Assembly (NCBI GenBank): GCA_041658985.1
Contig: JBAZZC010000001.1
Coordinates: 65,813 to 129,812, forward strand
DNA length: 64,000 nucleotides
Reading direction: 5' to 3'
Origin: Minisyncoccota bacterium
GTDB taxonomy: Bacteria > Patescibacteriota > Minisyncoccia > Phycocordibacterales > DATDWN01
In this document: positions 1-64,000 of the stretch, piece by piece
Layout of the letters: every line of letters starts with the position of its first letter
Numbering within the stretch: position 1 is the stretch's first letter
The notes under the pieces: generated by a model
Databases searched by the model: none
Told to the model about the DNA's origin: nothing
The model's input: only the letters and a program-made list of their open reading frames with translations
Program-made: the position numbers and the translations under genes

Positions 1-264
1 TATTAAAGCAACACAAAGCCATACATTTTTTCTTAGTATCATTTCTTCTTTTTTTGTTTTTTTAATTATTGAAACAGTTGCACCTAAATTGCGCAAAGAC
101 GTAATCATGCAAAGATAGTCCGTTCCAGAACCATCAAATAAAATGACCTGCGAACCAACATTGTATCTAAAAACACTTCTCCATTGGTGCACTAAGTCTC
201 TATCCGTTACATCAAACGTATCATGAAAAATCGTATTGTTTACATAAAATCGGTGAAACCGCAT
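1..264 (-). CDS. rsmE: 16S rRNA (uracil1498-N3)-methyltransferase RsmE, N-terminal part (gene continues beyond window start)
   Basis: Reverse-complement translation from ATG (rc of 262-264) gives MRFHRFYVNNTIFHDTFDVTDRDLVHQWRSVFRYNVGSQVILFDGSGTDY..., matching the RsmE N-terminal PUA-like domain pattern; truncated by window edge. Confidence 0.55.
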   Translation of the reverse strand, partial: MRFHRFYVNNTIFHDTFDVTDRDLVHQWRSVFRYNVGSQVILFDGSGTDYLCMITSLRNLGATVSIIKKTKKEEMILRKNVWLCVALI

Positions 265-348
265 AATAAAACATTATACCAGACTTGACATTTTTGTCAT
301 TGTTGGCAATATGTTGAACAGATTAGTCCCCCAACAAGGAGAGCACAC

Positions 349-705
349 ATGCCGGTAGTAAAAGTGTGGTGTCTTCCAGCAGATCTTTCGGAAGACACCC
401 TGCGAGCAATCCACAAAAGCATCGTCACAGCCACCATGTCCGTGAAGGAGTTTGGGGTTACTGACGAGAAGTCAATGACCACACTGTTCCCGAAGGATAT
501 GATGGTCTACGGTCTTGGAACCGAAATCGTCATCGAGGTCCTGTCGAGAAGGTCCAGTAGGGTTCAATCGATAACGAGAGCCCGTCTGGCTATGGTTCTG
601 GTATCGGCCGTGTGCGAGTTCTTCCCCAAGGCCATGGTGGAATGTCTCGTTCTTCCATTCAGTGAGGAAGACGGCTTCTACCACCTGGACGCACCGAGGT
701 GTTGA
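349..705 (+). CDS. hypothetical protein encoded in a GC-rich island (island A)
   Basis: 118-aa ORF with balanced amino-acid composition; strong SD (aaggagag) 8 nt upstream of ATG; TTGACA at 283-288; composition visibly G+C-rich relative to flanks; followed by hairpin terminator. Confidence 0.45.
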   Translation: MPVVKVWCLPADLSEDTLRAIHKSIVTATMSVKEFGVTDEKSMTTLFPKDMMVYGLGTEIVIEVLSRRSSRVQSITRARLAMVLVSAVCEFFPKAMVECLVLPFSEEDGFYHLDAPRC

Positions 706-732
706 GAATTCGCAACCCGCCCGTCACTGGAG

Positions 733-760
733 ACCGCCCCGTCTCGACGAGGCGGTTTTC
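733..760 (+). terminator. rho-independent terminator-like GC hairpin (accgcc-N12-ggcggt) followed by TTTTCC
   Basis: stem ccgcc/ggcgg with gacga loop core, T-run; same motif family as the intragenic CCGCC-GAnGA-GGCGG elements. Confidence 0.5.
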
Positions 761-950
761 CATATCAAAATTAAAATTTTACTATTTTTGAATATTTGTT
801 ATACTCAAAACAGTTATAGAATCTCGTTGAAGTCGTATCTTTTTTGGAGCATCCGCAGGGAGCAAGCCGGTCTTGTCAACAACCCGAGCACACAGCGAGG
901 GCTCTTGACAAGTTGCGACTGAGGACTAGAACGAACTTTTCGCTGGAAAA

Positions 951-1580
951 GTGAGTGTCTCTAAAAAAGATACGACAAAAAAGAGACTTTATAATCTAAC
1001 AAAAAATTTTATGCTTATACCTACAGTTATTGAAAAATCCCAATTCGGTGAACGGGCATACGACATATACTCGCGACTTTTGCGTGAAAATATTATTTTC
1101 CTGGGCGGACCGATAGATGACGACACAGCAAACATTGTTATTGCTCAAATGCTTTTTTTGCAATCAGAAAATCCTAAAAAAGATATTTCCATTTATATAA
1201 ACTCTCCGGGTGGATACATTCATTCTGGTTTGGCTATTTTGGACACGATGAATATTTTGAAAAATGATATTTCAACAGTCTGTGTTGGTATCGCCGCTTC
1301 AATGGCCTCGGTAATTCTGTCAGCTGGAACAAAAGGCAAAAGATTTATTCTGCCAAACGCAGAAGTGATGATACATCAACCACATGGTGGAACAGAGGGC
1401 CAGGCATCTGATATTGAGATATCGGCAAAACATATTCTAAAACAACGTGACTTGCTTAATAAAATGCTTGCTAAAAATACGGGTAAGCCACTAGCTCAAA
1501 TAGAAAAAGATGTTGACCGTGACTTTTTTATGACGTCTGAAGAGGCAAAACGATATGGAATAGTAGACAAAATCCTATAA
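951..1580 (+). CDS. clpP: ATP-dependent Clp protease proteolytic subunit ClpP (likely true start ATG at 1011)
   Basis: LIPTVIE...[12 protein letters not shown]...IFLGGPIDD...INSPGG...catalytic Ser context [19 protein letters not shown]: classic ClpP motifs. Confidence 0.92.
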
Positions 1581-1747
1581 AAGAGCTATAATACCAGTAT
1601 TATTTATTTTAATTAGATAACTGGTTGTTTTTGTTTTTCTGTTAATATTTCCGTTCAAATCCAGATTCCTTAAAAAATTTTAGAGATACAAACTTACTTA
1701 TGATTGATACAGACTACATATTGAAAGAACTCTATATTTAGAACCCG

Positions 1748-1764
1748 CCTGCCGGCGAGGCAGG
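1748..1764 (+). repeat. intergenic copy of the short GC palindrome family (CCTGCC-GGCGA-GGCAGG)
   Basis: perfect 6-bp stem, 5-nt loop, immediately upstream of rny. Confidence 0.4.
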
Positions 1765-1792
1765 AAACGAAAGCGACGGTTGTTTGCGAAAC

Positions 1793-3322
1793 ATGTCATT
1801 AAAAATAGTCCTGCTGTTACTTTCCGTAGCCTCACTTATATCAATAGTGATTGGCTATTACTTGCGTCTCATCGTTTCTCTTGGTCAAAAAGGTTCAATG
1901 GAACTAGACCTCAAGAAAATGATGCTTGAGGCAGAGAAGAAAGAAAAAGCAATCGTTGATGAAGCAGAAAAAAAAGCAGAAGAGTTACTGAAGGTAGCTA
2001 GGTTAGAAATAAAACAAAGAGAAGAAGACAATAAAAAAACAGAAGAAAGACTCATTAAAAAAGATGAGCTTCTTCTAGGTAGACAAACCGAAATAGATAA
2101 AGAGGTAGAAGAGATTAAGAAAAGGATTGAGGAAATAAAGATATTAAGAGACAAGGCGTTAGCTACGACAGAGCAAAAAAAAGAAGAGCTAAGTAAAATC
2201 GCCAAACTCACCCCCGAAGAAGCCAAACAAGAAATTTTAAAAACAGTTGAGAAAGAAAATGAGGAAGATATTTTAGTCCGAATGAAGAAACTGGAAATGG
2301 ACGGCGAGGAAAGATTGGAAGAAAAAGCTAAAGGGATTTTAACTTCTTCAATTCAGCGTCTATCAAATTCAGTTTCATCGGACATGCTTACAACCCATGT
2401 CGTAATTCCAAATGACGAAATAAAAGGAAAAATTATTGGAAAAGAAGGTAGAAACATAAAAGCTTTTGAAAGATGTACTGGGGTTGAGGTTATCGTTGAC
2501 GATACGCCCGGCTCTATTACCATCTCTTCTTTTGACCCCGTCCGTCGCCAAATAGCAAAATCAGCCTTAGAAAAACTTATTGTTGACGGTAGAATTCAAC
2601 CAGCAAAAATTGAGGAAATGGTCCAAAAAGCAGAACAAGAAATCGCTAAAATTATAAAAGAAAAAGGTGAAGAAGCGGTGTATGAAACTGGAGTGTTGGG
2701 CCTCGACCCTCGTATTATTTCTATTCTCGGAAGACTCCACTTCAGAACAAGTTATGGGCAAAATGTTTTAGCCCACTCTATAGAAATGGCCCACATTGCC
2801 GGTATGCTTGCCGAGGAAATAGGTGCAAATGTCCAAGTGGCAAAAGCCGGGGCGTTGGTGCACGACATAGGAAAAGCCCTAGACCATGAGGTTGTTGGTA
2901 CACACATTGAAATTGGTCGAAGAATTCTCCAAAAGTTCGGCGCAGATGAAAATATAATAAAAGCTATGCAAGCTCATCATGAGGAATATCCTTATGAAAC
3001 ACTTGAATCAATGATTGTTCAGTCAGCAGACGCTATATCAGGTGGCCGACCTGGAGCTCGTCGAGACAGTATAGAAAACTATCTAAAACGACTAAAAGAC
3101 CTTGAGGCCGTGGCCAATTCATTTAAGGGTGTTGAGAAATCATATGCCCTACAGGCTGGTCGTGAAATAAGAATTTTTGTCACCCCTAGTGAAACCACGG
3201 ACCTTGAAGCTAAAAAAATGGCTAGAGATATCGCCCTTCGCATAGAAAGTGAACTAAAATATCCGGGTGAAATAAAGGTGACAGTCATTCGCGAGTCTAG
3301 AACCATTGAGTTTGCAAGGTAA
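1793..3322 (+). CDS. rny: ribonuclease Y (alt TTG start at 1784)
   Basis: N-terminal TM helix, long coiled coil, KH domain (IIGKEGRNIKAFE) and HD domain (HSIEMAHIAGMLAEE...LVHDIGKA). Confidence 0.93.
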   Translation: MSLKIVLLLLSVASLISIVIGYYLRLIVSLGQKGSMELDLKKMMLEAEKKEKAIVDEAEKKAEELLKVARLEIKQREEDNKKTEERLIKKDELLLGRQTEIDKEVEEIKKRIEEIKILRDKALATTEQKKEELSKIAKLTPEEAKQEILKTVEKENEEDILVRMKKLEMDGEERLEEKAKGILTSSIQRLSNSVSSDMLTTHVVIPNDEIKGKIIGKEGRNIKAFERCTGVEVIVDDTPGSITISSFDPVRRQIAKSALEKLIVDGRIQPAKIEEMVQKAEQEIAKIIKEKGEEAVYETGVLGLDPRIISILGRLHFRTSYGQNVLAHSIEMAHIAGMLAEEIGANVQVAKAGALVHDIGKALDHEVVGTHIEIGRRILQKFGADENIIKAMQAHHEEYPYETLESMIVQSADAISGGRPGARRDSIENYLKRLKDLEAVANSFKGVEKSYALQAGREIRIFVTPSETTDLEAKKMARDIALRIESELKYPGEIKVTVIRESRTIEFAR

Positions 3323-3339
3323 AAAGTACTCGAAACTTA

Positions 3340-3510
3340 TTTTTTGAGACACGCATAAAGCCCTGCTGGGCTTTTGCTATGCTCGTCAATCAAGAAAACA
3401 ATCTTTCTCAATACTGGCCCTTTCGCAAACTCGGGCTTCGCCCTCAAACAGTGCTTCGGGCTGGCGTACTTCGTCGTTGTTTTCTAATTGACTGTGCAAT
3501 GTCTCAAAAA
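3340..3510. repeat. ~170-bp intergenic repeat element, copy 1 (family also at 11051-11222 and 34254-34424)
   Basis: begins TTTTTGAGACACGCATAAA, core gctatgctcgtcaatcaagaaaacaatct...ttcgcaaactcg...cttcgtcgttgttttctaattgactgtgcaatgtct; ~85-90% identity to other copies by eye; inverted 16-17 bp arms (gtcaatcaagaaaacaa / ttgttttctaattgac). Confidence 0.8.
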
Positions 3511-3691
3511 ACAAGTTTCTCATTCTAACGAGAAAGAAATTTTGTATTTTATACACATCATCTTTAATCCACAGTCAATATGTTGCTTTAAAAAACCGTT
3601 GGTATATACTATTATTCATAGTAGATAGTTTGGACTTTCTGTTCGAAGGTTCCAAAAAATAAAATTATTATTAATTAATTACATTATTAAT

Positions 3692-3964
3692 ATGAATAAA
3701 GCATCTATCGTAGACGCAGTACACGACAAATTAGGTGGAACAAAAGTCCAAGCAGAAGAAGTCGTAGATTTAGTGATTGATTCAATCGTCGGAACACTCA
3801 AGAAAGGTGGTGAAGTTTCAATCGCTGGTCTTGGAATCTTCTCAACAAAGACACGAGCAGCACGACAGGCTCGAAACCCACGAACAGGAGAATCAATATC
3901 TGTTCCATCAATGAAAGTTCCAAAATTCCGTGCAGCTAAGGCCCTTAAAGAAGCTGTGAAATAG
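3692..3964 (+). CDS. hup: DNA-binding protein HU
   Basis: MNKASIVDAV...GGEVSIAGLGIFSTKTRAARQARNPRTGESISVPSMKVPKFRAAKALKEAV: HU/IHF family signature. Confidence 0.93.
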   Translation: MNKASIVDAVHDKLGGTKVQAEEVVDLVIDSIVGTLKKGGEVSIAGLGIFSTKTRAARQARNPRTGESISVPSMKVPKFRAAKALKEAVK

Positions 3965-4120
3965 TCGCCTGGTCTTTTTGTCCGATTTTTTCGTTGCTCG
4001 TTTTGTTCGCTCCCGCAGAGTACTAAATGTACACTTTGGTCACAAACAAAACTCCGCACTTCAAACTCGAACAAAAATCCTCAGGCTTGCATTTAAAAAA
4101 TTATTTGCGCGAATCAAAAA

Positions 4121-4142
4121 ACACCCGCTTGGGTGTTTTTTG
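4121..4142. terminator. bidirectional rho-independent terminator (acaccc-gctt-gggtgt flanked by A-run and T-run)
   Basis: perfect 6-bp GC-rich stem, A5 upstream and T6 downstream; lies between convergent hup and DUF3850 genes. Confidence 0.7.
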
Positions 4143-4143
4143 A

Positions 4144-4404
4144 TTATTTTATAGATATTATTTGGAAACCATATTTTTCAATATCTTCTTCTGACCACGA
4201 ATGCATATCTTTTGTTTTTAAAACAAATGTGATTTCTTTTTCAATTTCTCTACCAGTATATTTTCTGATATTCGGGTCCCACTCTTTTAAAACCAAAACA
4301 TCCCCCGCTTTACATTCCCAATCAGCCAAACGCAAATCAAAATTTTTTTCACCAGAAATAATCTTATCAAAATATTCTGGCCATGCTTTCTTTTCTATCT
4401 TCAT
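4144..4404 (-). CDS. DUF3850 (ASCH-like) domain protein
   Basis: MKIEKKAWPEYFDKIISGEKNFDLRLADW...VLVLKEWDP...YTGREIEKEITFVLK resembles DUF3850 family consensus. Confidence 0.65.
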   Translation of the reverse strand: MKIEKKAWPEYFDKIISGEKNFDLRLADWECKAGDVLVLKEWDPNIRKYTGREIEKEITFVLKTKDMHSWSEEDIEKYGFQIISIK

Positions 4405-4406
4405 AG

Positions 4407-4477
4407 TGCGGGTAGGGAGAATCGAACTCCCCTCTCAGTCTTGGAAGGACCGCATTCTACCACTAAACCATACCCGC
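4407..4477 (-). tRNA. tRNA-Gly (anticodon TCC)
   Basis: rc reads GCGGGTATGGTTTAGTGGTAGAATGCGGTCCTTCCAAGACTGAGAGGGGAGTTCGATTCTCCCTACCCGCA: 7-bp acceptor stem, D/T arms, anticodon loop CTTCCAA. Confidence 0.85.
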
Positions 4478-4535
4478 AATGGAATTTATACTACCAGAAA
4501 ATTAGTACCTAAGCAAAAAATGATATAATTCTGAA

Positions 4536-5639
4536 ATGTTACAAAAAATTTTATCAATGTTAGTCTTGGTAACTATTTTAGTTTTTGGCTTTTGGTCAGT
4601 ACAAACTTCGGTCGCCCCAATTCAAAATGAATACAAAGAAGCGGTGGCAACTACAACCCCGACGCTCCGACCTAATACATCGGAGGTCGGGGCTCCGACC
4701 ACAAGCGTCGGAGCAACCAAATCAAAACCCGTTGTAATAACAAAACAGATTGAGATACCTGAAATAATTACGATTCCGACAATAGAACCAGCACCAGATT
4801 TTGAAAAAATTAATGCATACACTCGTCTGGCCACAGTGAACATTCTCTGTCAGACAAAAGCCAGTGACTTCTCCCCTATTTCTGGTACGGGTATGATAAT
4901 AAGCCAGGATGGTTTGATTTTAACCAATGCCCATGTGGCCCAATATTTTTTGTTGCGTGATTTGTATGTGAAAAATTTTATTGAATGTGTTATTCGAACC
5001 GGCAGTCCTGCCTATCCAAAATATCATGCTGAATTAGTTTATATTTCTCCAGCTTGGGTAGAAGACAATAAAGCCGAGATAAAATTACAAAACCCATTAG
5101 GGACCGGTGAAAAAGACTTTGCCTTTTTACGAATTACTGATGCCATTGATGGCTCTAGATTACCTGCTTTTTCTTTTGTCTCAACCGATGTACGAGAAAA
5201 AATAAATGTAAACGAACCAGTTGTTCTTGTTTCCTATCCTGCTGGATTTCTTGGTGGGCTATCAATCATTCAAAACTTAAACATCACAAGTGCTGTTACA
5301 ACGATTCAAGATGTTTTCACTTTCAAAGAAAACACCATTGATGTAATCGCTGTTGGTGGGACGGTTGTATCACAAAAGGGTGCTTCCGGCGGTGCAGTAA
5401 TAGATAAAAACTCGAAACTCTTGGGAATAATCGCCACAAGTTCAGATGGTGCTGTGACAAGTAGTCGTGGACTAAACGCTATCACACTGGCCTATATAAA
5501 CAGAACACTACAAAGTGAGACTGGGTTTACACTCTCTGAATTCTTATCAAAAGATTTGGCTGGTTATGCAAAAACTTTTCAAGAAAACATTGCTCCGGGA
5601 CTTACAAAAATACTTACCGACGAGATAATAAAACAATAA
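4536..5639 (+). CDS. trypsin-like serine protease (S1C/HtrA-like catalytic domain) with N-terminal TM anchor
   Basis: GTGMIISQDGLILTNAHV (His motif), GASGGAV (GxSGG Ser motif), N-terminal hydrophobic helix. Confidence 0.8.
   Translation: MLQKILSMLVLVTILVFGFWSVQTSVAPIQNEYKEAVATTTPTLRPNTSEVGAPTTSVGATKSKPVVITKQIEIPEIITIPTIEPAPDFEKINAYTRLATVNILCQTKASDFSPISGTGMIISQDGLILTNAHVAQYFLLRDLYVKNFIECVIRTGSPAYPKYHAELVYISPAWVEDNKAEIKLQNPLGTGEKDFAFLRITDAIDGSRLPAFSFVSTDVREKINVNEPVVLVSYPAGFLGGLSIIQNLNITSAVTTIQDVFTFKENTIDVIAVGGTVVSQKGASGGAVIDKNSKLLGIIATSSDGAVTSSRGLNAITLAYINRTLQSETGFTLSEFLSKDLAGYAKTFQENIAPGLTKILTDEIIKQ
4665..4713. repeat. in-frame intragenic GC-rich palindromic element (family 2), copy in protease gene
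   Basis: ccccgacgctccgacct...ggaggtcggggctccgacc...gcgtcgg; second copy 46029-46083 ~85% identical; both translate to TPTLRP.T.EVG.PT..VG in host proteins. Confidence 0.75.
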
Positions 5640-5729
5640 ACGAACAATTTTTACTTTTTAAGTTAGAATTTAAAATGAATTTTTAATTTTGAAATTAATC
5701 ATTGAAAATTAAGTAAAAAATTAAAAATT

Positions 5730-6035
5730 TTAAATTAAAAATTTACTTTCAGACGATATCTGAACAATCATTTGAAAGTTATCCTCTTTTACAGTTTTGT
5801 TTGGTTTTTTTAAGCCACATTTTACACATTTGTGAATAATAATATATTCCTTTCCTTTTTTTTCTACCATAATTGGCTCCATCATTCCCCCACAGTTCTC
5901 TGTCCTATCCCCTGGAAAAACATCAACATGTTTTGACCATAAACATTGTGGGCAGTGGTTTGTGTAACCGTTACCTTCTACAGAAAAACCACACTTCTCG
6001 CAAGTAAAGTTCTCGATTTTGCGTATAAAAATCAT
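5730..6035 (-). CDS. zinc-ribbon protein, RNHCP-domain-like
   Basis: CEKCG...YTNHCPQCLWSKHVD...CVKCG: two CxxC pairs and NHCP motif. Confidence 0.5.
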   Translation of the reverse strand: MIFIRKIENFTCEKCGFSVEGNGYTNHCPQCLWSKHVDVFPGDRTENCGGMMEPIMVEKKGKEYIIIHKCVKCGLKKPNKTVKEDNFQMIVQISSESKFLI

Positions 6036-6202
6036 TATGTAAATATATCATGGTATTATGTAATTTCGGAAAAAGGCAAGAACTTGGGCGGGCCGTATAA
6101 GACCCTCTTTTTTTCTTTCCATCTCATCTAACATTTCAACATTCTCAAGAATGTGAGAATGTCATTTTAGCAACTTTTTTAGGTAAGTGGTATAATTATA
6201 GG

Positions 6203-6880
6203 ATGAAAAAAGTATACATTGTTTTAATATTAATAATCGTGGGGCTGGGAATATCGTTTGCATTTAATGGCCAACCAAAGAAAGATGATGTTGGGATTGC
6301 AAATCCTGCATCGGTATTTTGTGTGGAGCAGGGTGGGCGGTTGGATATTAGGACTGATACGAATGGTGGGCAAACAGGATTTTGTGTTTTTGAAGGTGGT
6401 CCTGAATGTGAAGAGTGGGCTTTTTTCCGAGGTGAGTGTAGAATAGATGAGCCAACAAATACTGGAATTGCTTGCACGGAAGAAGCGAAGATTTGTCCGG
6501 ATGGCTCTGCGGTCGGGCGTATCGGACGAAATTGCGAATTTGCTCCGTGCCCCAATACACCAATATCTGGACAAGGAACTGTTTCAGGTAAGGTGACTCT
6601 TAGCCCGACTTGTCCGGTAGAACGCATACCTCCTGACCCTAATTGCGCTCCAAAACCATATGCCATTTCTATAAATATTTTGAAAGCTGGCGGTATTGGA
6701 ATAATTAAAACAATTAAAAGTGACGTAAATGGGGCGTTTAGTATAAATCTTGATTCTGGAACATTTATTCTACGGGCAAGTGGTGGCGCGGTACTGCCGA
6801 GATGCGCTGATGTATCGGTGAAAGTAGTAAATGGACAAACGACCACGGCCAATATTTCTTGTGATACGGGGATACGATAA
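6203..6880 (+). CDS. secreted DUF333 (putative hemolysin-like) domain protein
   Basis: signal peptide/TM MKKVYIVLILIIVGLGISFAF; NPASVFCVEQGGRL...GFCVFEGG...C pattern typical of DUF333; region moderately GC-enriched. Confidence 0.55.
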   Translation: MKKVYIVLILIIVGLGISFAFNGQPKKDDVGIANPASVFCVEQGGRLDIRTDTNGGQTGFCVFEGGPECEEWAFFRGECRIDEPTNTGIACTEEAKICPDGSAVGRIGRNCEFAPCPNTPISGQGTVSGKVTLSPTCPVERIPPDPNCAPKPYAISINILKAGGIGIIKTIKSDVNGAFSINLDSGTFILRASGGAVLPRCADVSVKVVNGQTTTANISCDTGIR

Positions 6881-6949
6881 AACATTTCTCTTTCTCCTCT
6901 ATTATTTTTGGAACTATTGGTGCAATAATTGGAATTTATTTTGAGCTAC

Positions 6950-6978
6950 TTGACAAAGAGTGAGTAACTTGTTACAAT
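6950..6978 (+). promoter_or_regulatory. consensus sigma70-type promoter (TTGACA-17-TACAAT) upstream of GC-rich island B
   Basis: TTGACA 6950-6955, 17-nt spacer, TACAAT 6973-6978. Confidence 0.5.
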
Positions 6979-6996
6979 ACACACAGACCAGGTATA

Positions 6997-7401
6997 GTGC
7001 TACATGCGTGGCCAACTATAACTTGGGCAACTGGAGGACTCGTCGTGGAAAGAATATTCCGATTCGAAAGGTGCCCCTGCGGGAAGAGCGTCGCGCACGG
7101 ATACTTCGTGGCCTACAACCCCAATGGTGGCGGAGTTCTGATACTCCCCATCAAGGTCGATTCCATCATGGCCGGCTGTGCTCTGATGGCACGAATGGCT
7201 TACATTTTCCGCGACCAGGACATCTCTGCGCTGGAACAGCAGCTCCACGACGTCGGCCTTCCCGAAACCAGGAGGAGTGCCGACGAGGACATCGAGAACA
7301 TCGAGGCACAGATCCAGGGCATGTGGAGACTTCTGGATCTGGCAGTCGAGGCCACCGGGGGTCTCACGGTCACGATGCGACACGTCGTCGTGAGGCCCTA
7401 G
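6997..7401 (+). CDS. hypothetical protein in GC-rich island B (frame choice uncertain; overlapping ORFs in other frames)
   Basis: 134-aa ORF with natural-looking composition; G+C-rich region produces competing ORFs 6960-7490(+) and 7000-7422(-); + strand favoured by upstream promoter. Confidence 0.35.
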   Translation: MLHAWPTITWATGGLVVERIFRFERCPCGKSVAHGYFVAYNPNGGGVLILPIKVDSIMAGCALMARMAYIFRDQDISALEQQLHDVGLPETRRSADEDIENIEAQIQGMWRLLDLAVEATGGLTVTMRHVVVRP

Positions 7402-7709
7402 GCCAGCAACACGCGCTCCCACCAGTTCCGTCCAAAGACACCAAGACGCCGACCCTCCTTCCTGGGGGGCCGGCGTTCACTTTTATATAAAACATTCTAC
7501 CAATTTTAAATTGCTTAGTTTCAAAAAAATTAACTGTCGGGGTGCCGAGTGAAAAGTCGTGAACCGACTTCGCAAGACCTTGAATATTTTGTACTCAAAA
7601 TGTGAAAGGTGTACTCCACGTAAGGAGGCAAACTCGGGCCGCATAAATTTTTACTAAAAAATTTCCACAGAAACATAACATGTTTCTGGAAGTTGTTTTC
7701 AACACTTCG

Positions 7710-7780
7710 TCGGGGTGCCGAGAATCGAACTCGGGCCGCATGATCCCAAATCATGAATACTACCGCTATACTACACCCCG
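7710..7780 (-). tRNA. tRNA-Pro (anticodon TGG)
   Basis: rc reads CGGGGTGTAGTATAGCGGTAGTATTCATGATTTGGGATCATGCGGCCCGAGTTCGATTCTCGGCACCCCGA; anticodon loop TTTGGGA. Confidence 0.8.
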
Positions 7781-7802
7781 ACGAATTTTTTAAAACAACT
7801 TC

Positions 7803-7839
7803 CCCAAATCATGAATACTACCGCTATACTACACCCCGA
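7803..7839 (-). repeat. 37-bp direct duplicate of the 5' half of tRNA-Pro; further tRNA fragments at 7538-7551 (3' end) and 7633-7647 (T-arm)
   Basis: cccaaatcatgaatactaccgctatactacaccccga identical to 7745-7781; gtcggggtgccgag repeated at 7538-7551; aactcgggccgcat repeated at 7633-7646. Confidence 0.8.
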
Positions 7840-7897
7840 AATTTTATAAATAAGACATCCAGCAGTTTAACACAAAAAACAAAAATGACAAAAATTT

Positions 7898-8338
7898 TTA
7901 TAAGACAACATCATCTAGGATAGAAACTCGCCATGGTTTTTTGTTTTCATCCATGTAAACGATGGCAACATCAAACTGCCAATCAATATCATCCGAAACA
8001 TTTTTGTCTAAAAGATAAGATTGAATTGCCCTACCAAGTCTTTTTAACTTCCACGGATGCATATTATCCTCTGGCCGATAATCATCTGTTACACGTGTAA
8101 CATTCTGGTCCGCCTCATCGGCGGACCCGCCGAGGAGGCGGGAAACACTTTTCACCTCCACAAAATGTATCTTATTCCCCTTTTTAGCCACAATATCAAG
8201 TTCTCCCCACTTTCTTAAGTAATTTCTGTCAATAATTGAGTAACCATTTTCCTTCAGGTATGTACTTACTGCATCCTCTCCAATTTTTCCAATTATCTGT
8301 TTTTCAGTTGGTGGTTTCTGTTCTTTTTTACCAAACAT
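7898..8338 (-). CDS. yraN: YraN/UPF0102 family endonuclease-like protein carrying an in-frame palindromic insertion
   Basis: GEDAVSTYLKENGYSIIDRNYLRKWGELDIVAKKGNKIHFVEVKS matches YraN family; segment RLLGGSADEADQ is encoded by two GC hairpins. Confidence 0.7.
   Translation of the reverse strand: MFGKKEQKPPTEKQIIGKIGEDAVSTYLKENGYSIIDRNYLRKWGELDIVAKKGNKIHFVEVKSVSRLLGGSADEADQNVTRVTDDYRPEDNMHPWKLKRLGRAIQSYLLDKNVSDDIDWQFDVAIVYMDENKKPWRVSILDDVVL
8108..8142. repeat. two adjacent short GC palindromes (family 1: CCGCC-GAnGA-GGCGG) inserted in-frame in yraN
   Basis: gtccgcc-tcatc-ggcggac then cccgcc-gagga-ggcggg; related copies at 28425-28444, 46534-46550, 1748-1764, 733-756. Confidence 0.75.
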
Positions 8339-8709
8339 CCCATTAGAGTTAATGATAATGTGTTAATTAGTAAATTAGTGAGAATATTACTATAAAAAAC
8401 CGTCTTTCAATAAATAAACTAGAACTCTAACGGGACAGGTCTCTAAATTATAATATAAAAGACCAAATGTTTCATGATTAACATATTCCACCATTTCACG
8501 TGAAACATCAGTCAGTTTTTCTCAAAAACAGACACTTTGAGGACATGTCTTATTAAAAATGTGTATAGTTCAGGCCATAATTCTAAAGCGACAAATAAAG
8601 GCCATGTGTTTTTATATCAGTCATGGACCTGTCTTTAATACACATGTCCCCAGACTTATCCACAATTTGCTGATAAAACAAAAAGAGCAGAAGCTCTTTT
8701 TTGTCTTTG

Positions 8710-8780
8710 TGCGGGTACCGGGAATCGAACCCGAATCTCGTCCTTGGCAAGGACGTGTTCTACCACTAAACCATACCCGC
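8710..8780 (-). tRNA. tRNA-Gly (anticodon GCC)
   Basis: rc GCGGGTATGGTTTAGTGGTAGAACACGTCCTTGCCAAGGACGAGATTCGGGTTCGATTCCCGGTACCCGCA; anticodon loop TTGCCAA. Confidence 0.85.
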
Positions 8781-8839
8781 ATTGTTTATTTTCCTATTAT
8801 ACACAATAAATATTCTGACTCAAAATACTATTCAGATTT

Positions 8840-8914
8840 TGGTGCACCCGGAGGGACTTGAACCCCCAAAAACAGCTTCGAAGGCTGGCATGATATCCAT
8901 TTCATCACGGGTGC
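8840..8914 (-). tRNA. tRNA-Arg (anticodon TCG), CCA encoded
   Basis: rc GCACCCGTGATGAAATGGATATCATGCCAGCCTTCGAAGCTGTTTTTGGGGGTTCAAGTCCCTCCGGGTGCACCA; cloverleaf with anticodon loop CTTCGAA. Confidence 0.7.
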
Positions 8915-8989
8915 TTCGTGTGTTCATAAGTATATATTTTATTGCAATATGTTGCAATAAAATTCGAATTTAGTTAAAATATTCGAAGT

Positions 8990-9442
8990 ATGGAAAAATT
9001 AATATGTAGTAAATGTAAGCTCTTAAAATCGGTAGGAGATTTTAATTATAAATTTAAATCAAAGGGAATCTACCAGCGCCAATGCAAGATTTGTACAAGA
9101 AATAACGTTAAAAATCACTATATTAATAATAAAAAATACTATCTTGATAAATCACGAAAGAGAAATTTGAAGCTAAGAACAGAGATAAATGAGTATTTAT
9201 TAAACTATTTTAAGAATCACAATTGTATAGACTGTGGTGAATCGGACCCAGTAGTGTTAGAATTTGATCACAGAGATCGAGAACAAAAAGACATGTCTGT
9301 TTCCAGTTTTATGAAGGCAATGAGATTAGATAGGGTAAAAAACGAAATTGAGAAATGTGATGTACGTTGTGCCAATTGCCACAGAAAGAAAACGGCAAAA
9401 CAATTTAATTGGTTTAAATTAATTAATACAAAAAATGAATAA
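8990..9442 (+). CDS. HNH endonuclease-like zinc-finger protein
   Basis: N-terminal CxxC...CxxC, C-terminal CDVRCANCHRKK (HNH-like His-Asn-His context). Confidence 0.5.
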   Translation: MEKLICSKCKLLKSVGDFNYKFKSKGIYQRQCKICTRNNVKNHYINNKKYYLDKSRKRNLKLRTEINEYLLNYFKNHNCIDCGESDPVVLEFDHRDREQKDMSVSSFMKAMRLDRVKNEIEKCDVRCANCHRKKTAKQFNWFKLINTKNE

Positions 9443-11048
9443 TTTCTCAATCCCAAAAGAAGTTACACATGTAACACAAACGCTAGAAAAAGCTGGTTTT
9501 GAGGCTTTTCTTGTGGGTGGGTGTGTTAGAGATTTAATAAGACAGCAATTGGAAATTGGTCAGATGGATGCAATTCAAGGCGGAAATAGAAATAGACGAG
9601 GAGGCGTACATGGGTACGGTGACGAGAATATTTCTATTTCCAACGCAGAAGTGCGCCATATGCCCAATTTTCAACCAAAAGATTGGGATGTAGCGACTAA
9701 TGCCAAGCCAGATGAAATTATAGCCTTATTTAGCAAGACTTTTTATGAAAACGAATTTGGTACAGTTGGGGTTGTAAACGAGCAAACAGACAATGAGACA
9801 CTAAAAGTGATTGAGGTAACTCCATATCGCATAGAATCAAAATATTCTGACGGAAGACACCCGGATAGTGTTGTTTTTAGCCAAAAAATTGATGACGACC
9901 TAAAAAGACGTGACTTTACAATCAATTCTCTGGCCTATTCTGTTTCTGCCTCATCAGCAGACGGGTCACAGGGAACAATTGTTGATTTATACGATGGCCA
10001 GAAAGATATACAAAACAAGGTCTTACGCACAGTGGGTGAGCCAGTAGACCGTTTCACAGAGGATGGTCTACGTATTTTGAGAGCAATAAGACTAAGTACA
10101 GAACTTGGATTTGAAATAGACCCAGATACGGAAAAGGCTATATTTGAGAATTCAAACCTCTTGGAAAACATATCCATGGAACGCATTAGGGATGAATTTA
10201 CAAGGATAATTATGTCAGAGAAACCAATGGACGGCCTACTTGCTATGAAAAAGTTGGGAATTATGAAGTATGTAGTTCCAGAACTTGAAGAAACCTATGG
10301 GGTTGAACAAAACCAAGCCCACGCCTACGACGTCTGGGAACATCTACTTCGTTCTGTACAACATTCAGCCGATAAAAATTTTCCTCTGGAAATTCGTTTG
10401 GCGGCTCTATTACACGATATTTCTAAGCCAGAGAATCGTCGTAGAAGCAAGGACAAAGACAAGTGGACTTTCTATGGCCACGAAGTTGTCGGGGCAAAAA
10501 CAGCAAAAAAAATCCTAACAAATCTAAAATATTCAACAAAAATAATTGAAAAAACTGTAATTCTCGTCAGGTGGCACATGTTCTTCTCCGACACAGAGCA
10601 AATTTCGCTCTCTGCGGTCCGTAGAATGATTGTAAATGTTGGAAGCTCTTCCATATGGGATTTGATGAATGTGCGCATCTGCGACCGTATAGGCACTGGT
10701 AGGCCTAAGGAAGACCCATATCGTCTGCGTAAATACCACGCAATGATAGAAGAAGCCCTTCGAGACCCAATTTCTGTTGGAATGTTAAAAATTGATGGTA
10801 AAGGATTAATGGATGTTACACATGTAACACCAGGGCCAAAGATTGGTTTTACTTTACATGCACTTCTTGAAGAGGTTTTAGAAGACCCAAAGAAAAATAC
10901 AGCTGAATATCTAGAAAAAAGGGCCAGTGAGCTTATTTTACTTCCTGAAAATGAATTAAGGGCACTCGGAGAACAAGGAAAGATGTCAAAGGAAGAAGCA
11001 GATGAGGAGGAAATCAAAAAGATAAGAGGAAAACACTACGTAAAATAG
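9435..11048 (+). CDS. cca: CCA-adding tRNA nucleotidyltransferase with HD domain; contains ~40-aa in-frame insertion
   Basis: GFEAFLVGGCVRDL...DWDVATNAKPDEI (pol-beta NTase head), HD motif HLLRSVQH...LLHDISKP; insertion between VRDLIR and PKDWD. Confidence 0.88.
   Translation: MNNFSIPKEVTHVTQTLEKAGFEAFLVGGCVRDLIRQQLEIGQMDAIQGGNRNRRGGVHGYGDENISISNAEVRHMPNFQPKDWDVATNAKPDEIIALFSKTFYENEFGTVGVVNEQTDNETLKVIEVTPYRIESKYSDGRHPDSVVFSQKIDDDLKRRDFTINSLAYSVSASSADGSQGTIVDLYDGQKDIQNKVLRTVGEPVDRFTEDGLRILRAIRLSTELGFEIDPDTEKAIFENSNLLENISMERIRDEFTRIIMSEKPMDGLLAMKKLGIMKYVVPELEETYGVEQNQAHAYDVWEHLLRSVQHSADKNFPLEIRLAALLHDISKPENRRRSKDKDKWTFYGHEVVGAKTAKKILTNLKYSTKIIEKTVILVRWHMFFSDTEQISLSAVRRMIVNVGSSSIWDLMNVRICDRIGTGRPKEDPYRLRKYHAMIEEALRDPISVGMLKIDGKGLMDVTHVTPGPKIGFTLHALLEEVLEDPKKNTAEYLEKRASELILLPENELRALGEQGKMSKEEADEEEIKKIRGKHYVK
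9545..9676. repeat. ~130-bp palindromic element inserted in-frame in cca
   Basis: terminal inverted repeats gcaattggaaattgg / cccaattttcaacc and inner 13-14 bp inverted repeat ggaaatagaaatag / tatttctatttcc; encodes QQLEIGQMDAIQGGNRNRRGGVHGYGDENISISNAEVRHMPNFQ absent from canonical CCA enzymes. Confidence 0.65.
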
Positions 11049-11050
11049 CA

Positions 11051-11222
11051 TTTTTGAGACACGTATAAATCGTTGGTACAATTTTACTATGCTCGTCAAT
11101 CAAGAAAACAATCTTCCTCGACACTGGCACTTTCGCAAACTCGTCGCTTCGCTCCTCAAACAATGCTTCGTGCTGGCGTGCCTCGTCGTTGTTTTCTAAT
11201 TGACTGTGCAATGTCTTAAAAA
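11051..11222. repeat. ~170-bp intergenic repeat element, copy 2
   Basis: TTTTTGAGACACGTATAAATCGTTGGTAC...gctcgtcaatcaagaaaacaatcttcc...ttgttttctaattgactgtgcaatgtcttaaaaa; antisense small ORF (MHSQLENNDE...) shared with copy 3. Confidence 0.8.
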
Positions 11223-11755
11223 TGCTATTTTACGTAGTAATAAAGAAAGGTGGAAAATAAAAAACCGCCCAATAACCAGGGACCATTGCTACTCAATAGT
11301 CACTAATGATTGGGCGGTTGGGGAGAAGAGTCATCCAGCTATCCAAATAAGCCAGTTATAATAACGAAGCTCAAAATATAGTAGATAGTTGTAGGTTCGA
11401 TTAAGGCTGGACCTACCGAAAACCAGATGGTCTTCTAAAGAGAGGAGTCGCGAACTCCAAAAAAGAAATGCATTTCAAAACAAGGAACAAATTTTTGTAG
11501 AAATTCCGTCCGACGAGATATCGGACATCCAATCTACGTCTGATATAAGTTTATATTTTTTTAAAAGACATGTAAAGGACATTCCTAATCAAAAGGTGGA
11601 TAACTCCAAAACAAAATATTTTTAAAGTCCAATGTCAAGTTAATTGTGCCTTATTTTTCTAAAGAAAAAGCCGGGTCGTAAAACTCGGCTACCCTTGACC
11701 TCCAGGGTGAGGAGCTCTCTTTTGTGGAGAAGAGCAGGAATCCATGAGTACGATA

Positions 11756-12397
11756 TCACGTGGCAGAAGTCACTTTTGGGATAAAGTCTTGGAGGATTTG
11801 CCCCCAATTCTTTCCCCAAATCTTCTGCTCACCATCAACACCAACCTCGATATGACCAACTCGGTTAGTGCAAACAACTCGCACACCGTTGTTTTCTGTG
11901 CTTGACCGCTTGAAGCAATCAAACATAGCAGCGGCTGGATGGTCGTGATGATTCATGTCCGTCACCACCGCCACGTTCTTGACCCCGACAGACAGAGCCA
12001 GGAGAGCGATAGTTGTTCCGAGGGGCATCTCTTGCCCGACAAACCTTTCGCCTCTTGGTCCCTGCTGTCGCTTTGATGCTGGGACCATAAGATCGGTCAT
12101 CACAACATCAAAGTTGGCCTGCTTTTCCAGTTCCTTTGGAAGAACTGTGTACAACAGGTTATAGTACCTGTGAGAATCCTCTTCGGAAGTACCTCGTCCG
12201 GGGTAGAAATCACCCGGAAAACCAGCCTCCACAAGAAGCCGACGCAGAGTCCTTTTTCCAGCCTCGCAGTTCTCAGTCGGTGCCAGGGCGTCCTGCGCAT
12301 CGTCGTATGTCCCAACAATGGTCAACTCGTGACCAGCGAGGGAAATAGTGGCCGAGGTACGGTTGGCTTCGGTGTCATCAAATACTAGGATTTTCAT
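11756..12397 (-). CDS. hypothetical protein with receiver(REC)-like N-terminus, GC-rich island C
   Basis: MKILVFDDTEANR... and FDVVMTDLMVP (phosphoacceptor-like Asp context); strong SD gagaaggagagag before ATG; G+C-rich codon usage unlike neighbours. Confidence 0.45.
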   Translation of the reverse strand: MKILVFDDTEANRTSATISLAGHELTIVGTYDDAQDALAPTENCEAGKRTLRRLLVEAGFPGDFYPGRGTSEEDSHRYYNLLYTVLPKELEKQANFDVVMTDLMVPASKRQQGPRGERFVGQEMPLGTTIALLALSVGVKNVAVVTDMNHHDHPAAAMFDCFKRSSTENNGVRVVCTNRVGHIEVGVDGEQKIWGKNWGQILQDFIPKVTSAT

Positions 12398-12562
12398 GGC
12401 TCTCTCCTTCTCAAAAAACTGTCTACGAGATGTCTCACTCCATCATAGAGAAGAGTACATTCGTAATCTGACATAAGCTTAGCATAAGTTAATGTTTGTG
12501 TCAAGCATTTATTACAGAAATATGGCCAAAATAAAAGACCAAATAAATATTGTCGGGACAGC

Positions 12563-12591
12563 TTGACACAAATATACCTTTGGAATATAAT
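12563..12591 (+). promoter_or_regulatory. consensus promoter TTGACA-17-TATAAT for TrmB-like gene 12600
   Basis: TTGACA 12563-12568, 17-nt spacer, TATAAT 12586-12591, ATG at 12600. Confidence 0.6.
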
Positions 12592-12599
12592 GGGTTTGT

Positions 12600-13388
12600 A
12601 TGAAAAATAATATAAATGTGGACCAAGAAAACCTTCAAGAATCGTTAATTAAATCTGGCCTGTCTGAAAATGAAAGTAAGGTATTTTTGGTATTATTAGA
12701 ACTTGGCCGTGGAACGGTAACACAAATCATGAGAAAAGCTGGGCTAAACAGAACAACAGGATATGATGTTTTAGATAATTTGGTCAGAAAAGATCTCGCT
12801 AGTATTTCTGGTAAGGAACCAAAGGAGGAATATCTGGCCGAATCTCCAGATAAACTTGTTTTATTGATTGAAAAAGAAATAAATGAAAAAAATACACGAC
12901 TTCAAAATATTAAAAAGTTGCTACCAGAAATGAAATCTATTCATAATATAGCTGGAAGACCGAAAGTAAGATTCTACGAGGGGATAGATGGTTTGAAAGA
13001 TGTTTATGAAGACACCTTAACTTCCCACGAAGAGATAAGGGCATATGCAACTGTTGATGATATGCACATGACTATGCCTTCATACTTTTCTACATATTAC
13101 AAAAGAAGAGTAGAAAAAAATATTTCCATCAGAGCAATTATGCCGTCTACCCCCACAGTAAAAGCACGAGCAAGTAGAGACTTAGAGGAAAAAAGACAAT
13201 CTAAACTCATTCCAGTTGATAAATATTATTTTTCTCCAGAAATAAACATTTACGACAACAAAGTAATGATTGCCTCGTGGCGCGAAAAACTCGGGATTAT
13301 TATTGAAAGTGCAGAAATCGCAGATGCAATGAAAAAAACTTATGAGCTAGCGTGGATTGGTGCTGAAGAGGAAAGTAAAAAATTATAA
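12600..13388 (+). CDS. TrmB-family winged-helix transcriptional regulator (paralogue 1 of 3)
   Basis: SENESKVFLVLLELGRGTVTQIMRKAGLNRTTGYDVLDNLVRKDLAS matches TrmB N-terminal wHTH; similar length/architecture to 18383 and 29994 genes. Confidence 0.65.
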   Translation: MKNNINVDQENLQESLIKSGLSENESKVFLVLLELGRGTVTQIMRKAGLNRTTGYDVLDNLVRKDLASISGKEPKEEYLAESPDKLVLLIEKEINEKNTRLQNIKKLLPEMKSIHNIAGRPKVRFYEGIDGLKDVYEDTLTSHEEIRAYATVDDMHMTMPSYFSTYYKRRVEKNISIRAIMPSTPTVKARASRDLEEKRQSKLIPVDKYYFSPEINIYDNKVMIASWREKLGIIIESAEIADAMKKTYELAWIGAEEESKKL

Positions 13389-13423
13389 TATCTCCAATAG
13401 AATAGGGCAGTGGCTAGAACTTA

Positions 13424-16400
13424 TTACTTAATGTCCAGACCGTTATCTTTGATAATCTGTTGAATCTCTGGATCTTGAAGAATGTCTCTATGAATTTTAA
13501 ACGTATTAAGTATTTTCTCAACAGCAGGAATCTCTTTGCGAGAAAGCCGTATGATTATTCCCGCTCTGCCTGCACTCTTAACCTCTGGACTCTCTATAAC
13601 CTCTTCTGAAACAGAGAATTCGTCCACCATTCTCTTTGCCTCTCTAACATGACCCTGGGAAAGTGCACCTACTATTCCCTTTTTGGTGGCCTCTTTAATT
13701 TCTGGGGTTTGTAAAAATTCTTTTGGAACTTTAAACATCTCGAGTATTTTCACTGCATTTTTTATGTGTCCAGCGGATATATATGCAACAACTCGACGAG
13801 TTACATATTTTTTAATTTCCGGGTCTTGTATAGCTTCCTCAGAGACTCCAAGTCGGGTGACAACATCTTCGATTCTTTCATCATTCCCTTCTGACGGATA
13901 CTGACTAATCGCTTTTTGAACTGCTTTGTGAACTGATTCTTGTGGAATTTTAAACCTTTCAACCATTGTACCTACAAAAACCAAATCATACCATTTAAAT
14001 GAAAGTTTGGTATCCATCACGGTTACTGCTTCTCTTTGAATTTCTGTGTCTTGAAAGATTTCGTCTGAAATACCCAGCTTATCAACTGCTACAGATATCC
14101 AACCCATATCAACATGAAGATTGCTGATGATAAGCTCTTTAATTATTTTATCAGTATCTTCTTTCGAAACACCAAATGATTTTACTACGTCCTGACCAGT
14201 AGGAAATTCTTTTTGAGCAAAAAACAACTTAATGAGTTCTCCAGCAGCCCCTTGAACCTTGGGACCGCGCATAAATTCTTCTGAAACTTTGAACATATCG
14301 GCTAGTTTTCTAGCACTAACCGGGCTTTTTCTAGTGAGAGACAAACGCTGAATAATCTCTTCCTGAACCGCTTCCTGCACTTCTGGACTCTGTAACGTTT
14401 CTTCAGAAATCTTAATTACACTGACTAATAATTTAATGCTCTCATCAAAATCGTGTACAGAAGATAAGCGAGAATCAACATTTAGCTGCCTAATAATCCA
14501 ACTCTTGACTGATTCCTGTATCTCGGGACTCTGCAACACTTCTTGCGAGACCTTAAACTGTTTTACTGTTTTTATAGCTTGATCAATATTACCACTAGAT
14601 AAATCCTTAATTATCTTCCTCTTGGCAACTTCTTGAATTTCCGGACTACTTAAAATACTGTCTGGCAACTGAAAATTATCAATTAATATTTGGAGTTTGA
14701 TGTTATTTCCCGAGGAATCGCATGAAATAATGGCATTTTTGACTATTTCATAAACAACACTCTCTTGAACTTTAAATACTCTTATTACCTCCTTTGCCCT
14801 ATCGAAAGATACCTCTGATAAACTCTGGCTAATGACCTTTCTAGCATGTTCCTGAATTTGATTATTTTGAAGTATCACATCTGAAACTTCCATATCACGA
14901 AGCAATGCTACGGTTTTGACACGAAGCTCAGAAGAAGAACAGCCCAAGATATATTTTTTAATTATGGCGTCCTTGGCCTCCTGAGGAACCCTAAATGCCT
15001 TTATTAGTTCTTTGGCAACAAGGAATTTATCAAAAAGTAGATTTTTTGTGATTTTATCCCTAACAGCTTCTTGAATCTTTGGACTATGTAACACTTCATC
15101 TGAAACATCTAGATTACTAAAAATACTTTCGAAGGTACTAAAACTAGTCTCTGAAGAAAGTTTATCTAAAATAAGTGTATTAATGGCTTCTTGAATTTTC
15201 GGATTTTGAGCAACATTCATTCCAAATAGTTTTATCACCTGCCCAGCTTCTACCACACGACCATTTCGAATGAGGTTAAAAGCACAATAAGTAGTAGCTT
15301 CTTGGATTTCTGGGCTTTGTAAAATATCATTTGAAACTTTAAACTTTTCAAATATAAAACTCACATTGTCTACAAGCCACCGGTCAGACAACATCTTTAA
15401 AACAAATGGTTTGACAGCTTCTTGAACTACTGGGTCTTGCAAGATTTCATCTGAAATATTATACAAAACAATTATATTTTTAATTTCAAAACAATTACTG
15501 TATGATAACATATCTATCAATCCTAATTTAACGATTTTTTGAAATTCAGAAGTCTGAAAGAACTCTATTGGAACAGTAAAACGCTTTTGTATTTCAATAG
15601 CCCTAGAATCACGACTTTTTGTAAAACTGTGTATAATCGCTCGCTTAGCAACTTCTTGAACTATCTCTTCTGAAAGATTTAAATTTTTTATTTTTCTAAT
15701 AGCACTATCTGTTTCACCCTCAGCCAATAAATCGACAATTTCATCAATTCTTTTTTTGTTTTCTATAAAAAACTCCTCAAGTTCCCTCCTTTTCTTTATT
15801 TTTTCGGCAATGTTTGGAAATGATTCTTCTAGTTTAAATAGCTTTACAAGAAAAATCTCTCTCTCACCCTCTTTTTCATTTGATAATTGATCTTTAATGT
15901 GCCTTTCAATCATGCTTCTGCAGTAATTCTTAAAACCAGCTCCTGATTCCTTGGACAAGCTAAGTTTGTGCATGAGAGAAGACACTAAACCCTCTTTTTC
16001 ACCCTCACAAAGCTTAGAAACAATTGAAAAAAATTCCTCATATTGACCTGACATTTTTTTACCAGATTCTAAAAATGTTCTGAGTGAAAAAAAGACCGTC
16101 TGACGAGCATCATCATCTCCCAGATCTTTCAAATATCTCGTATCACCCTCACTTGCAAAATATGATGCAAGAGCTATTAATTCTGCTTCAGATAGGTTTT
16201 CTTTTTTTGTTTTATTTATACTAAGTGCTTTAGAAATTTTTGAAAAAGCAGGATTTTTTTGTCTACTTTTTAATTTTATAAATGGAAATAATTTATCCAA
16301 AAATACGTCCAACCCTCCTAAATAATCACAAGCAATTACAATTCTTTCACTATCCTGATTAGTAATTGATATATCTAATATATTATTACTTGTAAGTAGA

Positions 16401-17524
16401 GAAGAGATTGTTTCAAGTTCAGTCTTATTATTAGACAACACAGCGTTTTCTATATTTCTTGCCAAGATTTTACCAAAGTCTACATCATTTAAATATCCTT
16501 TTTTATGCAAATCTATCGCAGATTTAAAATGATGTACAGCTTCACCAGAAGATTTTTTTACATCTTCAAAGTATGAGAGAATTTTACTAATTGCACTTTT
16601 TAATCTTATTTGAAGTCTTACCCGAAAAGATTCTCCTTGAGAATTACCACCAAACTTATCGTATGTTTGAATAATTTTTCCAACCTCTTCTATTTCTTTA
16701 CAGACAGATTCAGGATCCCAGTCATTACCTCCTAATAAAACAGACTCCCTAGCAAATACTGTCATTATTTTTTTGAGATTAGATAAATCTTTTTCTGTTT
16801 CTTCTCTTTCTTTTTCTAATCCTGCCTCTTGACCACTTCTTATTTCTTCAGTTTTTTTCTCTTCTATCCACACATCTTCTAATAAAGGAGATAACCTCAC
16901 CAATACCAATTTTCGCCCAGATATTTGGTTTGTTATCTCATATAATTCAGACGCATGAACAACCGACTCAGACGCACCTTGGGGAATATCCAATCCACTC
17001 AATTGAAGTGAGGTGATTTCTTCTGGAGAAATTTGTCCATCCTGAAGAATTTTTATTAATTCCTCATTTGAATGAATAAGATGTTCTAACCTTTCTTCTA
17101 ATACCTTGCGAGAAATTTGGACTATTTTTTTTGCTTCTTTTGGATCACTAAGTTTTTTAGTAATGTTGTCTATTTCTTTTTTTATCTCTTGTTGAACACT
17201 TTGCCAAATAGAGACATCTTTAGAGATATTTTCCTCAATTTCTTTTTTCTTTCCTTCTAACTCCGCAACTTCTCTTGTAATTGTTTCATAAAGAGCCTTG
17301 GCCTTTTCTACTGCAGGAGCAGTGGCTTCAGTGATTTTATTCGCCTCGGCAAAAAGACCACGAAGCTCGTCTGCTTGTCTACCAATTTGAGTAGCAAGAT
17401 AATTAATATTCTCTATATCAGTTGCTGGTTTTGATTCCGTGTCTGGATCTGGCACAAGGCTTAAAGGTGTGTTTGTGGGTAATGTTGGTTGTTCACTATT
17501 TGGATCGGTTTTCATCTTTATCAT
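13424..17524 (-). CDS. giant (1366 aa) repeat protein: N-terminal coiled coil plus >=13 tandem ~38-aa repeats ending LQ(S/D)PEIQEA
   Basis: recurring ...FKVS.E.LQSPEIQEAV... units through C-terminal ~900 aa; start 16 nt after xth stop, so likely co-transcribed. Confidence 0.75.
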   Translation of the reverse strand: MIKMKTDPNSEQPTLPTNTPLSLVPDPDTESKPATDIENINYLATQIGRQADELRGLFAEANKITEATAPAVEKAKALYETITREVAELEGKKKEIEENISKDVSIWQSVQQEIKKEIDNITKKLSDPKEAKKIVQISRKVLEERLEHLIHSNEELIKILQDGQISPEEITSLQLSGLDIPQGASESVVHASELYEITNQISGRKLVLVRLSPLLEDVWIEEKKTEEIRSGQEAGLEKEREETEKDLSNLKKIMTVFARESVLLGGNDWDPESVCKEIEEVGKIIQTYDKFGGNSQGESFRVRLQIRLKSAISKILSYFEDVKKSSGEAVHHFKSAIDLHKKGYLNDVDFGKILARNIENAVLSNNKTELETISSLLTSNNILDISITNQDSERIVIACDYLGGLDVFLDKLFPFIKLKSRQKNPAFSKISKALSINKTKKENLSEAELIALASYFASEGDTRYLKDLGDDDARQTVFFSLRTFLESGKKMSGQYEEFFSIVSKLCEGEKEGLVSSLMHKLSLSKESGAGFKNYCRSMIERHIKDQLSNEKEGEREIFLVKLFKLEESFPNIAEKIKKRRELEEFFIENKKRIDEIVDLLAEGETDSAIRKIKNLNLSEEIVQEVAKRAIIHSFTKSRDSRAIEIQKRFTVPIEFFQTSEFQKIVKLGLIDMLSYSNCFEIKNIIVLYNISDEILQDPVVQEAVKPFVLKMLSDRWLVDNVSFIFEKFKVSNDILQSPEIQEATTYCAFNLIRNGRVVEAGQVIKLFGMNVAQNPKIQEAINTLILDKLSSETSFSTFESIFSNLDVSDEVLHSPKIQEAVRDKITKNLLFDKFLVAKELIKAFRVPQEAKDAIIKKYILGCSSSELRVKTVALLRDMEVSDVILQNNQIQEHARKVISQSLSEVSFDRAKEVIRVFKVQESVVYEIVKNAIISCDSSGNNIKLQILIDNFQLPDSILSSPEIQEVAKRKIIKDLSSGNIDQAIKTVKQFKVSQEVLQSPEIQESVKSWIIRQLNVDSRLSSVHDFDESIKLLVSVIKISEETLQSPEVQEAVQEEIIQRLSLTRKSPVSARKLADMFKVSEEFMRGPKVQGAAGELIKLFFAQKEFPTGQDVVKSFGVSKEDTDKIIKELIISNLHVDMGWISVAVDKLGISDEIFQDTEIQREAVTVMDTKLSFKWYDLVFVGTMVERFKIPQESVHKAVQKAISQYPSEGNDERIEDVVTRLGVSEEAIQDPEIKKYVTRRVVAYISAGHIKNAVKILEMFKVPKEFLQTPEIKEATKKGIVGALSQGHVREAKRMVDEFSVSEEVIESPEVKSAGRAGIIIRLSRKEIPAVEKILNTFKIHRDILQDPEIQQIIKDNGLDIK

Positions 17525-17539
17525 TCTACCACCACTTAA

Positions 17540-18337
17540 TTATAATCCAATTTCTATTTGTATTGGACAATGGTCGGAACCGAGAATATCTGCCAAAATG
17601 CGAGAGCTTTTTATTTTTGGTAACAAACCCTTACTTGCGAAGAAGTAGTCAATGCGCCAACCGACATTGTTTGCACGAGCATTGGCCCACGGAGCCCACC
17701 AGGTGTAATGGCCCTTGCCTTTTGTAAACTCTCGAAAGGTATCAACAAATCCGGCTGATATCATTTTGTCCATACCAATTCTTTCTTCTTTTGTGTATCC
17801 ATGCTTACCTTCGTTTGGTTTGGGGTTGGCCAAGTCATCTTCTGTGTGTGCTACATTCATGTCCCCACAAAAGACAACTGACTTGGTTTTTTGGAGACTT
17901 CCAACATACTCTAAAAAAGCTGGGTCCCACTGCTTGTAACGAAGGGGGAGACGACTTAAATCCTCTTTAGAATTTGGTGTATAAACATTTACAACGTATA
18001 GGTCCTTAAATTCGGCTGTTATAACACGTCCTTCCGTGTTTGGATTGCCATAACCGTCGTCTTTTATTTTATATTTCTTGCAGATTTCTTCTGAAAACCC
18101 TAGCACCACACTAATTGGTTTCTCTTTTGTAAAAATTGCAGTTCCAGCATAACCAGCCTTTTCTGCTGAGTTCCAGTATTCCTCATATTCCGGCAAGTCA
18201 ACTTCACTTTGATGTTGTTTTGCTTTGGTTTCTTGCAAACAAATAACATCTGGCTTGTATTTTTCTACAAAAGGCACAAAAAGCCCTTTGTTATGTACTG
18301 CTCTAATTCCATTTACGTTCCAAGAAATAATTTTCAT
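17540..18337 (-). CDS. xth: exodeoxyribonuclease III (Xth/APE1 family)
   Basis: MKIISWNVNGIRA...DVICLQETK...C-terminal SDHCPI motif. Confidence 0.9.
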   Translation of the reverse strand: MKIISWNVNGIRAVHNKGLFVPFVEKYKPDVICLQETKAKQHQSEVDLPEYEEYWNSAEKAGYAGTAIFTKEKPISVVLGFSEEICKKYKIKDDGYGNPNTEGRVITAEFKDLYVVNVYTPNSKEDLSRLPLRYKQWDPAFLEYVGSLQKTKSVVFCGDMNVAHTEDDLANPKPNEGKHGYTKEERIGMDKMISAGFVDTFREFTKGKGHYTWWAPWANARANNVGWRIDYFFASKGLLPKIKSSRILADILGSDHCPIQIEIGL

Positions 18338-18382
18338 ACAAGAATTTTAACATTTTGATAAGATAACTGCTATAATTTATAT

Positions 18383-19153
18383 ATGATAAATTTTACTAAC
18401 AATCAAATAGAGCCTTTACTTGAACTTGGCCTAACAAAAATTCAAAGCTTAATATATCTGACCCTACTCAATAATGGGATCATGTCCATACTAGAAATAT
18501 CTAAGGTGGTCAGAATAAATCGTCAGCAGATATATCAAAATTCAGAAATCCTACTAAGTCTTGGTTTTATCGAAATGGCCAGGAAAAACAAAAGGAAGTA
18601 TATTGCCTGTAATCCAAACAAATTATTAAGAATAGGAAGAGAAAAAATAACCAACGCAGAAAGTATTTTCGAAAACATAAAAAGTTCACTGCCATTATAT
18701 GAATCAATGGTACCAGAAGAAAAGTGGGGAGTTACAATTAAATATTATGATGGACTAAATAAGGTAAAAGAAGCTTATGAAGAAGAGCTAGATAACTGTA
18801 AAGAAGTTGAAGTATTGTCTCTGGTAGGTTCGGTTGAAGACATTTATAAATTTTTTCCTGAATCATACTGGAAAAAATGGAATAAAAAATTTAAAGATCA
18901 AAAATCATCAAGCCGGATGCTCGTACATAAATCAGAGAGTGCAAAAGAAAGTTCTTTTTTTGATAAAGAATACAACAGAGAAACACGATATCTAGAAGTT
19001 TTTCCTCTTAAAATAAACATTGATATATTTAACGATAAACTCTTGTTAGTCTCTTTCTATGACAAAACAGCGATTTGGATTGAAAGTAGGGTTATATCAG
19101 ATTCATACAGAATAATGTTTGAGACACTTTGGTCAAACAGCAAAAATTTCTAG
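18383..19153 (+). CDS. TrmB-family transcriptional regulator (paralogue 2)
   Basis: N-terminal wHTH LGLTKIQSLIYLTLLNNGIMSILEISKVVRINRQQIYQNSEILLSLGFIE. Confidence 0.55.
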   Translation: MINFTNNQIEPLLELGLTKIQSLIYLTLLNNGIMSILEISKVVRINRQQIYQNSEILLSLGFIEMARKNKRKYIACNPNKLLRIGREKITNAESIFENIKSSLPLYESMVPEEKWGVTIKYYDGLNKVKEAYEEELDNCKEVEVLSLVGSVEDIYKFFPESYWKKWNKKFKDQKSSSRMLVHKSESAKESSFFDKEYNRETRYLEVFPLKINIDIFNDKLLLVSFYDKTAIWIESRVISDSYRIMFETLWSNSKNF

Positions 19154-19310
19154 TTTTGTTGTATTTAGTCACACAACACAAATAAATGAAATCGCAGCCA
19201 GAAATAAGTGCCGTTTTGTATTTATAATTATTTAGTGTCTATTGTGTATTAAATAATCATACACTACCATATACTTATGAACGGAAATTATTCCAAGAAA
19301 GGGGGAGGCA

Positions 19311-19523
19311 ATGCCTCCGAGTGGGTACAGCAAGAAAGCAGTCGAAGGCGCTCTGCAATTCACCGAAGCTTGTTTCGAAGACCTTCTTGAGGAGGTCAGG
19401 TCGGGCAAGCACAAGGACATCGAGACGGCTCTCCGATTCGAGTTGAAGATCATCAGGAAAGCCCTGATGAAACTTCACATCACCCACGACGGTAACATTG
19501 TCGACAGGGAACCGATGGAGTAA
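19311..19523 (+). CDS. small hypothetical protein (70 aa), GC-rich island D
   Basis: strong SD aagggggagg; G+C-rich; followed by perfect hairpin terminator. Confidence 0.4.
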   Translation: MPPSGYSKKAVEGALQFTEACFEDLLEEVRSGKHKDIETALRFELKIIRKALMKLHITHDGNIVDREPME

Positions 19524-19528
19524 GACTG

Positions 19529-19557
19529 GTGGGCCATCTTACGATGGCCCACTTTTT
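19529..19557 (+). terminator. rho-independent terminator (gtgggccatc-ttac-gatggcccac + TTTTT)
   Basis: 10-bp perfect stem and T-run. Confidence 0.75.
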
Positions 19558-19653
19558 AAAATTTATTCTTTATCACGAAATTTTTTATAAAAAGAAATCC
19601 GCCCCAACGCAGAGCGAACTCTTTGTTAGAAGCGGGTTGTTTGGGCGACACAG

Positions 19654-20262
19654 TCAGATCGCCACGGCGTGACCGAGAAACATGGGGTCACACACATTCG
19701 TGTCCGGCAGTTCAAAGCCGTTGGAGGTGAAAATCCGAATCACCTCGTCAATTGCGAAAAGGGTAACTGTCAGACCCCCCACGCTTTCGATTTGCCTCGT
19801 TACCCCCACATTACTGTAGGGAAGGGAGAAGAGGCCCACCGCCCCCTTTTTCAGGCTCAACCGAAGTGAGCTGACAGCTACACCCAAGTCCTGTGGGGGA
19901 AGATGCATGAGTACCGCGGTCAGAAAGAAGGCATCGAAACGACTCGGGTAGTGAAAGCCAATCGTTCTGACTTCATCCACCTCAAACGCATGCCCTGGAA
20001 ACTTCCCTCGGCAGTGTTCGATCGACTTCTCCGAGGGGTCAATTCCGAGGTAACGGGTAAAACCGACTCGTTCCAGAAGCGGAACTGCCCGCCCGAACCC
20101 ACATCCGACGTCAACAACTTCTGGGTCTTCAGGCAAAGCCAGGAAAGCCGACATGATGAAGTCGTCTAGGAAGGCTCGCCGTTCCTCCAGATCACCTCGA
20201 CGAACCCTATCGTCAAAATGCTGGACGGCTTGTCTTTCTTGCTCTGATAAGGTACACAGCAT
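19654..20262 (-). CDS. class I SAM-dependent methyltransferase, GC-rich island D
   Basis: motif I VVDVGCGFGRAV, acidic motif II region; G+C-rich codon usage. Confidence 0.7.
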   Translation of the reverse strand: MLCTLSEQERQAVQHFDDRVRRGDLEERRAFLDDFIMSAFLALPEDPEVVDVGCGFGRAVPLLERVGFTRYLGIDPSEKSIEHCRGKFPGHAFEVDEVRTIGFHYPSRFDAFFLTAVLMHLPPQDLGVAVSSLRLSLKKGAVGLFSLPYSNVGVTRQIESVGGLTVTLFAIDEVIRIFTSNGFELPDTNVCDPMFLGHAVAI

Positions 20263-20351
20263 GAAATTACCTCTCTATATTTTTGAGGGAATACCTCTCT
20301 GGTCTCAAAATATCACAAAAAATAGTTTTGTCAACTTTTGTTATGAAATAA

Positions 20352-21268
20352 TTAAGGCTTATTGTGAAACCTCTTATGTATGTCTCTTAAATGCTTATCC
20401 GTCACATGAGTATATATTTGCGTAGTGATAATACTTGAATGCCCAAGTAGAGCCTGGACTGAACGAATATCTGCACCATTGCCGAGTAAATCTGTGGCAA
20501 AGCAGTGTCTTAGCATGTGTGGAGTAACTCTTTTTGAAATACCGGCCTTAATTGCGTACTGTTTTACAATTCTTTCAACAGTCCTTTTGTGAAGGGGATT
20601 GGCTTGTTTGTTAACCACCTCTTTACCCACATGAACAAAAAGGCCGTCACTCATATCTTTGCGTGCTTTTAGATATTCTTTCACACTTTTTTTTGCTTCA
20701 TCGGAAATGAAAACCACACGCACTTTTCCGCCTTTTCCCCGAACAGATAATTCGTCGGAGTTTAAGTTGATATCCGAGGTTAAGGAACAAAGCTCCGAAA
20801 CACGAAGTCCGGTCGAAAACAATAGCTCCAAAATAGCCTTGTCACGCAAACTTTTTATGTCTGTGCCGTTTGGGGCATTGAGAAGTCGCTGTAACTCTAT
20901 ATGAGTAATGAGGTCAAGTGTTCGCTCTCCTGTTTTAGCAAGTTCAATCCGCTCAGAGGGAAGAGTTTTGATTTCTTGTCGTGCAAGATACTTGAGAAAA
21001 GCACGAATGGCGATAAGATAATAATTCTGAGTTTTTTTGGATAAGGTATCCTGCTTGGTTTTGTCGTGTCCTGTCAGTTGTCTGTTTAACCAAAGACGAA
21101 ATTGGCGGACTGTTTCGTCTTAATCTCTGTTGGGTTGTCTGTTTTTATAAAACTCAAAAAACGAGTCAGATAATGGTCATAATTTTCTACGGTTTTCATA
21201 GAACGACCACGCTCTATCTCTATATATTCCAAAAACTGCTGTTTGAGTTGCTTTAGACCTTGTGCCAT
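20352..21268 (-). pseudogene. XerC/XerD-type tyrosine recombinase, frameshifted (N-terminal core-binding part 21086-21268, catalytic domain 20352-20849)
   Basis: N-term LEYIEIERGRSMKTVENYDHYLTRFLSF (core-binding); C-term ...LGHSSIITTQIYTHV with conserved R, H-R-H and Tyr; middle ~80 aa not in either frame. Confidence 0.7.
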
Positions 21269-21577
21269 TTATCCGCACACCAATTTTGGCATTGTGTTTT
21301 TGTTGCTTGTTAAGTATTTATCACAAGGTGCTATTCTAATAGCTTAAAATTAAACCGCAGACATTGTGAAAACACGATGCAACTATGCCAAATTTGGTGT
21401 TCGGATTAATTATAACACGAACCAGTGTCGCACAATATAGATTGTTCAACTTAAAAAGTCGAATAATCTACGAATATTTTGCAACATTATCATGTCGCAA
21501 AATATTCGATCCAAACTATATGAAGAAGGGGTCCCACGAGAGGACCCCTTGAAACCCAAACAACACGTTCCCAGAAC

Positions 21578-21907
21578 CTACATCCTGAAATCCTTCAGAA
21601 CTGGCCCATGGAAATTCGTGTCTTTGGCACAAAATGGACAACTGGAGACTTGGAAGTACTTCCCATCCCAACTGGCTGGCACCTCCGCACCTGCCATATT
21701 GGTCAGTTCTGTCCTTCCGTCGAGAGAAATGGGGAAGACGCTGTGGTGACCTACACAGAAAACATTGATCACCTCCATCTTAGCTTCACCACGAAGAGGG
21801 GCAGTCAGTGCTTCCAAGTCTTCCGAGTTCAGATTTGCGTCATGAACTCGTCTCCGCGCATCGACACTACCAAACAGTTTCTCCGTGATTTTTTTTTCTT
21901 TGTCCAT
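21578..21907 (-). CDS. hypothetical protein (109 aa) with CPFC motif
   Basis: ORF abutting upstream gene 21910-22401; moderately GC-enriched. Confidence 0.4.
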   Translation of the reverse strand: MDKEKKITEKLFGSVDARRRVHDANLNSEDLEALTAPLRGEAKMEVINVFCVGHHSVFPISLDGRTELTNMAGAEVPASWDGKYFQVSSCPFCAKDTNFHGPVLKDFRM

Positions 21908-21909
21908 GG

Positions 21910-22401
21910 CTAATTCCCTAAGAACTTGACCACTTCGGTCGCTAGTTTCTTACTATAGTGTACAAATTGTTCTTTGTCAACTTTTCTATCAAGTCCTCCC
22001 TCCGGGACTAAAAATATTATATCAGCTTTATGTTCATCTTTTTTTGGGTTTAATGTGCAGTCAATAGTTACCATTTTCATGCTTCCATTGTCTCCAGTTT
22101 CAAACCATGCATCTATTCCTTGAAATACATCAAGAGGAGACTTTACAGACGTGTAGAATCTTAAATCTTTAGCGTCAATTCCTAATTCTTCAAAAACATA
22201 ATAATGAACGGTATTAGCAAAATCGCGTCCAGGATCAGTTGGATCTGAAGGTTGCATTTTTCTGAGCTGATTTATGATAACAGGGACTGATACAAACTTA
22301 AAACTTCCCTCATTTATGTGGGTCATTTCTTCGTAACGACTTTTGCCGAATAATTCCTCCTCAACGATTCCACCAGTTACACCAGATCTTTCAAATCTCA
22401 T
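21910..22401 (-). CDS. hypothetical protein (163 aa)
   Basis: clean ORF, no recognised motif. Confidence 0.5.
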   Translation of the reverse strand: MRFERSGVTGGIVEEELFGKSRYEEMTHINEGSFKFVSVPVIINQLRKMQPSDPTDPGRDFANTVHYYVFEELGIDAKDLRFYTSVKSPLDVFQGIDAWFETGDNGSMKMVTIDCTLNPKKDEHKADIIFLVPEGGLDRKVDKEQFVHYSKKLATEVVKFLGN

Positions 22402-22541
22402 ATATTTAATTTAGTTATTTAAACAGTTATATTATACCTTGGTTACAGATTTTTACACAAATATGTCTTGTTTTTTGGCCTTTTATGCAAACAAATCAAC
22501 ATCTTGCAAAGCGTTGGGTTTTGTGATATGCTACTCAGGCA

Positions 22542-22808
22542 ATGTTAACAAAGACAAAAAAATCAAAAATCGTTAAAGATGTTCAGGTACACGACACAGA
22601 CACTGGTTCTCCAGAGGTTCAGATTGCTATTTTGAGTAAAAGAATAGATGAATTAGCCGTACACCTAAAGAAAAACAACAAAGATAACCACTCTAGACGC
22701 GGACTTTTGCAAATGGTTGCCGACAGAAAGGCTCACATGAAGTATCTTGAGAAAAAATCTCCAAAGCGTTACAACGCTCTAACCAAAAAGCTGGGTTTGA
22801 AAAAATAA
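22542..22808 (+). CDS. rpsO: 30S ribosomal protein S15
   Basis: 88 aa, ...HSRRGLLQMVADRKAHMKYLEK... S15 signature, located upstream of pnp. Confidence 0.9.
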   Translation: MLTKTKKSKIVKDVQVHDTDTGSPEVQIAILSKRIDELAVHLKKNNKDNHSRRGLLQMVADRKAHMKYLEKKSPKRYNALTKKLGLKK

Positions 22809-22809
22809 A

Positions 22810-23000
22810 GCCTCCTCGTTAATAATTTCTTTATCATCATATCTCTCGCTGGGCACGGATATTTTTCTGCTGAAAAATTCCTCGTGCTTTTACGAAGTGA
22901 TAACATCACTTCTCACCTCTCGTCTCGCAAGGCCCGTCTCGAGACATGATTCAACGAAATTATTAACTCGTTGTTAGTAGTGCAATGTCTTGAAAAAGTT
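22810..23000. repeat. degenerate copy of the ~170-bp intergenic repeat family
   Basis: 3' end cgttgttagtagtgcaatgtcttgaaaaag matches family terminus; rest diverged. Confidence 0.35.
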
Positions 23001-23096
23001 GTGATTCGGAGAGACGGCAATACTTGTGGTATAATTTTACTGTCGATTTTTTTATATTTTAGTTTTATTATTATTTTTTAATATTTATATACATTT

Positions 23097-23633
23097 ATGA
23101 GTGTAATTAAACACAAAAATCAGCGGGTTGGTATTTTTATTGATACACAAAACTTATACCACTGCGCTAAAAACATTTATGGTGCGAAAGTAAACTTTGA
23201 CCAGGTGGTCAAAGACGGTTTAGCAGGAAGGTCTCTTACTAGGGCTGTGGCCTATGTCATCACCACAGAGGCAGGAGATGAGAAAAATTTTTTTGAGGCC
23301 CTGGGGAAAATGGGTATTGAAACAAAAACAAAAAACCTCCAAATATTTTCAGGTGGGGCAAAGAAAGGGGATTGGGATGTTGGACTGGCAGTTGATGTAA
23401 TCAAACTTGCCCCAAAACTTGATGCTATTATTCTTGTAACCGGTGATGGAGACTTTATACCGTTGGTTGAATATCTTCAAAACGTAGGTTGTCAGGTTGA
23501 GGTTATGTCATTTGGCAAAGCCACATCTGCAAAACTCATAGAAGCCAGCGACGACTTCATTGATTTAGATGAAAATCCTCGCAAATATTTAATTGGTTTT
23601 GGTATAAATAGACGTAGTCGCAGAACCACATAA
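23097..23633 (+). CDS. NYN/LabA-like domain protein
   Basis: RVGIFIDTQNLYH...ILVTGDGDF pattern typical of NYN (LabA/YacP-like) nuclease fold. Confidence 0.6.
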   Translation: MSVIKHKNQRVGIFIDTQNLYHCAKNIYGAKVNFDQVVKDGLAGRSLTRAVAYVITTEAGDEKNFFEALGKMGIETKTKNLQIFSGGAKKGDWDVGLAVDVIKLAPKLDAIILVTGDGDFIPLVEYLQNVGCQVEVMSFGKATSAKLIEASDDFIDLDENPRKYLIGFGINRRSRRTT

Positions 23634-23638
23634 ACAAA

Positions 23639-24520
23639 ATGGATCCTGAAAAAGAAACAAAAGAAGAGGAAACTCAAGAAGTAAAACCTTCTATTAAATC
23701 ACTCCGCACATATCAAGGAGACGTTGAGGAAGCTGTTCAAAAAAACCACTATTCGGCTTCTTCAATTTTAGCCGCCGAACAAAACCGAAGAGACCAAACT
23801 TCGTCTGAACTTGAAATGCCAGATGACTCCAGTGCAAGAAATAAATTCTTTATTATTTTGGGTAGTATAATGTTGCTTCTTGGAATTATCACCTTTGTTT
23901 CAATTTTCTATTTGAAGTCCAAGGATGAGGTTGTGACCCAACAAAAAACAAAAGCCCTGATAAGTTTCTCGGAAGAAAAACTAGAGCCTGTACTTGCTTC
24001 CACTAGAGAAAGAATCAGTTCGGATATTCTTTCAGAAAAAAAGTCCTTTAATCTTCCTGTAAATTCGGTTCTATATATAAACACAGTAAACGCTTCCAGT
24101 ACACCGGCCAAGATAGAAGACGTTTTGTTGCTTATCGCTCCCCAAATACCTACGGCCCTAGCAAGGTCTTTTGATGGAGAATATATGTTGGGAATATATT
24201 CGTTTGATACAAACGAGCCTTTTATTATTTTGACCACAAATGATTTCGCAAATAGTTTTGGTGGAATGCTTAAGTGGGAAAAATATATGGTTTCTGACTT
24301 GGGAAAAATATTTTCAATTCCTCAAGGCACCACTCTGTCGAACAAAGGATTCATTGACAAAACTCTAAAAAACAAGGACCTTCGTATTTTACAAAATGAG
24401 AATGGTAAAACCATGCTACTCTATTCTTTTATAGACAAAGAAACTCTTGTCATCACTACCAACGAAAATATTTTAAATGCTCTTATTGGTAAATATAATA
24501 TAAGTAAGCAGGTTAGATAA
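23639..24520 (+). CDS. membrane-anchored hypothetical protein (single TM, 293 aa)
   Basis: hydrophobic helix FFIILGSIMLLLGIITFVSIFYL. Confidence 0.5.
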   Translation: MDPEKETKEEETQEVKPSIKSLRTYQGDVEEAVQKNHYSASSILAAEQNRRDQTSSELEMPDDSSARNKFFIILGSIMLLLGIITFVSIFYLKSKDEVVTQQKTKALISFSEEKLEPVLASTRERISSDILSEKKSFNLPVNSVLYINTVNASSTPAKIEDVLLLIAPQIPTALARSFDGEYMLGIYSFDTNEPFIILTTNDFANSFGGMLKWEKYMVSDLGKIFSIPQGTTLSNKGFIDKTLKNKDLRILQNENGKTMLLYSFIDKETLVITTNENILNALIGKYNISKQVR

Positions 24521-24553
24521 CCCGTTTACATAGGGGTTTTATTTTGTTACGAT

Positions 24554-24925
24554 GTGGTCTATATGGAACTAAACACACAACATTTTAAAGACTTATTATT
24601 AAAAGAAGCTGAGGTTTTAGAGGGTCAACTTGCCTCTATTGGCAGAAAAAACCCAGACCAAAAAGGAGACTGGGAAGCAGTAAGTACTAACCTTGACGAC
24701 GACAATGCTGATGAGTTTGATGTGGCTGACGACATAGCTCAGTTTGAAGAAAACAGCTCAGAGTTAAACCAGTTAGAAACACAGCTAAATGACGTAAAGA
24801 GCGCTCTCAAGAAAATAGAGGGGGGGAAATATGGTATTTGTGAAGTTGGTGGAGAGCAAATTGAAGAAGATAGGTTGGAAGCGAATCCTTCAGCCAAAAC
24901 CTGCAAGGCCCACATGAACGCCTAA
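24554..24925 (+). CDS. DksA/TraR-family zinc-finger protein (YteA-like)
   Basis: acidic coiled-coil N-terminus, C-terminal GKYGICEVGGEQIEEDRLEANPSAKTCKAH. Confidence 0.5.
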   Translation: MVYMELNTQHFKDLLLKEAEVLEGQLASIGRKNPDQKGDWEAVSTNLDDDNADEFDVADDIAQFEENSSELNQLETQLNDVKSALKKIEGGKYGICEVGGEQIEEDRLEANPSAKTCKAHMNA

Positions 24926-24935
24926 CAATACCGAC

Positions 24936-27047
24936 ATGACCAACAAAATATACACGACTGATTTCGGTGGCAGAGAATTAAAAGTTGAATTTAGTGACCT
25001 GGTAGACCAAGCGCATGGTTCGTGTCTTGTTCAATATGGAGATACTGTTGTTTTAGCAACTGCAGTCATGTCTAAAAAAGCCAAAGATGGAACTGATTTT
25101 TTTCCTTTGACTGTTGATTTTGAAGAAAAATTTTACGCTACCGGAAAAATTTTAGGCTCACGTTTTCAAAAAAGAGAGGGACGACCAACGGACGACGCTA
25201 TTTTATCTGGAAGAATAGTAGATAGAACAATAAGACCACTCTTTGATAATTGGATTCGTAATGAAATTCAAGTTGTCGTAACGGTACTTTCTATCGGTGA
25301 GGATGACCCTGATATTTTGGCTGTACTAGCCGCTTCTGTGGCCTTAGGCACTTCTCACATTCCGTGGAATGGGCCTGTTGGGGCTATAAGAATAGGCAAA
25401 AATGGTGAATTTATTGTAAACCCAACATACACGCAGAGAAATACAGAGAGCTATCAGATGGACCTTTTGGTTTGTATAAAAGATGACAAGGTCAATATGA
25501 TTGAAATTGGAAGTTCCGAAGTTCCAGAGGAAGAAATTTTGAAAGCCATGGACTTAGCAAAAACAGAATTAGCTAAATTGCAAAAATTCCAGGAAAAAAT
25601 ATTTGCTGAACTCGGAAAAGAAAAAGTAAAAATACCAAAACCAGAAGTTTCAAAAGAGACGTTTGCCCTGTTTAAAGAAAAAGTACAACCAGTTTTTATG
25701 GAAAGAGTTTTCTCTGGCAATCCAGGTAAGGAAGACCTCTCTTACCTAGCAACACTCTGGGCTGAGGAAGCTAAAGTAATAGAAAATGAGAACGAATACG
25801 GTTTAGCCATGGATTATTTGCAAGAAAAAATTGACTTAGCTATTCATGAAGAAATAATAAAAAACAAAAAGAGACCAGATAACAGAAAGATGGATGAGCT
25901 CCGACCACTTCTGGCAAAAGTTGGAGGTATTTCAAAAATATTACATGGCACAGGAATTTTTTATAGAGGAGGAACACACGTCTTGTCTGTTTTGACACTT
26001 GGCGCTCCGGGAGACGCACAGCTTATAGACAACATGGAGCCACAGGAAAGCCACAAAAGATTTATGCTTCACTACAACTTCCCTCCATATTCCGTAGGTG
26101 AGGTGGGAAGAATGGGTGGAACCAACCGCCGAATGATTGGCCATGGTGCTTTAGCAGAAAAAGCCCTTTTGCCTGTTCTACCAAACAAAGAAACTTTTCC
26201 TTACACAATTCGCCTGGTGGCAGAATCAATGGCCTCAAACGGCTCTACATCAATGGCTTCTGTCTGTGCTGGATGTTTGGCTTTGATGGATGGTGGCGTG
26301 CCTATCGCTCGTCCTGTTGCTGGAATCGCTTCTGGACTTATGATGTTAGACGAAAAAAACTATGTTGTCTTAACCGACATCCAAGGACCAGAAGACCACC
26401 ATGGAGACATGGATTTCAAGGTGGCTGGGACAGAAATTGGTGTTACAGCTGTCCAAATGGATGTTAAGGTTGCTGGAATTCCAATTCATATTCTCAAAGA
26501 CGCTTTTGAGAAAGCAAAATCAGCTAGATTACAAATCTTGAAAGTCATGACAGACACAATCGCAACTCCTCGAGAGAAAATTTCAGAATACGCGCCACAC
26601 ATTGTTTCAATAAAAGTAAAACAAGACCAGATAGGACTTGTTATCGGAACGGGGGGTAAAACAATTAAAGAAATAAAAGAAAAAACCGGAGTTGACGCAA
26701 TTGATATAGATGATGATGGAACTGTATTTATTACAGGCAAGGGAGATACCTGCGAACAAGCCAAAAAAATTATTGAAGAAATGACGCACGAGTTTCTAGT
26801 GGGAGACAGAGCTCGCGCCGAAGTTGTAAAAATCGCCGAGTTCGGCGCATTTGTTCGTTTGGCTGGAAGTAACACGGAGGGTTTAGTTCACATTTCAGAA
26901 ATCGTTCCACGAAGACTTCAGTCGGCTAGTGAAGTTATGAAAGTTGGTGATATTGTTCCAGTTGTCATAAAAGAAATTGACGAACGTGGACGGCTGAAAC
27001 TTTCAATTAAAGATATTGCCCCTCAGTGGTTTGATGAAAAGAAATAA
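24936..27047 (+). CDS. pnp: polyribonucleotide nucleotidyltransferase (PNPase)
   Basis: two RNase PH domains (FFPLTVDFEEKFYATGKI..., GGTNRRMIGHGALAEKAL), KH (IGLVIGTGGKTIKEIKE) and S1 domains. Confidence 0.95.
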   Translation: MTNKIYTTDFGGRELKVEFSDLVDQAHGSCLVQYGDTVVLATAVMSKKAKDGTDFFPLTVDFEEKFYATGKILGSRFQKREGRPTDDAILSGRIVDRTIRPLFDNWIRNEIQVVVTVLSIGEDDPDILAVLAASVALGTSHIPWNGPVGAIRIGKNGEFIVNPTYTQRNTESYQMDLLVCIKDDKVNMIEIGSSEVPEEEILKAMDLAKTELAKLQKFQEKIFAELGKEKVKIPKPEVSKETFALFKEKVQPVFMERVFSGNPGKEDLSYLATLWAEEAKVIENENEYGLAMDYLQEKIDLAIHEEIIKNKKRPDNRKMDELRPLLAKVGGISKILHGTGIFYRGGTHVLSVLTLGAPGDAQLIDNMEPQESHKRFMLHYNFPPYSVGEVGRMGGTNRRMIGHGALAEKALLPVLPNKETFPYTIRLVAESMASNGSTSMASVCAGCLALMDGGVPIARPVAGIASGLMMLDEKNYVVLTDIQGPEDHHGDMDFKVAGTEIGVTAVQMDVKVAGIPIHILKDAFEKAKSARLQILKVMTDTIATPREKISEYAPHIVSIKVKQDQIGLVIGTGGKTIKEIKEKTGVDAIDIDDDGTVFITGKGDTCEQAKKIIEEMTHEFLVGDRARAEVVKIAEFGAFVRLAGSNTEGLVHISEIVPRRLQSASEVMKVGDIVPVVIKEIDERGRLKLSIKDIAPQWFDEKK

Positions 27048-27048
27048 T

Positions 27049-27288
27049 ATGAATTATGTTACATCAATTTTTAGCATCCTAGCAATTATTATCTCTATTT
27101 TAGCTTGGCGAAAAAACCGTGCAGTTTATGAAATAGTCTCTAAAGATGATAAATTTGGTTATGAAAAAATCAATGAATTATTAAAGACAGGTAAATACAC
27201 AATCTTACATATCAAAGAGGACCCCTTAAACCATATGAGATTAATATATATTTTGGGTAAAATTCAAAAAGGGTCTTGGTTAGAATAA
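27049..27288 (+). CDS. small membrane protein (80 aa), hypothetical
   Basis: one TM helix SIFSILAIIISILAW; start chosen at ATG after pnp stop. Confidence 0.3.
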   Translation: MNYVTSIFSILAIIISILAWRKNRAVYEIVSKDDKFGYEKINELLKTGKYTILHIKEDPLNHMRLIYILGKIQKGSWLE

Positions 27289-27297
27289 GATTATTTC

Positions 27298-27330
27298 ATG
27301 GCTGTTTCAAAAATTTACAGTGCACAGATG
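27298..27330 (+). repeat. 33-bp duplicate of comM 5' end (30/33 identical to 27906-27938)
   Basis: atggctgtttcaaaaatttacagtgcacagatg vs atggctgtttcaaaaatctacagcgcacagaca. Confidence 0.8.
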
Positions 27331-27458
27331 ATACCTCTTAACGCATAAATTAGTTAACGTTTCGTTTGCTTGACTTTTTAAGACTACTTACTGTACAATA
27401 TTAGAGATTATGGGCTTCGGCCTCTGAGAAACCGTGTCGCAAGGCGCGGTTTCGTCGT

Positions 27459-27857
27459 TTACAAAACCCCTTTGACCATATTTGAAACTTTATCTGAAAG
27501 TAGGTTGTAATCCTTTTCATTAACAGTACCAATTTTTCTAAATAATCTTTTTGAACTTATGGAGCGAATTTGAGACAGGCAGGTATTATATGATTTTTCG
27601 TCCTCACCTGATACAAGAAAATAATACTTATTATTTTTATCTTGATTGGTTGTTGGCACAACCAGTGCCATATTTTTGTTAAATTTTCTTATAACAACAG
27701 CTGGTCTGAGAAAAAGTTCGTGTTTACCATCTATTTCAACTCCAACATTTACACCTGTAATACACCACCAGACCTCTCTCTCATAAAAAATAATTGGTTC
27801 TTCTTTTTTATCTGTCTGTTTTTTCTCCTCATTCCAGCTATTAAAATCTTTTTCCAT
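27459..27857 (-). CDS. MazF/PemK-like endoribonuclease toxin (orphan, N-terminally extended)
   Basis: REVWWCITGVNVGVEIDGKHELFLRPAVVIRKF...ALVVPTT resembles PemK/MazF fold signature; no antitoxin ORF upstream. Confidence 0.55.
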   Translation of the reverse strand: MEKDFNSWNEEKKQTDKKEEPIIFYEREVWWCITGVNVGVEIDGKHELFLRPAVVIRKFNKNMALVVPTTNQDKNNKYYFLVSGEDEKSYNTCLSQIRSISSKRLFRKIGTVNEKDYNLLSDKVSNMVKGVL

Positions 27858-27905
27858 ATTTATATTGTACTATAAAAGTTTTTGGTGTGGTAGAATTATT
27901 TTATT

Positions 27906-29489
27906 ATGGCTGTTTCAAAAATCTACAGCGCACAGACAACGCATCTTACTGCACAAATTATTGATATTGAGGTTGATTTGTCCAAGGGACTTCACTCGTT
28001 TTCTATCGTTGGTCTAGGAGACAAGTCAATTGAGGAATCAAAAGACAGGGTTGGGGCAGCGATAAAAAATTCTGGTTTCAAATCACCAAAAAATAAAAAT
28101 CAAAAAATTGTAGTATCACTCGCTCCGGCGGACATAAAGAAAGAGGGTCCGCTTTTTGATTTACCGATTGCTATTGCATATCTTCTGGCCTCGGAAGACA
28201 TAAAAGCAGATACAAAAAATAGAATCTTTGTTGGAGAGCTGTCTTTAGATGGCGAACTTAGGCCAATAAAAGGCGCTCTACCTATTACCCAAAAAGCCAA
28301 GAAAGAAGGCTTCAAAGAGATATTTTTGCCAAAAGAGAACGCCGAGGAAGCTGTAAATATAGAAGGTATTACTGTTTATGGCGCAGGGAGTTTGTTAGAG
28401 GTTTTGCAACACATAAATACAAAACGGTCCGCCTCATCGGCGGATGAACTTGGGGATACTGGAATAATTCACAAAGAGATCCCCAAGTTCAAAAAAATAA
28501 AGAAAAAGAAAATCGCACGAGAAATTGATATTGATTTTGCTGATATAAAAGGTCAAGAGTCGGCAAAAAGGGGATTAGAAATCGCTGCGGCCGGTGGACA
28601 TAATATAATAATGTATGGACCTCCGGGGACAGGCAAAACAATGCTCGCAAAAGCATTTACACATTTACTTCCACAACTTTCGTTTGATGACATGTTAGAA
28701 GTTACTTCTATTTATTCTATTGGTGGAATGTTGTCAGAGGGTTTGATAGAACATCCACCTTTTCGCTCACCACACCACACCGCCTCTTATGTCTCTCTCG
28801 TCGGTGGTGGAAGTAATTTAAAACCCGGAGAAGTCACGCTCGCACATAAGGGAGTGTTATTCATGGATGAGTTTCCTGAGTTTGATAAAAAGGTTTTGGA
28901 AAGTTTACGTCAACCTTTGGAAGATAGGGTGGTAACTATTTCTCGTGCAAAGGGAAGCGCAAGATACCCAGCACATTTTATTTTAATTGCCACAATGAAC
29001 CCGTGTCCATGTGGAAATTATGGAGTGAAAGGTAAGGAGTGTATTTGTTCTGCACAGAATATAGAAAAATATAAAAGAAAAATGTCTGGACCGATTGTAG
29101 ACAGAATAGATATGTGGGTAGAAGTTTCAAAAGTTGAACACGAAAAATTAACTGATAGCAGGGAAATGCACGAGGGAACAAATGTTATGAAGCCTCGTGT
29201 AGAAAGGGCCAGAAAAATAGCGGAGCAAAGATATAAAAAGCTAGGACTCAAAACAAAAACAAATGCCGAGCTCTCTCCAAAAGATTTAGTCAAACACATT
29301 GTCTTGTCGGATAAAGTGAAAGAAGTTTTGAATAAATCAGCAAAACAATTAGACCTCTCCGCCCGTTCATATCACAGAATAATAAAACTAGCCCGCACAA
29401 TTGCGGACTTGGGTGGTTCAGAGAATATTTCCGAAAATCATATTATGGAAGCGATTAACTACCGTCCCAAAAAATATCAAAATATATAA
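27906..29489 (+). CDS. comM: YifB/ComM-family Mg-chelatase-like AAA+ ATPase
   Basis: Lon-like N-domain, Walker A GPPGTGKT, Walker B LFMDEF, C-terminal Mg-chelatase domain; contains in-frame palindrome at 28425-28444. Confidence 0.9.
   Translation: MAVSKIYSAQTTHLTAQIIDIEVDLSKGLHSFSIVGLGDKSIEESKDRVGAAIKNSGFKSPKNKNQKIVVSLAPADIKKEGPLFDLPIAIAYLLASEDIKADTKNRIFVGELSLDGELRPIKGALPITQKAKKEGFKEIFLPKENAEEAVNIEGITVYGAGSLLEVLQHINTKRSASSADELGDTGIIHKEIPKFKKIKKKKIAREIDIDFADIKGQESAKRGLEIAAAGGHNIIMYGPPGTGKTMLAKAFTHLLPQLSFDDMLEVTSIYSIGGMLSEGLIEHPPFRSPHHTASYVSLVGGGSNLKPGEVTLAHKGVLFMDEFPEFDKKVLESLRQPLEDRVVTISRAKGSARYPAHFILIATMNPCPCGNYGVKGKECICSAQNIEKYKRKMSGPIVDRIDMWVEVSKVEHEKLTDSREMHEGTNVMKPRVERARKIAEQRYKKLGLKTKTNAELSPKDLVKHIVLSDKVKEVLNKSAKQLDLSARSYHRIIKLARTIADLGGSENISENHIMEAINYRPKKYQNI
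28425..28444. repeat. in-frame short GC palindrome (family 1) within comM
   Basis: ggtccgcc-tcatc-ggcggat encoding RSASSADE. Confidence 0.7.
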
Positions 29490-29493
29490 TTTG

Positions 29494-29522
29494 TTGACAA
29501 GACAACAATATAAGTATATAAT
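29494..29522 (+). promoter_or_regulatory. perfect consensus promoter TTGACA-17-TATAAT driving GC-rich ORF 29547
   Basis: TTGACA 29494-29499, 17-nt spacer, TATAAT 29517-29522; SD aggaaagagagg before ATG 29547. Confidence 0.6.
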
Positions 29523-29546
29523 ATTGGCAGGAAAGAGAGGTTAGAT

Positions 29547-29903
29547 ATGGTGACTCAGATTTCACTCCATGGTTTCTGGCCACTGAGTTTTGCTATCGCA
29601 ACACTCAGTGCAATCGGCACCCTCTATGGAATTTGGGGGTTGTCGATGTGGTGGAGGGGGAAGGTATCATTCATCGTCGCGGCCGCCAGCACTGGTTTGG
29701 TTTGCTACAACATCAACCCAATCACCCTGAAGCTGTACTCGCAAGCGCAGGCAGAGCTGGGGACATTCTGGCTGTGGGTCCTGTATGCCACCAGCATTGC
29801 CCTCTGGGCAACCAGTGTCCTGACAGTTCTCATCTTGAGAATGTTCGTCATCGACATGTGGGGCGACTGGCGCCGATACCGAGCGCGCCGGCAATCCGCC
29901 TAA
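29547..29903 (+). CDS. small integral membrane protein (3-4 TM), GC-rich island F
   Basis: hydrophobic helices FWPLSFAIATLSAIGTLYGIWGL, VSFIVAAASTGLVCY, FWLWVLYATSIALWATSVLTVLIL; strongly G+C-rich third positions. Confidence 0.55.
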   Translation: MVTQISLHGFWPLSFAIATLSAIGTLYGIWGLSMWWRGKVSFIVAAASTGLVCYNINPITLKLYSQAQAELGTFWLWVLYATSIALWATSVLTVLILRMFVIDMWGDWRRYRARRQSA

Positions 29904-29993
29904 ACTCACGCCCCCGCGTGGCCAAAGAGCCATCGGGGCTTTTTGGTTAAAAATTTTTATTTGGTTTGACACGTATGGTATAATACGCACAAT

Positions 29994-30749
29994 ATGATAG
30001 AAAAATATCTTGAAGATGCCGGGTTGAGTGACAAAGAGGTGAAGATTTATCTTCAATTAATCCAGATGGAGAACGCTTCTGTTGTTGATTTGGCAAATAA
30101 AACAAAAATCAAAAGACCGACTGTCTACACCATTCTAGATTCGTTAGCTAAAAAAGGTCTAGTGAGTGAAATAGATGAAAATAAAAAAGCCAAGTATGTG
30201 GCCGAACCACCAGAGAGACTAAAATTATTTATAGAAAGAAAAGAAACTTTCTTGGGTGAATTAAAAAATCGTTTTGTAAATGATATTATTCCTCAAATAA
30301 AAAGTTTTCAAAAGGAAACGGGAGAGAAACCAACGGTAAAATTCTTTTCTGGTAAAGAAGGAATCCTTAGTACCAATGAAGATGTTTACGACGGAAACCC
30401 TGATGGTTCTCCAATTTATATAATATATTCCAAAGACCTTCTTGATGAGGTTTTTAAATCTACAGAAACAGACAAATACAAAAATACAAGAACCAGTGCG
30501 GGAATTAAAGCAAAAACCCTCTATAATTGGTCAAAAGGTGAAAAAAAATCGGATGAATTAGCAGAAAGAATACGGGTTGATGAAAAAAAATATCCTTTCT
30601 TTGCTGATATAAGTATATATAAAGATAAGGTCAGAATTAGCGTATTAGGTAAAGAGCTATCAGGAATATATATAAAGAGTAAAGACTTTGCCGAAACATT
30701 TAAAAGCTTATTCAATCTAGCTTTTGATAATCTGAAAAACAAACAATAA
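29994..30749 (+). CDS. TrmB-family transcriptional regulator (paralogue 3)
   Basis: AGLSDKEVKIYLQLIQMENASVVDLANKTKIKRPTVYTILDSLAKKGLVSE wHTH. Confidence 0.6.
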   Translation: MIEKYLEDAGLSDKEVKIYLQLIQMENASVVDLANKTKIKRPTVYTILDSLAKKGLVSEIDENKKAKYVAEPPERLKLFIERKETFLGELKNRFVNDIIPQIKSFQKETGEKPTVKFFSGKEGILSTNEDVYDGNPDGSPIYIIYSKDLLDEVFKSTETDKYKNTRTSAGIKAKTLYNWSKGEKKSDELAERIRVDEKKYPFFADISIYKDKVRISVLGKELSGIYIKSKDFAETFKSLFNLAFDNLKNKQ

Positions 30750-30758
30750 ACACAAATG

Positions 30759-30797
30759 ATGAAGGCCCGGCCGGATGTTACTCCGGCCAGGCCCTGT
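30759..30797 (+). terminator. rho-independent terminator (ggcccggccgga-tgttac-tccggccaggcc + TGTTTGT)
   Basis: 12-bp GC stem after TrmB-like gene stop. Confidence 0.6.
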
Positions 30798-31383
30798 TTG
30801 TCGGGTCTCCCACAAAGGATGACCCTCGCTGCGTGCCCAACAACCCAGTGGGTTGTGGGGCACCTTGTAGCTAGTCGCCCATTTTCCTAAAACTCCTTCC
30901 AAAAACAGTGCCGAACGACTGACTGACCAATTAACTACGCTGGACTAAAACCCACTGGCCCTACTTGGGATGCCCTATTGCACCCCAAGTTCGCCCGCCC
31001 GGCTCTAGTCCCACATATCGCCTCCCTTATTAGTTGAGGTTGACGTCTCTAGGGGTAGTATACACCCTACAATTTTTTTGTCAAATATTGATTTCAAAAC
31101 AGATAAACTCCATGTCAATTTATTTTTAATCTAGTCAGTCTCAATTATAAAGCAAAGAGTGATAAATGGCCTTATTTAAGACTATATTCGTTGTTAGTAA
31201 AAATGACTTGTCAGTTTAGCTTGACAAAAAAAGGGTATTGGTATATACTATCTCTAGAATCAAGTTAACAATAAGTCAGACTGCTTTGACAATAAATAGT
31301 TTTCACTTCCACTTTGGCTGGCCCGGATCGCACACATTACTTGCGAGGGGCCCCAAAGTGGGAGTGAAAACTCAACAAATGGG

Positions 31384-31704
31384 GTGGATATGAACAAGGT
31401 CATCGTCGGCGTCGTGCTGGTGCTGGTTCTGACGGTGTTCGTTGGTGGGTGTGAGCTCAACTCAGTGGTGGTTCGTCACTACTGCGATAAAGAGGTTTCG
31501 TACAACCTCTGGAAGAAAGATTCGCAGTACTGGCTGAACCTCCACGTCGGCTCGGTTGGCGAAAGGGCTTGTGCCGTAAATCCAGACATGCCTCGAGCCA
31601 TCAACTTGCGACAGTACGTTTCCTCGGGCGAGGAAGCGGACAAGTTGATTGAGAGGCACCGGCGTGCCTACGCCGAGAGACTTACCAGACCGAAAGTGAA
31701 CTGA
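31384..31704 (+). CDS. putative lipoprotein (106 aa) in GC-rich island G
   Basis: signal peptide with lipobox VFVGGC; G+C-rich. Confidence 0.45.
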   Translation: MDMNKVIVGVVLVLVLTVFVGGCELNSVVVRHYCDKEVSYNLWKKDSQYWLNLHVGSVGERACAVNPDMPRAINLRQYVSSGEEADKLIERHRRAYAERLTRPKVN

Positions 31705-31838
31705 CCTCCCCGGTCGTCGTCGCCCCGTGTAGACCAATCCCAAGTCTACCGAGTTAGAAACTGGGACAATAATACTTCGGGGAAGTACCGAAGCGCCTAA
31801 CAAGCGGTCACTGTTCGTCTTCTGGAGCGTCATCCCAG

Positions 31839-31900
31839 AACTGTATCGAGATGTGTATCTCGACTGATGAGTCCTTCAATAAGTTCAGGACGAAACAGTT
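31839..31900 (+). ncRNA. type III hammerhead self-cleaving ribozyme
   Basis: AACUGUA^UCGAGAU-gugu-AUCUCGA-CUGAUGA-GUCC-uucaauaaguuca-GGAC-GAAA-CAGUU: helix III 6 bp (31839-44/31895-900), helix I 7 bp hairpin, helix II 4 bp, full catalytic core, GUA cleavage triplet. Confidence 0.8.
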
Positions 31901-32630
31901 GGTTCCTTAAAAACAATTTTCCGAAACACCTGCCTCCTTCTTGGTTCACTAATATTAAGTGATTCAAGAAGGGGGTAGGTATGCTACGGGCAGATACCAG
32001 AACCTCCATAATGGTGTGATTTGATAGGTACACCTGTAAGAGGTGTAAGTAACAGATGATCCACATGGCATAGTGGGTAACGGGGTAAGGCTCTCCGTGT
32101 CATCGTGTTACCACATCAAATGGGTATAGTGCCACGCCAAAACTGGCGGGGGACACTATATCAACTGGAGTACTCCAGACTGCCCAATTAGAGCTTCGGA
32201 AGGTTGTAGCTACCAAACCTTGCCCTGAGGAACCAATGTTCCTCGGGGTTCCTTAAAAGCAAATCACGTTGTGGTTTCCTTTTAAGGGAAGAGAGGAACA
32301 CGAGGATAAACAAACACCTAAGTTGACCTCCTCTTGTATGTGAATCTCTTCCCGTCATGCCGTTGTCTAGGTCAGTGCAGAGACCAGAGGACAAGAAGGG
32401 TGAAATACTCCGCCTTTAAGTGATAAACCCTCCACTGGCCCAAAAGGTCAGAAGGCGGATGGTGAGTTAAGTGACTCATCATTGGGGATTAAAATACGGG
32501 TGGCCACCATGTTCTACAAAACAAGGAGGTCGGCCAAGCCCGCAAAAAACACCCCGAACTGCACACGTTCTTTGGAGCACAGGCTCCACGATTAAGGCTT
32601 CCAAGCTACCATCGTGGAGCCTTTTTCGTA
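31846..32630 (+). ncRNA. candidate ~785-nt structured non-coding RNA with hammerhead-processed 5' end and hairpin terminator
   Basis: no convincing ORF on either strand; G+C-rich with many local hairpins (e.g. gaggaacc-aatg-ttcctc); bounded by ribozyme cleavage site and terminator 32578-32630. Confidence 0.3.
32578..32630 (+). terminator. rho-independent terminator, copy 1 of an identical 52-bp repeat
   Basis: ggctccacgat-N18-atcgtggagcc + TTTTTCGTA; identical copy 32951-33003. Confidence 0.75.
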
Positions 32631-32736
32631 TCTAAAATGTGTCCCCAGGAGAACTTGACTTTTACCACCTGTCTGTGTTATAATACAAGTAGGAGGTGGG
32701 GCACTACTAACAAAACCCACCGAAGGGAGTTAACAA

Positions 32737-32937
32737 ATGGCAAAGAAGAAGTACCGAAAGCCCCCGAAGGGCTCGGGGGCGGAGTTCCTCGCAAGACTCG
32801 ACTGCCATGCGTCGACGAGGCGGGTGGCAGACGTCGGTCTCGGCCGGGGAGTGACCAGGCGGATTCCTCGTCGTGAAAATCTCGACGAACGAGCGGGTGA
32901 TTTCGGGGATGATGAGAAGAAAGAGAGGTACAATTGA
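32737..32937 (+). CDS. small basic protein (66 aa), hypothetical; bracketed by identical terminators
   Basis: MAKKKYRKPPKGSG...; SD gaagggag; G+C-rich. Confidence 0.4.
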   Translation: MAKKKYRKPPKGSGAEFLARLDCHASTRRVADVGLGRGVTRRIPRRENLDERAGDFGDDEKKERYN

Positions 32938-32950
32938 TGTTCCTTGGGGC

Positions 32951-33003
32951 AACAGGCTCCACGATTAAGGCTTCCAAGCTACCATCGTGGAGCCTTTTTC
33001 GTA
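32951..33003 (+). terminator. rho-independent terminator, copy 2 of 52-bp repeat
   Basis: identical to 32579-32630. Confidence 0.75.
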
Positions 33004-33010
33004 TAAAAAT

Positions 33011-34036
33011 TTAAAATGGATTTTTTGCTCCTCTAATTTCAAAGTGAAGATGTATACCCGTCGGACCCTTCACTCTACCCGTCTTACCCATTTTACCTAT
33101 AACCTGACCTTGTTCTACATAATCCCCGGCACTAACTAATATTGAATTTAGATGACCATAAACTGTCTGGGTACCATTTCCGTGTTTGATAATAATATAG
33201 TTACCATACCCACCATTCCAACCGGTTCTTGCAATCTGTACTTGGCCAGAAGCTGAAGCTAAGATATTTGTGTTAAGAGCTGCCGAAATGTCCACCGCAT
33301 ATCTGTCATGTAGTCCCTGTGTTTTAATTCCACCAATAAGTGGTCGCATGTAATAACCCTCGTAAACCGGATATAACGGAGCTGGTTTAGATATAACACT
33401 ACCACCAAAAGAAACAGGAATAACCTCACCATCGGGCACAACTATTATGTCTCCAACGGCCAATTTGGCATTTTTTGTTAAGTTGTTATATTGCAAAACC
33501 TCTTCCAAATCACCCTTATAAAGCCTGGTTATGCTTTGAAGCGTGTCCCCAGATTTTACTCTGTGTTGTATACCCGAAATAGGTAAAATAACCAGAGTTT
33601 GGCCCTCTGATATTGTATTTCCCTTTATATCGTTACCCCATCTAATAGTGTTAGATGAAACCCCAAACATTTTAGCTATGGCTGGTAGAGTATCTCCCTT
33701 GTGAACAACGTACAAACTAATCTGGTCTTCGCTTACCGTTTTTGTGTCAGCCGGCTTTTGTATCTCTGGTAAAAGAGAGGTCCCGTCAACAATAGTCGCC
33801 TCTTCTTTTGTGGTTGAAGACATTTGGCTCGGAGAGAGAGTGGCTTGAAGTAAAGCCATGTTTTGTGAATTTAGTTGTTGTACTTCCTCAGCCTGAACGT
33901 TGGTTGAAAATAAGTCAGAAAAAAAAGAAAAAACACCGGCTTCTGTGTGCAACGGCATTAAAAGTAATCCCAAAAGAGCAATGCTCAAGAGACTAGGTGT
34001 TATTATGTTCACCACATGTTTCTCCGATCCCACCAA
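33011..34036 (-). CDS. LysM-domain M23 family metallopeptidase
   Basis: two LysM repeats (YVVHKGDTLPAIAKMFGVS..., HRVKSGDTLQSITRLY), M23 motifs GYGNYIIIKHGNGTQTVYGHL and IHLHFEIR; N-terminal signal/TM. Confidence 0.88.
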   Translation of the reverse strand: MVGSEKHVVNIITPSLLSIALLGLLLMPLHTEAGVFSFFSDLFSTNVQAEEVQQLNSQNMALLQATLSPSQMSSTTKEEATIVDGTSLLPEIQKPADTKTVSEDQISLYVVHKGDTLPAIAKMFGVSSNTIRWGNDIKGNTISEGQTLVILPISGIQHRVKSGDTLQSITRLYKGDLEEVLQYNNLTKNAKLAVGDIIVVPDGEVIPVSFGGSVISKPAPLYPVYEGYYMRPLIGGIKTQGLHDRYAVDISAALNTNILASASGQVQIARTGWNGGYGNYIIIKHGNGTQTVYGHLNSILVSAGDYVEQGQVIGKMGKTGRVKGPTGIHLHFEIRGAKNPF

Positions 34037-34253
34037 ACGCCAACTCTGGGGCTTGGTGCTTTTAAGACCGGACCCAAACTGTGGATCCTGTTGTGAGCTT
34101 TTAATAAGCTAAAAATTAAAATAAATTCTGCTTTTCTGTAATAAAATACGGCTCTACTAGACCATATCTTAAAACTTTAGTTCGGTACATAATCTAGTAT
34201 ATACCCTTTAATCCTTGGGTCAATCTAAGTTATAAACAGCCATCTCATCACTG

Positions 34254-34424
34254 TTTTTTCAAGACACGTATAAATCGTTGGTACGATTTTACTATGCTCG
34301 TCAATCAAGAAAACAATCTTCCTCAGTACTGGCCCTTTCGCAAACTCGCTTCGCTCAAACAGTGCTTCGGGCTGGCGTACTTCGTCGTTGTTTTCTAATT
34401 GACTGTGCAATGTCTTGAAAAAAC
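34254..34424. repeat. ~170-bp intergenic repeat element, copy 3
   Basis: TTTTTTCAAGACACGTATAAATCGTTGGTACG...ttgttttctaattgactgtgcaatgtcttgaaaaa. Confidence 0.8.
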
Positions 34425-34471
34425 AGTGATTTCGCCTCAAACAACAGATCTTGCCATGATATAATCACTAG

Positions 34472-36394
34472 ATGCAAAATTATCTGGAAGACCTGAATAA
34501 GGAACAAAAAATGGCGGTTTTGGCTACGGAGGGACCAGTTTTAATTGTGGCCGGAGCAGGAGCAGGCAAGACCAAAACCTTGACCCACAGAATTCTTCAC
34601 CTCATCTCAAGCGGAGTCAGCCCGGAAAGAATTTTAGCCATTACCTTTACGAACAAAGCGGCCAAGGAGATGAGGGAAAGGGTGTTGAAGCTTTTAAGAC
34701 ACAGCTCCAGAACACCTTTTGTTAGTACTTTCCACGCTCTTGGGGTACAAATCATAAAAGAAAATGCAGAATTACTGAAACTTCCAAGACACTTTAATAT
34801 CTTTGATAAAGCTGATTCAAAAAAAGCACTAAAAGACGCAATTGTTTATCTTGGTATGGACCCAAAAGACCACCTAGAAAAAATTCAACATATTATATCT
34901 GGTGAAAAAAGTCGGGGGGTTGATATAAAAGAATATTTGGAAAGAGAAAGTTACGACCAAACATCTGAACTAACAAAAAAGGTCTGGGTAAAATATGATG
35001 ACACGTTAAAAAAAGAACATGCTCTGGACTTTGACGACTTACTACTTAAAACCCTAAAACTTTTAAAAAAACACCAGGATATTTTAGAAAAATATCAAGA
35101 AAGATTTTTATACATCCACGTTGATGAATACCAAGACACAAATAAGGTACAAAACAGTATTGTTGAGTTATTGGCAGATAAATATAAAAACATCTGCGTT
35201 GTTGGTGACACAGACCAAAACATTTACAGCTGGCGAGGAGCTGAGATCAAAAACATGCTTCATTTTGAAAAACAATATCCAGATGTAAAAACTTTTTTTC
35301 TTGAACAAAATTATCGTTCCACAAAAAACATCTTAGCGGTAGCCAATGAAATTATTAAAAAAAACAATTTCCGTATACCAAAAAAACTTTTCACCGAAAA
35401 CCCAGAAGGGGAAAAGGTTGGCTTATTTAAAGCACGAAATGAGAATGATGAAGCCCATTTTATTGCCATGAAAGCAAAGGATTTAATTTCTGGTGGAACA
35501 AAGGATGATAATATTGCTGTTCTATACCGAGCCAACTTTCAGTCCAGGGTACTTGAAGACGCCTTTCTTTCTCATGGTGTACCATATCAAATGCTCGGAA
35601 CAAAATTTTTTGAGAGAAAAGAAATAAAAGATGTTGTTAGTTTTATAAAGGCATCTCTTAACCCAGAAAACTGGAGTGATTTTGTGCGTATAGTAAATAT
35701 TCCACCAAGAGGAATAGGAAAAACGACCGTCCAAAAAATAATTTCTGGTCAGGAAACAGAATTACCAGAAAACACCAGAGCCAAAATAAACAATTTTAGA
35801 AAAATGTTGGAAGAGTTTAAAAATATTTTAGTCACAGAGAAGCCAAGTGATTCAATAAAATATATTATCAAAAAATCCGGCATAAAAGAGATGTATGATA
35901 CAGGAAAAGAAGATGATGTAGAGAGGTTAGAAAATATTATGGAACTTGTCTCTCTAGCTAAAGAATATGATGTGCATCCGCCAGAAGAAGCTATAGAAAA
36001 ATTTTTGACAGACACAGCTCTAGTCTCCGACCAAGACTCCCTAGATGGAGAAAAAAGGGGGGTTAAGCTTATGACCGTTCATTCATCAAAGGGGTTAGAG
36101 TTTGATTATGTTTTTATTTCTGGATTAGAAAGCGACCTTTTTCCACACAAAAGAAGTTACGAGGGAAAAAGACCAAACGAGGACAAAGAGGAAGAAAGAA
36201 GGCTGTTTTACGTGGCTTTGACTCGCGCAGCAAAGAAACTTTTTTTGACATGGGCCAATACCCGTACTATATTTGGAACGATAGAAGTTAATTCGCCATC
36301 TGAATTCATAGATGATATTCCCGAGAAATATACCGAGGATGAATCATTTCTGGGAGAGTTGGAGAAAGAACCTCTGTTTAGTATAGATTTTTAA
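34472..36394 (+). CDS. pcrA: ATP-dependent DNA helicase UvrD/PcrA family
   Basis: LNKEQKMAVLATEGPVLIVAGAGAGKTKTLTHRI (motif I), VDEYQDTN (motif II), later helicase motifs through VHSSKGLEFD. Confidence 0.92.
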   Translation: MQNYLEDLNKEQKMAVLATEGPVLIVAGAGAGKTKTLTHRILHLISSGVSPERILAITFTNKAAKEMRERVLKLLRHSSRTPFVSTFHALGVQIIKENAELLKLPRHFNIFDKADSKKALKDAIVYLGMDPKDHLEKIQHIISGEKSRGVDIKEYLERESYDQTSELTKKVWVKYDDTLKKEHALDFDDLLLKTLKLLKKHQDILEKYQERFLYIHVDEYQDTNKVQNSIVELLADKYKNICVVGDTDQNIYSWRGAEIKNMLHFEKQYPDVKTFFLEQNYRSTKNILAVANEIIKKNNFRIPKKLFTENPEGEKVGLFKARNENDEAHFIAMKAKDLISGGTKDDNIAVLYRANFQSRVLEDAFLSHGVPYQMLGTKFFERKEIKDVVSFIKASLNPENWSDFVRIVNIPPRGIGKTTVQKIISGQETELPENTRAKINNFRKMLEEFKNILVTEKPSDSIKYIIKKSGIKEMYDTGKEDDVERLENIMELVSLAKEYDVHPPEEAIEKFLTDTALVSDQDSLDGEKRGVKLMTVHSSKGLEFDYVFISGLESDLFPHKRSYEGKRPNEDKEEERRLFYVALTRAAKKLFLTWANTRTIFGTIEVNSPSEFIDDIPEKYTEDESFLGELEKEPLFSIDF

Positions 36395-36404
36395 ACACAA
36401 AATA

Positions 36405-37202
36405 GTGAAAAAAAAGAAATCTCTAGGTCAACATTTTCTTAAATCAAAAGCCGTTTTAACGTCCATCCGTGATGTAAGTGATATAACAGCAGAAGATATC
36501 GTTTTGGAAATCGGACCGGGGGAGGGGGTTTTAACCGAAATCTTGCTACTCTTCGCAGCAAAAATTGTGGCAATAGAAAAGGATTCGCGACTCATCCCAT
36601 ATTTACAAAATAAGTTCTCAGAACAAATAAAGTCTGGAAAATTTGAGCTGTTGGAAAAAGATATTTTAGACTTTGACCCAGAAATTTTTGAGTTTTACGA
36701 CCTCCCATACAAAGTTGTAGCCAACATTCCATACTATATTACTGGTCAAATACTCCGAATGTTTTTGCAGTCCAAAAAACAACCAGAGTCAATGACCCTC
36801 CTGGTTCAGAAAGAAGTAGCCGAAAGAATTGTGGCTAAGGATAAAAAAGAAAGTTTACTGTCTCTTTCCGTAAAAATATATGGGGAGCCGAAAATTGTAA
36901 GGGTTGTTGGTCGGGGAGCATTTTCACCACAACCTACTGTTGACTCGGCTGTTTTATCTATTAAAAACATTTCCAGAAAAAAACTTTTGGCGGTTAAACC
37001 GCCAAATGAAGAAAAATTCTTTAAAATGTTACGTGCTGGTTTTGCCCACAAAAGAAAACAGCTACTCCCAAATCTGTGTAGTCTGTACAAAAAAGATAAT
37101 TTAATAAAATTTTTTAAGAGTTGCAAAATAGACTTAAAAACCCGAGCAGAAGACTTGCCTCTAGAGACTTGGTTGAAACTTTATAATACAATAAACAGAT
37201 GA
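36405..37202 (+). CDS. rsmA: 16S rRNA (adenine1518/1519-N6)-dimethyltransferase RsmA/KsgA
   Basis: LGQHFLKSKAVLTSI...VLEIGPGEGVLTEIL; NIPYYIT motif. Confidence 0.9.
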   Translation: MKKKKSLGQHFLKSKAVLTSIRDVSDITAEDIVLEIGPGEGVLTEILLLFAAKIVAIEKDSRLIPYLQNKFSEQIKSGKFELLEKDILDFDPEIFEFYDLPYKVVANIPYYITGQILRMFLQSKKQPESMTLLVQKEVAERIVAKDKKESLLSLSVKIYGEPKIVRVVGRGAFSPQPTVDSAVLSIKNISRKKLLAVKPPNEEKFFKMLRAGFAHKRKQLLPNLCSLYKKDNLIKFFKSCKIDLKTRAEDLPLETWLKLYNTINR

Positions 37203-37311
37203 TCCCGTTAGAAGTCACGGGAATCTAAACATGAAGGTAAATTATCAACAAAGTAATTCAGGTAGAGTAGTCATCTCGCGAAAGTGGGTGATTCCCTACT
37301 TCTAACGGGAT
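37202..37311 (+). repeat. ~110-bp element with 15-bp terminal inverted repeats ATCCCGTTAGAAGTC overlapping the start codon of the downstream gene (copy A; copy B 56308-56411)
   Basis: atcccgttagaagtc ... acttctaacgggat; ATG of 37310 CDS lies in 3' arm. Confidence 0.7.
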
Positions 37312-38953
37312 GATAGAAAGATTTTTGGATGACATAAAAAGTCAAAAAATAACCGTGGGACAATGGCTACTTGGTTTCGCCGGAATAATGTTTATCCGTT
37401 TCTTTTTAGAAGCCTTATCCAATCCGACAACCTCTGGAGTTATTGCTTCGGACCCATACACTCTTGTTCATTACTTGCTATTTTTTATTACAGTAATGAT
37501 GGGCACAGCCTGCATTGTTGGATTTTTTAGTAAGGATTTTTTAAGTGCGGGAAAATTAATTTTGTTTGCCCTGCCTCTTTCTTGGCTAGCTCCAATTTTG
37601 GATATTGTGATTAGTCTAGGAAAGGGATATAGGATGTCCTATGTTTTTGATAGTCATCAAACCCTCCTTGTTGATTTCTTTAAATTTTTTAGTTTTCAGC
37701 CGATGCAATGGGCCACATATGGTATGCGTGTTGAAATAATAATTATTTTACTTGGTATTGGTTGGTATGTATGGTTAAAGAGAAAAACAGTCTTACCTAT
37801 AATTTTGGCGGTATTTAGCACATATTTTTTAATCTTTTTGATTGGTTCGGTTCCTGGGTTACTCTACACATTCACCCATATAAACAATGGAGTAGATTCA
37901 AACTCTTTGAGTGTATTTGGTTACATAAATAATTTGCTAATAGATTCAAACATTTTACATAACACCCTGCACGAAACCACTTTTTCTGTAACACCTCTTA
38001 GATTTTTTGAGTTAGGGTTTAATAAATTAATGTCTCAAATACTTTTTATCCTATCTTTTGTTTTTGTATCTATCTTGTTTTGGAAAATTGAAACAAAAAA
38101 ATTTAAAGCTGTTGTAAAAAACGCCCGTTTGGGTCGTATCTTTTTTTATTTGTCTTTACTCTTTTTAGGAATGGGTGGGGCATATACTTTGGGTTTCAAA
38201 TTAACCTCGTGGGTAGACATTTTGGGTGTTGTCTGTTTAGTGATTTCCTGGGTTGGTTTGTGGCTATACGCTGTACAAATTAACGACATAGCTGACATAG
38301 ACATAGACAAAATATCAAACAAAGAAAGACCACTGGTACAAGGGGTGATGACGACGAGCGACATGAAGGAGGTTGGTTTGATTTGGTTGGTTATCGCACT
38401 CTCTGGTTCGTGGTCGGCTGGATTTTATCCATTTTATATGTGTATTGTTGGTCTTTTTGTTTCACACATATATTCCGCAGAGCCATTTTGTTTAAAACGT
38501 ATTCCGGTATTATCAACTTTTCTTATAAGCATAGCCTCTCTTGTAACAATCCTTGCTGGTTTCTTTTTTGTCTCATGGGACAAAACATTTCAAACATTTC
38601 CATTGCTTCTGGCCCTAGGAACGCTTGTTGTATTTACATTGGAAATAAACATCAAAGATATGAAGGATATTGAGGGAGATAAAGCCAACGGAATAAAGAC
38701 TTTGCCGGTAATATTTGGAAAAAATGGCCCTCGGGTTGTGGGGTTATGTTTTGCCTTGAGCATACTTTCGGTTCCGCTGTTTTTGTCTTTTTATATTTTA
38801 TATATTATTTCTATCCCAGTTGCCATAATTAGCTATAGACTGATTACAAGAACTCCCTACCGTGAAAAACCCATATTTATCCTTCACTTTATTTATCTTC
38901 TTCTAATAGTATTACTTTTTATGGTTTCACCGTGGTTGGTTAATTTTTTGTAA
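37310..38953 (+). CDS. polytopic membrane protein with C-terminal UbiA-family prenyltransferase domain
   Basis: >=12 predicted TM helices; NDIADIDID (NDxxDxxxD) and KERPL motifs at 322-345. Confidence 0.6.
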   Translation: MIERFLDDIKSQKITVGQWLLGFAGIMFIRFFLEALSNPTTSGVIASDPYTLVHYLLFFITVMMGTACIVGFFSKDFLSAGKLILFALPLSWLAPILDIVISLGKGYRMSYVFDSHQTLLVDFFKFFSFQPMQWATYGMRVEIIIILLGIGWYVWLKRKTVLPIILAVFSTYFLIFLIGSVPGLLYTFTHINNGVDSNSLSVFGYINNLLIDSNILHNTLHETTFSVTPLRFFELGFNKLMSQILFILSFVFVSILFWKIETKKFKAVVKNARLGRIFFYLSLLFLGMGGAYTLGFKLTSWVDILGVVCLVISWVGLWLYAVQINDIADIDIDKISNKERPLVQGVMTTSDMKEVGLIWLVIALSGSWSAGFYPFYMCIVGLFVSHIYSAEPFCLKRIPVLSTFLISIASLVTILAGFFFVSWDKTFQTFPLLLALGTLVVFTLEINIKDMKDIEGDKANGIKTLPVIFGKNGPRVVGLCFALSILSVPLFLSFYILYIISIPVAIISYRLITRTPYREKPIFILHFIYLLLIVLLFMVSPWLVNFL

Positions 38954-39049
38954 TTTAAAACACCTGTCCTGTTAGAGTTAAAGCTTGTTTAAATAACGCA
39001 AAAAATATTTTTAAAATTAATTGTGAAGAACTCTAATAGGATGATATAA

Positions 39050-39192
39050 TTAATCCGCACACTAAATTTAGCATCGTTGCCTTGTGTTGTTACAACACAT
39101 AAGTTCAATCACTAAGTAATTGATACACTAGTTTGTATTAAACACGTAACAGGCAACAAAAAACACAATGCTAAAATTAGTGTGCGGATAAA
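39050..39192. promoter_or_regulatory. large inverted repeat (24-bp arms TAATCCGCACACTAAATTTAGCAT) with nested palindromes upstream of the T4SS-like cluster
   Basis: taatccgcacactaaatttagcat (39050-39073) vs atgctaaaattagtgtgcggataa (39168-39191); internal tgtgttg-tta-caacaca. Confidence 0.4.
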
Positions 39193-40007
39193 TGCCAAAC
39201 AACAGGATTTTATTTGTTTTAATTATTTGTTTCGGAGTTGTTGCTTCCGTTTATCTACTTGCAAGAAATTCCGCTAGCCCACAGACAATCGGGGACACAA
39301 CCGATGTTTCTGTAAACCCCTACATCAATCTAGATAAAAACACAAACAATGATTGGAAAAAAATTCTAGTAAACCTTGATTCAAGTAATAGCACCACTAC
39401 CATCCTGACAAATGAAGACCCAGGTGTATTTAATGAAACAACACTAACAGCACAAATGTCTCGCGATTTTCTTTCCCAGTATTTGTCGGCGATAAAAAAT
39501 GGACCAGTCACCCCAGAAGAGGCAGCAAAAATCGCAGAAACCACTCTCTTAATACCAGAATACACAAAAGGTGTTCGAGTAAAATATAACATCAAGAATC
39601 TGCATGTAATCAATAATACCAATACAAACACAATAGAAGTGTATGGAAATACGCTAAATCAAAGCCTGAAAGACAAATCTTCTCAGGTAAAAGAAAACCC
39701 AATAGAAATATTTAATAATGCCATAACCAGTGCAAGTGAAACAAAATTGGCTAAACTAGACCAAATTATTTTTCTAAACAAAAGTCTCCTAACTGACCTG
39801 CTCACAATGAATGTGCCTAAAAGTGCTATTGAGGTACATCTTGCCCTTCTTAATGTTACTAGTAGTCTTTTATCAGACCTAGAAGCAATGAGGTTGGTTT
39901 TTATAGACCCTGTTGCGGGCTTGATTGGAATTAGTCAATATCAAACAGATACTTTTTTGTTAAAAACAGCACTAACAAACATGAACACATACCTAATGCA
40001 AAACTAA
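39192..40007 (+). CDS. membrane-anchored hypothetical protein (first gene of T4SS-like cluster)
   Basis: N-terminal TM ILFVLIICFGVVASVYLL; Asn/Thr-rich. Confidence 0.5.
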   Translation: MPNNRILFVLIICFGVVASVYLLARNSASPQTIGDTTDVSVNPYINLDKNTNNDWKKILVNLDSSNSTTTILTNEDPGVFNETTLTAQMSRDFLSQYLSAIKNGPVTPEEAAKIAETTLLIPEYTKGVRVKYNIKNLHVINNTNTNTIEVYGNTLNQSLKDKSSQVKENPIEIFNNAITSASETKLAKLDQIIFLNKSLLTDLLTMNVPKSAIEVHLALLNVTSSLLSDLEAMRLVFIDPVAGLIGISQYQTDTFLLKTALTNMNTYLMQN

Positions 40008-40065
40008 AGACTTTTCAACAAAAATCCTAGTATTTAATAGATTAATTAATGTATAATAGACGTAA

Positions 40066-43000
40066 ATGAAAAAACTCTTTATAGCAATCATGATCGTTTC
40101 CCTTCTCTCAATTTCTGTCCCCCAAAAAGTAGAGGCCCAGTACATTGATATCATGAATCTTGCTAAGGAGTTTCCCCTTGATACGATCGCTACAGTTATT
40201 GGAAAAATAATGTTAAAAAAGTTAACTGCTCAAACAGTTAACTGGATAAATTCTGGGTTTAAAGGAAAACCGGCCTTTATTACAGACTCTAACCAGTTTT
40301 TTCTTGATATAGGAGATAACACTGCTTCACAATTTCTTTCGGAAACACAATTAAATAAACTGTGTAGTCCATTTAAAGCTGAAGTGAGATTGGCTTTGGT
40401 AAAGAATTACATACAGGAAGATAATTATACCTGTACATTAGACACTTTGAAAAACAACTATGATGCTTTCATAAGCGATTTTTCCAAAGGTGGTTGGACT
40501 GGCTGGTTTGAAATGACCCAAACCAGTGCTGGTAATCCATACAGCGCTTACCTTGCAGCAGAGAGTAAGTTGCTTACAACGGTTCAAAATAACAAGGCAA
40601 GGAAAGAAACCCAACTTGATCAGAGTGGCGGACTTTTGTCATTAGAAAAATGCAAGGAGGGAATGGAAATGACTATGGAAAAAGCAAAGCGGTTAACGGG
40701 AGCAAATTTTTCTGATATTTTAACTCCTGGATTTCTAGAATCTCAAGGTTTACCAGAACTCGGAGAATGTGCCGAAAGTGAAAAAGAAACGGTCACTCCG
40801 GGAATTGCTATAGACAAAGCCTTGGGTGATTCTCTTGGTTCTGGATGGAGACAACTTCAGGCCGCCGATGAAATAAATGAAATTCTTACTGCTCTGGTTA
40901 GCCAATTTATGAGCAAAGTCTTTGGAGATAAAGGTGGACTGGCTGGTGTAAGTAAATCATCAAACAGTAGTCCATCCTTCACATCCCAGTTGGAAAATGA
41001 ACCGGAACCACCACCGATAGACCCAGGTCAATTACAAATTACTCCTACAACAATGGTTTGTCTAACCAACGAAGATACTGGGGAACAAACTTGTGAAATA
41101 AAACCAGGAATAATAAAAGGGCCAGAGTGGCTTGAAAATATAGTTCCTATTGACGGTGAAACCGGAAAAGGGCCTGGCACTCCAGGCGAAATACCTCCCG
41201 GCTTAAGTGGTATATGTGATAGTATCGCATCAGAAAGAGGAAAATTTCCAGCGGGGACTATCTCCAGAGAAAACATACGAACAATTATAGAAAATGCCGC
41301 CGGAAGCAATAATGCTTCAGGCTGGGGAATGTTAGAAAAAAAGAGTGGAGCAAATTGTACTGGTGTTTCATGCGATATTGTCTTCCATGGCCCCACTTGT
41401 TACATATATGATGTATTAGGTTCAGCAACCGGCTCTGGTGATTTGGGTGGACCGGCAACTCCGCAATGTAATTTTGCTGGAGGAAATATGGACCGAAGCC
41501 GATGGGTTGGGGTGGGTAGTGATACAAGAGGCAGTGGTCCTTGTGCTGTCGTGATTCCTGAGGGCGGAACCCCCCCAGGAGGAAAAAGTCCTTGTCTCAC
41601 TACTGGTAATATTTACGCTTCGTTCCTTAGAGAGGCCCTAACCTTTACTTTGGAAAAAAATCAAGCTCTGGCAAATTCTCTAAATAATAAAGAAAATTCG
41701 CTTAAGTTTTTAGCCTTGGTGGTTGAAGAATTAAAAATTTTTGGTGTCAATGCCACTGAAAAAGTTTTAAATGGAAACAACAATCCATCATCAGGAGATT
41801 TAATCGCTATATGGAAAACAGGCGATACAACAATGGAACGCTATGATGCAATTATAGGCGTTAATGCTGGTGACAGGACAATCGCTTCAGCCGTAACTTC
41901 AGAACAATTTGTTGGATTTATTCCACTCAACTGTACGATTTCTGGCGGTGGAACCAACTGCGGATGTCCAACCACTCCACCACCTCCTGCCCCAATTGTT
42001 CCAACTGTTAATCTGTCTGTTTCTCCTTCATCTATCGTTCCAGGGTCTTCGTCTATCATAACCTGGTCTTCTAACAACGCCACATCATGTACCTCATCTG
42101 GAGCTTGGACAGGAACGAGAGCAATTTCTGGCTCACAAACAGTTTCACCAACTGTTACCTCCACATACACCATATCATGTTCAGGAACTGGTGGAACAAA
42201 AAGTCAATCCGTGCAATTAACTGTTTCAACAGGCACTCCGCCAATATCTCCAATAACTCTTCCGAGTGACTATTTCACCTTCGTTGTTATTCCCGATACA
42301 CAGGGATATACCGCTTATGATTCGGTTAATTATAAAGGTTTTACAAATATCACAAATTGGATTGTAAAAAACTTCAGTGGTCTAAAAATTAAAGCGGCTG
42401 CACAAGTTGGTGACCTAATTAGTGAGTCATATCAAGCATACCAATGGGTAAACGCAAGTAATGCTATGAAGATTTTGGATGATGCAAAAGTTCCGTATGG
42501 AATTCTTGCGGGTAACCACGATTTCAGCACAACCACCCCACAAACAACAGATGTTTTTGCAAGATATTTCCCAGTATCAAGATATAATAAAAACTTTTGG
42601 TGGGGAGGAAGCTCGGACTCAAACAACAGTAATAGTTATATATTATTTAGTGGTGGTGGAGAAAATTATGTTCTTATTAGTATGCGCTATACCACACCAA
42701 GCAATAGGGTAGCAGATGCTACTTGGGCAAACTCAATAATAAAAAAATACCCTTCAAGCAAAATTATTCTTTCAACTCACGCATACTTAAACTATCAGGG
42801 TTTACGACAATACCAAGATCAAACCAACGGAGGACCTATTACTTCTTACGAAAACCTCTGGACGGATATTGTTTATCCGAATTCCAATGTTTTCATGGTA
42901 ATTTCTGGACATGATATGCCAAAAGGTGAAGCCTCTCGTATTGATAAAAATATAACTGGAAAAAATGTTTATCAACTTCTTTCTAATTACCAATCAAATG

Positions 43001-43236
43001 GCGCTGGTGGACAAGGTCGTTTGCGAAAAATGACCTTTGCTCCATCTCAAAATAAAATATATATCCAAACACTTGCAACCTCTCTCGCCACAACTACTTG
43101 TATTGACGGTACTATTGGAAAAAATATGAAATATCGTGTGGATGGTTGTTACGAAACCGATTCAAACAGCGAGTTTATTTTGGACCTAAATACTGGCACA
43201 GTCAATCCAGGACCATTTGAATTAAAATTACCATGA
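40066..43236 (+). CDS. large secreted protein: signal peptide, Ig-like/PKD-like domain, C-terminal calcineurin-like metallophosphoesterase domain
   Basis: SP MKKLFIAIMIVSLLSISVPQKVEA; beta-rich segment TVNLSVSPSSIVPGSSSIITWSS...TYTISCSG; phosphoesterase motifs VVIPDTQGY, GDLISE, GNHDF, STHAYL, ISGHDMP. Confidence 0.7.
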   Translation: MKKLFIAIMIVSLLSISVPQKVEAQYIDIMNLAKEFPLDTIATVIGKIMLKKLTAQTVNWINSGFKGKPAFITDSNQFFLDIGDNTASQFLSETQLNKLCSPFKAEVRLALVKNYIQEDNYTCTLDTLKNNYDAFISDFSKGGWTGWFEMTQTSAGNPYSAYLAAESKLLTTVQNNKARKETQLDQSGGLLSLEKCKEGMEMTMEKAKRLTGANFSDILTPGFLESQGLPELGECAESEKETVTPGIAIDKALGDSLGSGWRQLQAADEINEILTALVSQFMSKVFGDKGGLAGVSKSSNSSPSFTSQLENEPEPPPIDPGQLQITPTTMVCLTNEDTGEQTCEIKPGIIKGPEWLENIVPIDGETGKGPGTPGEIPPGLSGICDSIASERGKFPAGTISRENIRTIIENAAGSNNASGWGMLEKKSGANCTGVSCDIVFHGPTCYIYDVLGSATGSGDLGGPATPQCNFAGGNMDRSRWVGVGSDTRGSGPCAVVIPEGGTPPGGKSPCLTTGNIYASFLREALTFTLEKNQALANSLNNKENSLKFLALVVEELKIFGVNATEKVLNGNNNPSSGDLIAIWKTGDTTMERYDAIIGVNAGDRTIASAVTSEQFVGFIPLNCTISGGGTNCGCPTTPPPPAPIVPTVNLSVSPSSIVPGSSSIITWSSNNATSCTSSGAWTGTRAISGSQTVSPTVTSTYTISCSGTGGTKSQSVQLTVSTGTPPISPITLPSDYFTFVVIPDTQGYTAYDSVNYKGFTNITNWIVKNFSGLKIKAAAQVGDLISESYQAYQWVNASNAMKILDDAKVPYGILAGNHDFSTTTPQTTDVFARYFPVSRYNKNFWWGGSSDSNNSNSYILFSGGGENYVLISMRYTTPSNRVADATWANSIIKKYPSSKIILSTHAYLNYQGLRQYQDQTNGGPITSYENLWTDIVYPNSNVFMVISGHDMPKGEASRIDKNITGKNVYQLLSNYQSNGAGGQGRLRKMTFAPSQNKIYIQTLATSLATTTCIDGTIGKNMKYRVDGCYETDSNSEFILDLNTGTVNPGPFELKLP

Positions 43237-45350
43237 TTAGAATGCGAAAATTTTTACCACACATCCTAATACTTTTTGTCTTAGTGATTTTATTTATTCC
43301 AACTCATTTTGCACATGCTTGGGGATGGCCCGACTTAAACCCAATAACATATATTGTTGAATTTCTTTCAATGGCCTTAATTCAACTCGTAAGTTGGCTT
43401 ACTGGAATTGCTGGAATGTTTTTGAATTTTGTATTGAAGTATACCATCATAGATATGTCTGAACACCTAAAAACTCTAACGGGAATAAACATCGCCTGGA
43501 AAGTTGTCCGTGATTTGATAAATATTGTTTTTATATTTCTCCTTGTCTATGAGGGAATAAAGATGATTATAGGGTTAAGTGATATAGACAAAATCAGAAA
43601 ATTCGTTAGTATGATTGTTTTAGCATCGCTTCTTGTAAATTTCAGTTTATTTTTTACAAAAGTACTGATAGATGCATCAAATATAGTAACTATAAATATT
43701 TACCAGTCTATTCTTGGTCCTGACGCCAACACAAAAGACTATGGCCTGTCAGACCCCGTTATGAAAGCCATAGGGTTACAGGGTATATGGGACAGGAACG
43801 GAGAAGCAAACCCCGCTTCAGATCAAGGAGTGGCGGGGGTGCTTATTTTTGGGATTGGTTCAATCTCAATATTGTTAGTTGCAGCTTTTGTTTTTTTTGC
43901 TGTAGCTATCATATTTGTTGTTAGATACATAACTTTGATTGTCCTTTTAATGCTCTCACCCGTAGCCTATATGGGAATGGCTCTACCTTTCTTAAAAAAA
44001 TATGCTGATGACTGGTGGAATTCCCTGAATAGTCAGCTACTTTTTCCTCCCATTTACATGATAATGACTTGGGTTGTGTTAACTCTCATGTCAAGTGATG
44101 GTTTTATTCCCCAAAAAAGTTTTAAGGACTTGCTTCTTGGTGGTGGAGCAAAACCACAACCCGAAACTATGGGAATTGCCTTGAATTTTGCCATCATCAT
44201 AGGTCTCCTCGTTTTTTCTCTTATAATCGCAAAAAGCACCTCCACCAAAGGCTCAAAGTACATCGGGGATGCTACGGGCAAACTAACCGCCTTTGCCGGT
44301 GGAGCAGTAATGGGTGGAACGGCTAGACTTAGTAGGGCAACTTTGGGAAGAGCTGGAAATAACTGGGCAAATGATGAGGCCTTAAAAGAAAGAGCAGCTC
44401 AGGGTGGCTTCAAAGGTAGTGTTGCCCGTATGCAACTAGCCGCAGGAAACCAAATGGCCAAGAGGAGTTTTGATGTCAGAGCTGTAAAAGTAGCCGGGGT
44501 ATCGGCTGGAAGTCTGGCTGATTTTGGTAAAGTAGACAGCAAAAAAGAGAACTTTAAGGCAATACGGGAGGAGCAGACGAAGAAAGCGGAAGAAAAAATG
44601 AAACAGTACAAACCAAACGACGCTGCTTATGCAGAAGCAAAGAGAAAAGATGATGCAGCCAAAAAGCCTCTTGAAGAAGAACTAAAATCCTGGGAGGGTG
44701 TTGAGGGCGACCGGGCCGTACAAGCAAGGAAGAGAATCAATAAAGATATTCAGAGGGTTGCCCATTACGAAAAAGACCTCAACGATACATATAGGAGAAG
44801 AGTAGAACAAGCTGCTACTAGAGAAGAACACGGAATAAGTGAGGAAGAAAAAGCAAAAATAAAAGAGATACAAGATAAACAGGCGGCCGGTGAGAGAACC
44901 ACACAAAAGGAAGACGAAACCGTTAGAAAACTTATTGAAAAACACGAAAAGATTAAGAAGGAGGAAGACAGATTACAAGAAATAAAAGAGAGACAGGCGG
45001 CCGGTGGAAAGATTACATGGGGAGAACAAGCGGATCTTCTTGGCCTGCGTGATTGGAACTCAAAAGAGGCTGTCTGGCGAAAGGTGGCTGGTACGTTTGG
45101 AACAGCAACTCATGTGGTAGGGATGACTTCTTTACCAAAAACAAGAGAAGATAGAAAGGCGCTCGCACGTAAAATGAGGGCTGTTCCTAAGGAAAAGACT
45201 AAAGCAGAAAAAGCCCTAGAAGCAATGACTGCTGCCGCAAAAGAAGAAGCTGAGAAAGGGGGAGGGGCAGCTGGAGCAGCTTCAACTACCACACCAGGCC
45301 CAACACCACCACCAGGAGCTTCAGGTGGAACACCAGGAGCCACGACATAA
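43233..45350 (+). CDS. VirB6/TrbL-like polytopic membrane protein with charged coiled-coil and Gly/Pro/Thr-rich C-terminal tail
   Basis: 6-8 TM helices in first 330 aa, then KE-rich region and GGGAAGAASTTTPGPTPPPGASGGTPGATT tail; position upstream of VirB4-like genes. Confidence 0.4.
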   Translation: MIRMRKFLPHILILFVLVILFIPTHFAHAWGWPDLNPITYIVEFLSMALIQLVSWLTGIAGMFLNFVLKYTIIDMSEHLKTLTGINIAWKVVRDLINIVFIFLLVYEGIKMIIGLSDIDKIRKFVSMIVLASLLVNFSLFFTKVLIDASNIVTINIYQSILGPDANTKDYGLSDPVMKAIGLQGIWDRNGEANPASDQGVAGVLIFGIGSISILLVAAFVFFAVAIIFVVRYITLIVLLMLSPVAYMGMALPFLKKYADDWWNSLNSQLLFPPIYMIMTWVVLTLMSSDGFIPQKSFKDLLLGGGAKPQPETMGIALNFAIIIGLLVFSLIIAKSTSTKGSKYIGDATGKLTAFAGGAVMGGTARLSRATLGRAGNNWANDEALKERAAQGGFKGSVARMQLAAGNQMAKRSFDVRAVKVAGVSAGSLADFGKVDSKKENFKAIREEQTKKAEEKMKQYKPNDAAYAEAKRKDDAAKKPLEEELKSWEGVEGDRAVQARKRINKDIQRVAHYEKDLNDTYRRRVEQAATREEHGISEEEKAKIKEIQDKQAAGERTTQKEDETVRKLIEKHEKIKKEEDRLQEIKERQAAGGKITWGEQADLLGLRDWNSKEAVWRKVAGTFGTATHVVGMTSLPKTREDRKALARKMRAVPKEKTKAEKALEAMTAAAKEEAEKGGGAAGAASTTTPGPTPPPGASGGTPGATT

Positions 45351-45355
45351 ATACC

Positions 45356-46159
45356 ATGAATGACCAGGAAATAGACAATTTTATAAATACTTTATCCAAA
45401 CCCGTGAAAGAGTTTATCTTTGCTGGTGTCTGGGAAGAAAGAACAGCAGAGATTGCAAAAAAATATTCACTAAATGATACACAGGTAAATGATTTAGTAG
45501 ATACTGTGCTTTTTGTCCTTACTGGCCTGGAAAGTCCCGAAGCCCTTTTAGAAACAATTATTGCAGAGCTGGGTATCTCGAGACTCCTAGCTGAACAAAT
45601 AATGGATGACCTGGAAATAAGAGTTTTTGAATACGCCGTCAAAAGCATAGAGAAGAAAACGGACAGTAGCCAGCAGTTAGCATCTAGTAGCCAGGAAGAA
45701 ATTCAAAGTCAAAACAACCAAAACAAAACACCAGAAAAAGATATTCCAGAAATACGACCGAAAAATTTACCAGAAATAGAAGCAAACATTTTACCAATGA
45801 CTGAGCCCGGAGAAAAGGTGCGTATCGTGGAACAACCAATTAACACTGTCAAACCAGAAACAAAACCCCAGGAAACCCCAGGGGAAGCCCCTGGGCAAAC
45901 TTCGCGACCTTCTGAAATTATTTACAAAGCTGTGCCTGAACCCATTCCTGTACCACAATACACAGAAGCACCGGTTGAAAATAAAGTAATGCCTGCCCTA
46001 GAGACTGAAGCTAAACCATCTGAGCCAACCCCGACGCTCCGACCTAGTACGTTGGAGGTCGGGGAGCCGACTGAAAACGTCGGCTCAAAACCACCAGAAC
46101 CAGTACCACCTCCTGTAAAAAAATATGCTGTAGACCCATACCGAGAACCACTGGAATAA
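45356..46159 (+). CDS. hypothetical acidic/Pro-rich protein, carries family-2 palindromic insert
   Basis: ORF; PTPTLRPSTLEVGEPTENVGS segment encoded by palindromic element. Confidence 0.5.
   Translation: MNDQEIDNFINTLSKPVKEFIFAGVWEERTAEIAKKYSLNDTQVNDLVDTVLFVLTGLESPEALLETIIAELGISRLLAEQIMDDLEIRVFEYAVKSIEKKTDSSQQLASSSQEEIQSQNNQNKTPEKDIPEIRPKNLPEIEANILPMTEPGEKVRIVEQPINTVKPETKPQETPGEAPGQTSRPSEIIYKAVPEPIPVPQYTEAPVENKVMPALETEAKPSEPTPTLRPSTLEVGEPTENVGSKPPEPVPPPVKKYAVDPYREPLE
46029..46083. repeat. in-frame intragenic palindromic element (family 2), copy 2
   Basis: ccccgacgctccgacctagtacgttggaggtcggggagccgactgaaaacgtcgg. Confidence 0.75.
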
Positions 46160-46236
46160 ATGCCTGTATAATGTATAAGGTATAATGTATTTGAGTCCAT
46201 ACATAATACTTTATACATAATACTTTATACATAATC

Positions 46237-46683
46237 ATGCGTTATCAAGTACCACAATTTATTGAAATAGAAGACAAAATCATTGGCCCACTGACCATAA
46301 AACAATTCACATATATTGTTGGTGGTGCCGGAATGGTTTTTATTTTTTACACATTTTTACCTATATACATAGCCATATTACTCATAGCAGTTGTTGTTCC
46401 TCTTTCTTTGGCTTTGGCTTTTTATAAAATAAATAACAAACCATTTATTGATTTTCTAGAATCTGCTTTTATCTACTATACAAAACAAAATCTTTACATT
46501 TGGAAAAAAGAACCAAAATCGCCTCCACGGCGATCCGCCGACGAGGCGGAAAAATTATCCGAATTAAGTGAGATATATGTTCCTCGTTTGTCTGATAGTA
46601 AATTGAAAGAGTTGTCCTGGACACTCGATATAAACGAAAACTTAAATCCACTTACGGGAGAAGACGGAAAAACGACAAGGTAG
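46237..46683 (+). CDS. small two-TM protein, VirB3/PrgI-like by position and topology
   Basis: two adjacent hydrophobic helices (AGMVFIFYTFLPIYIAILLIAVVVPLSLALAF); precedes VirB4-like genes; contains family-1 palindrome 46534-46550. Confidence 0.4.
   Translation: MRYQVPQFIEIEDKIIGPLTIKQFTYIVGGAGMVFIFYTFLPIYIAILLIAVVVPLSLALAFYKINNKPFIDFLESAFIYYTKQNLYIWKKEPKSPPRRSADEAEKLSELSEIYVPRLSDSKLKELSWTLDINENLNPLTGEDGKTTR
46534..46550. repeat. in-frame short GC palindrome (family 1)
   Basis: tccgcc-gacga-ggcgga encoding RRSADEAE. Confidence 0.7.
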
Positions 46684-46780
46684 AAAACCGGTATAAAGTA
46701 TTACGTATAATGTATGAGAAGCAGAAATAATCTTACTATCTATCCTTTATACCTTATACATTATACGTTATACTAGTACT

Positions 46781-47419
46781 ATGGTAGTTTCTTCAAAAGC
46801 AACACAAGAGTTTGTTCCAATAAAAGAGGTGCGTGATGGCATCCTTGTTTTGAAAGATGGCTCAATGCGAGGAGTTGTTTTAGCATCTTCTTTAAACTTT
46901 TCTCTTAAATCAGACGACGAACGAAATGCTATTTTGATGCAATTTCAGAATTTTCTTAATTCCTTAGATTTTCCTGTACAAATCTCTATAGAGTCAAGAA
47001 GGTTAGATATAAGGCCATATATTGCACTTCTGGAGGAAAGGTACAAAGAACAAGTCAACGACCTGATGAAAATCCAAACTCAAGAATATATTGGGTTTGT
47101 TAAAAAGTTTACTGAAGACAACAACATCATGACAAAAAGTTTTTTTGTTATCGTATCATACGACCCAGCACTAATTAGTATCAAGGGAAGTGGACTGGGC
47201 AGACTACTAAAAAAGAAGACAACCGCAGAAGAACTGGAAAATAAACGGGTTAGTTTTGATGAAAACAGAACACAATTAGAACAACGTGTGTCTGTGGTAG
47301 AACAAGGTCTTTCCCAGTGTGGAATACGAGTAATACGATTAAAAACAGAAGAGGTGATAGAATTATTTTATAAAATATTTAATCCAGGAGACACAGAAAA
47401 ACCAATTAAAGTAAATTAA
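46781..47419 (+). CDS. VirB4 N-terminal-domain-like protein (split VirB4, part 1)
   Basis: EFVPIKEVRDGILVLKDGSMRGVVLASSLNFSLKSDDERNAIL resembles the N-terminal region of VirB4/TrbE ATPases; directly precedes ATPase gene. Confidence 0.45.
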   Translation: MVVSSKATQEFVPIKEVRDGILVLKDGSMRGVVLASSLNFSLKSDDERNAILMQFQNFLNSLDFPVQISIESRRLDIRPYIALLEERYKEQVNDLMKIQTQEYIGFVKKFTEDNNIMTKSFFVIVSYDPALISIKGSGLGRLLKKKTTAEELENKRVSFDENRTQLEQRVSVVEQGLSQCGIRVIRLKTEEVIELFYKIFNPGDTEKPIKVN

Positions 47420-47423
47420 TTTT

Positions 47424-49235
47424 ATGGGAATACTTGATTTTTTAAAACCCAAGAAAACCGAACCAGAAATATCTACCATTCTCCCTCAAGAGATATATGA
47501 TTCTAATTCGCTAGAATTGAAAGACATTATCGCTCCCAGTGCTCTTAAAATAACTCCGAAGGAAATCAATTTGGGAGAAAAAGTCTTACGAAGTTTTTTT
47601 GTTATATCTTACCCGCGATACTTGGGAGAGAACTGGTTTGCTCCGATTATCAACCTAGACAAAGTTTTTGACGTTGCGATTTTTATATCACCGATTGAAA
47701 CTTCCCAGGTTCTTCGAACCTTTCAAAAAAAAGTGGCGGAGGTACAAAGCCAAATCAACACCCGAGAATCAAAGGGGTTGGTTAGAAACCCAATGCTTGA
47801 CACGGCCTATCAAGACCTAGAAAACCTGCGAGACCAACTCCAACAAGCACAGGAAAAACTCTTTGATGTTGGTCTCTACATCACCATATACGCCGAATCA
47901 AGCGCCGAACTTGATAAAATTGAGTCGGAAATCAAGTCAATACTAGAATCCAAAATGGTTTACGTTAAACCAGCTCTATTTCAACAAGAACAAGGGTTTA
48001 AAACAACTATTCCTCTTGGAACAGATGAATTAAAGGTTTATAGTAAGCTAAATTCATCTCCACTCTCATCTCTTTTTCCTTTTGTTTCGTTTGACCTGAC
48101 ATCAGACCGCGGAATATTGTACGGAATAAACAGGCATAACTCCTCCTTAATCTTATTTGATAGATTTAGTCTAGAAAACTATAATTCAATCACTTTTGCA
48201 AAGTCAGGTTCTGGAAAATCGTTTATGACTAAACTGGAAATCTTACGTACTTTAATGTTTGATTCCGACGTTATTGTGATTGACCCAGAAAAAGAATACG
48301 AGTACTTGGCAGAAGCGACAGGGGGCAGATATTTCAACATTTCTTTAAACTCGGAACACCATATAAATCCATTTGAATTAGCCCCTCCAGGTGAAGGTGA
48401 GTCTTTTGCAAACGTTCTTCGTCAAAATACTATTAATCTTGTCGGTCTGTTTCGTATCATGATGGGTGGGCTAAGCCAAGAAGAAGATGCTATTATTGAC
48501 CGAGCTATTTCAGAAACCTATGCCCTGAAAGACATCACCGCTGATTCTAATTTTGAAAATGTTGAACCTCCACTTATGTCTGATTTTGAGCTTGTTCTCT
48601 CTGGTATGGAGGGGGGAGATTCGTTGGCCCAGCGACTGACAAAATATACTCGTGGAACATGGTCCGGCTTTATAAACAGACCAAGTAATGTTGACATAAA
48701 CCAAAAGTTCATTGTTTTTTCTTTACGAGACATGGAGGATGAACTAAAACCAGTTGCAATGTATATCGTCACACACTATATATGGAACATGATTAGAAAA
48801 AAACTAAAAAAACGCCTCTTAGTAATTGACGAGGCTTGGTGGATGATGAAGTCCCCCGACACCGCTTCGTTTTTACTCTCTATGGCAAAAAGAGGGCGAA
48901 AATATTTTTTGGGTTTGGCTACAATTACCCAAGATGTTGATGATTTTATGAAATCAGAATATGGTGCTTCCATTATACGCAACTCTTCCATCCAAATACT
49001 TCTCAAACAATCACCTTCGTCAGTAGACCAGCTCCAAGAGGTTTTTAAACTCACAGATGAAGAAAAATACCTACTACTTGAATCTGATGTTGGCGAGGGG
49101 ATTTTCTTTGCTGGACTAAAACATGTGGCGATAAAAATCAAGGCATCCTACACAGAGGAGCAAATAATTACATCCGACCCATCACAAGTCTTGGCCATCA
49201 AAGCTGCAAGAAGAGAGTTGGAACAAAGTAGTTAA
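47424..49235 (+). CDS. virB4: VirB4/TraC-family type IV secretion ATPase (part 2, ATPase domain)
   Basis: Walker A FAKSGSGKSF, Walker B LLVIDEAWWMM, VirB4-like C-terminal motifs. Confidence 0.8.
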   Translation: MGILDFLKPKKTEPEISTILPQEIYDSNSLELKDIIAPSALKITPKEINLGEKVLRSFFVISYPRYLGENWFAPIINLDKVFDVAIFISPIETSQVLRTFQKKVAEVQSQINTRESKGLVRNPMLDTAYQDLENLRDQLQQAQEKLFDVGLYITIYAESSAELDKIESEIKSILESKMVYVKPALFQQEQGFKTTIPLGTDELKVYSKLNSSPLSSLFPFVSFDLTSDRGILYGINRHNSSLILFDRFSLENYNSITFAKSGSGKSFMTKLEILRTLMFDSDVIVIDPEKEYEYLAEATGGRYFNISLNSEHHINPFELAPPGEGESFANVLRQNTINLVGLFRIMMGGLSQEEDAIIDRAISETYALKDITADSNFENVEPPLMSDFELVLSGMEGGDSLAQRLTKYTRGTWSGFINRPSNVDINQKFIVFSLRDMEDELKPVAMYIVTHYIWNMIRKKLKKRLLVIDEAWWMMKSPDTASFLLSMAKRGRKYFLGLATITQDVDDFMKSEYGASIIRNSSIQILLKQSPSSVDQLQEVFKLTDEEKYLLLESDVGEGIFFAGLKHVAIKIKASYTEEQIITSDPSQVLAIKAARRELEQSS

Positions 49236-49262
49236 TGGTAGCAAACAAACAAAAATAAGACC

Positions 49263-49961
49263 GTGAAAGAAACTACCAAAATAAATAGTTTACAAAATAT
49301 TCAAGACGGCTTTGAAAATGTTCCTGTTGTTAAAAATTTTAATGACATCCATCATGAAGTAAAAGAATCAAAAACAACAATAAAAGAGAGTGCTAAAATG
49401 ATAAAAAGTGAAACATCTCAGCAAATATTAGGTGGTATTCGTAGTGAAGGAACAAAGATTAAGAATAAACTCGAAACCTCTAGTGGAATACCCCTAACAG
49501 AAATTCAAGATAAATTTACTAAAGTTGGTCGTTTGATGAAAGACTCGGCGGCAAGATTTGAAAAAAGAAACAGGGTTACAGAAATAACTATTGTACTGAT
49601 GATTATGGTGGCTTTGTTTTATGATCTACTTCAGTTTCTTCTTGATTTGATACCTTTTGTTGGATGGATACTTTCTGGCCTTATTGGTATCTTTTCTTGG
49701 CTTACTTTTTATACTTGGACATCAATAAAAGGATGGGGTATGTCTGATTCTATTAAAAAGATTATAGTATCAAAAATTCTCCCGGCCATTGGTTGTGTGG
49801 GGGTCTTAAATATCGGACCAGAAATAACTGCCGGTGTTATTTTTACCATATTAATAGTTAAGGGGGAGGATGTTCTTTATAATAAATCTAAAGGTAGATT
49901 GGACAAAGAAGTATTGATTGAGGGCTCTAAGACATTGAATTATTTAAAGAAGTTGGTCTAA
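49263..49961 (+). CDS. membrane protein, hypothetical (T4SS-like cluster)
   Basis: soluble N-half, C-half with 3 TM helices. Confidence 0.45.
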   Translation: MKETTKINSLQNIQDGFENVPVVKNFNDIHHEVKESKTTIKESAKMIKSETSQQILGGIRSEGTKIKNKLETSSGIPLTEIQDKFTKVGRLMKDSAARFEKRNRVTEITIVLMIMVALFYDLLQFLLDLIPFVGWILSGLIGIFSWLTFYTWTSIKGWGMSDSIKKIIVSKILPAIGCVGVLNIGPEITAGVIFTILIVKGEDVLYNKSKGRLDKEVLIEGSKTLNYLKKLV

Positions 49962-49976
49962 TAAACAATTTTTATT

Positions 49977-51029
49977 GTGTATAAATACGTAGTGAAAGAC
50001 TGTTTGTGTGTTACAATAAAGTCAATGAGGCTATCTGTTTTTATTTTATCGTTTCTTTGTATCTTTGGGTTTTTTGGTGTTGCAAATGCACAGCTTGGTT
50101 TACCACAAACAGGAGTAAATGTTGAATTAGTTCCAGAAAATCCAGGACCAAACGAGACGGTTTATGTTTCCCTTGTAAGTTATGCAACAAATATAAACTC
50201 CGCAAATATCACATGGAAAGTGAACAGCAAAACGCAAAAATCAGGAATGGGAGAAAAAACATTTAGTTTTACCACCGGGGAAATAAACACAACCACCACA
50301 TTAGAAATTGTAATAGAAACACAGGAGGGGGAAACTATAGAAAAAACGTTTAGAATAAAACCGGTTGGTGTTGATTTGATTTGGGAAAGTGAGGGTTTTA
50401 TGCCGCCTTTTTACAAAGGTAAATCTCTCTTTAGTCACCAAAACAAGATAACCGTAATAGCTCTACCACACATAACATCTGCTGATGGAACACAAATTGG
50501 AGCTAAAAACTTAATTTATACATGGAAAAAAAATGGTTCAACAATAGAAAGTGTTTCAGGTTTTGGTAAAAACATTTATTCTTTTGTTTCTTCTTTAATT
50601 TCAAGACCTTTTGAAATAAGCGTAGAGGTTACAACCACTGATAACTCCGGGGTTGGCTATGCAACTTTAAACCTTGCTCCATCAGAGCCTCTTATTGTTT
50701 TTTATAAAAAGAATCCAATATACGGTATAGAATTTCAAAAGGCTCTTTCTGGGGCAGAAGAACTCAAAAATTCAAAAGAGATAACCGTAGTCGGTGTTCC
50801 TTTGTTTTTTGGAATAACAAATTTAAACTCGAATGACTTGTCATTTAAATGGTTTGTTAACGGTTCCCCAATAAATAATGACCCAACACAGTCAATACAG
50901 GTTTTCAGACAACAAGAGGGAACGAGTGGTATATCAAACATTTCACTTTCAATAGAAAATAGTAAAAAAATACTGCAGTATGCTTCAAGTAATTTTAATT
51001 TAATATTCGGTGAAAATAGTAGCCAGTAG
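49977..51029 (+). CDS. secreted hypothetical protein (T4SS-like cluster)
   Basis: signal peptide MRLSVFILSFLCIFGFFGVANA; beta-rich. Confidence 0.5.
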   Translation: MYKYVVKDCLCVTIKSMRLSVFILSFLCIFGFFGVANAQLGLPQTGVNVELVPENPGPNETVYVSLVSYATNINSANITWKVNSKTQKSGMGEKTFSFTTGEINTTTTLEIVIETQEGETIEKTFRIKPVGVDLIWESEGFMPPFYKGKSLFSHQNKITVIALPHITSADGTQIGAKNLIYTWKKNGSTIESVSGFGKNIYSFVSSLISRPFEISVEVTTTDNSGVGYATLNLAPSEPLIVFYKKNPIYGIEFQKALSGAEELKNSKEITVVGVPLFFGITNLNSNDLSFKWFVNGSPINNDPTQSIQVFRQQEGTSGISNISLSIENSKKILQYASSNFNLIFGENSSQ

Positions 51030-51063
51030 CCAGTAGCTAGGAGCTAGGAAAATGTAAAGAATT

Positions 51064-51906
51064 ATGAAAACAAAACTTCAAAAAATAATCCTCTCAACAA
51101 TCATAGTAGTTATGTTGTTTTCTGGTTTTACAGTAGCACATGCTATAAATGACTACACTATTATTGCTCCGCTCCCAAAAATAAGTGGCCCTATGAAACT
51201 AGGGGATTATCTTCCCGCCGCTTTTAACTTATCTATAGGCATAGCCGCCGCTTTGGCTTTTCTTGTAATTACTTGGGGAGGTATTACTTATGCTACGTCA
51301 GATGCTATTTCAGGAAAACAACAAGGCAAAGAGTGGATAACAAACGCTATTTGGGGATTGGTCTTGGTTATTGGAGCATGGATAATCTTATCCACAATAA
51401 ATCCACAAATTCTCAGGCTTGATTTGATTCTCAAAAACCCATCAGTAAAAACCGGAGAGACCTTAATAAATGACGGAGTACCTCTAAATAAAGAGCAGTT
51501 GGCTAACGATACTGCTATTAGAAACAGTTTAAATGGGGTTATTAACGTAAACTCCCCTGCCTGTGTAACTGGGGCCACGCGAGGGTGTACAAACGTAAAC
51601 GGTCTTCCTGGTAATGCTATTACGGGACTGGTTAGTTTAAATAGTGATTGTGGTTGTAATATCACAATAACAGGAGGAACGGAGGGTGGACATAAAACTC
51701 ATGGGGTCGGTAAGCCTATAGTTGACCTAAGACCAGACGTCTACCTAAATAAATATCTCACTGGAAGCACAGACTTACCACAAGACGGAACATCTAAAAT
51801 TGTAAATCTTCCAAACGGACAACGAGCCTCATTTACCTATGAAGCCTTAGGGGGTAACACTGGTGGAACATCAACAGGAAAACACTGGCATGTAGTAATT
51901 GAATAA
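51064..51906 (+). CDS. pilin-like (TrbC/VirB2-like) protein with C-terminal extension
   Basis: signal peptide ending AHA, two hydrophobic helices (LSIGIAAALAFLVITWGGITYA; AIWGLVLVIGAWIILSTI) typical of VirB2 pilins, then ~150-aa extra domain. Confidence 0.4.
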   Translation: MKTKLQKIILSTIIVVMLFSGFTVAHAINDYTIIAPLPKISGPMKLGDYLPAAFNLSIGIAAALAFLVITWGGITYATSDAISGKQQGKEWITNAIWGLVLVIGAWIILSTINPQILRLDLILKNPSVKTGETLINDGVPLNKEQLANDTAIRNSLNGVINVNSPACVTGATRGCTNVNGLPGNAITGLVSLNSDCGCNITITGGTEGGHKTHGVGKPIVDLRPDVYLNKYLTGSTDLPQDGTSKIVNLPNGQRASFTYEALGGNTGGTSTGKHWHVVIE

Positions 51907-51957
51907 TATGTCAAAAAAACTTTTTATTATTATAATATCTGTAGTCCTTGCTTTCTT

Positions 51958-53127
51958 TTGATTAGCCTCATTGGTTACTATTTTATTCTTCAGAGTAATC
52001 AAGGTGAGCCAGGTAGTGGTAGTAGTATTTTTCAAAACTTCTTTCCCTTCGGAGGAAACGCCTCCGTGGAAACACCGATTGTAGAGGAGCCTCCTGTAAC
52101 ACCACCGACAATAAACATCACAAACTACACACAAAAGCTACGTAAATTATCCACGGAGCCAGTAGCTGGAGCCGGAGTTTTAGATGTTAAAGCTGGAACA
52201 ATTGTTAGGTATATAGAAAGAGCAACGGGACACATTTTTGAAACAGAACTTTTTTCACCAAACCAAAACCGCATCTCAAACACCACCATACCTTTTGTCT
52301 ATGATGCCGTTTGGGGAAACAAAAACAATTCTCTTGTTGCTAGATATTTAAAAGATGACAATCAAACAATTGATACTTATGGGCTTTTAATCAAAGAAGT
52401 CGCCACTTCTACAGGAGGTGTTGTTTCGGCCATAAAATTTCCAGAAAACTTGAGTGATGTTTCTGTTTTTGGAAGCAGTGTTTTTTCTCTGGAGCAAAAA
52501 GCTGGTTCTTCGGTGGGATATGTTTCAAATTTTGATGGTAGTAAAAGAGTTCAGATATGGAATTCTCCCATCAAAGAACTTCTGTCTCAATATGTTAATA
52601 CAAAGACGGTTGCCCTAACAACAAAACCCCATCAAGAGGTGAAAGGATTTTTGTTTTTTGTGGACACAGGAAACGCCCAGATTAAAACAATCCTTGGAAA
52701 TATTTTAGGACTTTCCACTTTAGTGAATGACTTAGCCACACAAGTTCTCTATCTTGACCAAGAGGACACACCTAAAATGTTTGTGTTTGATACAAAAAAC
52801 AAATCATCCGTTACTGTCACCCCAACAACATTTCCAGAAAAATGTGTTTGGAGTAAAAAAGATAGAAATGTTTTTTATTGCGCCGTACCAGAAAGACTTG
52901 TTGATAGAGAGAGTTTGACCTCTTGGTATAGAGGGTCTCTCTCTTTAGCGGACAACCTTTGGAAATATGACGTAAAAAACAATACCTCTAGTATGATTAA
53001 GGGTTTGTTTACTGAAAGTGGTGAGCAAATTGATGTTATAAAACCAATTTTATCGGAAAACGAGCAATACCTGATTTTTATAAACAAGAGAGACAACTCT
53101 TTATGGAGTTTAGACCTAACAAAATAA
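51958..53127 (+). CDS. membrane-anchored hypothetical protein (last gene of T4SS-like cluster)
   Basis: N-terminal TM; beta-rich ectodomain. Confidence 0.5.
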   Translation: MISLIGYYFILQSNQGEPGSGSSIFQNFFPFGGNASVETPIVEEPPVTPPTINITNYTQKLRKLSTEPVAGAGVLDVKAGTIVRYIERATGHIFETELFSPNQNRISNTTIPFVYDAVWGNKNNSLVARYLKDDNQTIDTYGLLIKEVATSTGGVVSAIKFPENLSDVSVFGSSVFSLEQKAGSSVGYVSNFDGSKRVQIWNSPIKELLSQYVNTKTVALTTKPHQEVKGFLFFVDTGNAQIKTILGNILGLSTLVNDLATQVLYLDQEDTPKMFVFDTKNKSSVTVTPTTFPEKCVWSKKDRNVFYCAVPERLVDRESLTSWYRGSLSLADNLWKYDVKNNTSSMIKGLFTESGEQIDVIKPILSENEQYLIFINKRDNSLWSLDLTK

Positions 53128-53140
53128 TTTTCAATTTTTT

Positions 53141-53863
53141 CTATACTACCGTAATATCTTTGTGATATTTCTTTTTAATATATATCTCCTGAACAATAGC
53201 AAAAACATTACTTGTAATAAAATATATAGCAATGGCTCCTGATATTGTATAAGCAATAAAAGTCATCAGTATCGGAAAAAAATATTTCATTTGTACGGCC
53301 ATGGCCTTGGCAATATCTCCTTGTGTTCCTGTTGTTTGTGTATTAGTGCCAGTTGTGTGACTTATCTGAAAGTAGGTTGTAATTCCCGCCAAAAGAGCCA
53401 AAATCATACTTTTCTCAGAGATGTTTATAAGACCGAGAAACATCATGTTTATAGCAATCGGCCCGCCAATAAACGAGTAGAGTAAAGCCGTGTTTATTTT
53501 AGGAAGACCAGATTTAATAAAGACTTGATATAAACCAATTAGAATGGGCAATTGAATTAATAGAACAAAAATCCCTGCAAACGGGTTAATACCTCGTTCC
53601 TTGTAATACTCCATTATTTTTTTTGACTGTTCGCTTTTGTCGTTTTTGTATTTTTCTTTTATTTGTTGTAAATCTTTTTCTGTACTTTTCATCTCTATTT
53701 GAGCCTTTGATGCTTTGATTGAGAGGGGAAGAATGATTATTTTTATGATAATTGTAAAGATAACAATTATGACTCCAGCATCAAAAAAAGGGAAAAGGTT
53801 CATCAAAAAAATAAATCCGTTATAAAACGGTTGAAATATAATTGTGTTGTATAGATAGGACAT
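53141..53863 (-). CDS. yidC: membrane protein insertase YidC (short form)
   Basis: FYNGFIFLMNLFP, 5 TM helices, INPFAGIFVLLIQLPILIGLYQVF; synteny with rnpA/rpmH. Confidence 0.88.
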   Translation of the reverse strand: MSYLYNTIIFQPFYNGFIFLMNLFPFFDAGVIIVIFTIIIKIIILPLSIKASKAQIEMKSTEKDLQQIKEKYKNDKSEQSKKIMEYYKERGINPFAGIFVLLIQLPILIGLYQVFIKSGLPKINTALLYSFIGGPIAINMMFLGLINISEKSMILALLAGITTYFQISHTTGTNTQTTGTQGDIAKAMAVQMKYFFPILMTFIAYTISGAIAIYFITSNVFAIVQEIYIKKKYHKDITVV

Positions 53864-53870
53864 GAAGATG

Positions 53871-53960
53871 GTTATAAAGTTTATAAGGTAAAAAGTTTAT
53901 AAAGTTTAGGGTTGTTTGTGTTTATTTTATGAACTTTATAGACTTTATGAACTTTCAACT
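53871..53960. repeat. AT-rich inverted-repeat module R1 (arms of tandem 9-bp units AGTYTATAAAG / CTTTATRRACT)
   Basis: gttataaagtttataaggtaaaaagtttataaagttt ... ttttatgaactttatagactttatgaactttc; related modules at 54325-54413, 54561-54647, 57515-57597. Confidence 0.7.
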
Positions 53961-54307
53961 TATGATAACACACCAGACATAGAAAGTAACTCTGTAACAT
54001 CTTTCTCTAGTGTAGAAAAGGTGAGAAGTTCTGGTGTTTTTTTAAAAGAAAAAAGACAAAAGTAACCTGGTTTTATTTTTTTTAGATTTTTTAAAATTAT
54101 AGAATATCCTCTTCTTCTGTATTTGTTTCTGTCTACTGCTTTTTGACACACCTTCTTTGACACAGAAAAGGAAAACTTGCTGTCTGAAGCCCCGCCAGAG
54201 GAAATTGGCGCCACACACAAAACTAAGTTGGGGGAGTGAAATCGCCTCCCATTTTTAAGAATATTAGCAAATTCTTTTCTTAATATTCTCCTTCTTTTTG
54301 GGAGCAT
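53960..54307 (-). CDS. rnpA: ribonuclease P protein component
   Basis: basic 115-aa protein RRRILRKEFANILKNGRRFHSPNLVLCV...; between rpmH and yidC. Confidence 0.8.
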   Translation of the reverse strand: MLPKRRRILRKEFANILKNGRRFHSPNLVLCVAPISSGGASDSKFSFSVSKKVCQKAVDRNKYRRRGYSIILKNLKKIKPGYFCLFSFKKTPELLTFSTLEKDVTELLSMSGVLS

Positions 54308-54324
54308 AATTGAGTCAAAAGTTA

Positions 54325-54413
54325 AAAGTTTATAAAGTCTATAAAGAAAATCATTAAATTAGGTCATTTTTGACTACATTTTCAACCTTATGGACTTTAT
54401 GGACTTTCGACTT
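54325..54413. repeat. AT-rich inverted-repeat module R2
   Basis: aaaagtttataaagtctataaag ... ccttatggactttatggactttcgactt. Confidence 0.7.
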
Positions 54414-54415
54414 GT

Positions 54416-54553
54416 CTAGACTGTACTCAGTTTAGCTCTTCCTTTTCGTCTTCGTCTCAAAATGGTATTTCTGCCAGTTTTTGACTTATTACGCACCAAA
54501 AATCCATGTGATTTGGCTCGTTTTCTCTTTTTTGGTTGATATGTTTTTGACAT
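54416..54553 (-). CDS. rpmH: 50S ribosomal protein L34
   Basis: rc translation [45 protein letters not shown] (45 aa) matches L34; not in the >=60-aa ORF track. Confidence 0.9.
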
Positions 54554-54560
54554 AATGAAT

Positions 54561-54647
54561 AGTTATAAAGTTTATAAAGTTAAAAGTCTATAAAGTCAAG
54601 GCTGTTTTGTACTTACTTTACGAACTTTATGGACTTTATGGACTTTC
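54561..54647. repeat. AT-rich inverted-repeat module R3 (in rpmH-dnaA divergent region)
   Basis: agttataaagtttataaagttaaaagtctataaagtc ... ctttacgaactttatggactttatggactttc. Confidence 0.7.
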
Positions 54648-54739
54648 TACTGTTGTACACAACTTATACACATATTATTAACACATTGGCCGTTTTTTAA
54701 CAAGTACTATATTTCCTTATTACCTATATAATAAGAAAC

Positions 54740-56083
54740 ATGTCGACAAACAACAAAAAACTTTGGGACGGTGTGTTGGTAGAAATGGAACTAAGTCTCT
54801 CTAAGCCGAATTTTAATACGTGGTTTAAGGATACTTTTATAATAAGACAGGAAGAAGGGGCTATATATCTCGGAGTTCCAAACACTTTTGTACAAGACTG
54901 GCTTGGAAGTAAGTTCCACAACACCATACTAAAGGCTCTGCGAACCATTTCTCCAAGTATTCAGGCTCTTCATTATGTGGTCTCAAAAGAAAACATTGAA
55001 GAAAAAATTATTGTTGAAAAAACCCCACAAATGAACAAGGAGTTGCCAATGGCGGATATATATATAAACAAAGACGACAACCTTAATCCACGTTATACAT
55101 TTGAATCTTTTGTTGTTGGTCCGTTTAATGAATTGGCCCATGCTGCTAGCCAAGCCATAATTAAAAAACCAGGAATTGTTTATAATCCGCTTTTTATTTA
55201 TGGAGGAACTGGTCATGGAAAAACACATCTTATTCAGGCCATAGGAAATTATATTAAAAACACTGGCAACAAAAAGGTTTTTTACACTACCTCGGAAAAA
55301 TTTGGCCAAGAATATATAAACGCCCTTCAACTCAATAAACCAAATTTTTTCAAAGAAAAATATAGAAAATATGACGTTTTAATTATGGACGACATTCAGT
55401 TTTTCTCGGGAAAAATGAAGATTCAGGAGGAGATTTTCCACCTTTTTAATCATTTATACGACAACAATAAACAAATTATCTTTTCCTCAGATAAACATCC
55501 AGGATTAATCCAAGATTTGGAGGACCGCCTTAAGTCACGCTTTAGTGCTGGAATGATTGTTGATATTCCTGCCCCAGACAATGAGTCGCGTGCAGCCATC
55601 ATAAGAACAAAGTCCTCTCTGTGCCCCTATGTCCTGTCCAAAGAAATTATTGATTATTTGGCCTATTCCGTCGTTGGAAACATCAGAGAGCTTGAGGGAA
55701 TTGTTAATTCTATCGCTTGCCAAACCCAACTCAAAAACCGCGAGCTGTCTCTCGTTGAAGTAAAAAATCTTGTAAAAAACAACACTAAACCAAAAAAACT
55801 TGTTTCATCAAAAGAAATAATAAAAACTGTTGCTGAATTTTATAACATTGAAGAACACTTGATTTACGACAAAACCCGAAAAAAGGAAATAATAAAACCA
55901 CGACAAATAATAATGTACCTTCTCCGTGAAGATTTTAATATTTCTTACCCCGCCATAGGAGAGAAGCTTGGGGGCAGAGACCATACAACAGTTATGCATT
56001 CTTGTGAAAAAATAAAAAATGATATGAAATTGGATGAAATGTTGCTACAGGAAATTAATCAGCTTCGCTCTATCTTTGTTTAA
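54740..56083 (+). CDS. dnaA: chromosomal replication initiator DnaA
   Basis: Walker A GGTGHGKTHL, DnaA box-binding C-terminal domain; followed by dnaN. Confidence 0.95.
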   Translation: MSTNNKKLWDGVLVEMELSLSKPNFNTWFKDTFIIRQEEGAIYLGVPNTFVQDWLGSKFHNTILKALRTISPSIQALHYVVSKENIEEKIIVEKTPQMNKELPMADIYINKDDNLNPRYTFESFVVGPFNELAHAASQAIIKKPGIVYNPLFIYGGTGHGKTHLIQAIGNYIKNTGNKKVFYTTSEKFGQEYINALQLNKPNFFKEKYRKYDVLIMDDIQFFSGKMKIQEEIFHLFNHLYDNNKQIIFSSDKHPGLIQDLEDRLKSRFSAGMIVDIPAPDNESRAAIIRTKSSLCPYVLSKEIIDYLAYSVVGNIRELEGIVNSIACQTQLKNRELSLVEVKNLVKNNTKPKKLVSSKEIIKTVAEFYNIEEHLIYDKTRKKEIIKPRQIIMYLLREDFNISYPAIGEKLGGRDHTTVMHSCEKIKNDMKLDEMLLQEINQLRSIFV

Positions 56084-56388
56084 ACTCGGGTGTATATTGT
56101 GTAGATAACAAGGGTAAAAGGTGTTGAGATGATGGTTATTTGAAAGGAGAAGTTAAAAATTAAATTTATTTATCCACAGTTTTAAAAAGTTTATTAACAT
56201 AACAAACACACAAAAGGTGGCTAAAAATAATAGTTTTGTAAGAATTTGTTGGTAAAAATGAGGGTATAATAGTAAAGTATTTAAAAAAATAAAAAATAAG
56301 GAAATGAATCCCGTTAGAAGTCTGCGAGGATTCAAACAACAGGAAAAGTTTATTAGAAAATTAATTTAAGTCGGGTCAAAAGGAAAAT
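56084..56388. other. putative oriC (dnaA-dnaN intergenic region) with DnaA boxes and AT-rich unwinding region
   Basis: perfect TTATCCACA at 56171-56179, variant tgtagataa at 56099-56107, long AT tracts. Confidence 0.45.
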
Positions 56389-56411
56389 ATGACCCCACTT
56401 CTAAACGGGAT
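56308..56411 (+). repeat. ~105-bp element with terminal inverted repeats ATCCCGTTAGAAGTC (copy B) overlapping dnaN start
   Basis: atcccgttagaagtc ... cacttctaaacgggat; dnaN ATG candidates at 56389 and 56410 both inside 3' arm. Confidence 0.7.
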
Positions 56412-57507
56412 GAATATAGAATGTATAAAGGAAAAACTATCTTACGCTATTTCAAAAGCTGAAAGAATAACAGGAAAGAACATCACCCTTCCTGTTTTAA
56501 GTTGTGTTTTATTGGAAGCACACGACTCTACTCTAACCATAAAAGCAACAAATTTAGACCTTGGGATAGAAATATCCCTTCCTGTGAAGGTAATAAAACC
56601 AGGAAAGGTGGCCGTGTCTGGTTCGGTTTTGTATAATTTTATCTCAAACCTAACAGATAAAAACATTGTTCTAGAAGTTGTTAATGAAAATCTTAAAATA
56701 TCAACAAAACACAATCACTCAACAATAAAAGCTTTTCCAACAGAAGACTTTCCAAATATTCCTAAAATCTCAAAAGAAAAGACATTTACTTTTAATGTCC
56801 CAGGTCTTTTAAAGGGCTTCAAATCGGTAATGTATAGTTCTTCTGTTTCAACAATAAGACCGGTTTTATCAAGCGTGTTTCTTTTTTCCGAAGAAGATGG
56901 GGTTGTTTTTGTTGCTACAGACTCTTTTCGTTTGGCTGAAAAAAGAATTGGTGTAAAAAAACACAAAGAGTTTAATCAAATTTTAATTCCCTTTAAAAAC
57001 GCCGGGGAAATAATAAGAACCCTGGAAGACATTAAAGATGATGTTGAGGTTTGTCTCAATGAAAACCAAATATCTTTTTCTTATGAAGGTCTTTATATTA
57101 CCTCACGAGTTATAGACGGAGTCTTTCCCGATTACAAACAAATAATTCCAAAAGAGATAAAAACAGAGGTAATTGTTTTAAAACAAGACTTAATTACCGC
57201 ACTTCGCATCTCTAATGTTTTTTCTGATAAATTTAGCCAAGTAACTTTTCGTATAAACCCAAAGGAAAAAGTTTTCGAAATAACAACTAAAAACGCAGAA
57301 GTTGGAGAAAACATAAACAACATTGATGCTGTTGTAAAAGGAGATGAGTTGATTATTAGTTTTAATTACAAGTATATAATTGACTGTTTTCAATCAATTG
57401 ATTCTGACAGCGTCTCGCTTTCTTTTTCTGACACAAACAAACCAGTGATTATCCAAGGGGTGGGGGACAAAAGTTTTCTCTATTTAGTTATGCCTATGAA
57501 TAAATAG
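56389..57507 (+). CDS. dnaN: DNA polymerase III beta sliding clamp (alt start 56410)
   Basis: three-domain beta-clamp length and conserved segments (LKATNLDLGIE..., VATDSFRLAEK...). Confidence 0.92.
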   Translation: MTPLLNGMNIECIKEKLSYAISKAERITGKNITLPVLSCVLLEAHDSTLTIKATNLDLGIEISLPVKVIKPGKVAVSGSVLYNFISNLTDKNIVLEVVNENLKISTKHNHSTIKAFPTEDFPNIPKISKEKTFTFNVPGLLKGFKSVMYSSSVSTIRPVLSSVFLFSEEDGVVFVATDSFRLAEKRIGVKKHKEFNQILIPFKNAGEIIRTLEDIKDDVEVCLNENQISFSYEGLYITSRVIDGVFPDYKQIIPKEIKTEVIVLKQDLITALRISNVFSDKFSQVTFRINPKEKVFEITTKNAEVGENINNIDAVVKGDELIISFNYKYIIDCFQSIDSDSVSLSFSDTNKPVIIQGVGDKSFLYLVMPMNK

Positions 57508-57514
57508 GGTAGTA

Positions 57515-57597
57515 AAAAGTTCATAAAGTTATAAAGTCCATAAAGTAGATACAGAAGCATTTACTTTATAAACTTTACAAACTTTCAACTTTATAAC
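57515..57597. repeat. AT-rich inverted-repeat module R4 (after dnaN)
   Basis: aaaagttcataaagttataaagtccataaagt ... ctttataaactttacaaactttcaactttataac. Confidence 0.7.
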
Positions 57598-57605
57598 TCA
57601 ATTTT

Positions 57606-57863
57606 ATGTTTAATATAAAAAATTATTTAGAGAAATTTTCTAGGAGGCTATATTCTTCCGAAGAACAAAAGAAAAAAATCCTAGAAATTATAGAAAAGCA
57701 TACCCAAATAATACTTTCTTTAGAAGAGATGGAAATAAAAAATTATATAATCCATTTAAAAACCTCTCCAGCTGTTTTAAATAAAATTTTTATATATAAA
57801 AGTAAAATACTGGAAGACGTCACCCTACAAGTTAAAGATTTAAAAATTATTGATATTAAATAG
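57606..57863 (+). CDS. small hypothetical protein (85 aa); position after dnaN suggests a possible DUF721/DciA-like protein but not supported by motif
   Basis: clean ORF; synteny only. Confidence 0.35.
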   Translation: MFNIKNYLEKFSRRLYSSEEQKKKILEIIEKHTQIILSLEEMEIKNYIIHLKTSPAVLNKIFIYKSKILEDVTLQVKDLKIIDIK

Positions 57864-57866
57864 TTT

Positions 57867-60029
57867 CTACTGTAGTCCTTGAGATACTGCCCACAACCTG
57901 ACAGAATACTCCCACCTATCAAACTGTGGGTCAAACGTGGGGTTTACCGGGGTTGTTCCTCTTGGGTCATCTTTATTTAGCCAATATAAAATTGAATGGA
58001 CACCACCAGAAAGGACCTCTTGTATAGAGTTGTATGGGATATTTGGGTCAATAACCGGATTTTGTATAATATTTGAAATTCCTCCTTGCCACTTAGCCCT
58101 TAAAACAGGTTTTAGGTCGTAAGAATCTTCTCTTGCTGGTTTTGTAAATGTCTCATTCGGAACGGTTTTTAAGGCTTCATCCATGAAAGCTCGCCACATT
58201 GGTGCCACAATTAATCCAGAGACCTTTTTTGCCATTGGGGTGTTGTCGTTGTTTCCGGCCCAAGTTCCTACAACCAAACTTGGTGTGTATCCTATGGTCC
58301 AAGCGTCTTTGTAGTTATTTGTTGTTCCCGTTTTTACTGCCACCTCACGCTCTCCAAAATAAACAACCGAATTTGCTCCGTATAAAGGGGTTCTTGCTAC
58401 ATTATCAGACAAAATATCACTTATTTTTCTTGCAATTTCAACATCCAAAACACGGTTTGGTTTTGGGCTCAGTTCTTCTAAAATATTTCCCTTAGCATCC
58501 TCAACTCTTAATATGCTAGTATACGAAACTCTTGTTCCTTCGGTTGCAAAAACCCCATAGGCCGAGGTCATATCAAGCAAGGAAACCTCACCACCACCAA
58601 GAACCAAGGTTAGTCCGTACATGTTTGCGTCGCCAAGACTTTCTATGCCCATATTTGTGGCAAGGTCAATAGATTCTTTTATACCAGCCAGATAGAGCAC
58701 TTTTACTGACGGGACGTTTATGGACTGTGCCAGAGCCTCTCGCATAGTCATTGGTCCTCGGAATTTGTCGTCATAATTTTGTGGAGCGTAGCAGGTGCCG
58801 TCTGTGGTGGTGGTGAAATTGTCCAGGGGACATTTTACTGAAAACTGTGTGGGTAAATCAAATAGGGCTGTTTCTGGGGTGTATCCTTTTATAAAAGCTT
58901 CTGCATAAACAAAAGGTTTAAAAGTTGACCCCGGCTGTCTGTGTGCCGTGGTTACATTAAAGTTCCCATCAATTTTTGTGTCAAAATAATCTCGTGAACC
59001 AACCATAGTCAGGATTCCACCTGTTTTTGGGTCTAAGGCCACAAAAGCATCGTTTGAACCGTTGAAGTTTTGCTCATTTATTTCAGCGTACTTTTTTGCA
59101 ATCTCCTCAGCCTTTGTCTGCAGGTCATAATTTAATGTGGTTGTTACCCTCAGACCCCCCTGTTCCAAGACATCAAGCCCATATTTGTTTTCTAAATAAT
59201 CTTTTACAAACATTACAAAATGAGGAGCCTTAATACCCTTATCTTGTTTTGGAAGAAATTCTACTTTTTCATCCATCGCCTTTTTATACTCATCTTCGTT
59301 TATTCTTTCATCACGAAGCATTTCCTTAAGGACCACATTTTTTCTTTCTTCTAATTTATCTTTGTGTGTTCCGTAGGGAGAATAATATGACGGAGCTTGG
59401 GGGAGGGAAGCTAAATAAGCTGACTCAGCAACACTTATTTCTTTAGCTGTTTTTCCAAAGAAAGCCTCGCTGGCTTCTTCTACCCCATATAAACTACCCC
59501 CGTATGAAATTTCATTAAGGTATATGCTGAAAATTTGGTCTTTGCTCAAAACCTTTTCAAGCTTCAAAGAAAGGACAAGTTCTTTTAATTTTCTAGTTGC
59601 TGTTTTATCTCCAGTTAGAATAGAATTTTTTACAACCTGTTGGGTGATGGTTGAACCACCTTGACCAAAACTCAAAGAAACCAGGTTTGCCATAAAAGCC
59701 CTCAAGATTGATAGCGGTTTTACTCCGTGGTGTGAGTAGAAGTCCTTATCCTCAATGGCTAGAGTTGCGGATTTTACATTTTGAGAAATGTCCTCAAATG
59801 GTACAACAGTACGTTTGGTGTTTTGATAAACATCATACAAAAGAATTTTACCTGTGTTATCGTATATCTTAGTGGACTGGCTCACTTTTCTGGCCTCTAT
59901 TGTATCAAGTGATGGGATTTGAAAGGTTGAAACCCAAATAAGAGCGATTCCAGCTAGCAATATCCCACAGGAAAACAAAAAAATAAAAATGTTTCGTAAG
60001 CCGTGGCGTTTCAGTAGGCCTTTCTTCAT
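57867..60029 (-). CDS. class A penicillin-binding protein (transglycosylase + transpeptidase), PBP1A-like
   Basis: N-terminal TM, GT51 motifs (ATLAIEDKDFYSHHG, GGSTITQQVVKN), transpeptidase SxxK/SxN/KTG (QPGSTFKP..., KTGTT). Confidence 0.92.
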   Translation of the reverse strand: MKKGLLKRHGLRNIFIFLFSCGILLAGIALIWVSTFQIPSLDTIEARKVSQSTKIYDNTGKILLYDVYQNTKRTVVPFEDISQNVKSATLAIEDKDFYSHHGVKPLSILRAFMANLVSLSFGQGGSTITQQVVKNSILTGDKTATRKLKELVLSLKLEKVLSKDQIFSIYLNEISYGGSLYGVEEASEAFFGKTAKEISVAESAYLASLPQAPSYYSPYGTHKDKLEERKNVVLKEMLRDERINEDEYKKAMDEKVEFLPKQDKGIKAPHFVMFVKDYLENKYGLDVLEQGGLRVTTTLNYDLQTKAEEIAKKYAEINEQNFNGSNDAFVALDPKTGGILTMVGSRDYFDTKIDGNFNVTTAHRQPGSTFKPFVYAEAFIKGYTPETALFDLPTQFSVKCPLDNFTTTTDGTCYAPQNYDDKFRGPMTMREALAQSINVPSVKVLYLAGIKESIDLATNMGIESLGDANMYGLTLVLGGGEVSLLDMTSAYGVFATEGTRVSYTSILRVEDAKGNILEELSPKPNRVLDVEIARKISDILSDNVARTPLYGANSVVYFGEREVAVKTGTTNNYKDAWTIGYTPSLVVGTWAGNNDNTPMAKKVSGLIVAPMWRAFMDEALKTVPNETFTKPAREDSYDLKPVLRAKWQGGISNIIQNPVIDPNIPYNSIQEVLSGGVHSILYWLNKDDPRGTTPVNPTFDPQFDRWEYSVRLWAVSQGLQ

Positions 60030-60072
60030 AATAATTCATATTCTAACACAAATATGGTCTAAGTGTTTGTCT

Positions 60073-60321
60073 CTACCACTCATCCTTATCATCAAACGAA
60101 TCTTCTAGTAGTAGTTCATCTTCCTCATCAGCAAGAGCGTCAAGAGAGTCGGTTGAATCATCATCATGAACCCCGTGCTTTTTTGGTTTTTTATTTCCTA
60201 AAATTAAATCATCACCAAAATCATCTATTTCTCCTTCATCAACTTCTTCCAACTCTTTTTCTTTTGGGTCTAAATCATCATCCATAATGTTTGAATTAAT
60301 TTCTAAACTTTCTACACACAA
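60073..60321 (-). CDS. highly acidic small protein (82 aa), hypothetical
   Basis: D/E-rich ORF. Confidence 0.35.
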   Translation of the reverse strand: MCVESLEINSNIMDDDLDPKEKELEEVDEGEIDDFGDDLILGNKKPKKHGVHDDDSTDSLDALADEEDELLLEDSFDDKDEW

Positions 60322-60415
60322 AACTTATTTTTTGTGTGTTCCACATATTTGTATCAAATTGTGTATTTTTTGCAACAAGGGTGATTTGTGGATAACTATG
60401 TGATAACATGGGTTT

Positions 60416-61381
60416 ATGTTTATTGATGAATTAACTGTTAATATCTGGGCTGGAAAGGGGGGCGATGGGGTGGTTTTGTGGAGACATGAGAAGGGTATAG
60501 ACCACGCTGGGCCCGGGGGTGGAGACGGTGGAAAGGGCGGGGGTGTCTACCTGAAAGGAGTCCAAGACATTGGGCGTCTTTCCGAGTATCGGTTTGTAAA
60601 AGACTTCAAGGCAGAGAATGGTGGTGCCGGACAAGGAAACTGTATGCACGGTAAGGCAGGGGAAGACATAACCATTGAACTTCCAATCGGTAGTGTCGTT
60701 ACCAACACTCAAACTGGAGAATTTATTGAGGTTTTAAATGCCGAGCCGATATTTTTTCTAAAGGGTGGTTGGGGTGGTTTTGGTAACCATCATTTTAAAA
60801 GTTCGGTCAATATGCGACCAAGAGAATCAACCCCAGGAAAACCGGGCCAGGGAGGTGAATTTTTTATTGAGCTAAGATTGGTTGTTGATTTGGGTTTAGT
60901 TGGACTTCCAAATGCCGGAAAATCAAGCTTACTTAACAGTTTAACCAGGGCTAAAGCAAAAGTTGGTAATTATATATTTACAACACTCTCACCAAATCTA
61001 GGTGACCTATATGGTTTTGTCATTGCTGACATTCCTGGGCTGATAGAAGGAGCAAATGAAGGAAAAGGCCTTGGACATAAGTTTTTAAAACATATAGTTC
61101 GAACAAAAATGTTACTACATTACATTTCTTGTGAAAATGAAAACCCCCTTGAGACATATAACGTCATTCATGAGGAGTTAAAAAAACACGACCCCACGCT
61201 TCTAGATAAAACGGAAGTCATTTTGTTTACAAAAGAAGATTTGGTTGATGGAGATAAATTGAAATCAAATTTTAAATTATTTAAAAAAACCCATAAACAC
61301 GTTTTTTCTGTGTCTATTATTGACGACAACTCCGTGAAGAAACTAAGTGACGAATTAGTAAAAATTCTCCGAAACTTGTAA
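60416..61381 (+). CDS. obg: GTPase Obg/CgtA
   Basis: Gly-rich Obg fold N-terminus (AGKGGDGVV...GPGGGDGGKGGGVYL), G1 GLPNAGKSSLLN, G3 DIPG. Confidence 0.92.
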   Translation: MFIDELTVNIWAGKGGDGVVLWRHEKGIDHAGPGGGDGGKGGGVYLKGVQDIGRLSEYRFVKDFKAENGGAGQGNCMHGKAGEDITIELPIGSVVTNTQTGEFIEVLNAEPIFFLKGGWGGFGNHHFKSSVNMRPRESTPGKPGQGGEFFIELRLVVDLGLVGLPNAGKSSLLNSLTRAKAKVGNYIFTTLSPNLGDLYGFVIADIPGLIEGANEGKGLGHKFLKHIVRTKMLLHYISCENENPLETYNVIHEELKKHDPTLLDKTEVILFTKEDLVDGDKLKSNFKLFKKTHKHVFSVSIIDDNSVKKLSDELVKILRNL

Positions 61382-61391
61382 TATTAGGAAC

Positions 61392-63338
61392 ATGAGTGAT
61401 TATAAGATGACAATTGGGTTGGAAATACACGCTGAATTAAAAACTAAAAGCAAAATGTTTTGTGGTTGCATAAATTCTCCCGAAGGAAAATCTCCAAATA
61501 TATATATTTGTCCAGTCTGTATGGGTCACCCGGGCACCTTGCCGGTAATTAACAAAGAAGCGGTTAAAAAAGTTCTTCTTGTTGGGACAGCTCTTGGCGG
61601 AGATGTAGCTGATTTTACGGAATTTGACCGAAAAAATTACTTTTATCCTGATATTCCAAAGGGATATCAAATTAGTCAGTATAAAAATCCTCTAGTACAA
61701 GGCGGAACTTTGAACAGAGTGAAAATAACACGGATTCATCTAGAAGAAGACACTGCTCGCTCAACACATGACACACCAGGAGTTAGTTTGGTTGATTATA
61801 ATCGGGCTGGGGTGCCCCTAATGGAGATGGTAACAGAACCAGTTATCCACAACAGCGAAGGAGCGATGAGGTTTGCCAAGGAATTTCAGCTTCTTTTACA
61901 ATATCTTGGTGTGTCCGATGCTAATATGGAAAAAGGGGAGATGCGTGTTGAGGTTAATATTTCTGTTGCGAAGCATCCAGAAACATTAACCTCCGCAGAA
62001 GGTCGCCGAAATGACGCAGAGGGTCGCAGACAGGATACATCCGAGCTTTTATATGAAGACCTCACATACAAAATTCGTGGAATACTGTTTGAGGTAAGAA
62101 AAAGACTGGGTTTGGGGCATAAGGAGCAAATTTATCACAATGCTTTAGAAATAGAGTTTAAGAAAGCTAACTTAAGTTTTGAGAGTAAAAAAAATATTTC
62201 TATATTGTATGAAGGTAAGAGTGTGGGCATATATCAACCGGACTTTATCATTGAGAATCAAATTATTATCGAACTGAAGGCATTACCGGAAATTGCTAGA
62301 CCGCAAACAGAACAACTTTGGTCGTATCTCAAGGGGTGTGAATATAAATTAGCACTACTGGTTAACTACGGTTCAAAGGACCTTGAAATAAAAAGGGTGG
62401 TTTACGATACGGCCAGAGAATCGAAATCCATTCAGCGTTTTTCTGCGTCAGGTCTGCGAGAGTCTGCGGTGCCATTTGGTACAAAAGTAGAAATAAAAAA
62501 TATCAACTCTTTTCGTGCTGTAGGTAAGGCCATTGATTTTGAATTTAATAGGCAGACTGCTCTTTTAGAGAGAGGTGAAAAAGTTGTACAGGAAACCAGG
62601 GGTTGGGATGAAAATAAAGAGTTAACTTTTTCTCAACGACTAAAGGAATCGGCTCACGATTATAGATACTTTGAGGACCCAGATTTGCCGAAAATAATTA
62701 TTTCAGAAATCCCAGAATTTTTACCAGCTGAATTGAAAAAACTTTTAGTTGAACTGCCGGAAGAAAAAAGAAAAAGACTAACAAATGATTTTGGTTTGAA
62801 ATCAGAAGATGTGGAGATGTATGTGGGGGACAGAGAAGTGGGAAAATTTTTTGAAACAGTCGCACAAAGTTTGTTGGAATCTATTCCGCGTTTTTCTGCG
62901 TCTAGTCTGCGAGAGTCTGCGGTGACAACAGCATCTAATTACATCACATCTGACATCGTTGGTCTGTCAAAATCAGTAGGTAAAAATTTTACATTTGGAA
63001 AAATAAACAAGGAGGGTTTTATTGGTTTGATGGTTATGATTGGTAAAGGCGAATTGTCTTCTAGGGGAGCCAAGGATATCTTAAAAATAATGTTTGAAGA
63101 AGGAGGTGACCCAAGTGCATTAGCTAATCAGAAAGGACTAATCCAAAAAAATAATTTATCAGAAATAAAATCTCTGGCGGAAAAAATAATTAGGGAAAAC
63201 CCAAAGGTTGTCGAGGAATATAAAAATGGAAAAGAGTCACTACTTCAGTTTTTTGTAGGGCAAGGAATGAAGGAATCAAAAGGTAGTATTAATCCTGAAC
63301 TGTTTAAAAAAGCTGTTTTAGAGCTATTGACAAAATAA
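61392..63338 (+). CDS. gatB: Asp-tRNA(Asn)/Glu-tRNA(Gln) amidotransferase subunit B, with ~160-aa in-frame insertion
   Basis: TIGLEIHAEL...FCGC...CPVCMGHPGTLP, DYRYFEDPDLP, C-terminal YqeY-like domain; 648 aa vs ~480 typical. Confidence 0.88.
   Translation: MSDYKMTIGLEIHAELKTKSKMFCGCINSPEGKSPNIYICPVCMGHPGTLPVINKEAVKKVLLVGTALGGDVADFTEFDRKNYFYPDIPKGYQISQYKNPLVQGGTLNRVKITRIHLEEDTARSTHDTPGVSLVDYNRAGVPLMEMVTEPVIHNSEGAMRFAKEFQLLLQYLGVSDANMEKGEMRVEVNISVAKHPETLTSAEGRRNDAEGRRQDTSELLYEDLTYKIRGILFEVRKRLGLGHKEQIYHNALEIEFKKANLSFESKKNISILYEGKSVGIYQPDFIIENQIIIELKALPEIARPQTEQLWSYLKGCEYKLALLVNYGSKDLEIKRVVYDTARESKSIQRFSASGLRESAVPFGTKVEIKNINSFRAVGKAIDFEFNRQTALLERGEKVVQETRGWDENKELTFSQRLKESAHDYRYFEDPDLPKIIISEIPEFLPAELKKLLVELPEEKRKRLTNDFGLKSEDVEMYVGDREVGKFFETVAQSLLESIPRFSASSLRESAVTTASNYITSDIVGLSKSVGKNFTFGKINKEGFIGLMVMIGKGELSSRGAKDILKIMFEEGGDPSALANQKGLIQKNNLSEIKSLAEKIIRENPKVVEEYKNGKESLLQFFVGQGMKESKGSINPELFKKAVLELLTK
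61984..62473 (+). other. in-frame insertion in gatB encoding a GxxExxY-family PD-(D/E)XK nuclease-like domain, ending in a 36-bp repeat
   Basis: KIRGILFEVRKRLGLGHKEQIYHNALEIEFKKANLSFESKKNISILYEGKSVGIYQPDFIIENQIIIELKAL fits GxxExxY consensus (PD..E.K); insert lies between conserved GatB segments VEVNISV and GTKVEIKNINSF. Confidence 0.6.
62436..62471 (+). repeat. 36-bp direct repeat (copy 1; copy 2 at 62889-62924, 34/36 identical), both in-frame in gatB
   Basis: cgtttttctgcgtcaggtctgcgagagtctgcggtg vs cgtttttctgcgtctagtctgcgagagtctgcggtg; encode RFSASGLRESAV / RFSASSLRESAV. Confidence 0.8.
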
Positions 63339-63349
63339 GTTTTTAATTT

Positions 63350-63598
63350 CTATTGGGTGTTCTCTAGGTGCCTTACAATCAGTTTTCTGACCTCCTTTTT
63401 TGGTGTCCTTGGCACACCCGTTCCAGTTTCAATGTCCATAATCACTTTCTCCAAATCTTCTATTTTATAGACCCTATAATTATTCATTGGGTGGCGGTGA
63501 GCCTTTAGCTTTCCATTCTTATCCCAATTACGCAAAGTTAAAGGAGAGACGTTTAAAATCTTTGAAGCTTGTCTAATTGTTATATATTGATTAGCCAT
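63350..63598 (-). CDS. excisionase/MerR-like helix-turn-helix DNA-binding protein
   Basis: ITIRQASKILNVSPLTLRNWDKNGKLKAHRHPMNNYRVY resembles Xis/MerR-type HTH. Confidence 0.5.
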   Translation of the reverse strand: MANQYITIRQASKILNVSPLTLRNWDKNGKLKAHRHPMNNYRVYKIEDLEKVIMDIETGTGVPRTPKKEVRKLIVRHLENTQ

Positions 63599-64000
63599 AC
63601 TGTTTCTACCATTATAAACCTTACTAATGGTTACTAATCATTATATAAAGTTTATAATTCATTATCAACCTCTGGTGTTCATAACTATTAGAAGTAAAAA
63701 AGTACAAAACACACATTTTACTTCTAAAATTTCTAATTTTTAATTTCTAATTTCTAAATATGGGCATAAATAAAAAATGTTTGATATTAACCATGTTTAC
63801 TCGTTGTAAAAACTTCTTTACGTTGTGTTTTTAGGTTTGTTTAGAAATTGAAAATTGGGAATTAAAAATTGCCTGTATATTCGGGTTTCTCGGCTATCCG
63901 AGATTGCCGAGATGTTTTTATTTATCCACACATTTTTGCTGTTTTGGTGTGTGTCCTAATTGTATAATTTCATCAATGGGTTCTGAACTATTTTTTGAAA

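Follow-up and report, generated by a model that had tools for sequence, protein, structure and literature searches.

The window analysed here is a stretch of DNA of 64,000 nucleotides. ORF inspection of the window placed eleven co-directional open reading frames on the + strand between positions 39192 and 53127, and the same gene calls are present in public assemblies of the same organism. A first-pass annotation, made from the sequence alone, had described this region as an eleven-gene cluster resembling a type IV secretion system (T4SS), and both the ORFs and the profile matches of the components bear out this description. The genes, numbered g1 to g11, and a promoter-like site upstream of them are as follows:

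39021-39050, + strand: promoter-like site, TTGTGA-18-TATAAT with TG, in the 238-bp gap 5′ of g1
39192-40007, + strand: g1, 271 aa, membrane-anchored at its N-terminus (one hydrophobic helix, aa 6-24), no family
40066-43236, + strand: g2, 1056-aa secreted modular protein (signal peptide, Metallophos match)
43233-45350, + strand: g3, 705-aa polytopic protein with a charged coiled-coil, Gly/Pro-rich tail (topology, weak TrbL matches)
45356-46159, + strand: g4, 267-aa cytoplasmic protein, no family (no hydrophobic segment)
46237-46683, + strand: g5, PrgI family (VirB3-like), two-helix membrane protein (Pfam PrgI)
46781-47419, + strand: g6, TrsD-like protein, the VirB4 N-terminal domain as a gene of its own (NCBIfam TrsD/TraD, N-terminal parts of VirB4 profiles)
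47424-49235, + strand: g7, VirB4 ATPase, monoderm MPF_FATA CD1110-like, short form of 603 aa (NCBIfam and Pfam profiles)
49263-49961, + strand: g8, small membrane protein with 2-3 helices, no family (hydrophobic segments, alignment)
49977-51029, + strand: g9, secreted protein with tandem Ig-like domains (weak Ig Pfam matches, Hoc match)
51064-51906, + strand: g10, VirB2-like T4SS pilin with an extracellular C-domain (PF18895)
51908-53127, + strand: g11, membrane-anchored β-propeller (TolB/DPP-IV-like), 406 aa when intact (N-terminal anchor, profile matches)

The gaps between the cluster genes range from -4 to 97 bp, and the cluster is probably one tightly packed operon. In a promoter/terminator scan no internal + strand terminator of note was detected in the cluster, and promoter-like sites were no commoner in the region than in shuffled sequence; the site upstream of g1 might be the operon promoter, its position alone being suggestive. 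By family, the PrgI/VirB3-like, TrsD-like, VirB4 and VirB2-like pilin proteins are profile-backed and the VirB6-like protein is weakly supported, the remaining six of the eleven cluster proteins being without a family. VirB4, PrgI and the pilin scored above their profile cut-offs, whereas the VirB6-like protein gave sub-threshold matches only.

The VirB4 ATPase had been described as divided between two genes, 46781-47419 and 47424-49235, and the profile matches agree with this and refine it. The g7 product matched the NCBIfam model 'VirB4-like conjugal transfer ATPase, CD1110 family' (2.5e-113, 379.9 bits, cut-off 325) over positions 183-734 of 752, and Pfam P-loop_TraG with 2.4e-30; its ATPase motifs are intact (Walker A AKSGSGKS, Walker B LLVIDEAW). 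The g6 product matched NCBIfam TrsD/TraD along positions 15-200 of 201 with an E-value of 1.5e-7 and a score below the profile cut-off, and it matched VirB4 profiles in their N-terminal parts only (2-174 of 792 in TIGR00929, 2-120 of 752 in the CD1110 model); a precomputed Pfam TraC-like match is also on record. Since g6 covers the N-terminal part of VirB4 and g7 the rest of the profile, the two genes tile a full VirB4. The g6 stop lies 4 nt before virB4, and g6 is a separate ORF of ~212 aa in all 43 of the mapped loci. A VirB4 broken by a frameshift or a stop codon was ruled out, because all relatives have the ~212-aa and the ~603-aa ORFs. What had appeared as a split VirB4 is a fixed arrangement of TrsD and a short VirB4, not a broken gene; the same arrangement occurs in most Patescibacteria and, among monoderm T4SSs, in the pGO1 subclass (PMC12102498).

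The best database clusters for g7, at least 120 of them at 85-93% identity, are all of ~603 aa. A source is named in a minority of the best 120 VirB4 clusters, and it is then a Paceibacteria, Parcubacteria, Zambryskibacteria or Patescibacteria MAG, except that one bears the label Nitrospira and some just 'bacterium'. By profile and database similarity, g7 appears to encode a VirB4 of MPF_FATA type whose nearest relatives are in the Patescibacteria. Over 80 species loci the median identity falls from 79% for VirB4 through 65% for TrsD and 51% for PrgI to ~30-35% for the extracellular proteins, and VirB4 is, judged from its sequence, under very strong constraint.

The small two-TM VirB3/PrgI-like protein that had been predicted is g5, which scored 40.2 bits against Pfam PrgI (5e-10, cut-off 27), has two adjacent hydrophobic helices and was found at 77 of the 80 loci. 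The prediction of a VirB6/TrbL-like polytopic protein with a charged, Gly/Pro-rich tail stood in part: the tail and the topology of g3, with seven hydrophobic segments (a signal peptide and at least six helices), were as described, but the family match was sub-threshold. The TrbL Pfam model matched g3 orthologues below threshold in 5/103 cases (3/44 and 2/59), no other membrane family recurred among these 103 orthologues, and a precomputed 'TrbL_3 (weak)' match is on record; searches against PDB sequences and plasmids (tblastn) gave no match. At 50% identity the g3 family has 14,591 representatives, a very large number, and the gene was found at all 46 full-length loci. With a topology that fits and profile matches below threshold, g3 is a probable VirB6/TrbL analogue.

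The assignment of g10 as a VirB2-like pilin with a C-terminal extension was upheld by a match to T4SS_pilin (PF18895; 1.1e-8, 35.4 bits, cut-off 26.6). The pilin half (aa 1-117) consists of a signal peptide and two helices, and the extension of ~160 aa that follows contains a domain at aa ~140-280 (51481-51903), which is common to more than 100 full-length homologues. Residues H213, D221, E260 and H274 are invariant, and H210, H276, W275 and four Cys are nearly so. The AF2 model, with a pLDDT of 90 overall and ~97 in the C-domain, has a helical hairpin after the signal peptide. The LAS/peptidase M15 group is defined by His-x(3-7)-Asp and His-x-His metal-ligand motifs on a Hedgehog/DD-peptidase fold; by motif, the g10 C-domain resembles such peptidases and is a candidate hydrolase. 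Peptidase_M15_4 matched one of 30 g10 homologues below threshold (4.6e-4), no M15/LAS support for the C-domain came from a PDB profile search or from tblastn against phages and plasmids, and no peptidase fold emerged from three fold searches, whose results, obtained with the whole model, were dominated by helical hairpins matching the pilin half. An M15/LAS identity was not adopted, the motifs and one sub-threshold Pfam match being all that speaks for it. The conserved Cys/His/Asp/Glu domain on the pilin is a new detail of this analysis, and a VirB2 filament would not usually carry a globular domain of ~160 aa on each of its subunits.

The 1056-aa secreted protein of the earlier description is g2, in which a signal peptide was found. 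Its N-module (aa ~25-300) is followed by Cys/Gly/Pro-rich linkers, an Ig-like domain and a metallophosphoesterase domain at aa 738-950 (42277-42915; Metallophos 30.9 bits, cut-off 21.5). The N-module is present in 57 of the 80 related loci and the C-terminal 410 aa in none of them, and g2 reads, on sequence comparison, as a conserved N-module with a lineage-specific Ig-like/metallophosphoesterase addition, a detail that is also new here. DUF4141 (PF13605) matched the first ~40 mature residues of 18/76 g2 orthologues (best 3.8e-8), and of five orthologues tested, three scored above its cut-off of 30, the window g2 itself falling below significance. This family is found in the tra clusters of Bacteroides conjugative transposons (PMC10434189), and the match suggests that g2 descends from a genuine T4SS subunit, the likeness between the Bacteroides protein, encoded beside traJ and traG, and the g2 orthologues being confined to a short N-terminal motif. 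An AF2 model of g2 aa 1-330 was mostly helical and of low confidence (pLDDT 65), too poor for a fold search of the N-module, which had no match among PDB sequences.

Four secreted or anchored hypothetical proteins had also been listed. The anchors of g1 and g11 and the signal peptide of g9 were found, but the 267-aa g4 protein has no hydrophobic segment and is therefore cytoplasmic rather than secreted. Its N-domain is small and helical, and its tail, rich in Pro, Glu and Thr, is probably disordered; the protein gave nothing significant against Pfam or NCBIfam and has positional orthologues of variable length and sequence at 43 loci. A positional orthologue of g1 is present at 42 related loci; bacterial TSP3 calcium-binding repeats occur in 14/43 g1 orthologues and are absent from the window copy. 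A VirB8-like identity for g1 was rejected, with no Pfam or PDB sequence support. Positional orthologues of g8, usually of ~140 aa, were found at 35 loci, and their alignment revealed a conserved Asp in the first helix and an LPxWT motif; g8 was discarded as a second pilin after a negative profile-profile comparison with the pilin. The true start of g9 is probably the ATG at 50025 (334 aa), from which the protein has a signal peptide and which is the start called in L082 and L084. Its profile matched the Ig-like domains of phage T4 Hoc with an E-value of 7e-4, Ig Pfam matches were weak, and g9 was found at 77/80 loci. The g11 gene, found at 46/46 full-length loci, starts at ATG 51908; its profile matched TolB (E 0.007), and DPPIV_N, DUF5050 and PD40 gave sub-threshold matches in several orthologues. 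Compared with three other assemblies, the window has lost 1 bp at 51955, which puts its copy of g11 out of frame, a further new detail. Because these three assemblies have no such frameshift and the site is in a T-run, the likely cause is an error of assembly or sequencing, or else a rare variant.

Coupling protein, VirB11 and relaxase had been noted as missing from the cluster, and a wider search gave the same result. No VirD4, VirB11 or relaxase domain was detected with Pfam in the cluster or in the scanned ORFs (at least 200 aa) of the 64-kb window, and the called genes and precomputed domains of the public contig contained no coupling protein, VirB11 or relaxase in the 17 kb beyond it, 10 kb upstream and 7 kb downstream. 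The search covered ~81 kb around the cluster. Two giant proteins in this span had no domain match: one is an ORF of 1366 aa inside the window, and the other, at least 2312 aa long, lies where the contig ends. SLT, CHAP, NlpC and VirB8 had no match in the cluster proteins or their orthologues, and no VirB8-like or VirB1-like component was recognized in the cluster. The sole integrase fragment lies at 20352-20849, 18 kb from the cluster.

The order ksgA-[11 genes]-yidC-rnpA-rpmH-dnaA-dnaN is kept in 43-46 of the 46 full-length loci of related species. The flanks are housekeeping genes, with ksgA and a UbiA-family gene on one side and yidC/rnpA/dnaA on the other, and the GC content of the cluster is inside the range of the rest of the window. 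The cluster is a fixed part of the chromosomal core near the replication origin, not a mobile element. A complete integrative conjugative element (ICE) with a relaxase just outside the window had been envisaged earlier; housekeeping flanks in conserved synteny beside dnaA speak against one, and an ICE or plasmid origin is ruled out by synteny, flanks and composition. It is also extremely improbable that the locus is a decaying, non-working remnant of an integrated conjugative element, as the missing canonical parts and the g11 frameshift in the window might suggest: the conservation data contradict this, with eleven genes in order in 43-46 related species and a VirB4 that is 79-93% identical, the ATPase motifs are intact, the GC content is unremarkable, and the frameshift, situated in a T-run, is not shared by the three other assemblies of the same organism.

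We regard it as very unlikely that the cluster is a genuine conjugation apparatus served by a relaxase and a coupling protein from other parts of the genome. The VirB4 does come from a conjugative family, CD1110, and T4CP homologues occur away from virB4 in most Patescibacteria genomes, so that a distant one could serve this system (PMC12102498). However, relaxases were detected in just 103 of 3,035 Patescibacteria genomes (PMC12102498), the locus sits in the fixed core beside the origin and not in a mobile element, and in Southlakia epibionticum the T4CP homologue is non-essential whereas the T4SS is essential (PMC12102498).

The host is a Paceibacteria/Parcubacteria MAG (NCBI 'Candidatus Paceibacterota bacterium', GCA_041664695.1), not a member of the Saccharibacteria. 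Submitters gave many of the related loci the title 'uncultured Candidatus Saccharibacteria bacterium'; since those relatives that have names are Zambryskibacteria, Taylorbacteria, Wolfebacteria and Paceibacterota, the title was read as generic. The first-pass annotation had likened the cluster to the minimal, relaxase-less T4SSs of CPR bacteria, and the same architecture is indeed on record: relaxase-less Patescibacteria T4SS clusters near the origin were described in 2020-2025, and Quiñonero-Coronel et al. (2025, Microb Genom, PMC12102498) reported the same gene set, with the relaxase missing, near dnaA, dnaN, rnpA, rpmH and ksgA. As in the Paceibacteria arrangement of this Patescibacteria-clade T4SS, TrsD lies by a short VirB4 in the company of PrgI/VirB3, a PF18895 pilin and a putative VirB6-like protein, the vicinity is free of relaxase and T4CP genes, and the cluster adjoins ksgA, rnpA, rpmH, dnaA and dnaN. 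Nothing essential differs; here there is a single pilin gene and not an array, the pilin has a conserved C-domain, and g2 carries an Ig-like and metallophosphoesterase module unseen in the 80 related loci. More distant likenesses are found in Firmicutes MPF_FATA systems (pGO1 Trs, the CTn2 CD1110 family, pCF10 Prg/Pcf), which share the VirB4 family and PrgI; pGO1 also has a separate TrsD-like gene upstream of VirB4, and the Geobacillus plasmid pGspE55-1 carries a PrgI / TrsD-like / DUF87-VirB4 trio followed by an M23 peptidase. Unlike the present locus, the Firmicutes systems reside on plasmids or ICEs, possess a coupling protein, a relaxase and a VirB1-type hydrolase, and lack a VirB2-like pilin.

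Functional data for a system of this kind come from S. epibionticum alone, whose T4SS (SEML1_0006-0019) is essential for epibiotic growth by Tn-seq (Wang et al. 2023, Cell, PMC10633639). Compared by description, both are monoderm-type systems with pilin genes and a cluster without a recognisable coupling protein or relaxase. S. epibionticum belongs to a different class, Saccharimonadia, and has six divergent pilins in an array and peptidase and lysozyme genes downstream of virB4; its accessory genes, again by description, are not the same as g1, g2, g9 and g11.

A DNA-uptake (competence-type) T4SS, like Helicobacter ComB or archaeal Ced, would bring in DNA of the host, to supply nucleotides or to recombine, and this is an unlikely role for the cluster. 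Patescibacteria are unable to make nucleotides, and neither a relaxase nor a coupling protein was found around the cluster, both of which would be in keeping with uptake. The T4SS of the ABY1 class, moreover, lies beside comF, recG and radA (PMC12102498). Against this, the T4SS of S. epibionticum and its pilins are essential for epibiotic growth and comEC is not (PMC10633639, PMC12857230), deletion of comEC abolishing competence with viability kept, and competence in this organism depends on type IV pili (PMC12857230). Furthermore, no competence gene adjoins our cluster, whose neighbours are ksgA, the UbiA-family gene and yidC, and a ComM-like Mg-chelatase ATPase at 27906-29489 is 10 kb off and not in synteny with it.

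We consider it highly likely that the region is a core chromosomal T4SS locus of a Paceibacteria genome, of a Patescibacteria-specific lineage descended from monoderm conjugation machinery (MPF_FATA), and that it most likely serves contact-dependent exchange with a host rather than relaxase-driven conjugation. TrsD, VirB4, PrgI and the VirB6-like g3 would form a translocon in the cytoplasmic membrane, which may assemble a short pilin-based filament or conduit across the thin cell wall, and the modular g2, the Ig-repeat g9, the β-propeller g11 and the anchored g1 would make up the extracellular, host-facing part. By analogy with the essential Saccharibacteria system, this machine might export proteins or take up host molecules on host contact. 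A bolder picture, which we put forward tentatively and think rather unlikely, is that of a Paceibacteria T4SS filament with a metal-dependent catalytic domain, possibly an M15/LAS-like peptidoglycan peptidase, on every pilin, and with g2 as a VirB5-like, DUF4141-related tip or adhesin subunit bearing a swappable enzymatic payload, here a metallophosphoesterase. If this were true, the 'pilus' would be a tool to breach or feed on the host envelope, not a conduit alone.

As a T4SS, the locus is already known in kind and is no new type of system. Few machines are candidates for the means by which these ultrasmall bacteria, with their crippled biosynthesis, exploit their hosts, and the Patescibacteria T4SS is one of them; this locus offers a clean and complete example from the Paceibacteria, all eleven genes being conserved. 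To our knowledge, the Paceibacteria have no cultivated, genetically tractable member, so that handles for biochemistry are useful, and the enzymatic-looking pilin C-domain and the modular g2 are concrete ones.

Eleven consecutive ORFs (g1 to g11, in order) were called in the window on the + strand between positions 39192 and 53127, with spacings of -4 to 97 bp, and the same eleven gene calls were present in public assemblies of the same organism. The GC content of the cluster (0.35-0.44) was inside the range of the window.

Genes of the cluster and its borders, in order (all genes of the cluster on the + strand)
Gap 5′ of g1: 238 bp, holds one promoter-like site
g1: 271 aa, N-terminally anchored, no detectable family
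g2: 1056 aa, secreted, modular
g3, 43233-45350 (+): 705 aa, signal sequence, at least six further hydrophobic helices, long charged coiled-coil tail
g4: 267 aa, cytoplasmic, low-complexity tail
g5, 46237-46683 (+): PrgI (VirB3-like), 40.2 bits, cut-off 27
g6, 46781-47419 (+): TrsD-like, full TrsD/TraD profile, E 1.5e-7
g7, 47424-49235 (+): VirB4 ATPase, NCBIfam 'VirB4-like conjugal transfer ATPase, CD1110 family', 379.9 bits, cut-off 325
g8: small membrane protein, 2-3 helices
g9: secreted, string of Ig-like domains, T4 Hoc match, E 7e-4
g10, 51064-51906 (+): pilin, N-terminal T4SS_pilin PF18895, 35.4 bits, cut-off 26.6
g11, 51908-53127 (+): anchored beta-propeller, TolB match, E 0.007; intact form 406 aa with N-terminal anchor, from ATG 51908, one base past the pilin stop codon
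yidC: 3′ of the cluster, convergent

When the window was aligned with three independent assemblies of the same organism, the T-run at 51955 was one T short, so that the frame of g11 was shifted and its N-terminal membrane anchor affected. The missing T is either an assembly/sequencing error or a homopolymer-length variant, and the TTG at 51958 chosen as the g11 start in the first-pass annotation is an artefact of this 1-bp loss. The most likely start of g9 is ATG 50025, which yields a canonical signal peptide.

Four genes were securely identified by curated profiles, namely those for VirB4, the TrsD-like protein, PrgI and the pilin. The CD1110 family match in g7 spans profile positions 183-734 of 752, and g7 also matched Pfam P-loop_TraG (2.4e-30), while several VirB4 profiles were matched by g6 over their N-terminal 120-180 positions only. 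The 'split VirB4' proposed earlier is thus correct in homology terms, since g6 and g7 tile the full-length profile, but it is not a disrupted gene, since the arrangement is conserved: a ~212-aa ORF was separate from, and 5′ of, a ~604-aa ORF in 43/43 mappable related loci, and the VirB4 ATPase was ~603 aa in every one of >120 database clusters at 85-93% identity. The pGO1 subclass of monoderm T4SSs has this TrsD + VirB4 arrangement, TrsD being the commonest Patescibacteria T4SS component after VirB4 (Quiñonero-Coronel et al., PMC12102498). The same PrgI / TrsD-like / DUF87-VirB4 trio is found on Firmicutes megaplasmids, e.g., Geobacillus pGspE55-1. The Walker A (AKSGSGKS) and Walker B (LLVIDEAW) motifs of g7 are intact; that the cluster is a dead remnant is extremely improbable.

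The cluster is flanked 5′ by genes for a UvrD/PcrA helicase, KsgA and a UbiA-family protein, and 3′ by those for YidC, RnpA, L34 (rpmH), DnaA, DnaN and a class A PBP. Scanning of one genome per species returned 592 VirB4 relatives, of which 80 loci were kept, and gene order was compared in the 46 having full 10-kb flanks. The order ksgA-[g1 g2 g3 g4 PrgI TrsD VirB4 g8 g9 pilin g11]-yidC-rnpA-dnaA-dnaN-PBP was essentially invariant. As previously noted from the sequence for the cluster itself, no VirD4/TcpA, VirB11 or relaxase domains were detected in ORFs of at least 200 aa of the window, nor among the called genes 10 kb upstream and 7 kb downstream on the 148.7-kb public contig of the same organism. 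With no relaxase in the window or flanks, and with conserved housekeeping synteny, an integrative conjugative element with a relaxase just outside is therefore inapplicable: the cluster is chromosomal core, not a mobile element. Conjugation with distantly encoded partners is very unlikely here.

Other features of this region were also recorded. The 547-aa UbiA-family prenyltransferase gene (37310-38953, +), between ksgA and the T4SS operon, occurs in only 4/80 related loci, and therefore the ksgA/T4SS junction is a variable insertion point. An integrase ORF of just 165 aa (20352-20849, -) aligns with the Phage_integrase catalytic-domain model at positions 22-172, its N-terminal part thus being absent or miscalled; ~2 kb from it, one gene encodes an NYN domain and another ORF carries the NUMOD4 motif of homing endonucleases (23097-24520, +). 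Together these genes may be the degraded remains of a small mobile element, unlinked to the T4SS, which is 18 kb away. Copies of a ~100-bp module (span 54316-54660) flank rpmH (54416-54553, -) on either side and are made of the 9-mers YTATAAAGT / ACTTTATRG in both orientations, with one extra 9-bp unit (54624-54632) in the window relative to contig L082 (same organism, another assembly). These 9-mers may serve as binding sites of the origin or of a regulator; an exact canonical DnaA box occurs nearby only once, in the spacer between dnaA and dnaN (56170). Elsewhere, the GatB_N catalytic domain of GatB (61392-63338, +) is interrupted, ahead of the C-terminal GatB_Yqey domain, by a PD-(D/E)XK nuclease domain (PF13366, aa 223-336), an insertion that brings the protein to 648 aa and is unusual for an essential amidotransferase subunit. 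Two giant ORFs without Pfam domain (13424-17524, -, 1366 aa; and 12585-19520 of the public record L085, at least 2312 aa, reaching the contig end) may encode large surface proteins, and three TrmB-family regulator paralogues lie within 18 kb (12600-13388, 18383-19153 and 29994-30749, +).

Proteins identical to VirB4 and the pilin are deposited at NCBI under 'Candidatus Paceibacterota bacterium' (GCA_041664695.1), and the relatives that bear a name belong to the Zambryskibacteria, Taylorbacteria, Wolfebacteria and Parcubacteria, so that the host belongs to the Paceibacteria, not the Saccharibacteria. Many MAGs (L003, L008, L011 and others) with VirB4 78-86% identical to that of this Paceibacteria host were titled by their submitters 'uncultured Candidatus Saccharibacteria bacterium', probably a generic or wrong label.

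Every feature flagged in the first-pass annotation has been described for Patescibacteria (PMC12102498), where the T4SS parts are TrsD + VirB4, PrgI, VirB6 and PF18895 pilins, relaxases were found in only 103/3,035 genomes, T4CP homologues are rarely near virB4, and the T4SS lies near dnaA, dnaN, rnpA, rpmH and ksgA, especially in Paceibacteria and Microgenomatia. The same ground is covered by earlier Saccharibacteria work (PMC7427843; PMC10633639) and a 2025 review (PMC12857230). The cluster agrees with this lineage in all that could be tested, apart from VirB6, for which TrbL matches were sub-threshold, and disagrees with a conjugative element; it is thus an unremarkable member of an already known kind of system. 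What may be new is limited to the C-terminal domain of the pilin, the modular build of g2 with its DUF4141 link, and the constant presence in Paceibacteria of six partners without assignment.

The identification of g3 as VirB6-like is weaker: TrbL matched the orthologues below threshold only (3/44 and 2/59), the precomputed match was 'TrbL_3 (weak)', and operon position and topology fit. Searches of PDB and plasmid sequences gave no match for g3. In g2, the first ~300 residues are conserved in 57/80 loci, and DUF4141, whose gene lies between traJ and traG in Bacteroides conjugative transposons (PMC10434189), matched the first ~40 mature residues in 18/76 orthologues (best 3.8e-8), a hint that g2 is a T4SS subunit of old descent; AF2 models the N-terminal module as helical, but unreliably so (pLDDT 65). 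Residues 645-1056 (Ig-like and metallophosphoesterase domains, the latter exceeding the Pfam cut-off) were not found in any of the 80 related species, and the entire C-terminal module is lineage-specific. In the metallophosphoesterase (42277-42915) the motifs GD, GNHD, H and GH are retained, with DTQ replacing the usual D-x-H first motif. TSP3 calcium-binding repeats occur in some g1 orthologues, several g11 orthologues matched DPPIV_N, DUF5050 or PD40, and profile comparison revealed no relationship between g8 and the pilin.

The C-terminal domain of the pilin is common to >100 full-length homologues, with H213, D221, E260 and H274 invariant and H210, W275, H276, four cysteines and a GGTE motif nearly so (AF2 pLDDT 90 overall, ~97 in this domain). 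The pattern beta-strand-GGTEGGH-x2-H-x7-D ... E ... H-W-H is reminiscent of LAS/M15 zinc peptidases, and a few homologues carry S-x-H-x-x-G-x-A-x-D-I, as in M15 enzymes. Peptidase_M15_4 matched 1/30 homologues (4.6e-4). In fold searches with the uncropped model, helical hairpins matching the pilin half took up most of the results. We therefore report a conserved extracellular, probably metal-binding domain, with a candidate peptidase function as a lead.

The VirB4 motor, its detached N-domain, the VirB3-like protein and the VirB2-like pilin are encoded together in a compact locus that is strongly conserved, lies close to the origin and has no parts for DNA processing in its vicinity. Over the 80 loci, median identity was 79% for VirB4, 65% for TrsD and 51% for PrgI, and only ~30-35% for the extracellular proteins, a gradient that would fit a motor that is conserved and an exterior that faces the host and evolves fast. 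TrsD, VirB4, PrgI and the VirB6-like protein would form a membrane translocon that assembles a pilin-based structure, its extracellular part built or decorated by g1, g2, g9 and g11. Saccharibacteria cannot grow on the host without the T4SS and its pilins, and ComEC is dispensable (PMC10633639, PMC12857230); by this analogy, DNA uptake is unlikely, and the cluster most likely serves to export proteins to the host cell in a contact-dependent way or to bring in molecules from it. If the peptidase reading of the pilin C-terminal domain is true, it would supply the missing VirB1 role.

Follow-up and report, generated by a model that had tools for sequence, protein, structure and literature searches.

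A GxxExxY nuclease cassette, probably selfish and non-spliced, sits in frame within gatB of a Patescibacteria genome

Results

A nuclease domain interrupts GatB in frame

The 64,000-nucleotide stretch of DNA analysed here (the window) carries a gatB gene (Table 1) in the order obg-gatB-merR, a synteny that it shares with orthologous loci. The product was assigned to GatB by NF004012 (533.6 bits, cutoff 338) and TIGR00133 (487 bits, cutoff 314.8) and contains both GatB_N and GatB_Yqey; the Pfam matches are GatB_N at aa 7-196 plus a second stretch, PDDEXK_3 at aa 223-336 and GatB_Yqey at aa 511-646, with the GatB_N match split by an insert. This insert adds 164 codons, in frame, between VEVNISV (aa 186-192) and GTKVEIKN (aa 363-370), and the nearest insert-free orthologue (P0060) has 476 aa vs 648 aa in the window. 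Compared with the empty gatB of an orthologous locus (L087), the net gain is 492 nt at this site and a further 27 nt at a second site.

A sequence-only reading of this DNA had placed a GxxExxY domain in frame within gatB, and profile searches of the ORF bore this out: the insert matches TIGR04256 (GxxExxY) over positions 1-116 of 116 (E 2.6e-33, 114.8 bits, cutoff 35) and PF13366 (PDDEXK_3) over nearly the whole profile, positions 2-117 of 117 (E 5.9e-31, 107.7 bits, cutoff 22). The family signature is present in the core motifs (G242-H-K-E245-Q-I-Y248, P283-D284 and E294-L-K296), and the E, D, E and K residues are invariant across 18 diverse embedded nuclease copies. The core is a single PD-(D/E)XK domain and the sole Pfam domain of the insert, in which no DDE, HUH or serine/tyrosine transposase was found. 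AF2 gave it a pLDDT of 80-92 in the GatB context and 93.5 alone, and the arm-encoded linkers (the left one at aa 196-218) a pLDDT of about 30. The predicted structure has the PD-(D/E)XK, restriction-endonuclease-like fold (alpha-beta-beta-beta-alpha-beta), with the catalytic domain of I-Bth0305I among its fold matches; a sequence search for a solved homologue of the core found none. The core is under purifying selection (median dN/dS 0.23), and dS is saturated between most nuclease copies. We infer DNA cleavage by the core, and likewise its substrates (Discussion), in a family whose function is given as 'Unknown' (PMC3424549). An anti-phage defence nuclease was discarded, as the insert matched no PADLOC defence-system family at E <= 0.01; PHROGs returned one marginal 'endonuclease' match (E 0.0015). 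A search for a phage vector yielded six viral matches, all weak (40-45% identity).

Could the locus be an artefact of a chimeric contig, mis-joined reads or annotation? The data are MAG-derived, scaffold gaps fall on the arm repeats described below in a few cases (L001, L016, L022), and NCBI names the window GatB 'GxxExxY protein'. However, the identical protein is recorded at NCBI, JGI and ENA on contigs of up to 148.7 kb, and the same in-frame architecture recurs in 14 other GatBs and at 80 loci from many studies. We give this explanation practically no weight.

Inverted arms and mirrored host codons delimit the insert

The nuclease core has neither an in-frame start nor a stop codon of its own and is enclosed by two arms of spaced hexamers. 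The left arm carries CGCAGA at 61994, a degenerate CGCCGA at 62004 and CGCAGA at 62015 and 62025; the right arm carries the complementary hexamers TCAGCG at 62432 and TCTGCG at 62442, 62453 and 62463, the spacing being 10-11 nt on both sides. The true flanks of the insert are an inverted repeat (61993-62036 vs 62426-62469), and the arms are terminal inverted repeats of the kind expected of an IS or MITE. Beyond the left arm, 16 nt of host codons (H1) are repeated in inverted orientation (H1') with 94% complementarity (DNA fold z = -4.19), and the right junction hairpin of the window copy, of 5 bp, is not significant. In the predicted translation of gatB, the junctions read ...NISVAKHPETLTSAEGR... 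and ...ESAVPFGTK.... Direct target-site duplications around the gatB insert were looked for and none was found. A classical IS or MITE transposon was rejected on the inverted junction copies, the absence of a direct duplication and the absence of a DDE, HUH or serine/tyrosine transposase. Elsewhere in the 64-kb window we found neither a further GxxExxY copy or arm cluster nor a lepA, recG or leuS gene for comparison.

Table 1. Coordinates of gatB and of the parts of its insert in the window
Feature	Position (nt)	Strand	Evidence
gatB ORF, 648 aa, cassette host	61392-63338	+	GatB equivalog HMMs, E 4e-160
H1, host codons E V N I S V, outer half of left junction palindrome	61950-61965	+	
12-nt loop of left junction hairpin	61966-61977		
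H1', reverse complement of H1, left end of insert, inverted target-flank duplication	61978-61993	+	
Left arm, encodes disordered linker SAEGRRNDAEGRRQ	61994-62030	+	
GxxExxY / PDDEXK_3 nuclease core, aa 219-343, 125 codons	62046-62420	+	
Right arm, contains first 36-bp repeat copy	62432-62468	+	
Weak right junction hairpin: GTGCC 62469-62473, ATTT loop, host GGTAC 62478-62482	62469-62482	+	
Solo partial copy of cassette right end, TCCGCG + three TCTGCG	62878-62927	+	

A duplicated 36-bp repeat in gatB, in frame and 34/36 identical, had also been reported, and we reproduced it: the 36-mer occupying 62436-62471 has a second copy, differing at 2 positions, at 62889-62924 (0 matches in 100 shuffles), and both copies are in frame 0, translated as RFSASGLRESAV and RFSASSLRESAV. 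The similarity extends to 50 nt (45/50, 90%; 62425-62474 vs 62878-62927), with the copies 453 bp apart. Their description as flanking direct repeats did not hold, because the nuclease domain precedes both copies. The interpretation drawn from the sequence alone survives in part: a nuclease-fold module does reside in gatB, and the direct repeats do not flank it. The second copy is a solo, partial cassette right end that lies in frame in a variable C-terminal loop, the second tolerant site in gatB; it is absent from 24/24 other aligned GatBs, and DNA folding gave no hairpin there.

Junction palindromes track the codons of each host

Junction palindromes are also found at RecG, LeuRS and GatB loci, and at nearly all of the 47 LepA loci, where they measure 10-19 bp. 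In LepA and RecG, both junctions carry host-specific palindromes that track the synonymous codons of the host. The reverse complement of the locus's own host codon variant was perfect at the right junction in 17/47 and at the left junction in 19/47, about 1-1.6 being expected, and 0/2000 permutations reached as high a match; this covariation was measured on 9- and 12-nt cores, longer fixed-length segments giving a weak signal. Palindromes are missing from empty gatB and lepA sites, and by DNA folding the empty gatB orthologue has no H1-type hairpin. The mirrored host copies at the junctions suggest hairpin or fold-back integration; alternatively, the palindromes could be kept by selection or by gene conversion within the palindrome.

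The reading frame is open through the insert

No stop codon interrupts the nuclease frame on its way into the host at any of 80 GTDB loci, either within the element or at the junctions, and at 76 of these the frame continues for hundreds of codons on both sides. The other four are cut short downstream, three by assembly N-gaps and one (L084) by a stop codon after 126 codons, the host going on in another frame. The earlier statement that the insert is neither intein nor intron by sequence was confirmed: no Hint or intein Pfam family matched the gatB ORF at E <= 0.01, the intein junction residues (Cys/Ser/Thr; His-Asn) are absent (AKHPETLTS... and ...ESAVPFG), and no Rfam intron matched positions 61300-63400 on either strand, even at a relaxed E <= 1. 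An intein was ruled out by the missing Hint domain and junction residues, and a group I or group II intron by the Rfam result together with the continuity of the frame into the host at 80 loci.

Splicing of a new type, in which the insert would leave the mRNA (through an arm-arm helix and an RNA endonuclease plus ligase such as RtcB) or the protein, is opposed by these same null results. Moreover, removal from RNA needs no frame through the 3' arm, yet this frame is open in all 80 loci; a helix with the host exons would put the cut inside essential host motifs; and stem mismatches, in small numbers (G:T vs A:C counts), show no G:U preference. We consider such splicing very improbable. Judged from its sequence, the cassette is probably removed neither from RNA nor from protein, its retention in the mature protein being probable because a Hint domain and junction nucleophiles are both lacking.

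The insert is patchily distributed across GatBs and other hosts

Alignment of orthologues, proposed as a check of the original observation, showed that 14 further GatB proteins (host identity to the window 57-78%) carry this cassette, in frame, at the identical position and that the GatBs closest to the window are empty (P0060, 83.5%; P0061, 82%). The empty alleles have a normal 6-residue loop at this position (SKTEDF; DLNAKR). In a host-only GatB tree, filled alleles are interspersed with empty ones at shallow depth. The locus has three attributes expected of a homing-endonuclease element: a nuclease ORF inside, conserved host motifs adjoining, and close relatives that differ in whether the site is filled or empty.

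The nearest filled gatB relatives of the window are P0056 and P0057.

The nuclease has its closest relatives (47-82% identity) embedded in LepA, RecG, LeuRS, another class-I aaRS, SecA, RtcB, AsnB, Wzy and GT1/GT2, and further hosts of the module are DHFR-like and P-type-ATPase-like proteins. The window insert shares 74-82% identity with LepA inserts vs only about 50-55% with another GatB-insert clade. The insert tree shows polyphyletic GatB inserts nested among those of LepA, and the inserts of LeuRS, Wzy, SecA and GT nested among the LepA and RecG clades; this tree and the GatB host tree are quick NJ trees with no support values.

Some of these data would fit an ancient, immobile insertion that occurred once per host gene, was inherited vertically and repeatedly lost, and whose palindromes and arms are decaying relics: most dS values between copies are saturated, every sampled member of the deep GatB clades is filled, and insert clades follow the host gene in part. 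This account is improbable in our view, as it has to accommodate the shallow interleaving of filled and empty GatB alleles, the closer kinship of the window insert to LepA inserts than to another GatB clade, near-perfect palindromes that track host codons despite saturated synonymous sites, and the purifying selection on the nuclease. The losses would also have to be precise, because empty alleles show the normal loop. With dS between most copies saturated, the distribution pattern could nevertheless reflect, in part, old insertions plus losses rather than recent movement.

ORF-less and standalone relatives carry the same arms

At the same gatB site, another locus (L003) holds a mini-element that has no ORF, with both arms and both junction palindromes, the right-junction stem being a perfect 13 bp; its MAG also holds a full cassette in lepA (L038). 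Other mini-elements were found at L089 and in other GatB and LepA loops, and in young minis the arms are perfectly complementary. The CGCAGA/TCTGCG arms also flank a standalone GxxExxY gene on a contig of 62% GC. A metagenome scan for the arm pattern was used qualitatively, as many 'solo' matches in GC-rich contigs may be chance. Among the matches listed, paired arms enclose GxxExxY or nothing, with no other cargo gene between CGCAGA and TCTGCG, and many ORF-less hairpin doublets of the arm repeat are dispersed elsewhere.

These relatives bear on whether the domain has been exapted, that is, fixed as a functional addition to GatB (e.g. in RNA/tRNA processing or quality control) with its mobility lost. 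Exaptation would account for the intact catalytic residues, the purifying selection and a domain that folds independently on a surface loop, and GatB, LepA, LeuRS, RtcB and RecG all handle nucleic acids or translation. But this module is also housed by glycosyltransferases, O-antigen ligase, SecA, AsnB, DHFR-like and P-type-ATPase-like proteins, the closest GatB orthologues do without it and ORF-less remnants occupy the same gatB site. Furthermore, the linkers are disordered, their peptide being set by DNA hexamers read in different frames, and the standalone GxxExxY copies bear the same arms. Exaptation therefore seems unlikely to us.

Discussion

We interpret the gatB insert as a non-spliced, nuclease-driven selfish cassette with ORF-less derivatives, and give this reading a probability of about 0.72. 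The putative element would consist, in order, of inverted upstream host codons, a CGCAGA arm, a nuclease with neither start nor stop, a TCTGCG arm and inverted downstream host codons, and its niche would be in-frame positions in surface loops adjoining highly conserved motifs of housekeeping genes. It would be expressed from the promoter, ribosome-binding site and start codon of the host gene, as an internal, independently folded domain on two disordered, arm-encoded linkers of ~23 residues, and two such long linkers may be costly to an essential enzyme. The predicted nuclease probably has as its substrates the hexamer arrays and target DNA that is empty or structured, and the cassette would home to unoccupied copies of the same site and occasionally enter new genes, while deletion of the ORF would leave hairpin mini-elements. 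Integration would proceed via hairpin-capped or fold-back target ends, unlike the staggered cuts of ordinary transposons. This chemistry is speculative because PD-(D/E)XK enzymes hydrolyse and, to our knowledge, hairpin formation by transesterification is not known for them.

We found no description of this GxxExxY cassette family in the searchable literature. Inteins with a homing endonuclease share with it the in-frame position in conserved motifs of essential or housekeeping genes, a nuclease domain, sporadic occurrence, nuclease-less mini forms and recurrence at the same site across lineages. However, inteins have a Hint domain, junction nucleophiles and a LAGLIDADG or HNH nuclease, whereas the cassette has neither of the first two and a PD-(D/E)XK nuclease; hexamer-repeat DNA arms and inverted target-flank duplications are features of the cassette. 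I-Ssp6803I is an intron-encoded PD-(D/E)XK homing endonuclease, but homing endonucleases of this fold ride self-splicing group I introns, and the cassette has no ribozyme.

Palindromic flank copies are a hallmark of hairpin-capped ends opened off-centre (hAT/RAG, V(D)J P-nucleotides), and hAT ends carry subterminal hexamer arrays. In hAT/RAG and V(D)J, the palindromes are short excision footprints and the enzyme is an RNase-H-fold DDE transposase, whereas the palindromes of the cassette (9-19 bp) adjoin a resident element whose only encoded enzyme is a PD-(D/E)XK nuclease. REP/REPIN-RAYT systems likewise combine a gene between inverted repeat units with many dispersed ORF-less hairpin doublets (for the cassette, among the matches listed). 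RAYTs belong to the HUH Y1 transposases, and REPs lie outside genes; the cassette enzyme, in contrast, is PD-(D/E)XK, and its CPR copies are intragenic and translated. For Rickettsia palindromic elements no autonomous partner is known, whereas the cassette minis have arms and a junction structure in common with a nuclease-coding, full-length form. Their behaviour is otherwise like that of Rickettsia palindromic elements and in-frame bacterial MITEs (PMC10969869; Coxiella MITEs, PMC5896051), except that cassette junctions are inverted, not direct, target duplications.

The ShiLan insertion in a phage methylase is read through in frame, evolves in a homing-like manner and, by prediction, loops out of its host protein (PMC11855218); like the cassette, it is not identifiable as an intron or intein. 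Its HNH nuclease is described there as encoded in an alternative frame with its own start and stop, whereas the PD-(D/E)XK of the cassette is in the host frame and has neither. The hosts differ as well, phages for ShiLan and Patescibacteria chromosomes for the cassette, and terminal hexamer arms and junction palindromes, which the cassette has, are not mentioned in the abstract of that paper (PMC11855218).

The GxxExxY family counts thousands of proteins, with about 8,650 representatives, and lacks an assigned function. More tentatively, these proteins may be the enzymes of an unrecognised class of mobile DNA that integrates by hairpin or fold-back, makes inverted target-site duplications and, in Patescibacteria, has specialised as translated, never-spliced 'guest domains' in essential genes, a generalisation that we hold to be possible rather than probable. 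Because its components are a single small nuclease, one defined hexamer array, and sites defined in both the empty and the filled state, the system lends itself to direct testing. For the integration chemistry to which the host-specific, mirror-image junctions point, we have found no description in any bacterial element. If the interpretation is true, there would be a third route, besides introns and inteins, by which a selfish element can sit harmlessly in a conserved gene: introns leave the RNA and inteins leave the protein, whereas the cassette seemingly stays translated, held off a surface loop by floppy linkers. A first biological role for the large GxxExxY/PDDEXK_3 family would follow, and the odd length and database mis-naming of many housekeeping proteins of Patescibacteria would be explained.

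An in-frame nuclease cassette divides gatB

The gatB gene of the window encodes a 648-aa protein (61392-63338, + strand) in which a complete PDDEXK_3 domain (aa 223-336, E = 5.9e-31) splits the Pfam GatB_N match into two stretches; the NCBIfam model TIGR04256 ('GxxExxY') also matches over its full length (E = 2.6e-33). Compared with an empty orthologue, that is an allele without the insert (L087, 77% nucleotide identity, with obg-gatB-merR synteny in common with the window), the gene has a net insertion of 492 nt (164 codons) between VEVNISV and GTKVE. An in-frame GxxExxY insert had been proposed by the sequence-only reading, and both the domain models and the empty orthologue bear it out. The same reading took a duplicated 36-bp repeat to flank the insert. 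The duplication itself holds, 62436-62471 recurring at 62889-62924 with two mismatches and both copies in the gatB frame, but both copies lie 3' of the nuclease domain and the insert is in fact bounded by an inverted repeat.

Features of the window copy, and arms or junctions at other genomic and metagenome loci (L-numbers)
Feature	Locus	Position	Description
Nuclease core	window	62046-62420	no in-frame start or stop codon
Bounding inverted repeat	window	61993-62036 / 62426-62469	
Left arm	window		CGCAGA at 61994, 62015 and 62025; degenerate CGCCGA at 62004
Right arm	window		TCAGCG at 62432; TCTGCG at 62442, 62453 and 62463
H1 (left host flank)	window	61950-61965	host codons E V N I S V, GAGGTTAATATTTCTG, directly outside left arm
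H1'	window	61978-61993	reverse complement of H1, CAGAAACATTAACCTC, 12 nt after H1
Left junction	L008		GTCAGGATGATAT/ATCATCCTGAC (V R M I Y / H P D); perfect 24-nt palindrome
Left junction	L009		GTCCGCATGCTGTGG-aag-CCACAGCATGCGGAC
Right junction	L008		ATCAATCAAGTTGAGG-(10 nt)-CCTCAACTTGATTGAT (...INQVEG...ILNLID)
Right junction	L007		18-bp perfect stem
Standalone GxxExxY	L090		CACGGAC/GTCCGTG arms
Standalone GxxExxY	L142		62% GC contig; four CGCAGA and four TCTGCG

The hexamers of both arms are spaced 10-11 nt apart. Complementarity between the arms of the window copy is confined to these hexamers, the 4-5-nt spacers being non-complementary, and when the region is folded as RNA, left arm pairs with right arm (z = -4.1). 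The arms are richer in GC (0.54-0.61) than the core (0.355) or the host gene (0.37). The core carries the motifs G242xxE245xxY248, P283-D284 and E294-x-K296 and is confidently folded by AF2 (pLDDT 93.5 alone, 80-92 within GatB), and the arm-encoded peptides (aa 196-218 and 340-363) are disordered (pLDDT about 30). A survey of PD-(D/E)XK proteins gives the function of PDDEXK_3 as 'Unknown' (PMC3424549). The cassette fails the defining tests of an intein, of an intron and of a classical transposon, and all three were rejected, the first two in agreement with the sequence-only reading.

The database name of the window protein is 'MAG: GxxExxY protein [Candidatus Paceibacterota bacterium]', and the identical P0055 is named 'GxxExxY protein' in NCBI and JGI annotation; here the inserted domain has displaced the name of its host, and any protein that hosts the cassette is open to the same systematic mis-annotation. 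Directly downstream of gatB, on the opposite strand, lies a small MerR/HTH_17-type gene (82 aa, 63350-63598, - strand) that keeps its position in all orthologous loci fetched, filled or empty. AT-rich intergenic DNA beyond it contains short repeats at 63690-63770 and 63840-63870 (ttctaaaatttctaatttttaatttctaatttctaaat; gaaattgaaaattgggaattaaaaattg).

The same cassette resides in unrelated genes

In an exhaustive search of 1.84 billion representatives, the best matches to the insert (47-75% identity) were almost all internal segments of larger proteins, its nearest relatives not being standalone genes. By Pfam, their hosts include LepA/EF4, RecG, LeuRS, RtcB, asparagine synthase, O-antigen ligase and GT1/GT2 glycosyltransferases. 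The domain sits at exactly the same site in 14 further GatB proteins (57-78% host identity to the window copy). The GatBs closest to that of the window, P0060 and P0061 (83.5% and 82% host-only identity), have no insert and a normal 6-residue loop, and filled and empty alleles interleave in a host-only GatB tree, a patchy distribution.

A GTDB scan with one genome per species gave 346 confirmed matches; here as throughout the analysis, the data come from MAGs. The best 80 of these loci were analysed; their titles are mostly of Parcubacteria, Paceibacterota or Patescibacteria lineages. Motifs assign 47 to LepA, 22 to RecG and 4 to LeuRS, to which Pfam adds further LeuRS, SecA, another class-I aaRS and one ORF with two copies. 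In 76 of the 80, the nuclease frame stays open upstream and downstream for hundreds of host codons. Assembly N-gaps end it in three of the other four; in L084 a stop codon does so 126 codons downstream, past which the host continues in another frame. Frame continuity would not be needed for removal at the RNA level, and it is this in-frame rule that speaks most strongly for translation through the insert.

Several loci showed other peculiarities. L066 (1876-4461) is an 862-aa ORF with two PDDEXK_3/GxxExxY copies and no other recognisable Pfam domain. Some LeuRS hosts carry, beside the cassette, a second insertion after the editing domain, either NUDIX (P0176, L048) or serine-hydrolase/alpha-beta-hydrolase (L032); for a CPR aminoacyl-tRNA synthetase, these are additional, unexplained domain insertions. 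In L022, LQPGSGQA/V octapeptide tandem repeats lie inside LepA, downstream of the G-domain and adjoining a scaffold gap. N-gaps at or near arm repeats also occur in L001, L016 and L021, and the cassette elements seem to break short-read assemblies.

Host-specific palindromes at the junctions

The junction palindromes are the most unusual feature of the cassette. In the window copy, H1 and H1' form a significant hairpin (DNA fold z = -4.2), and DNA folding found no structure at the same position in an empty orthologous gatB. The right junction of this copy folds into a stem of 5 bp only (62469-62482, not significant), and its one strong palindrome is the left one. In LepA loci both junctions are palindromic, consisting of host codons and their own reverse complement inside the insert. 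Across 77 loci, the best core-adjoining stems surpass what control windows within the respective host ORFs give (Mann-Whitney p = 1.5e-8 left, 4.7e-10 right). A perfect complement of the locus's own host segment is present in 17 of the 47 LepA loci on the right (12-nt) and in 19 on the left (9-nt), against about 1-1.6 expected by permuting host segments among loci, the observed count being reached in 0 of 2000 permutations. The inverted copy follows each host's synonymous codon choice.

The pattern recurs in RecG loci (in L079, CATCGACAACAGGTG pairs with CATCTGTTGTCGATG, encoding HLLSM), in LeuRS, in L045 (host unidentified) and in the GatB loci L003 and L005. No palindrome was found in empty lepA (L088, VRMSY-DLNAKR-YTLNLID) or empty gatB, and the 6-residue loop is missing from filled lepA alleles. 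At the same lepA site, between GITIK and DTPGH, L089 (LepA P0397) carries a different mini-element with TTGACC/GGTCAA-type arms and perfect junction palindromes of the same kind (13 and 14 bp). Inverted target duplication is thus common to more than one repeat family, and the junction structure is a property of the insertion process rather than of a single sequence family.

Movement between genes and ORF-less derivatives

Core and host trees were quick NJ trees without support values. In the core tree, GatB inserts occupy at least three separate positions, with the window copy, P0056 and P0058 nested among LepA inserts; LeuRS inserts lie within LepA inserts, and the inserts of Wzy, SecA and GT proteins are nested among those of RecG and LepA. 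Given this nesting and the 74-82% identity of the window insert to LepA inserts of other organisms, the cassette has moved between genes.

ORF-less elements with arms (minis) also occur. At the gatB site of L003 (3580-3759), 18 nt separate three CGCAGA from three TCTGCG, and each junction has its palindrome; because these 18 nt still hold the opening codons of the core, the element is an internal deletion in situ. Its MAG, GCA_023267045.1, also carries a full-length cassette in lepA (L038). Autonomous and non-autonomous copies would be paired in this way if the nuclease acts in trans. Other GatB and LepA loops hold small arm-like in-frame inserts. Short in-frame inserts were seen in the GatB loops of P0090, P0092, P0101, P0154, P0122 and P0170 (alignment A1, columns 157-200 and 640-660), with the repeat-derived peptides HADGHQRISADKNQRESA, VIPAEAGIQKALGPRLHGDD and TISTSASISAENLRASAFF, which suggests that several palindromic mini-element families colonise GatB.

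The 36-mer duplicated in the window gatB (0 expected from shuffles) encodes RFSASGLRESAV and RFSASSLRESAV in its two copies, and the similarity reaches 50 nt at 90%. The second copy (62878-62927; net +27 nt relative to L087) resembles the right end of the cassette also outside the hexamers (AATCyATTC... and ...GGTGmCA). Repeat search and folding found no left arm, hairpin or junction palindrome there. The copy is missing from 24 of 24 other aligned GatBs, including the nearest filled relative P0056, and takes the place of part of a variable loop in which other GatBs tolerate small insertions. Most plausibly the cassette's right end was partly copied here in recent times, by gene conversion or an abortive one-ended event; a target duplication was rejected.

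Arrays and nuclease outside the Patescibacteria

In L090 and L142, inverted repeat arrays surround a standalone GxxExxY gene that has an ATG and a stop of its own. At least 119 metagenome contigs contain the right-arm pattern; among the matches listed, two-armed metagenome loci enclose GxxExxY, or only 40-150 nt as perfect hairpin minis, and no other cargo was seen between both arms. Two such minis, on metagenome contigs of about 52% GC (L128:1940-2180 and L148:3480-3710), have 4-5 CGCAGA and TCTGCG units with complementary spacers too; they sit within further tandem repeats (GTAGAGTAATTTCC-like units) and outside long ORFs. Hexamer array and nuclease form a unit that is conserved between genomes of widely different kinds, and the hexamers may therefore be the binding sites of the GxxExxY protein.

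A model for insertion and its relation to known systems

We propose that the cassette would be expressed by read-through translation from host signals, and that its nuclease, bound to the hexamer arrays, would drive homing into empty alleles with occasional ectopic insertion. Integration may proceed via hairpin-capped or fold-back target ends. With H2 as the right host flank and H2' as its reverse complement, the integrated top strand formally reads H1-H1'-element-H2'-H2; this layout would result if each broken target end were closed as a hairpin and then opened again at 9-19 nt from its tip or, equivalently, if a duplex of the target strand and a circular element strand were cut and each end closed on itself. 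The element strand 5'-H1'...H2'-3' would then act as a 'padlock' for the empty site.

Such a cassette would work like a homing intein without splicing. It resembles the ShiLan in-frame insertion in a phage methylase (PMC11855218), from which it differs in having its nuclease in frame and in the fold of that nuclease. The minis are similar to Rickettsia palindromic elements and other in-frame MITEs (PMC10969869), and the pairing of a gene with dispersed hairpins is reminiscent of REPIN/RAYT. We found no description of the element in the searchable full-text literature. The catalytic residues E, D, E and K do not vary across 18 diverse embedded copies, and the median pairwise dN/dS of the core is 0.23, with dS largely saturated. 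The domain is therefore kept by purifying selection, and this in proteins with as little in common as SecA and glycosyltransferases, a pattern that fits a function for the element rather than for the host.
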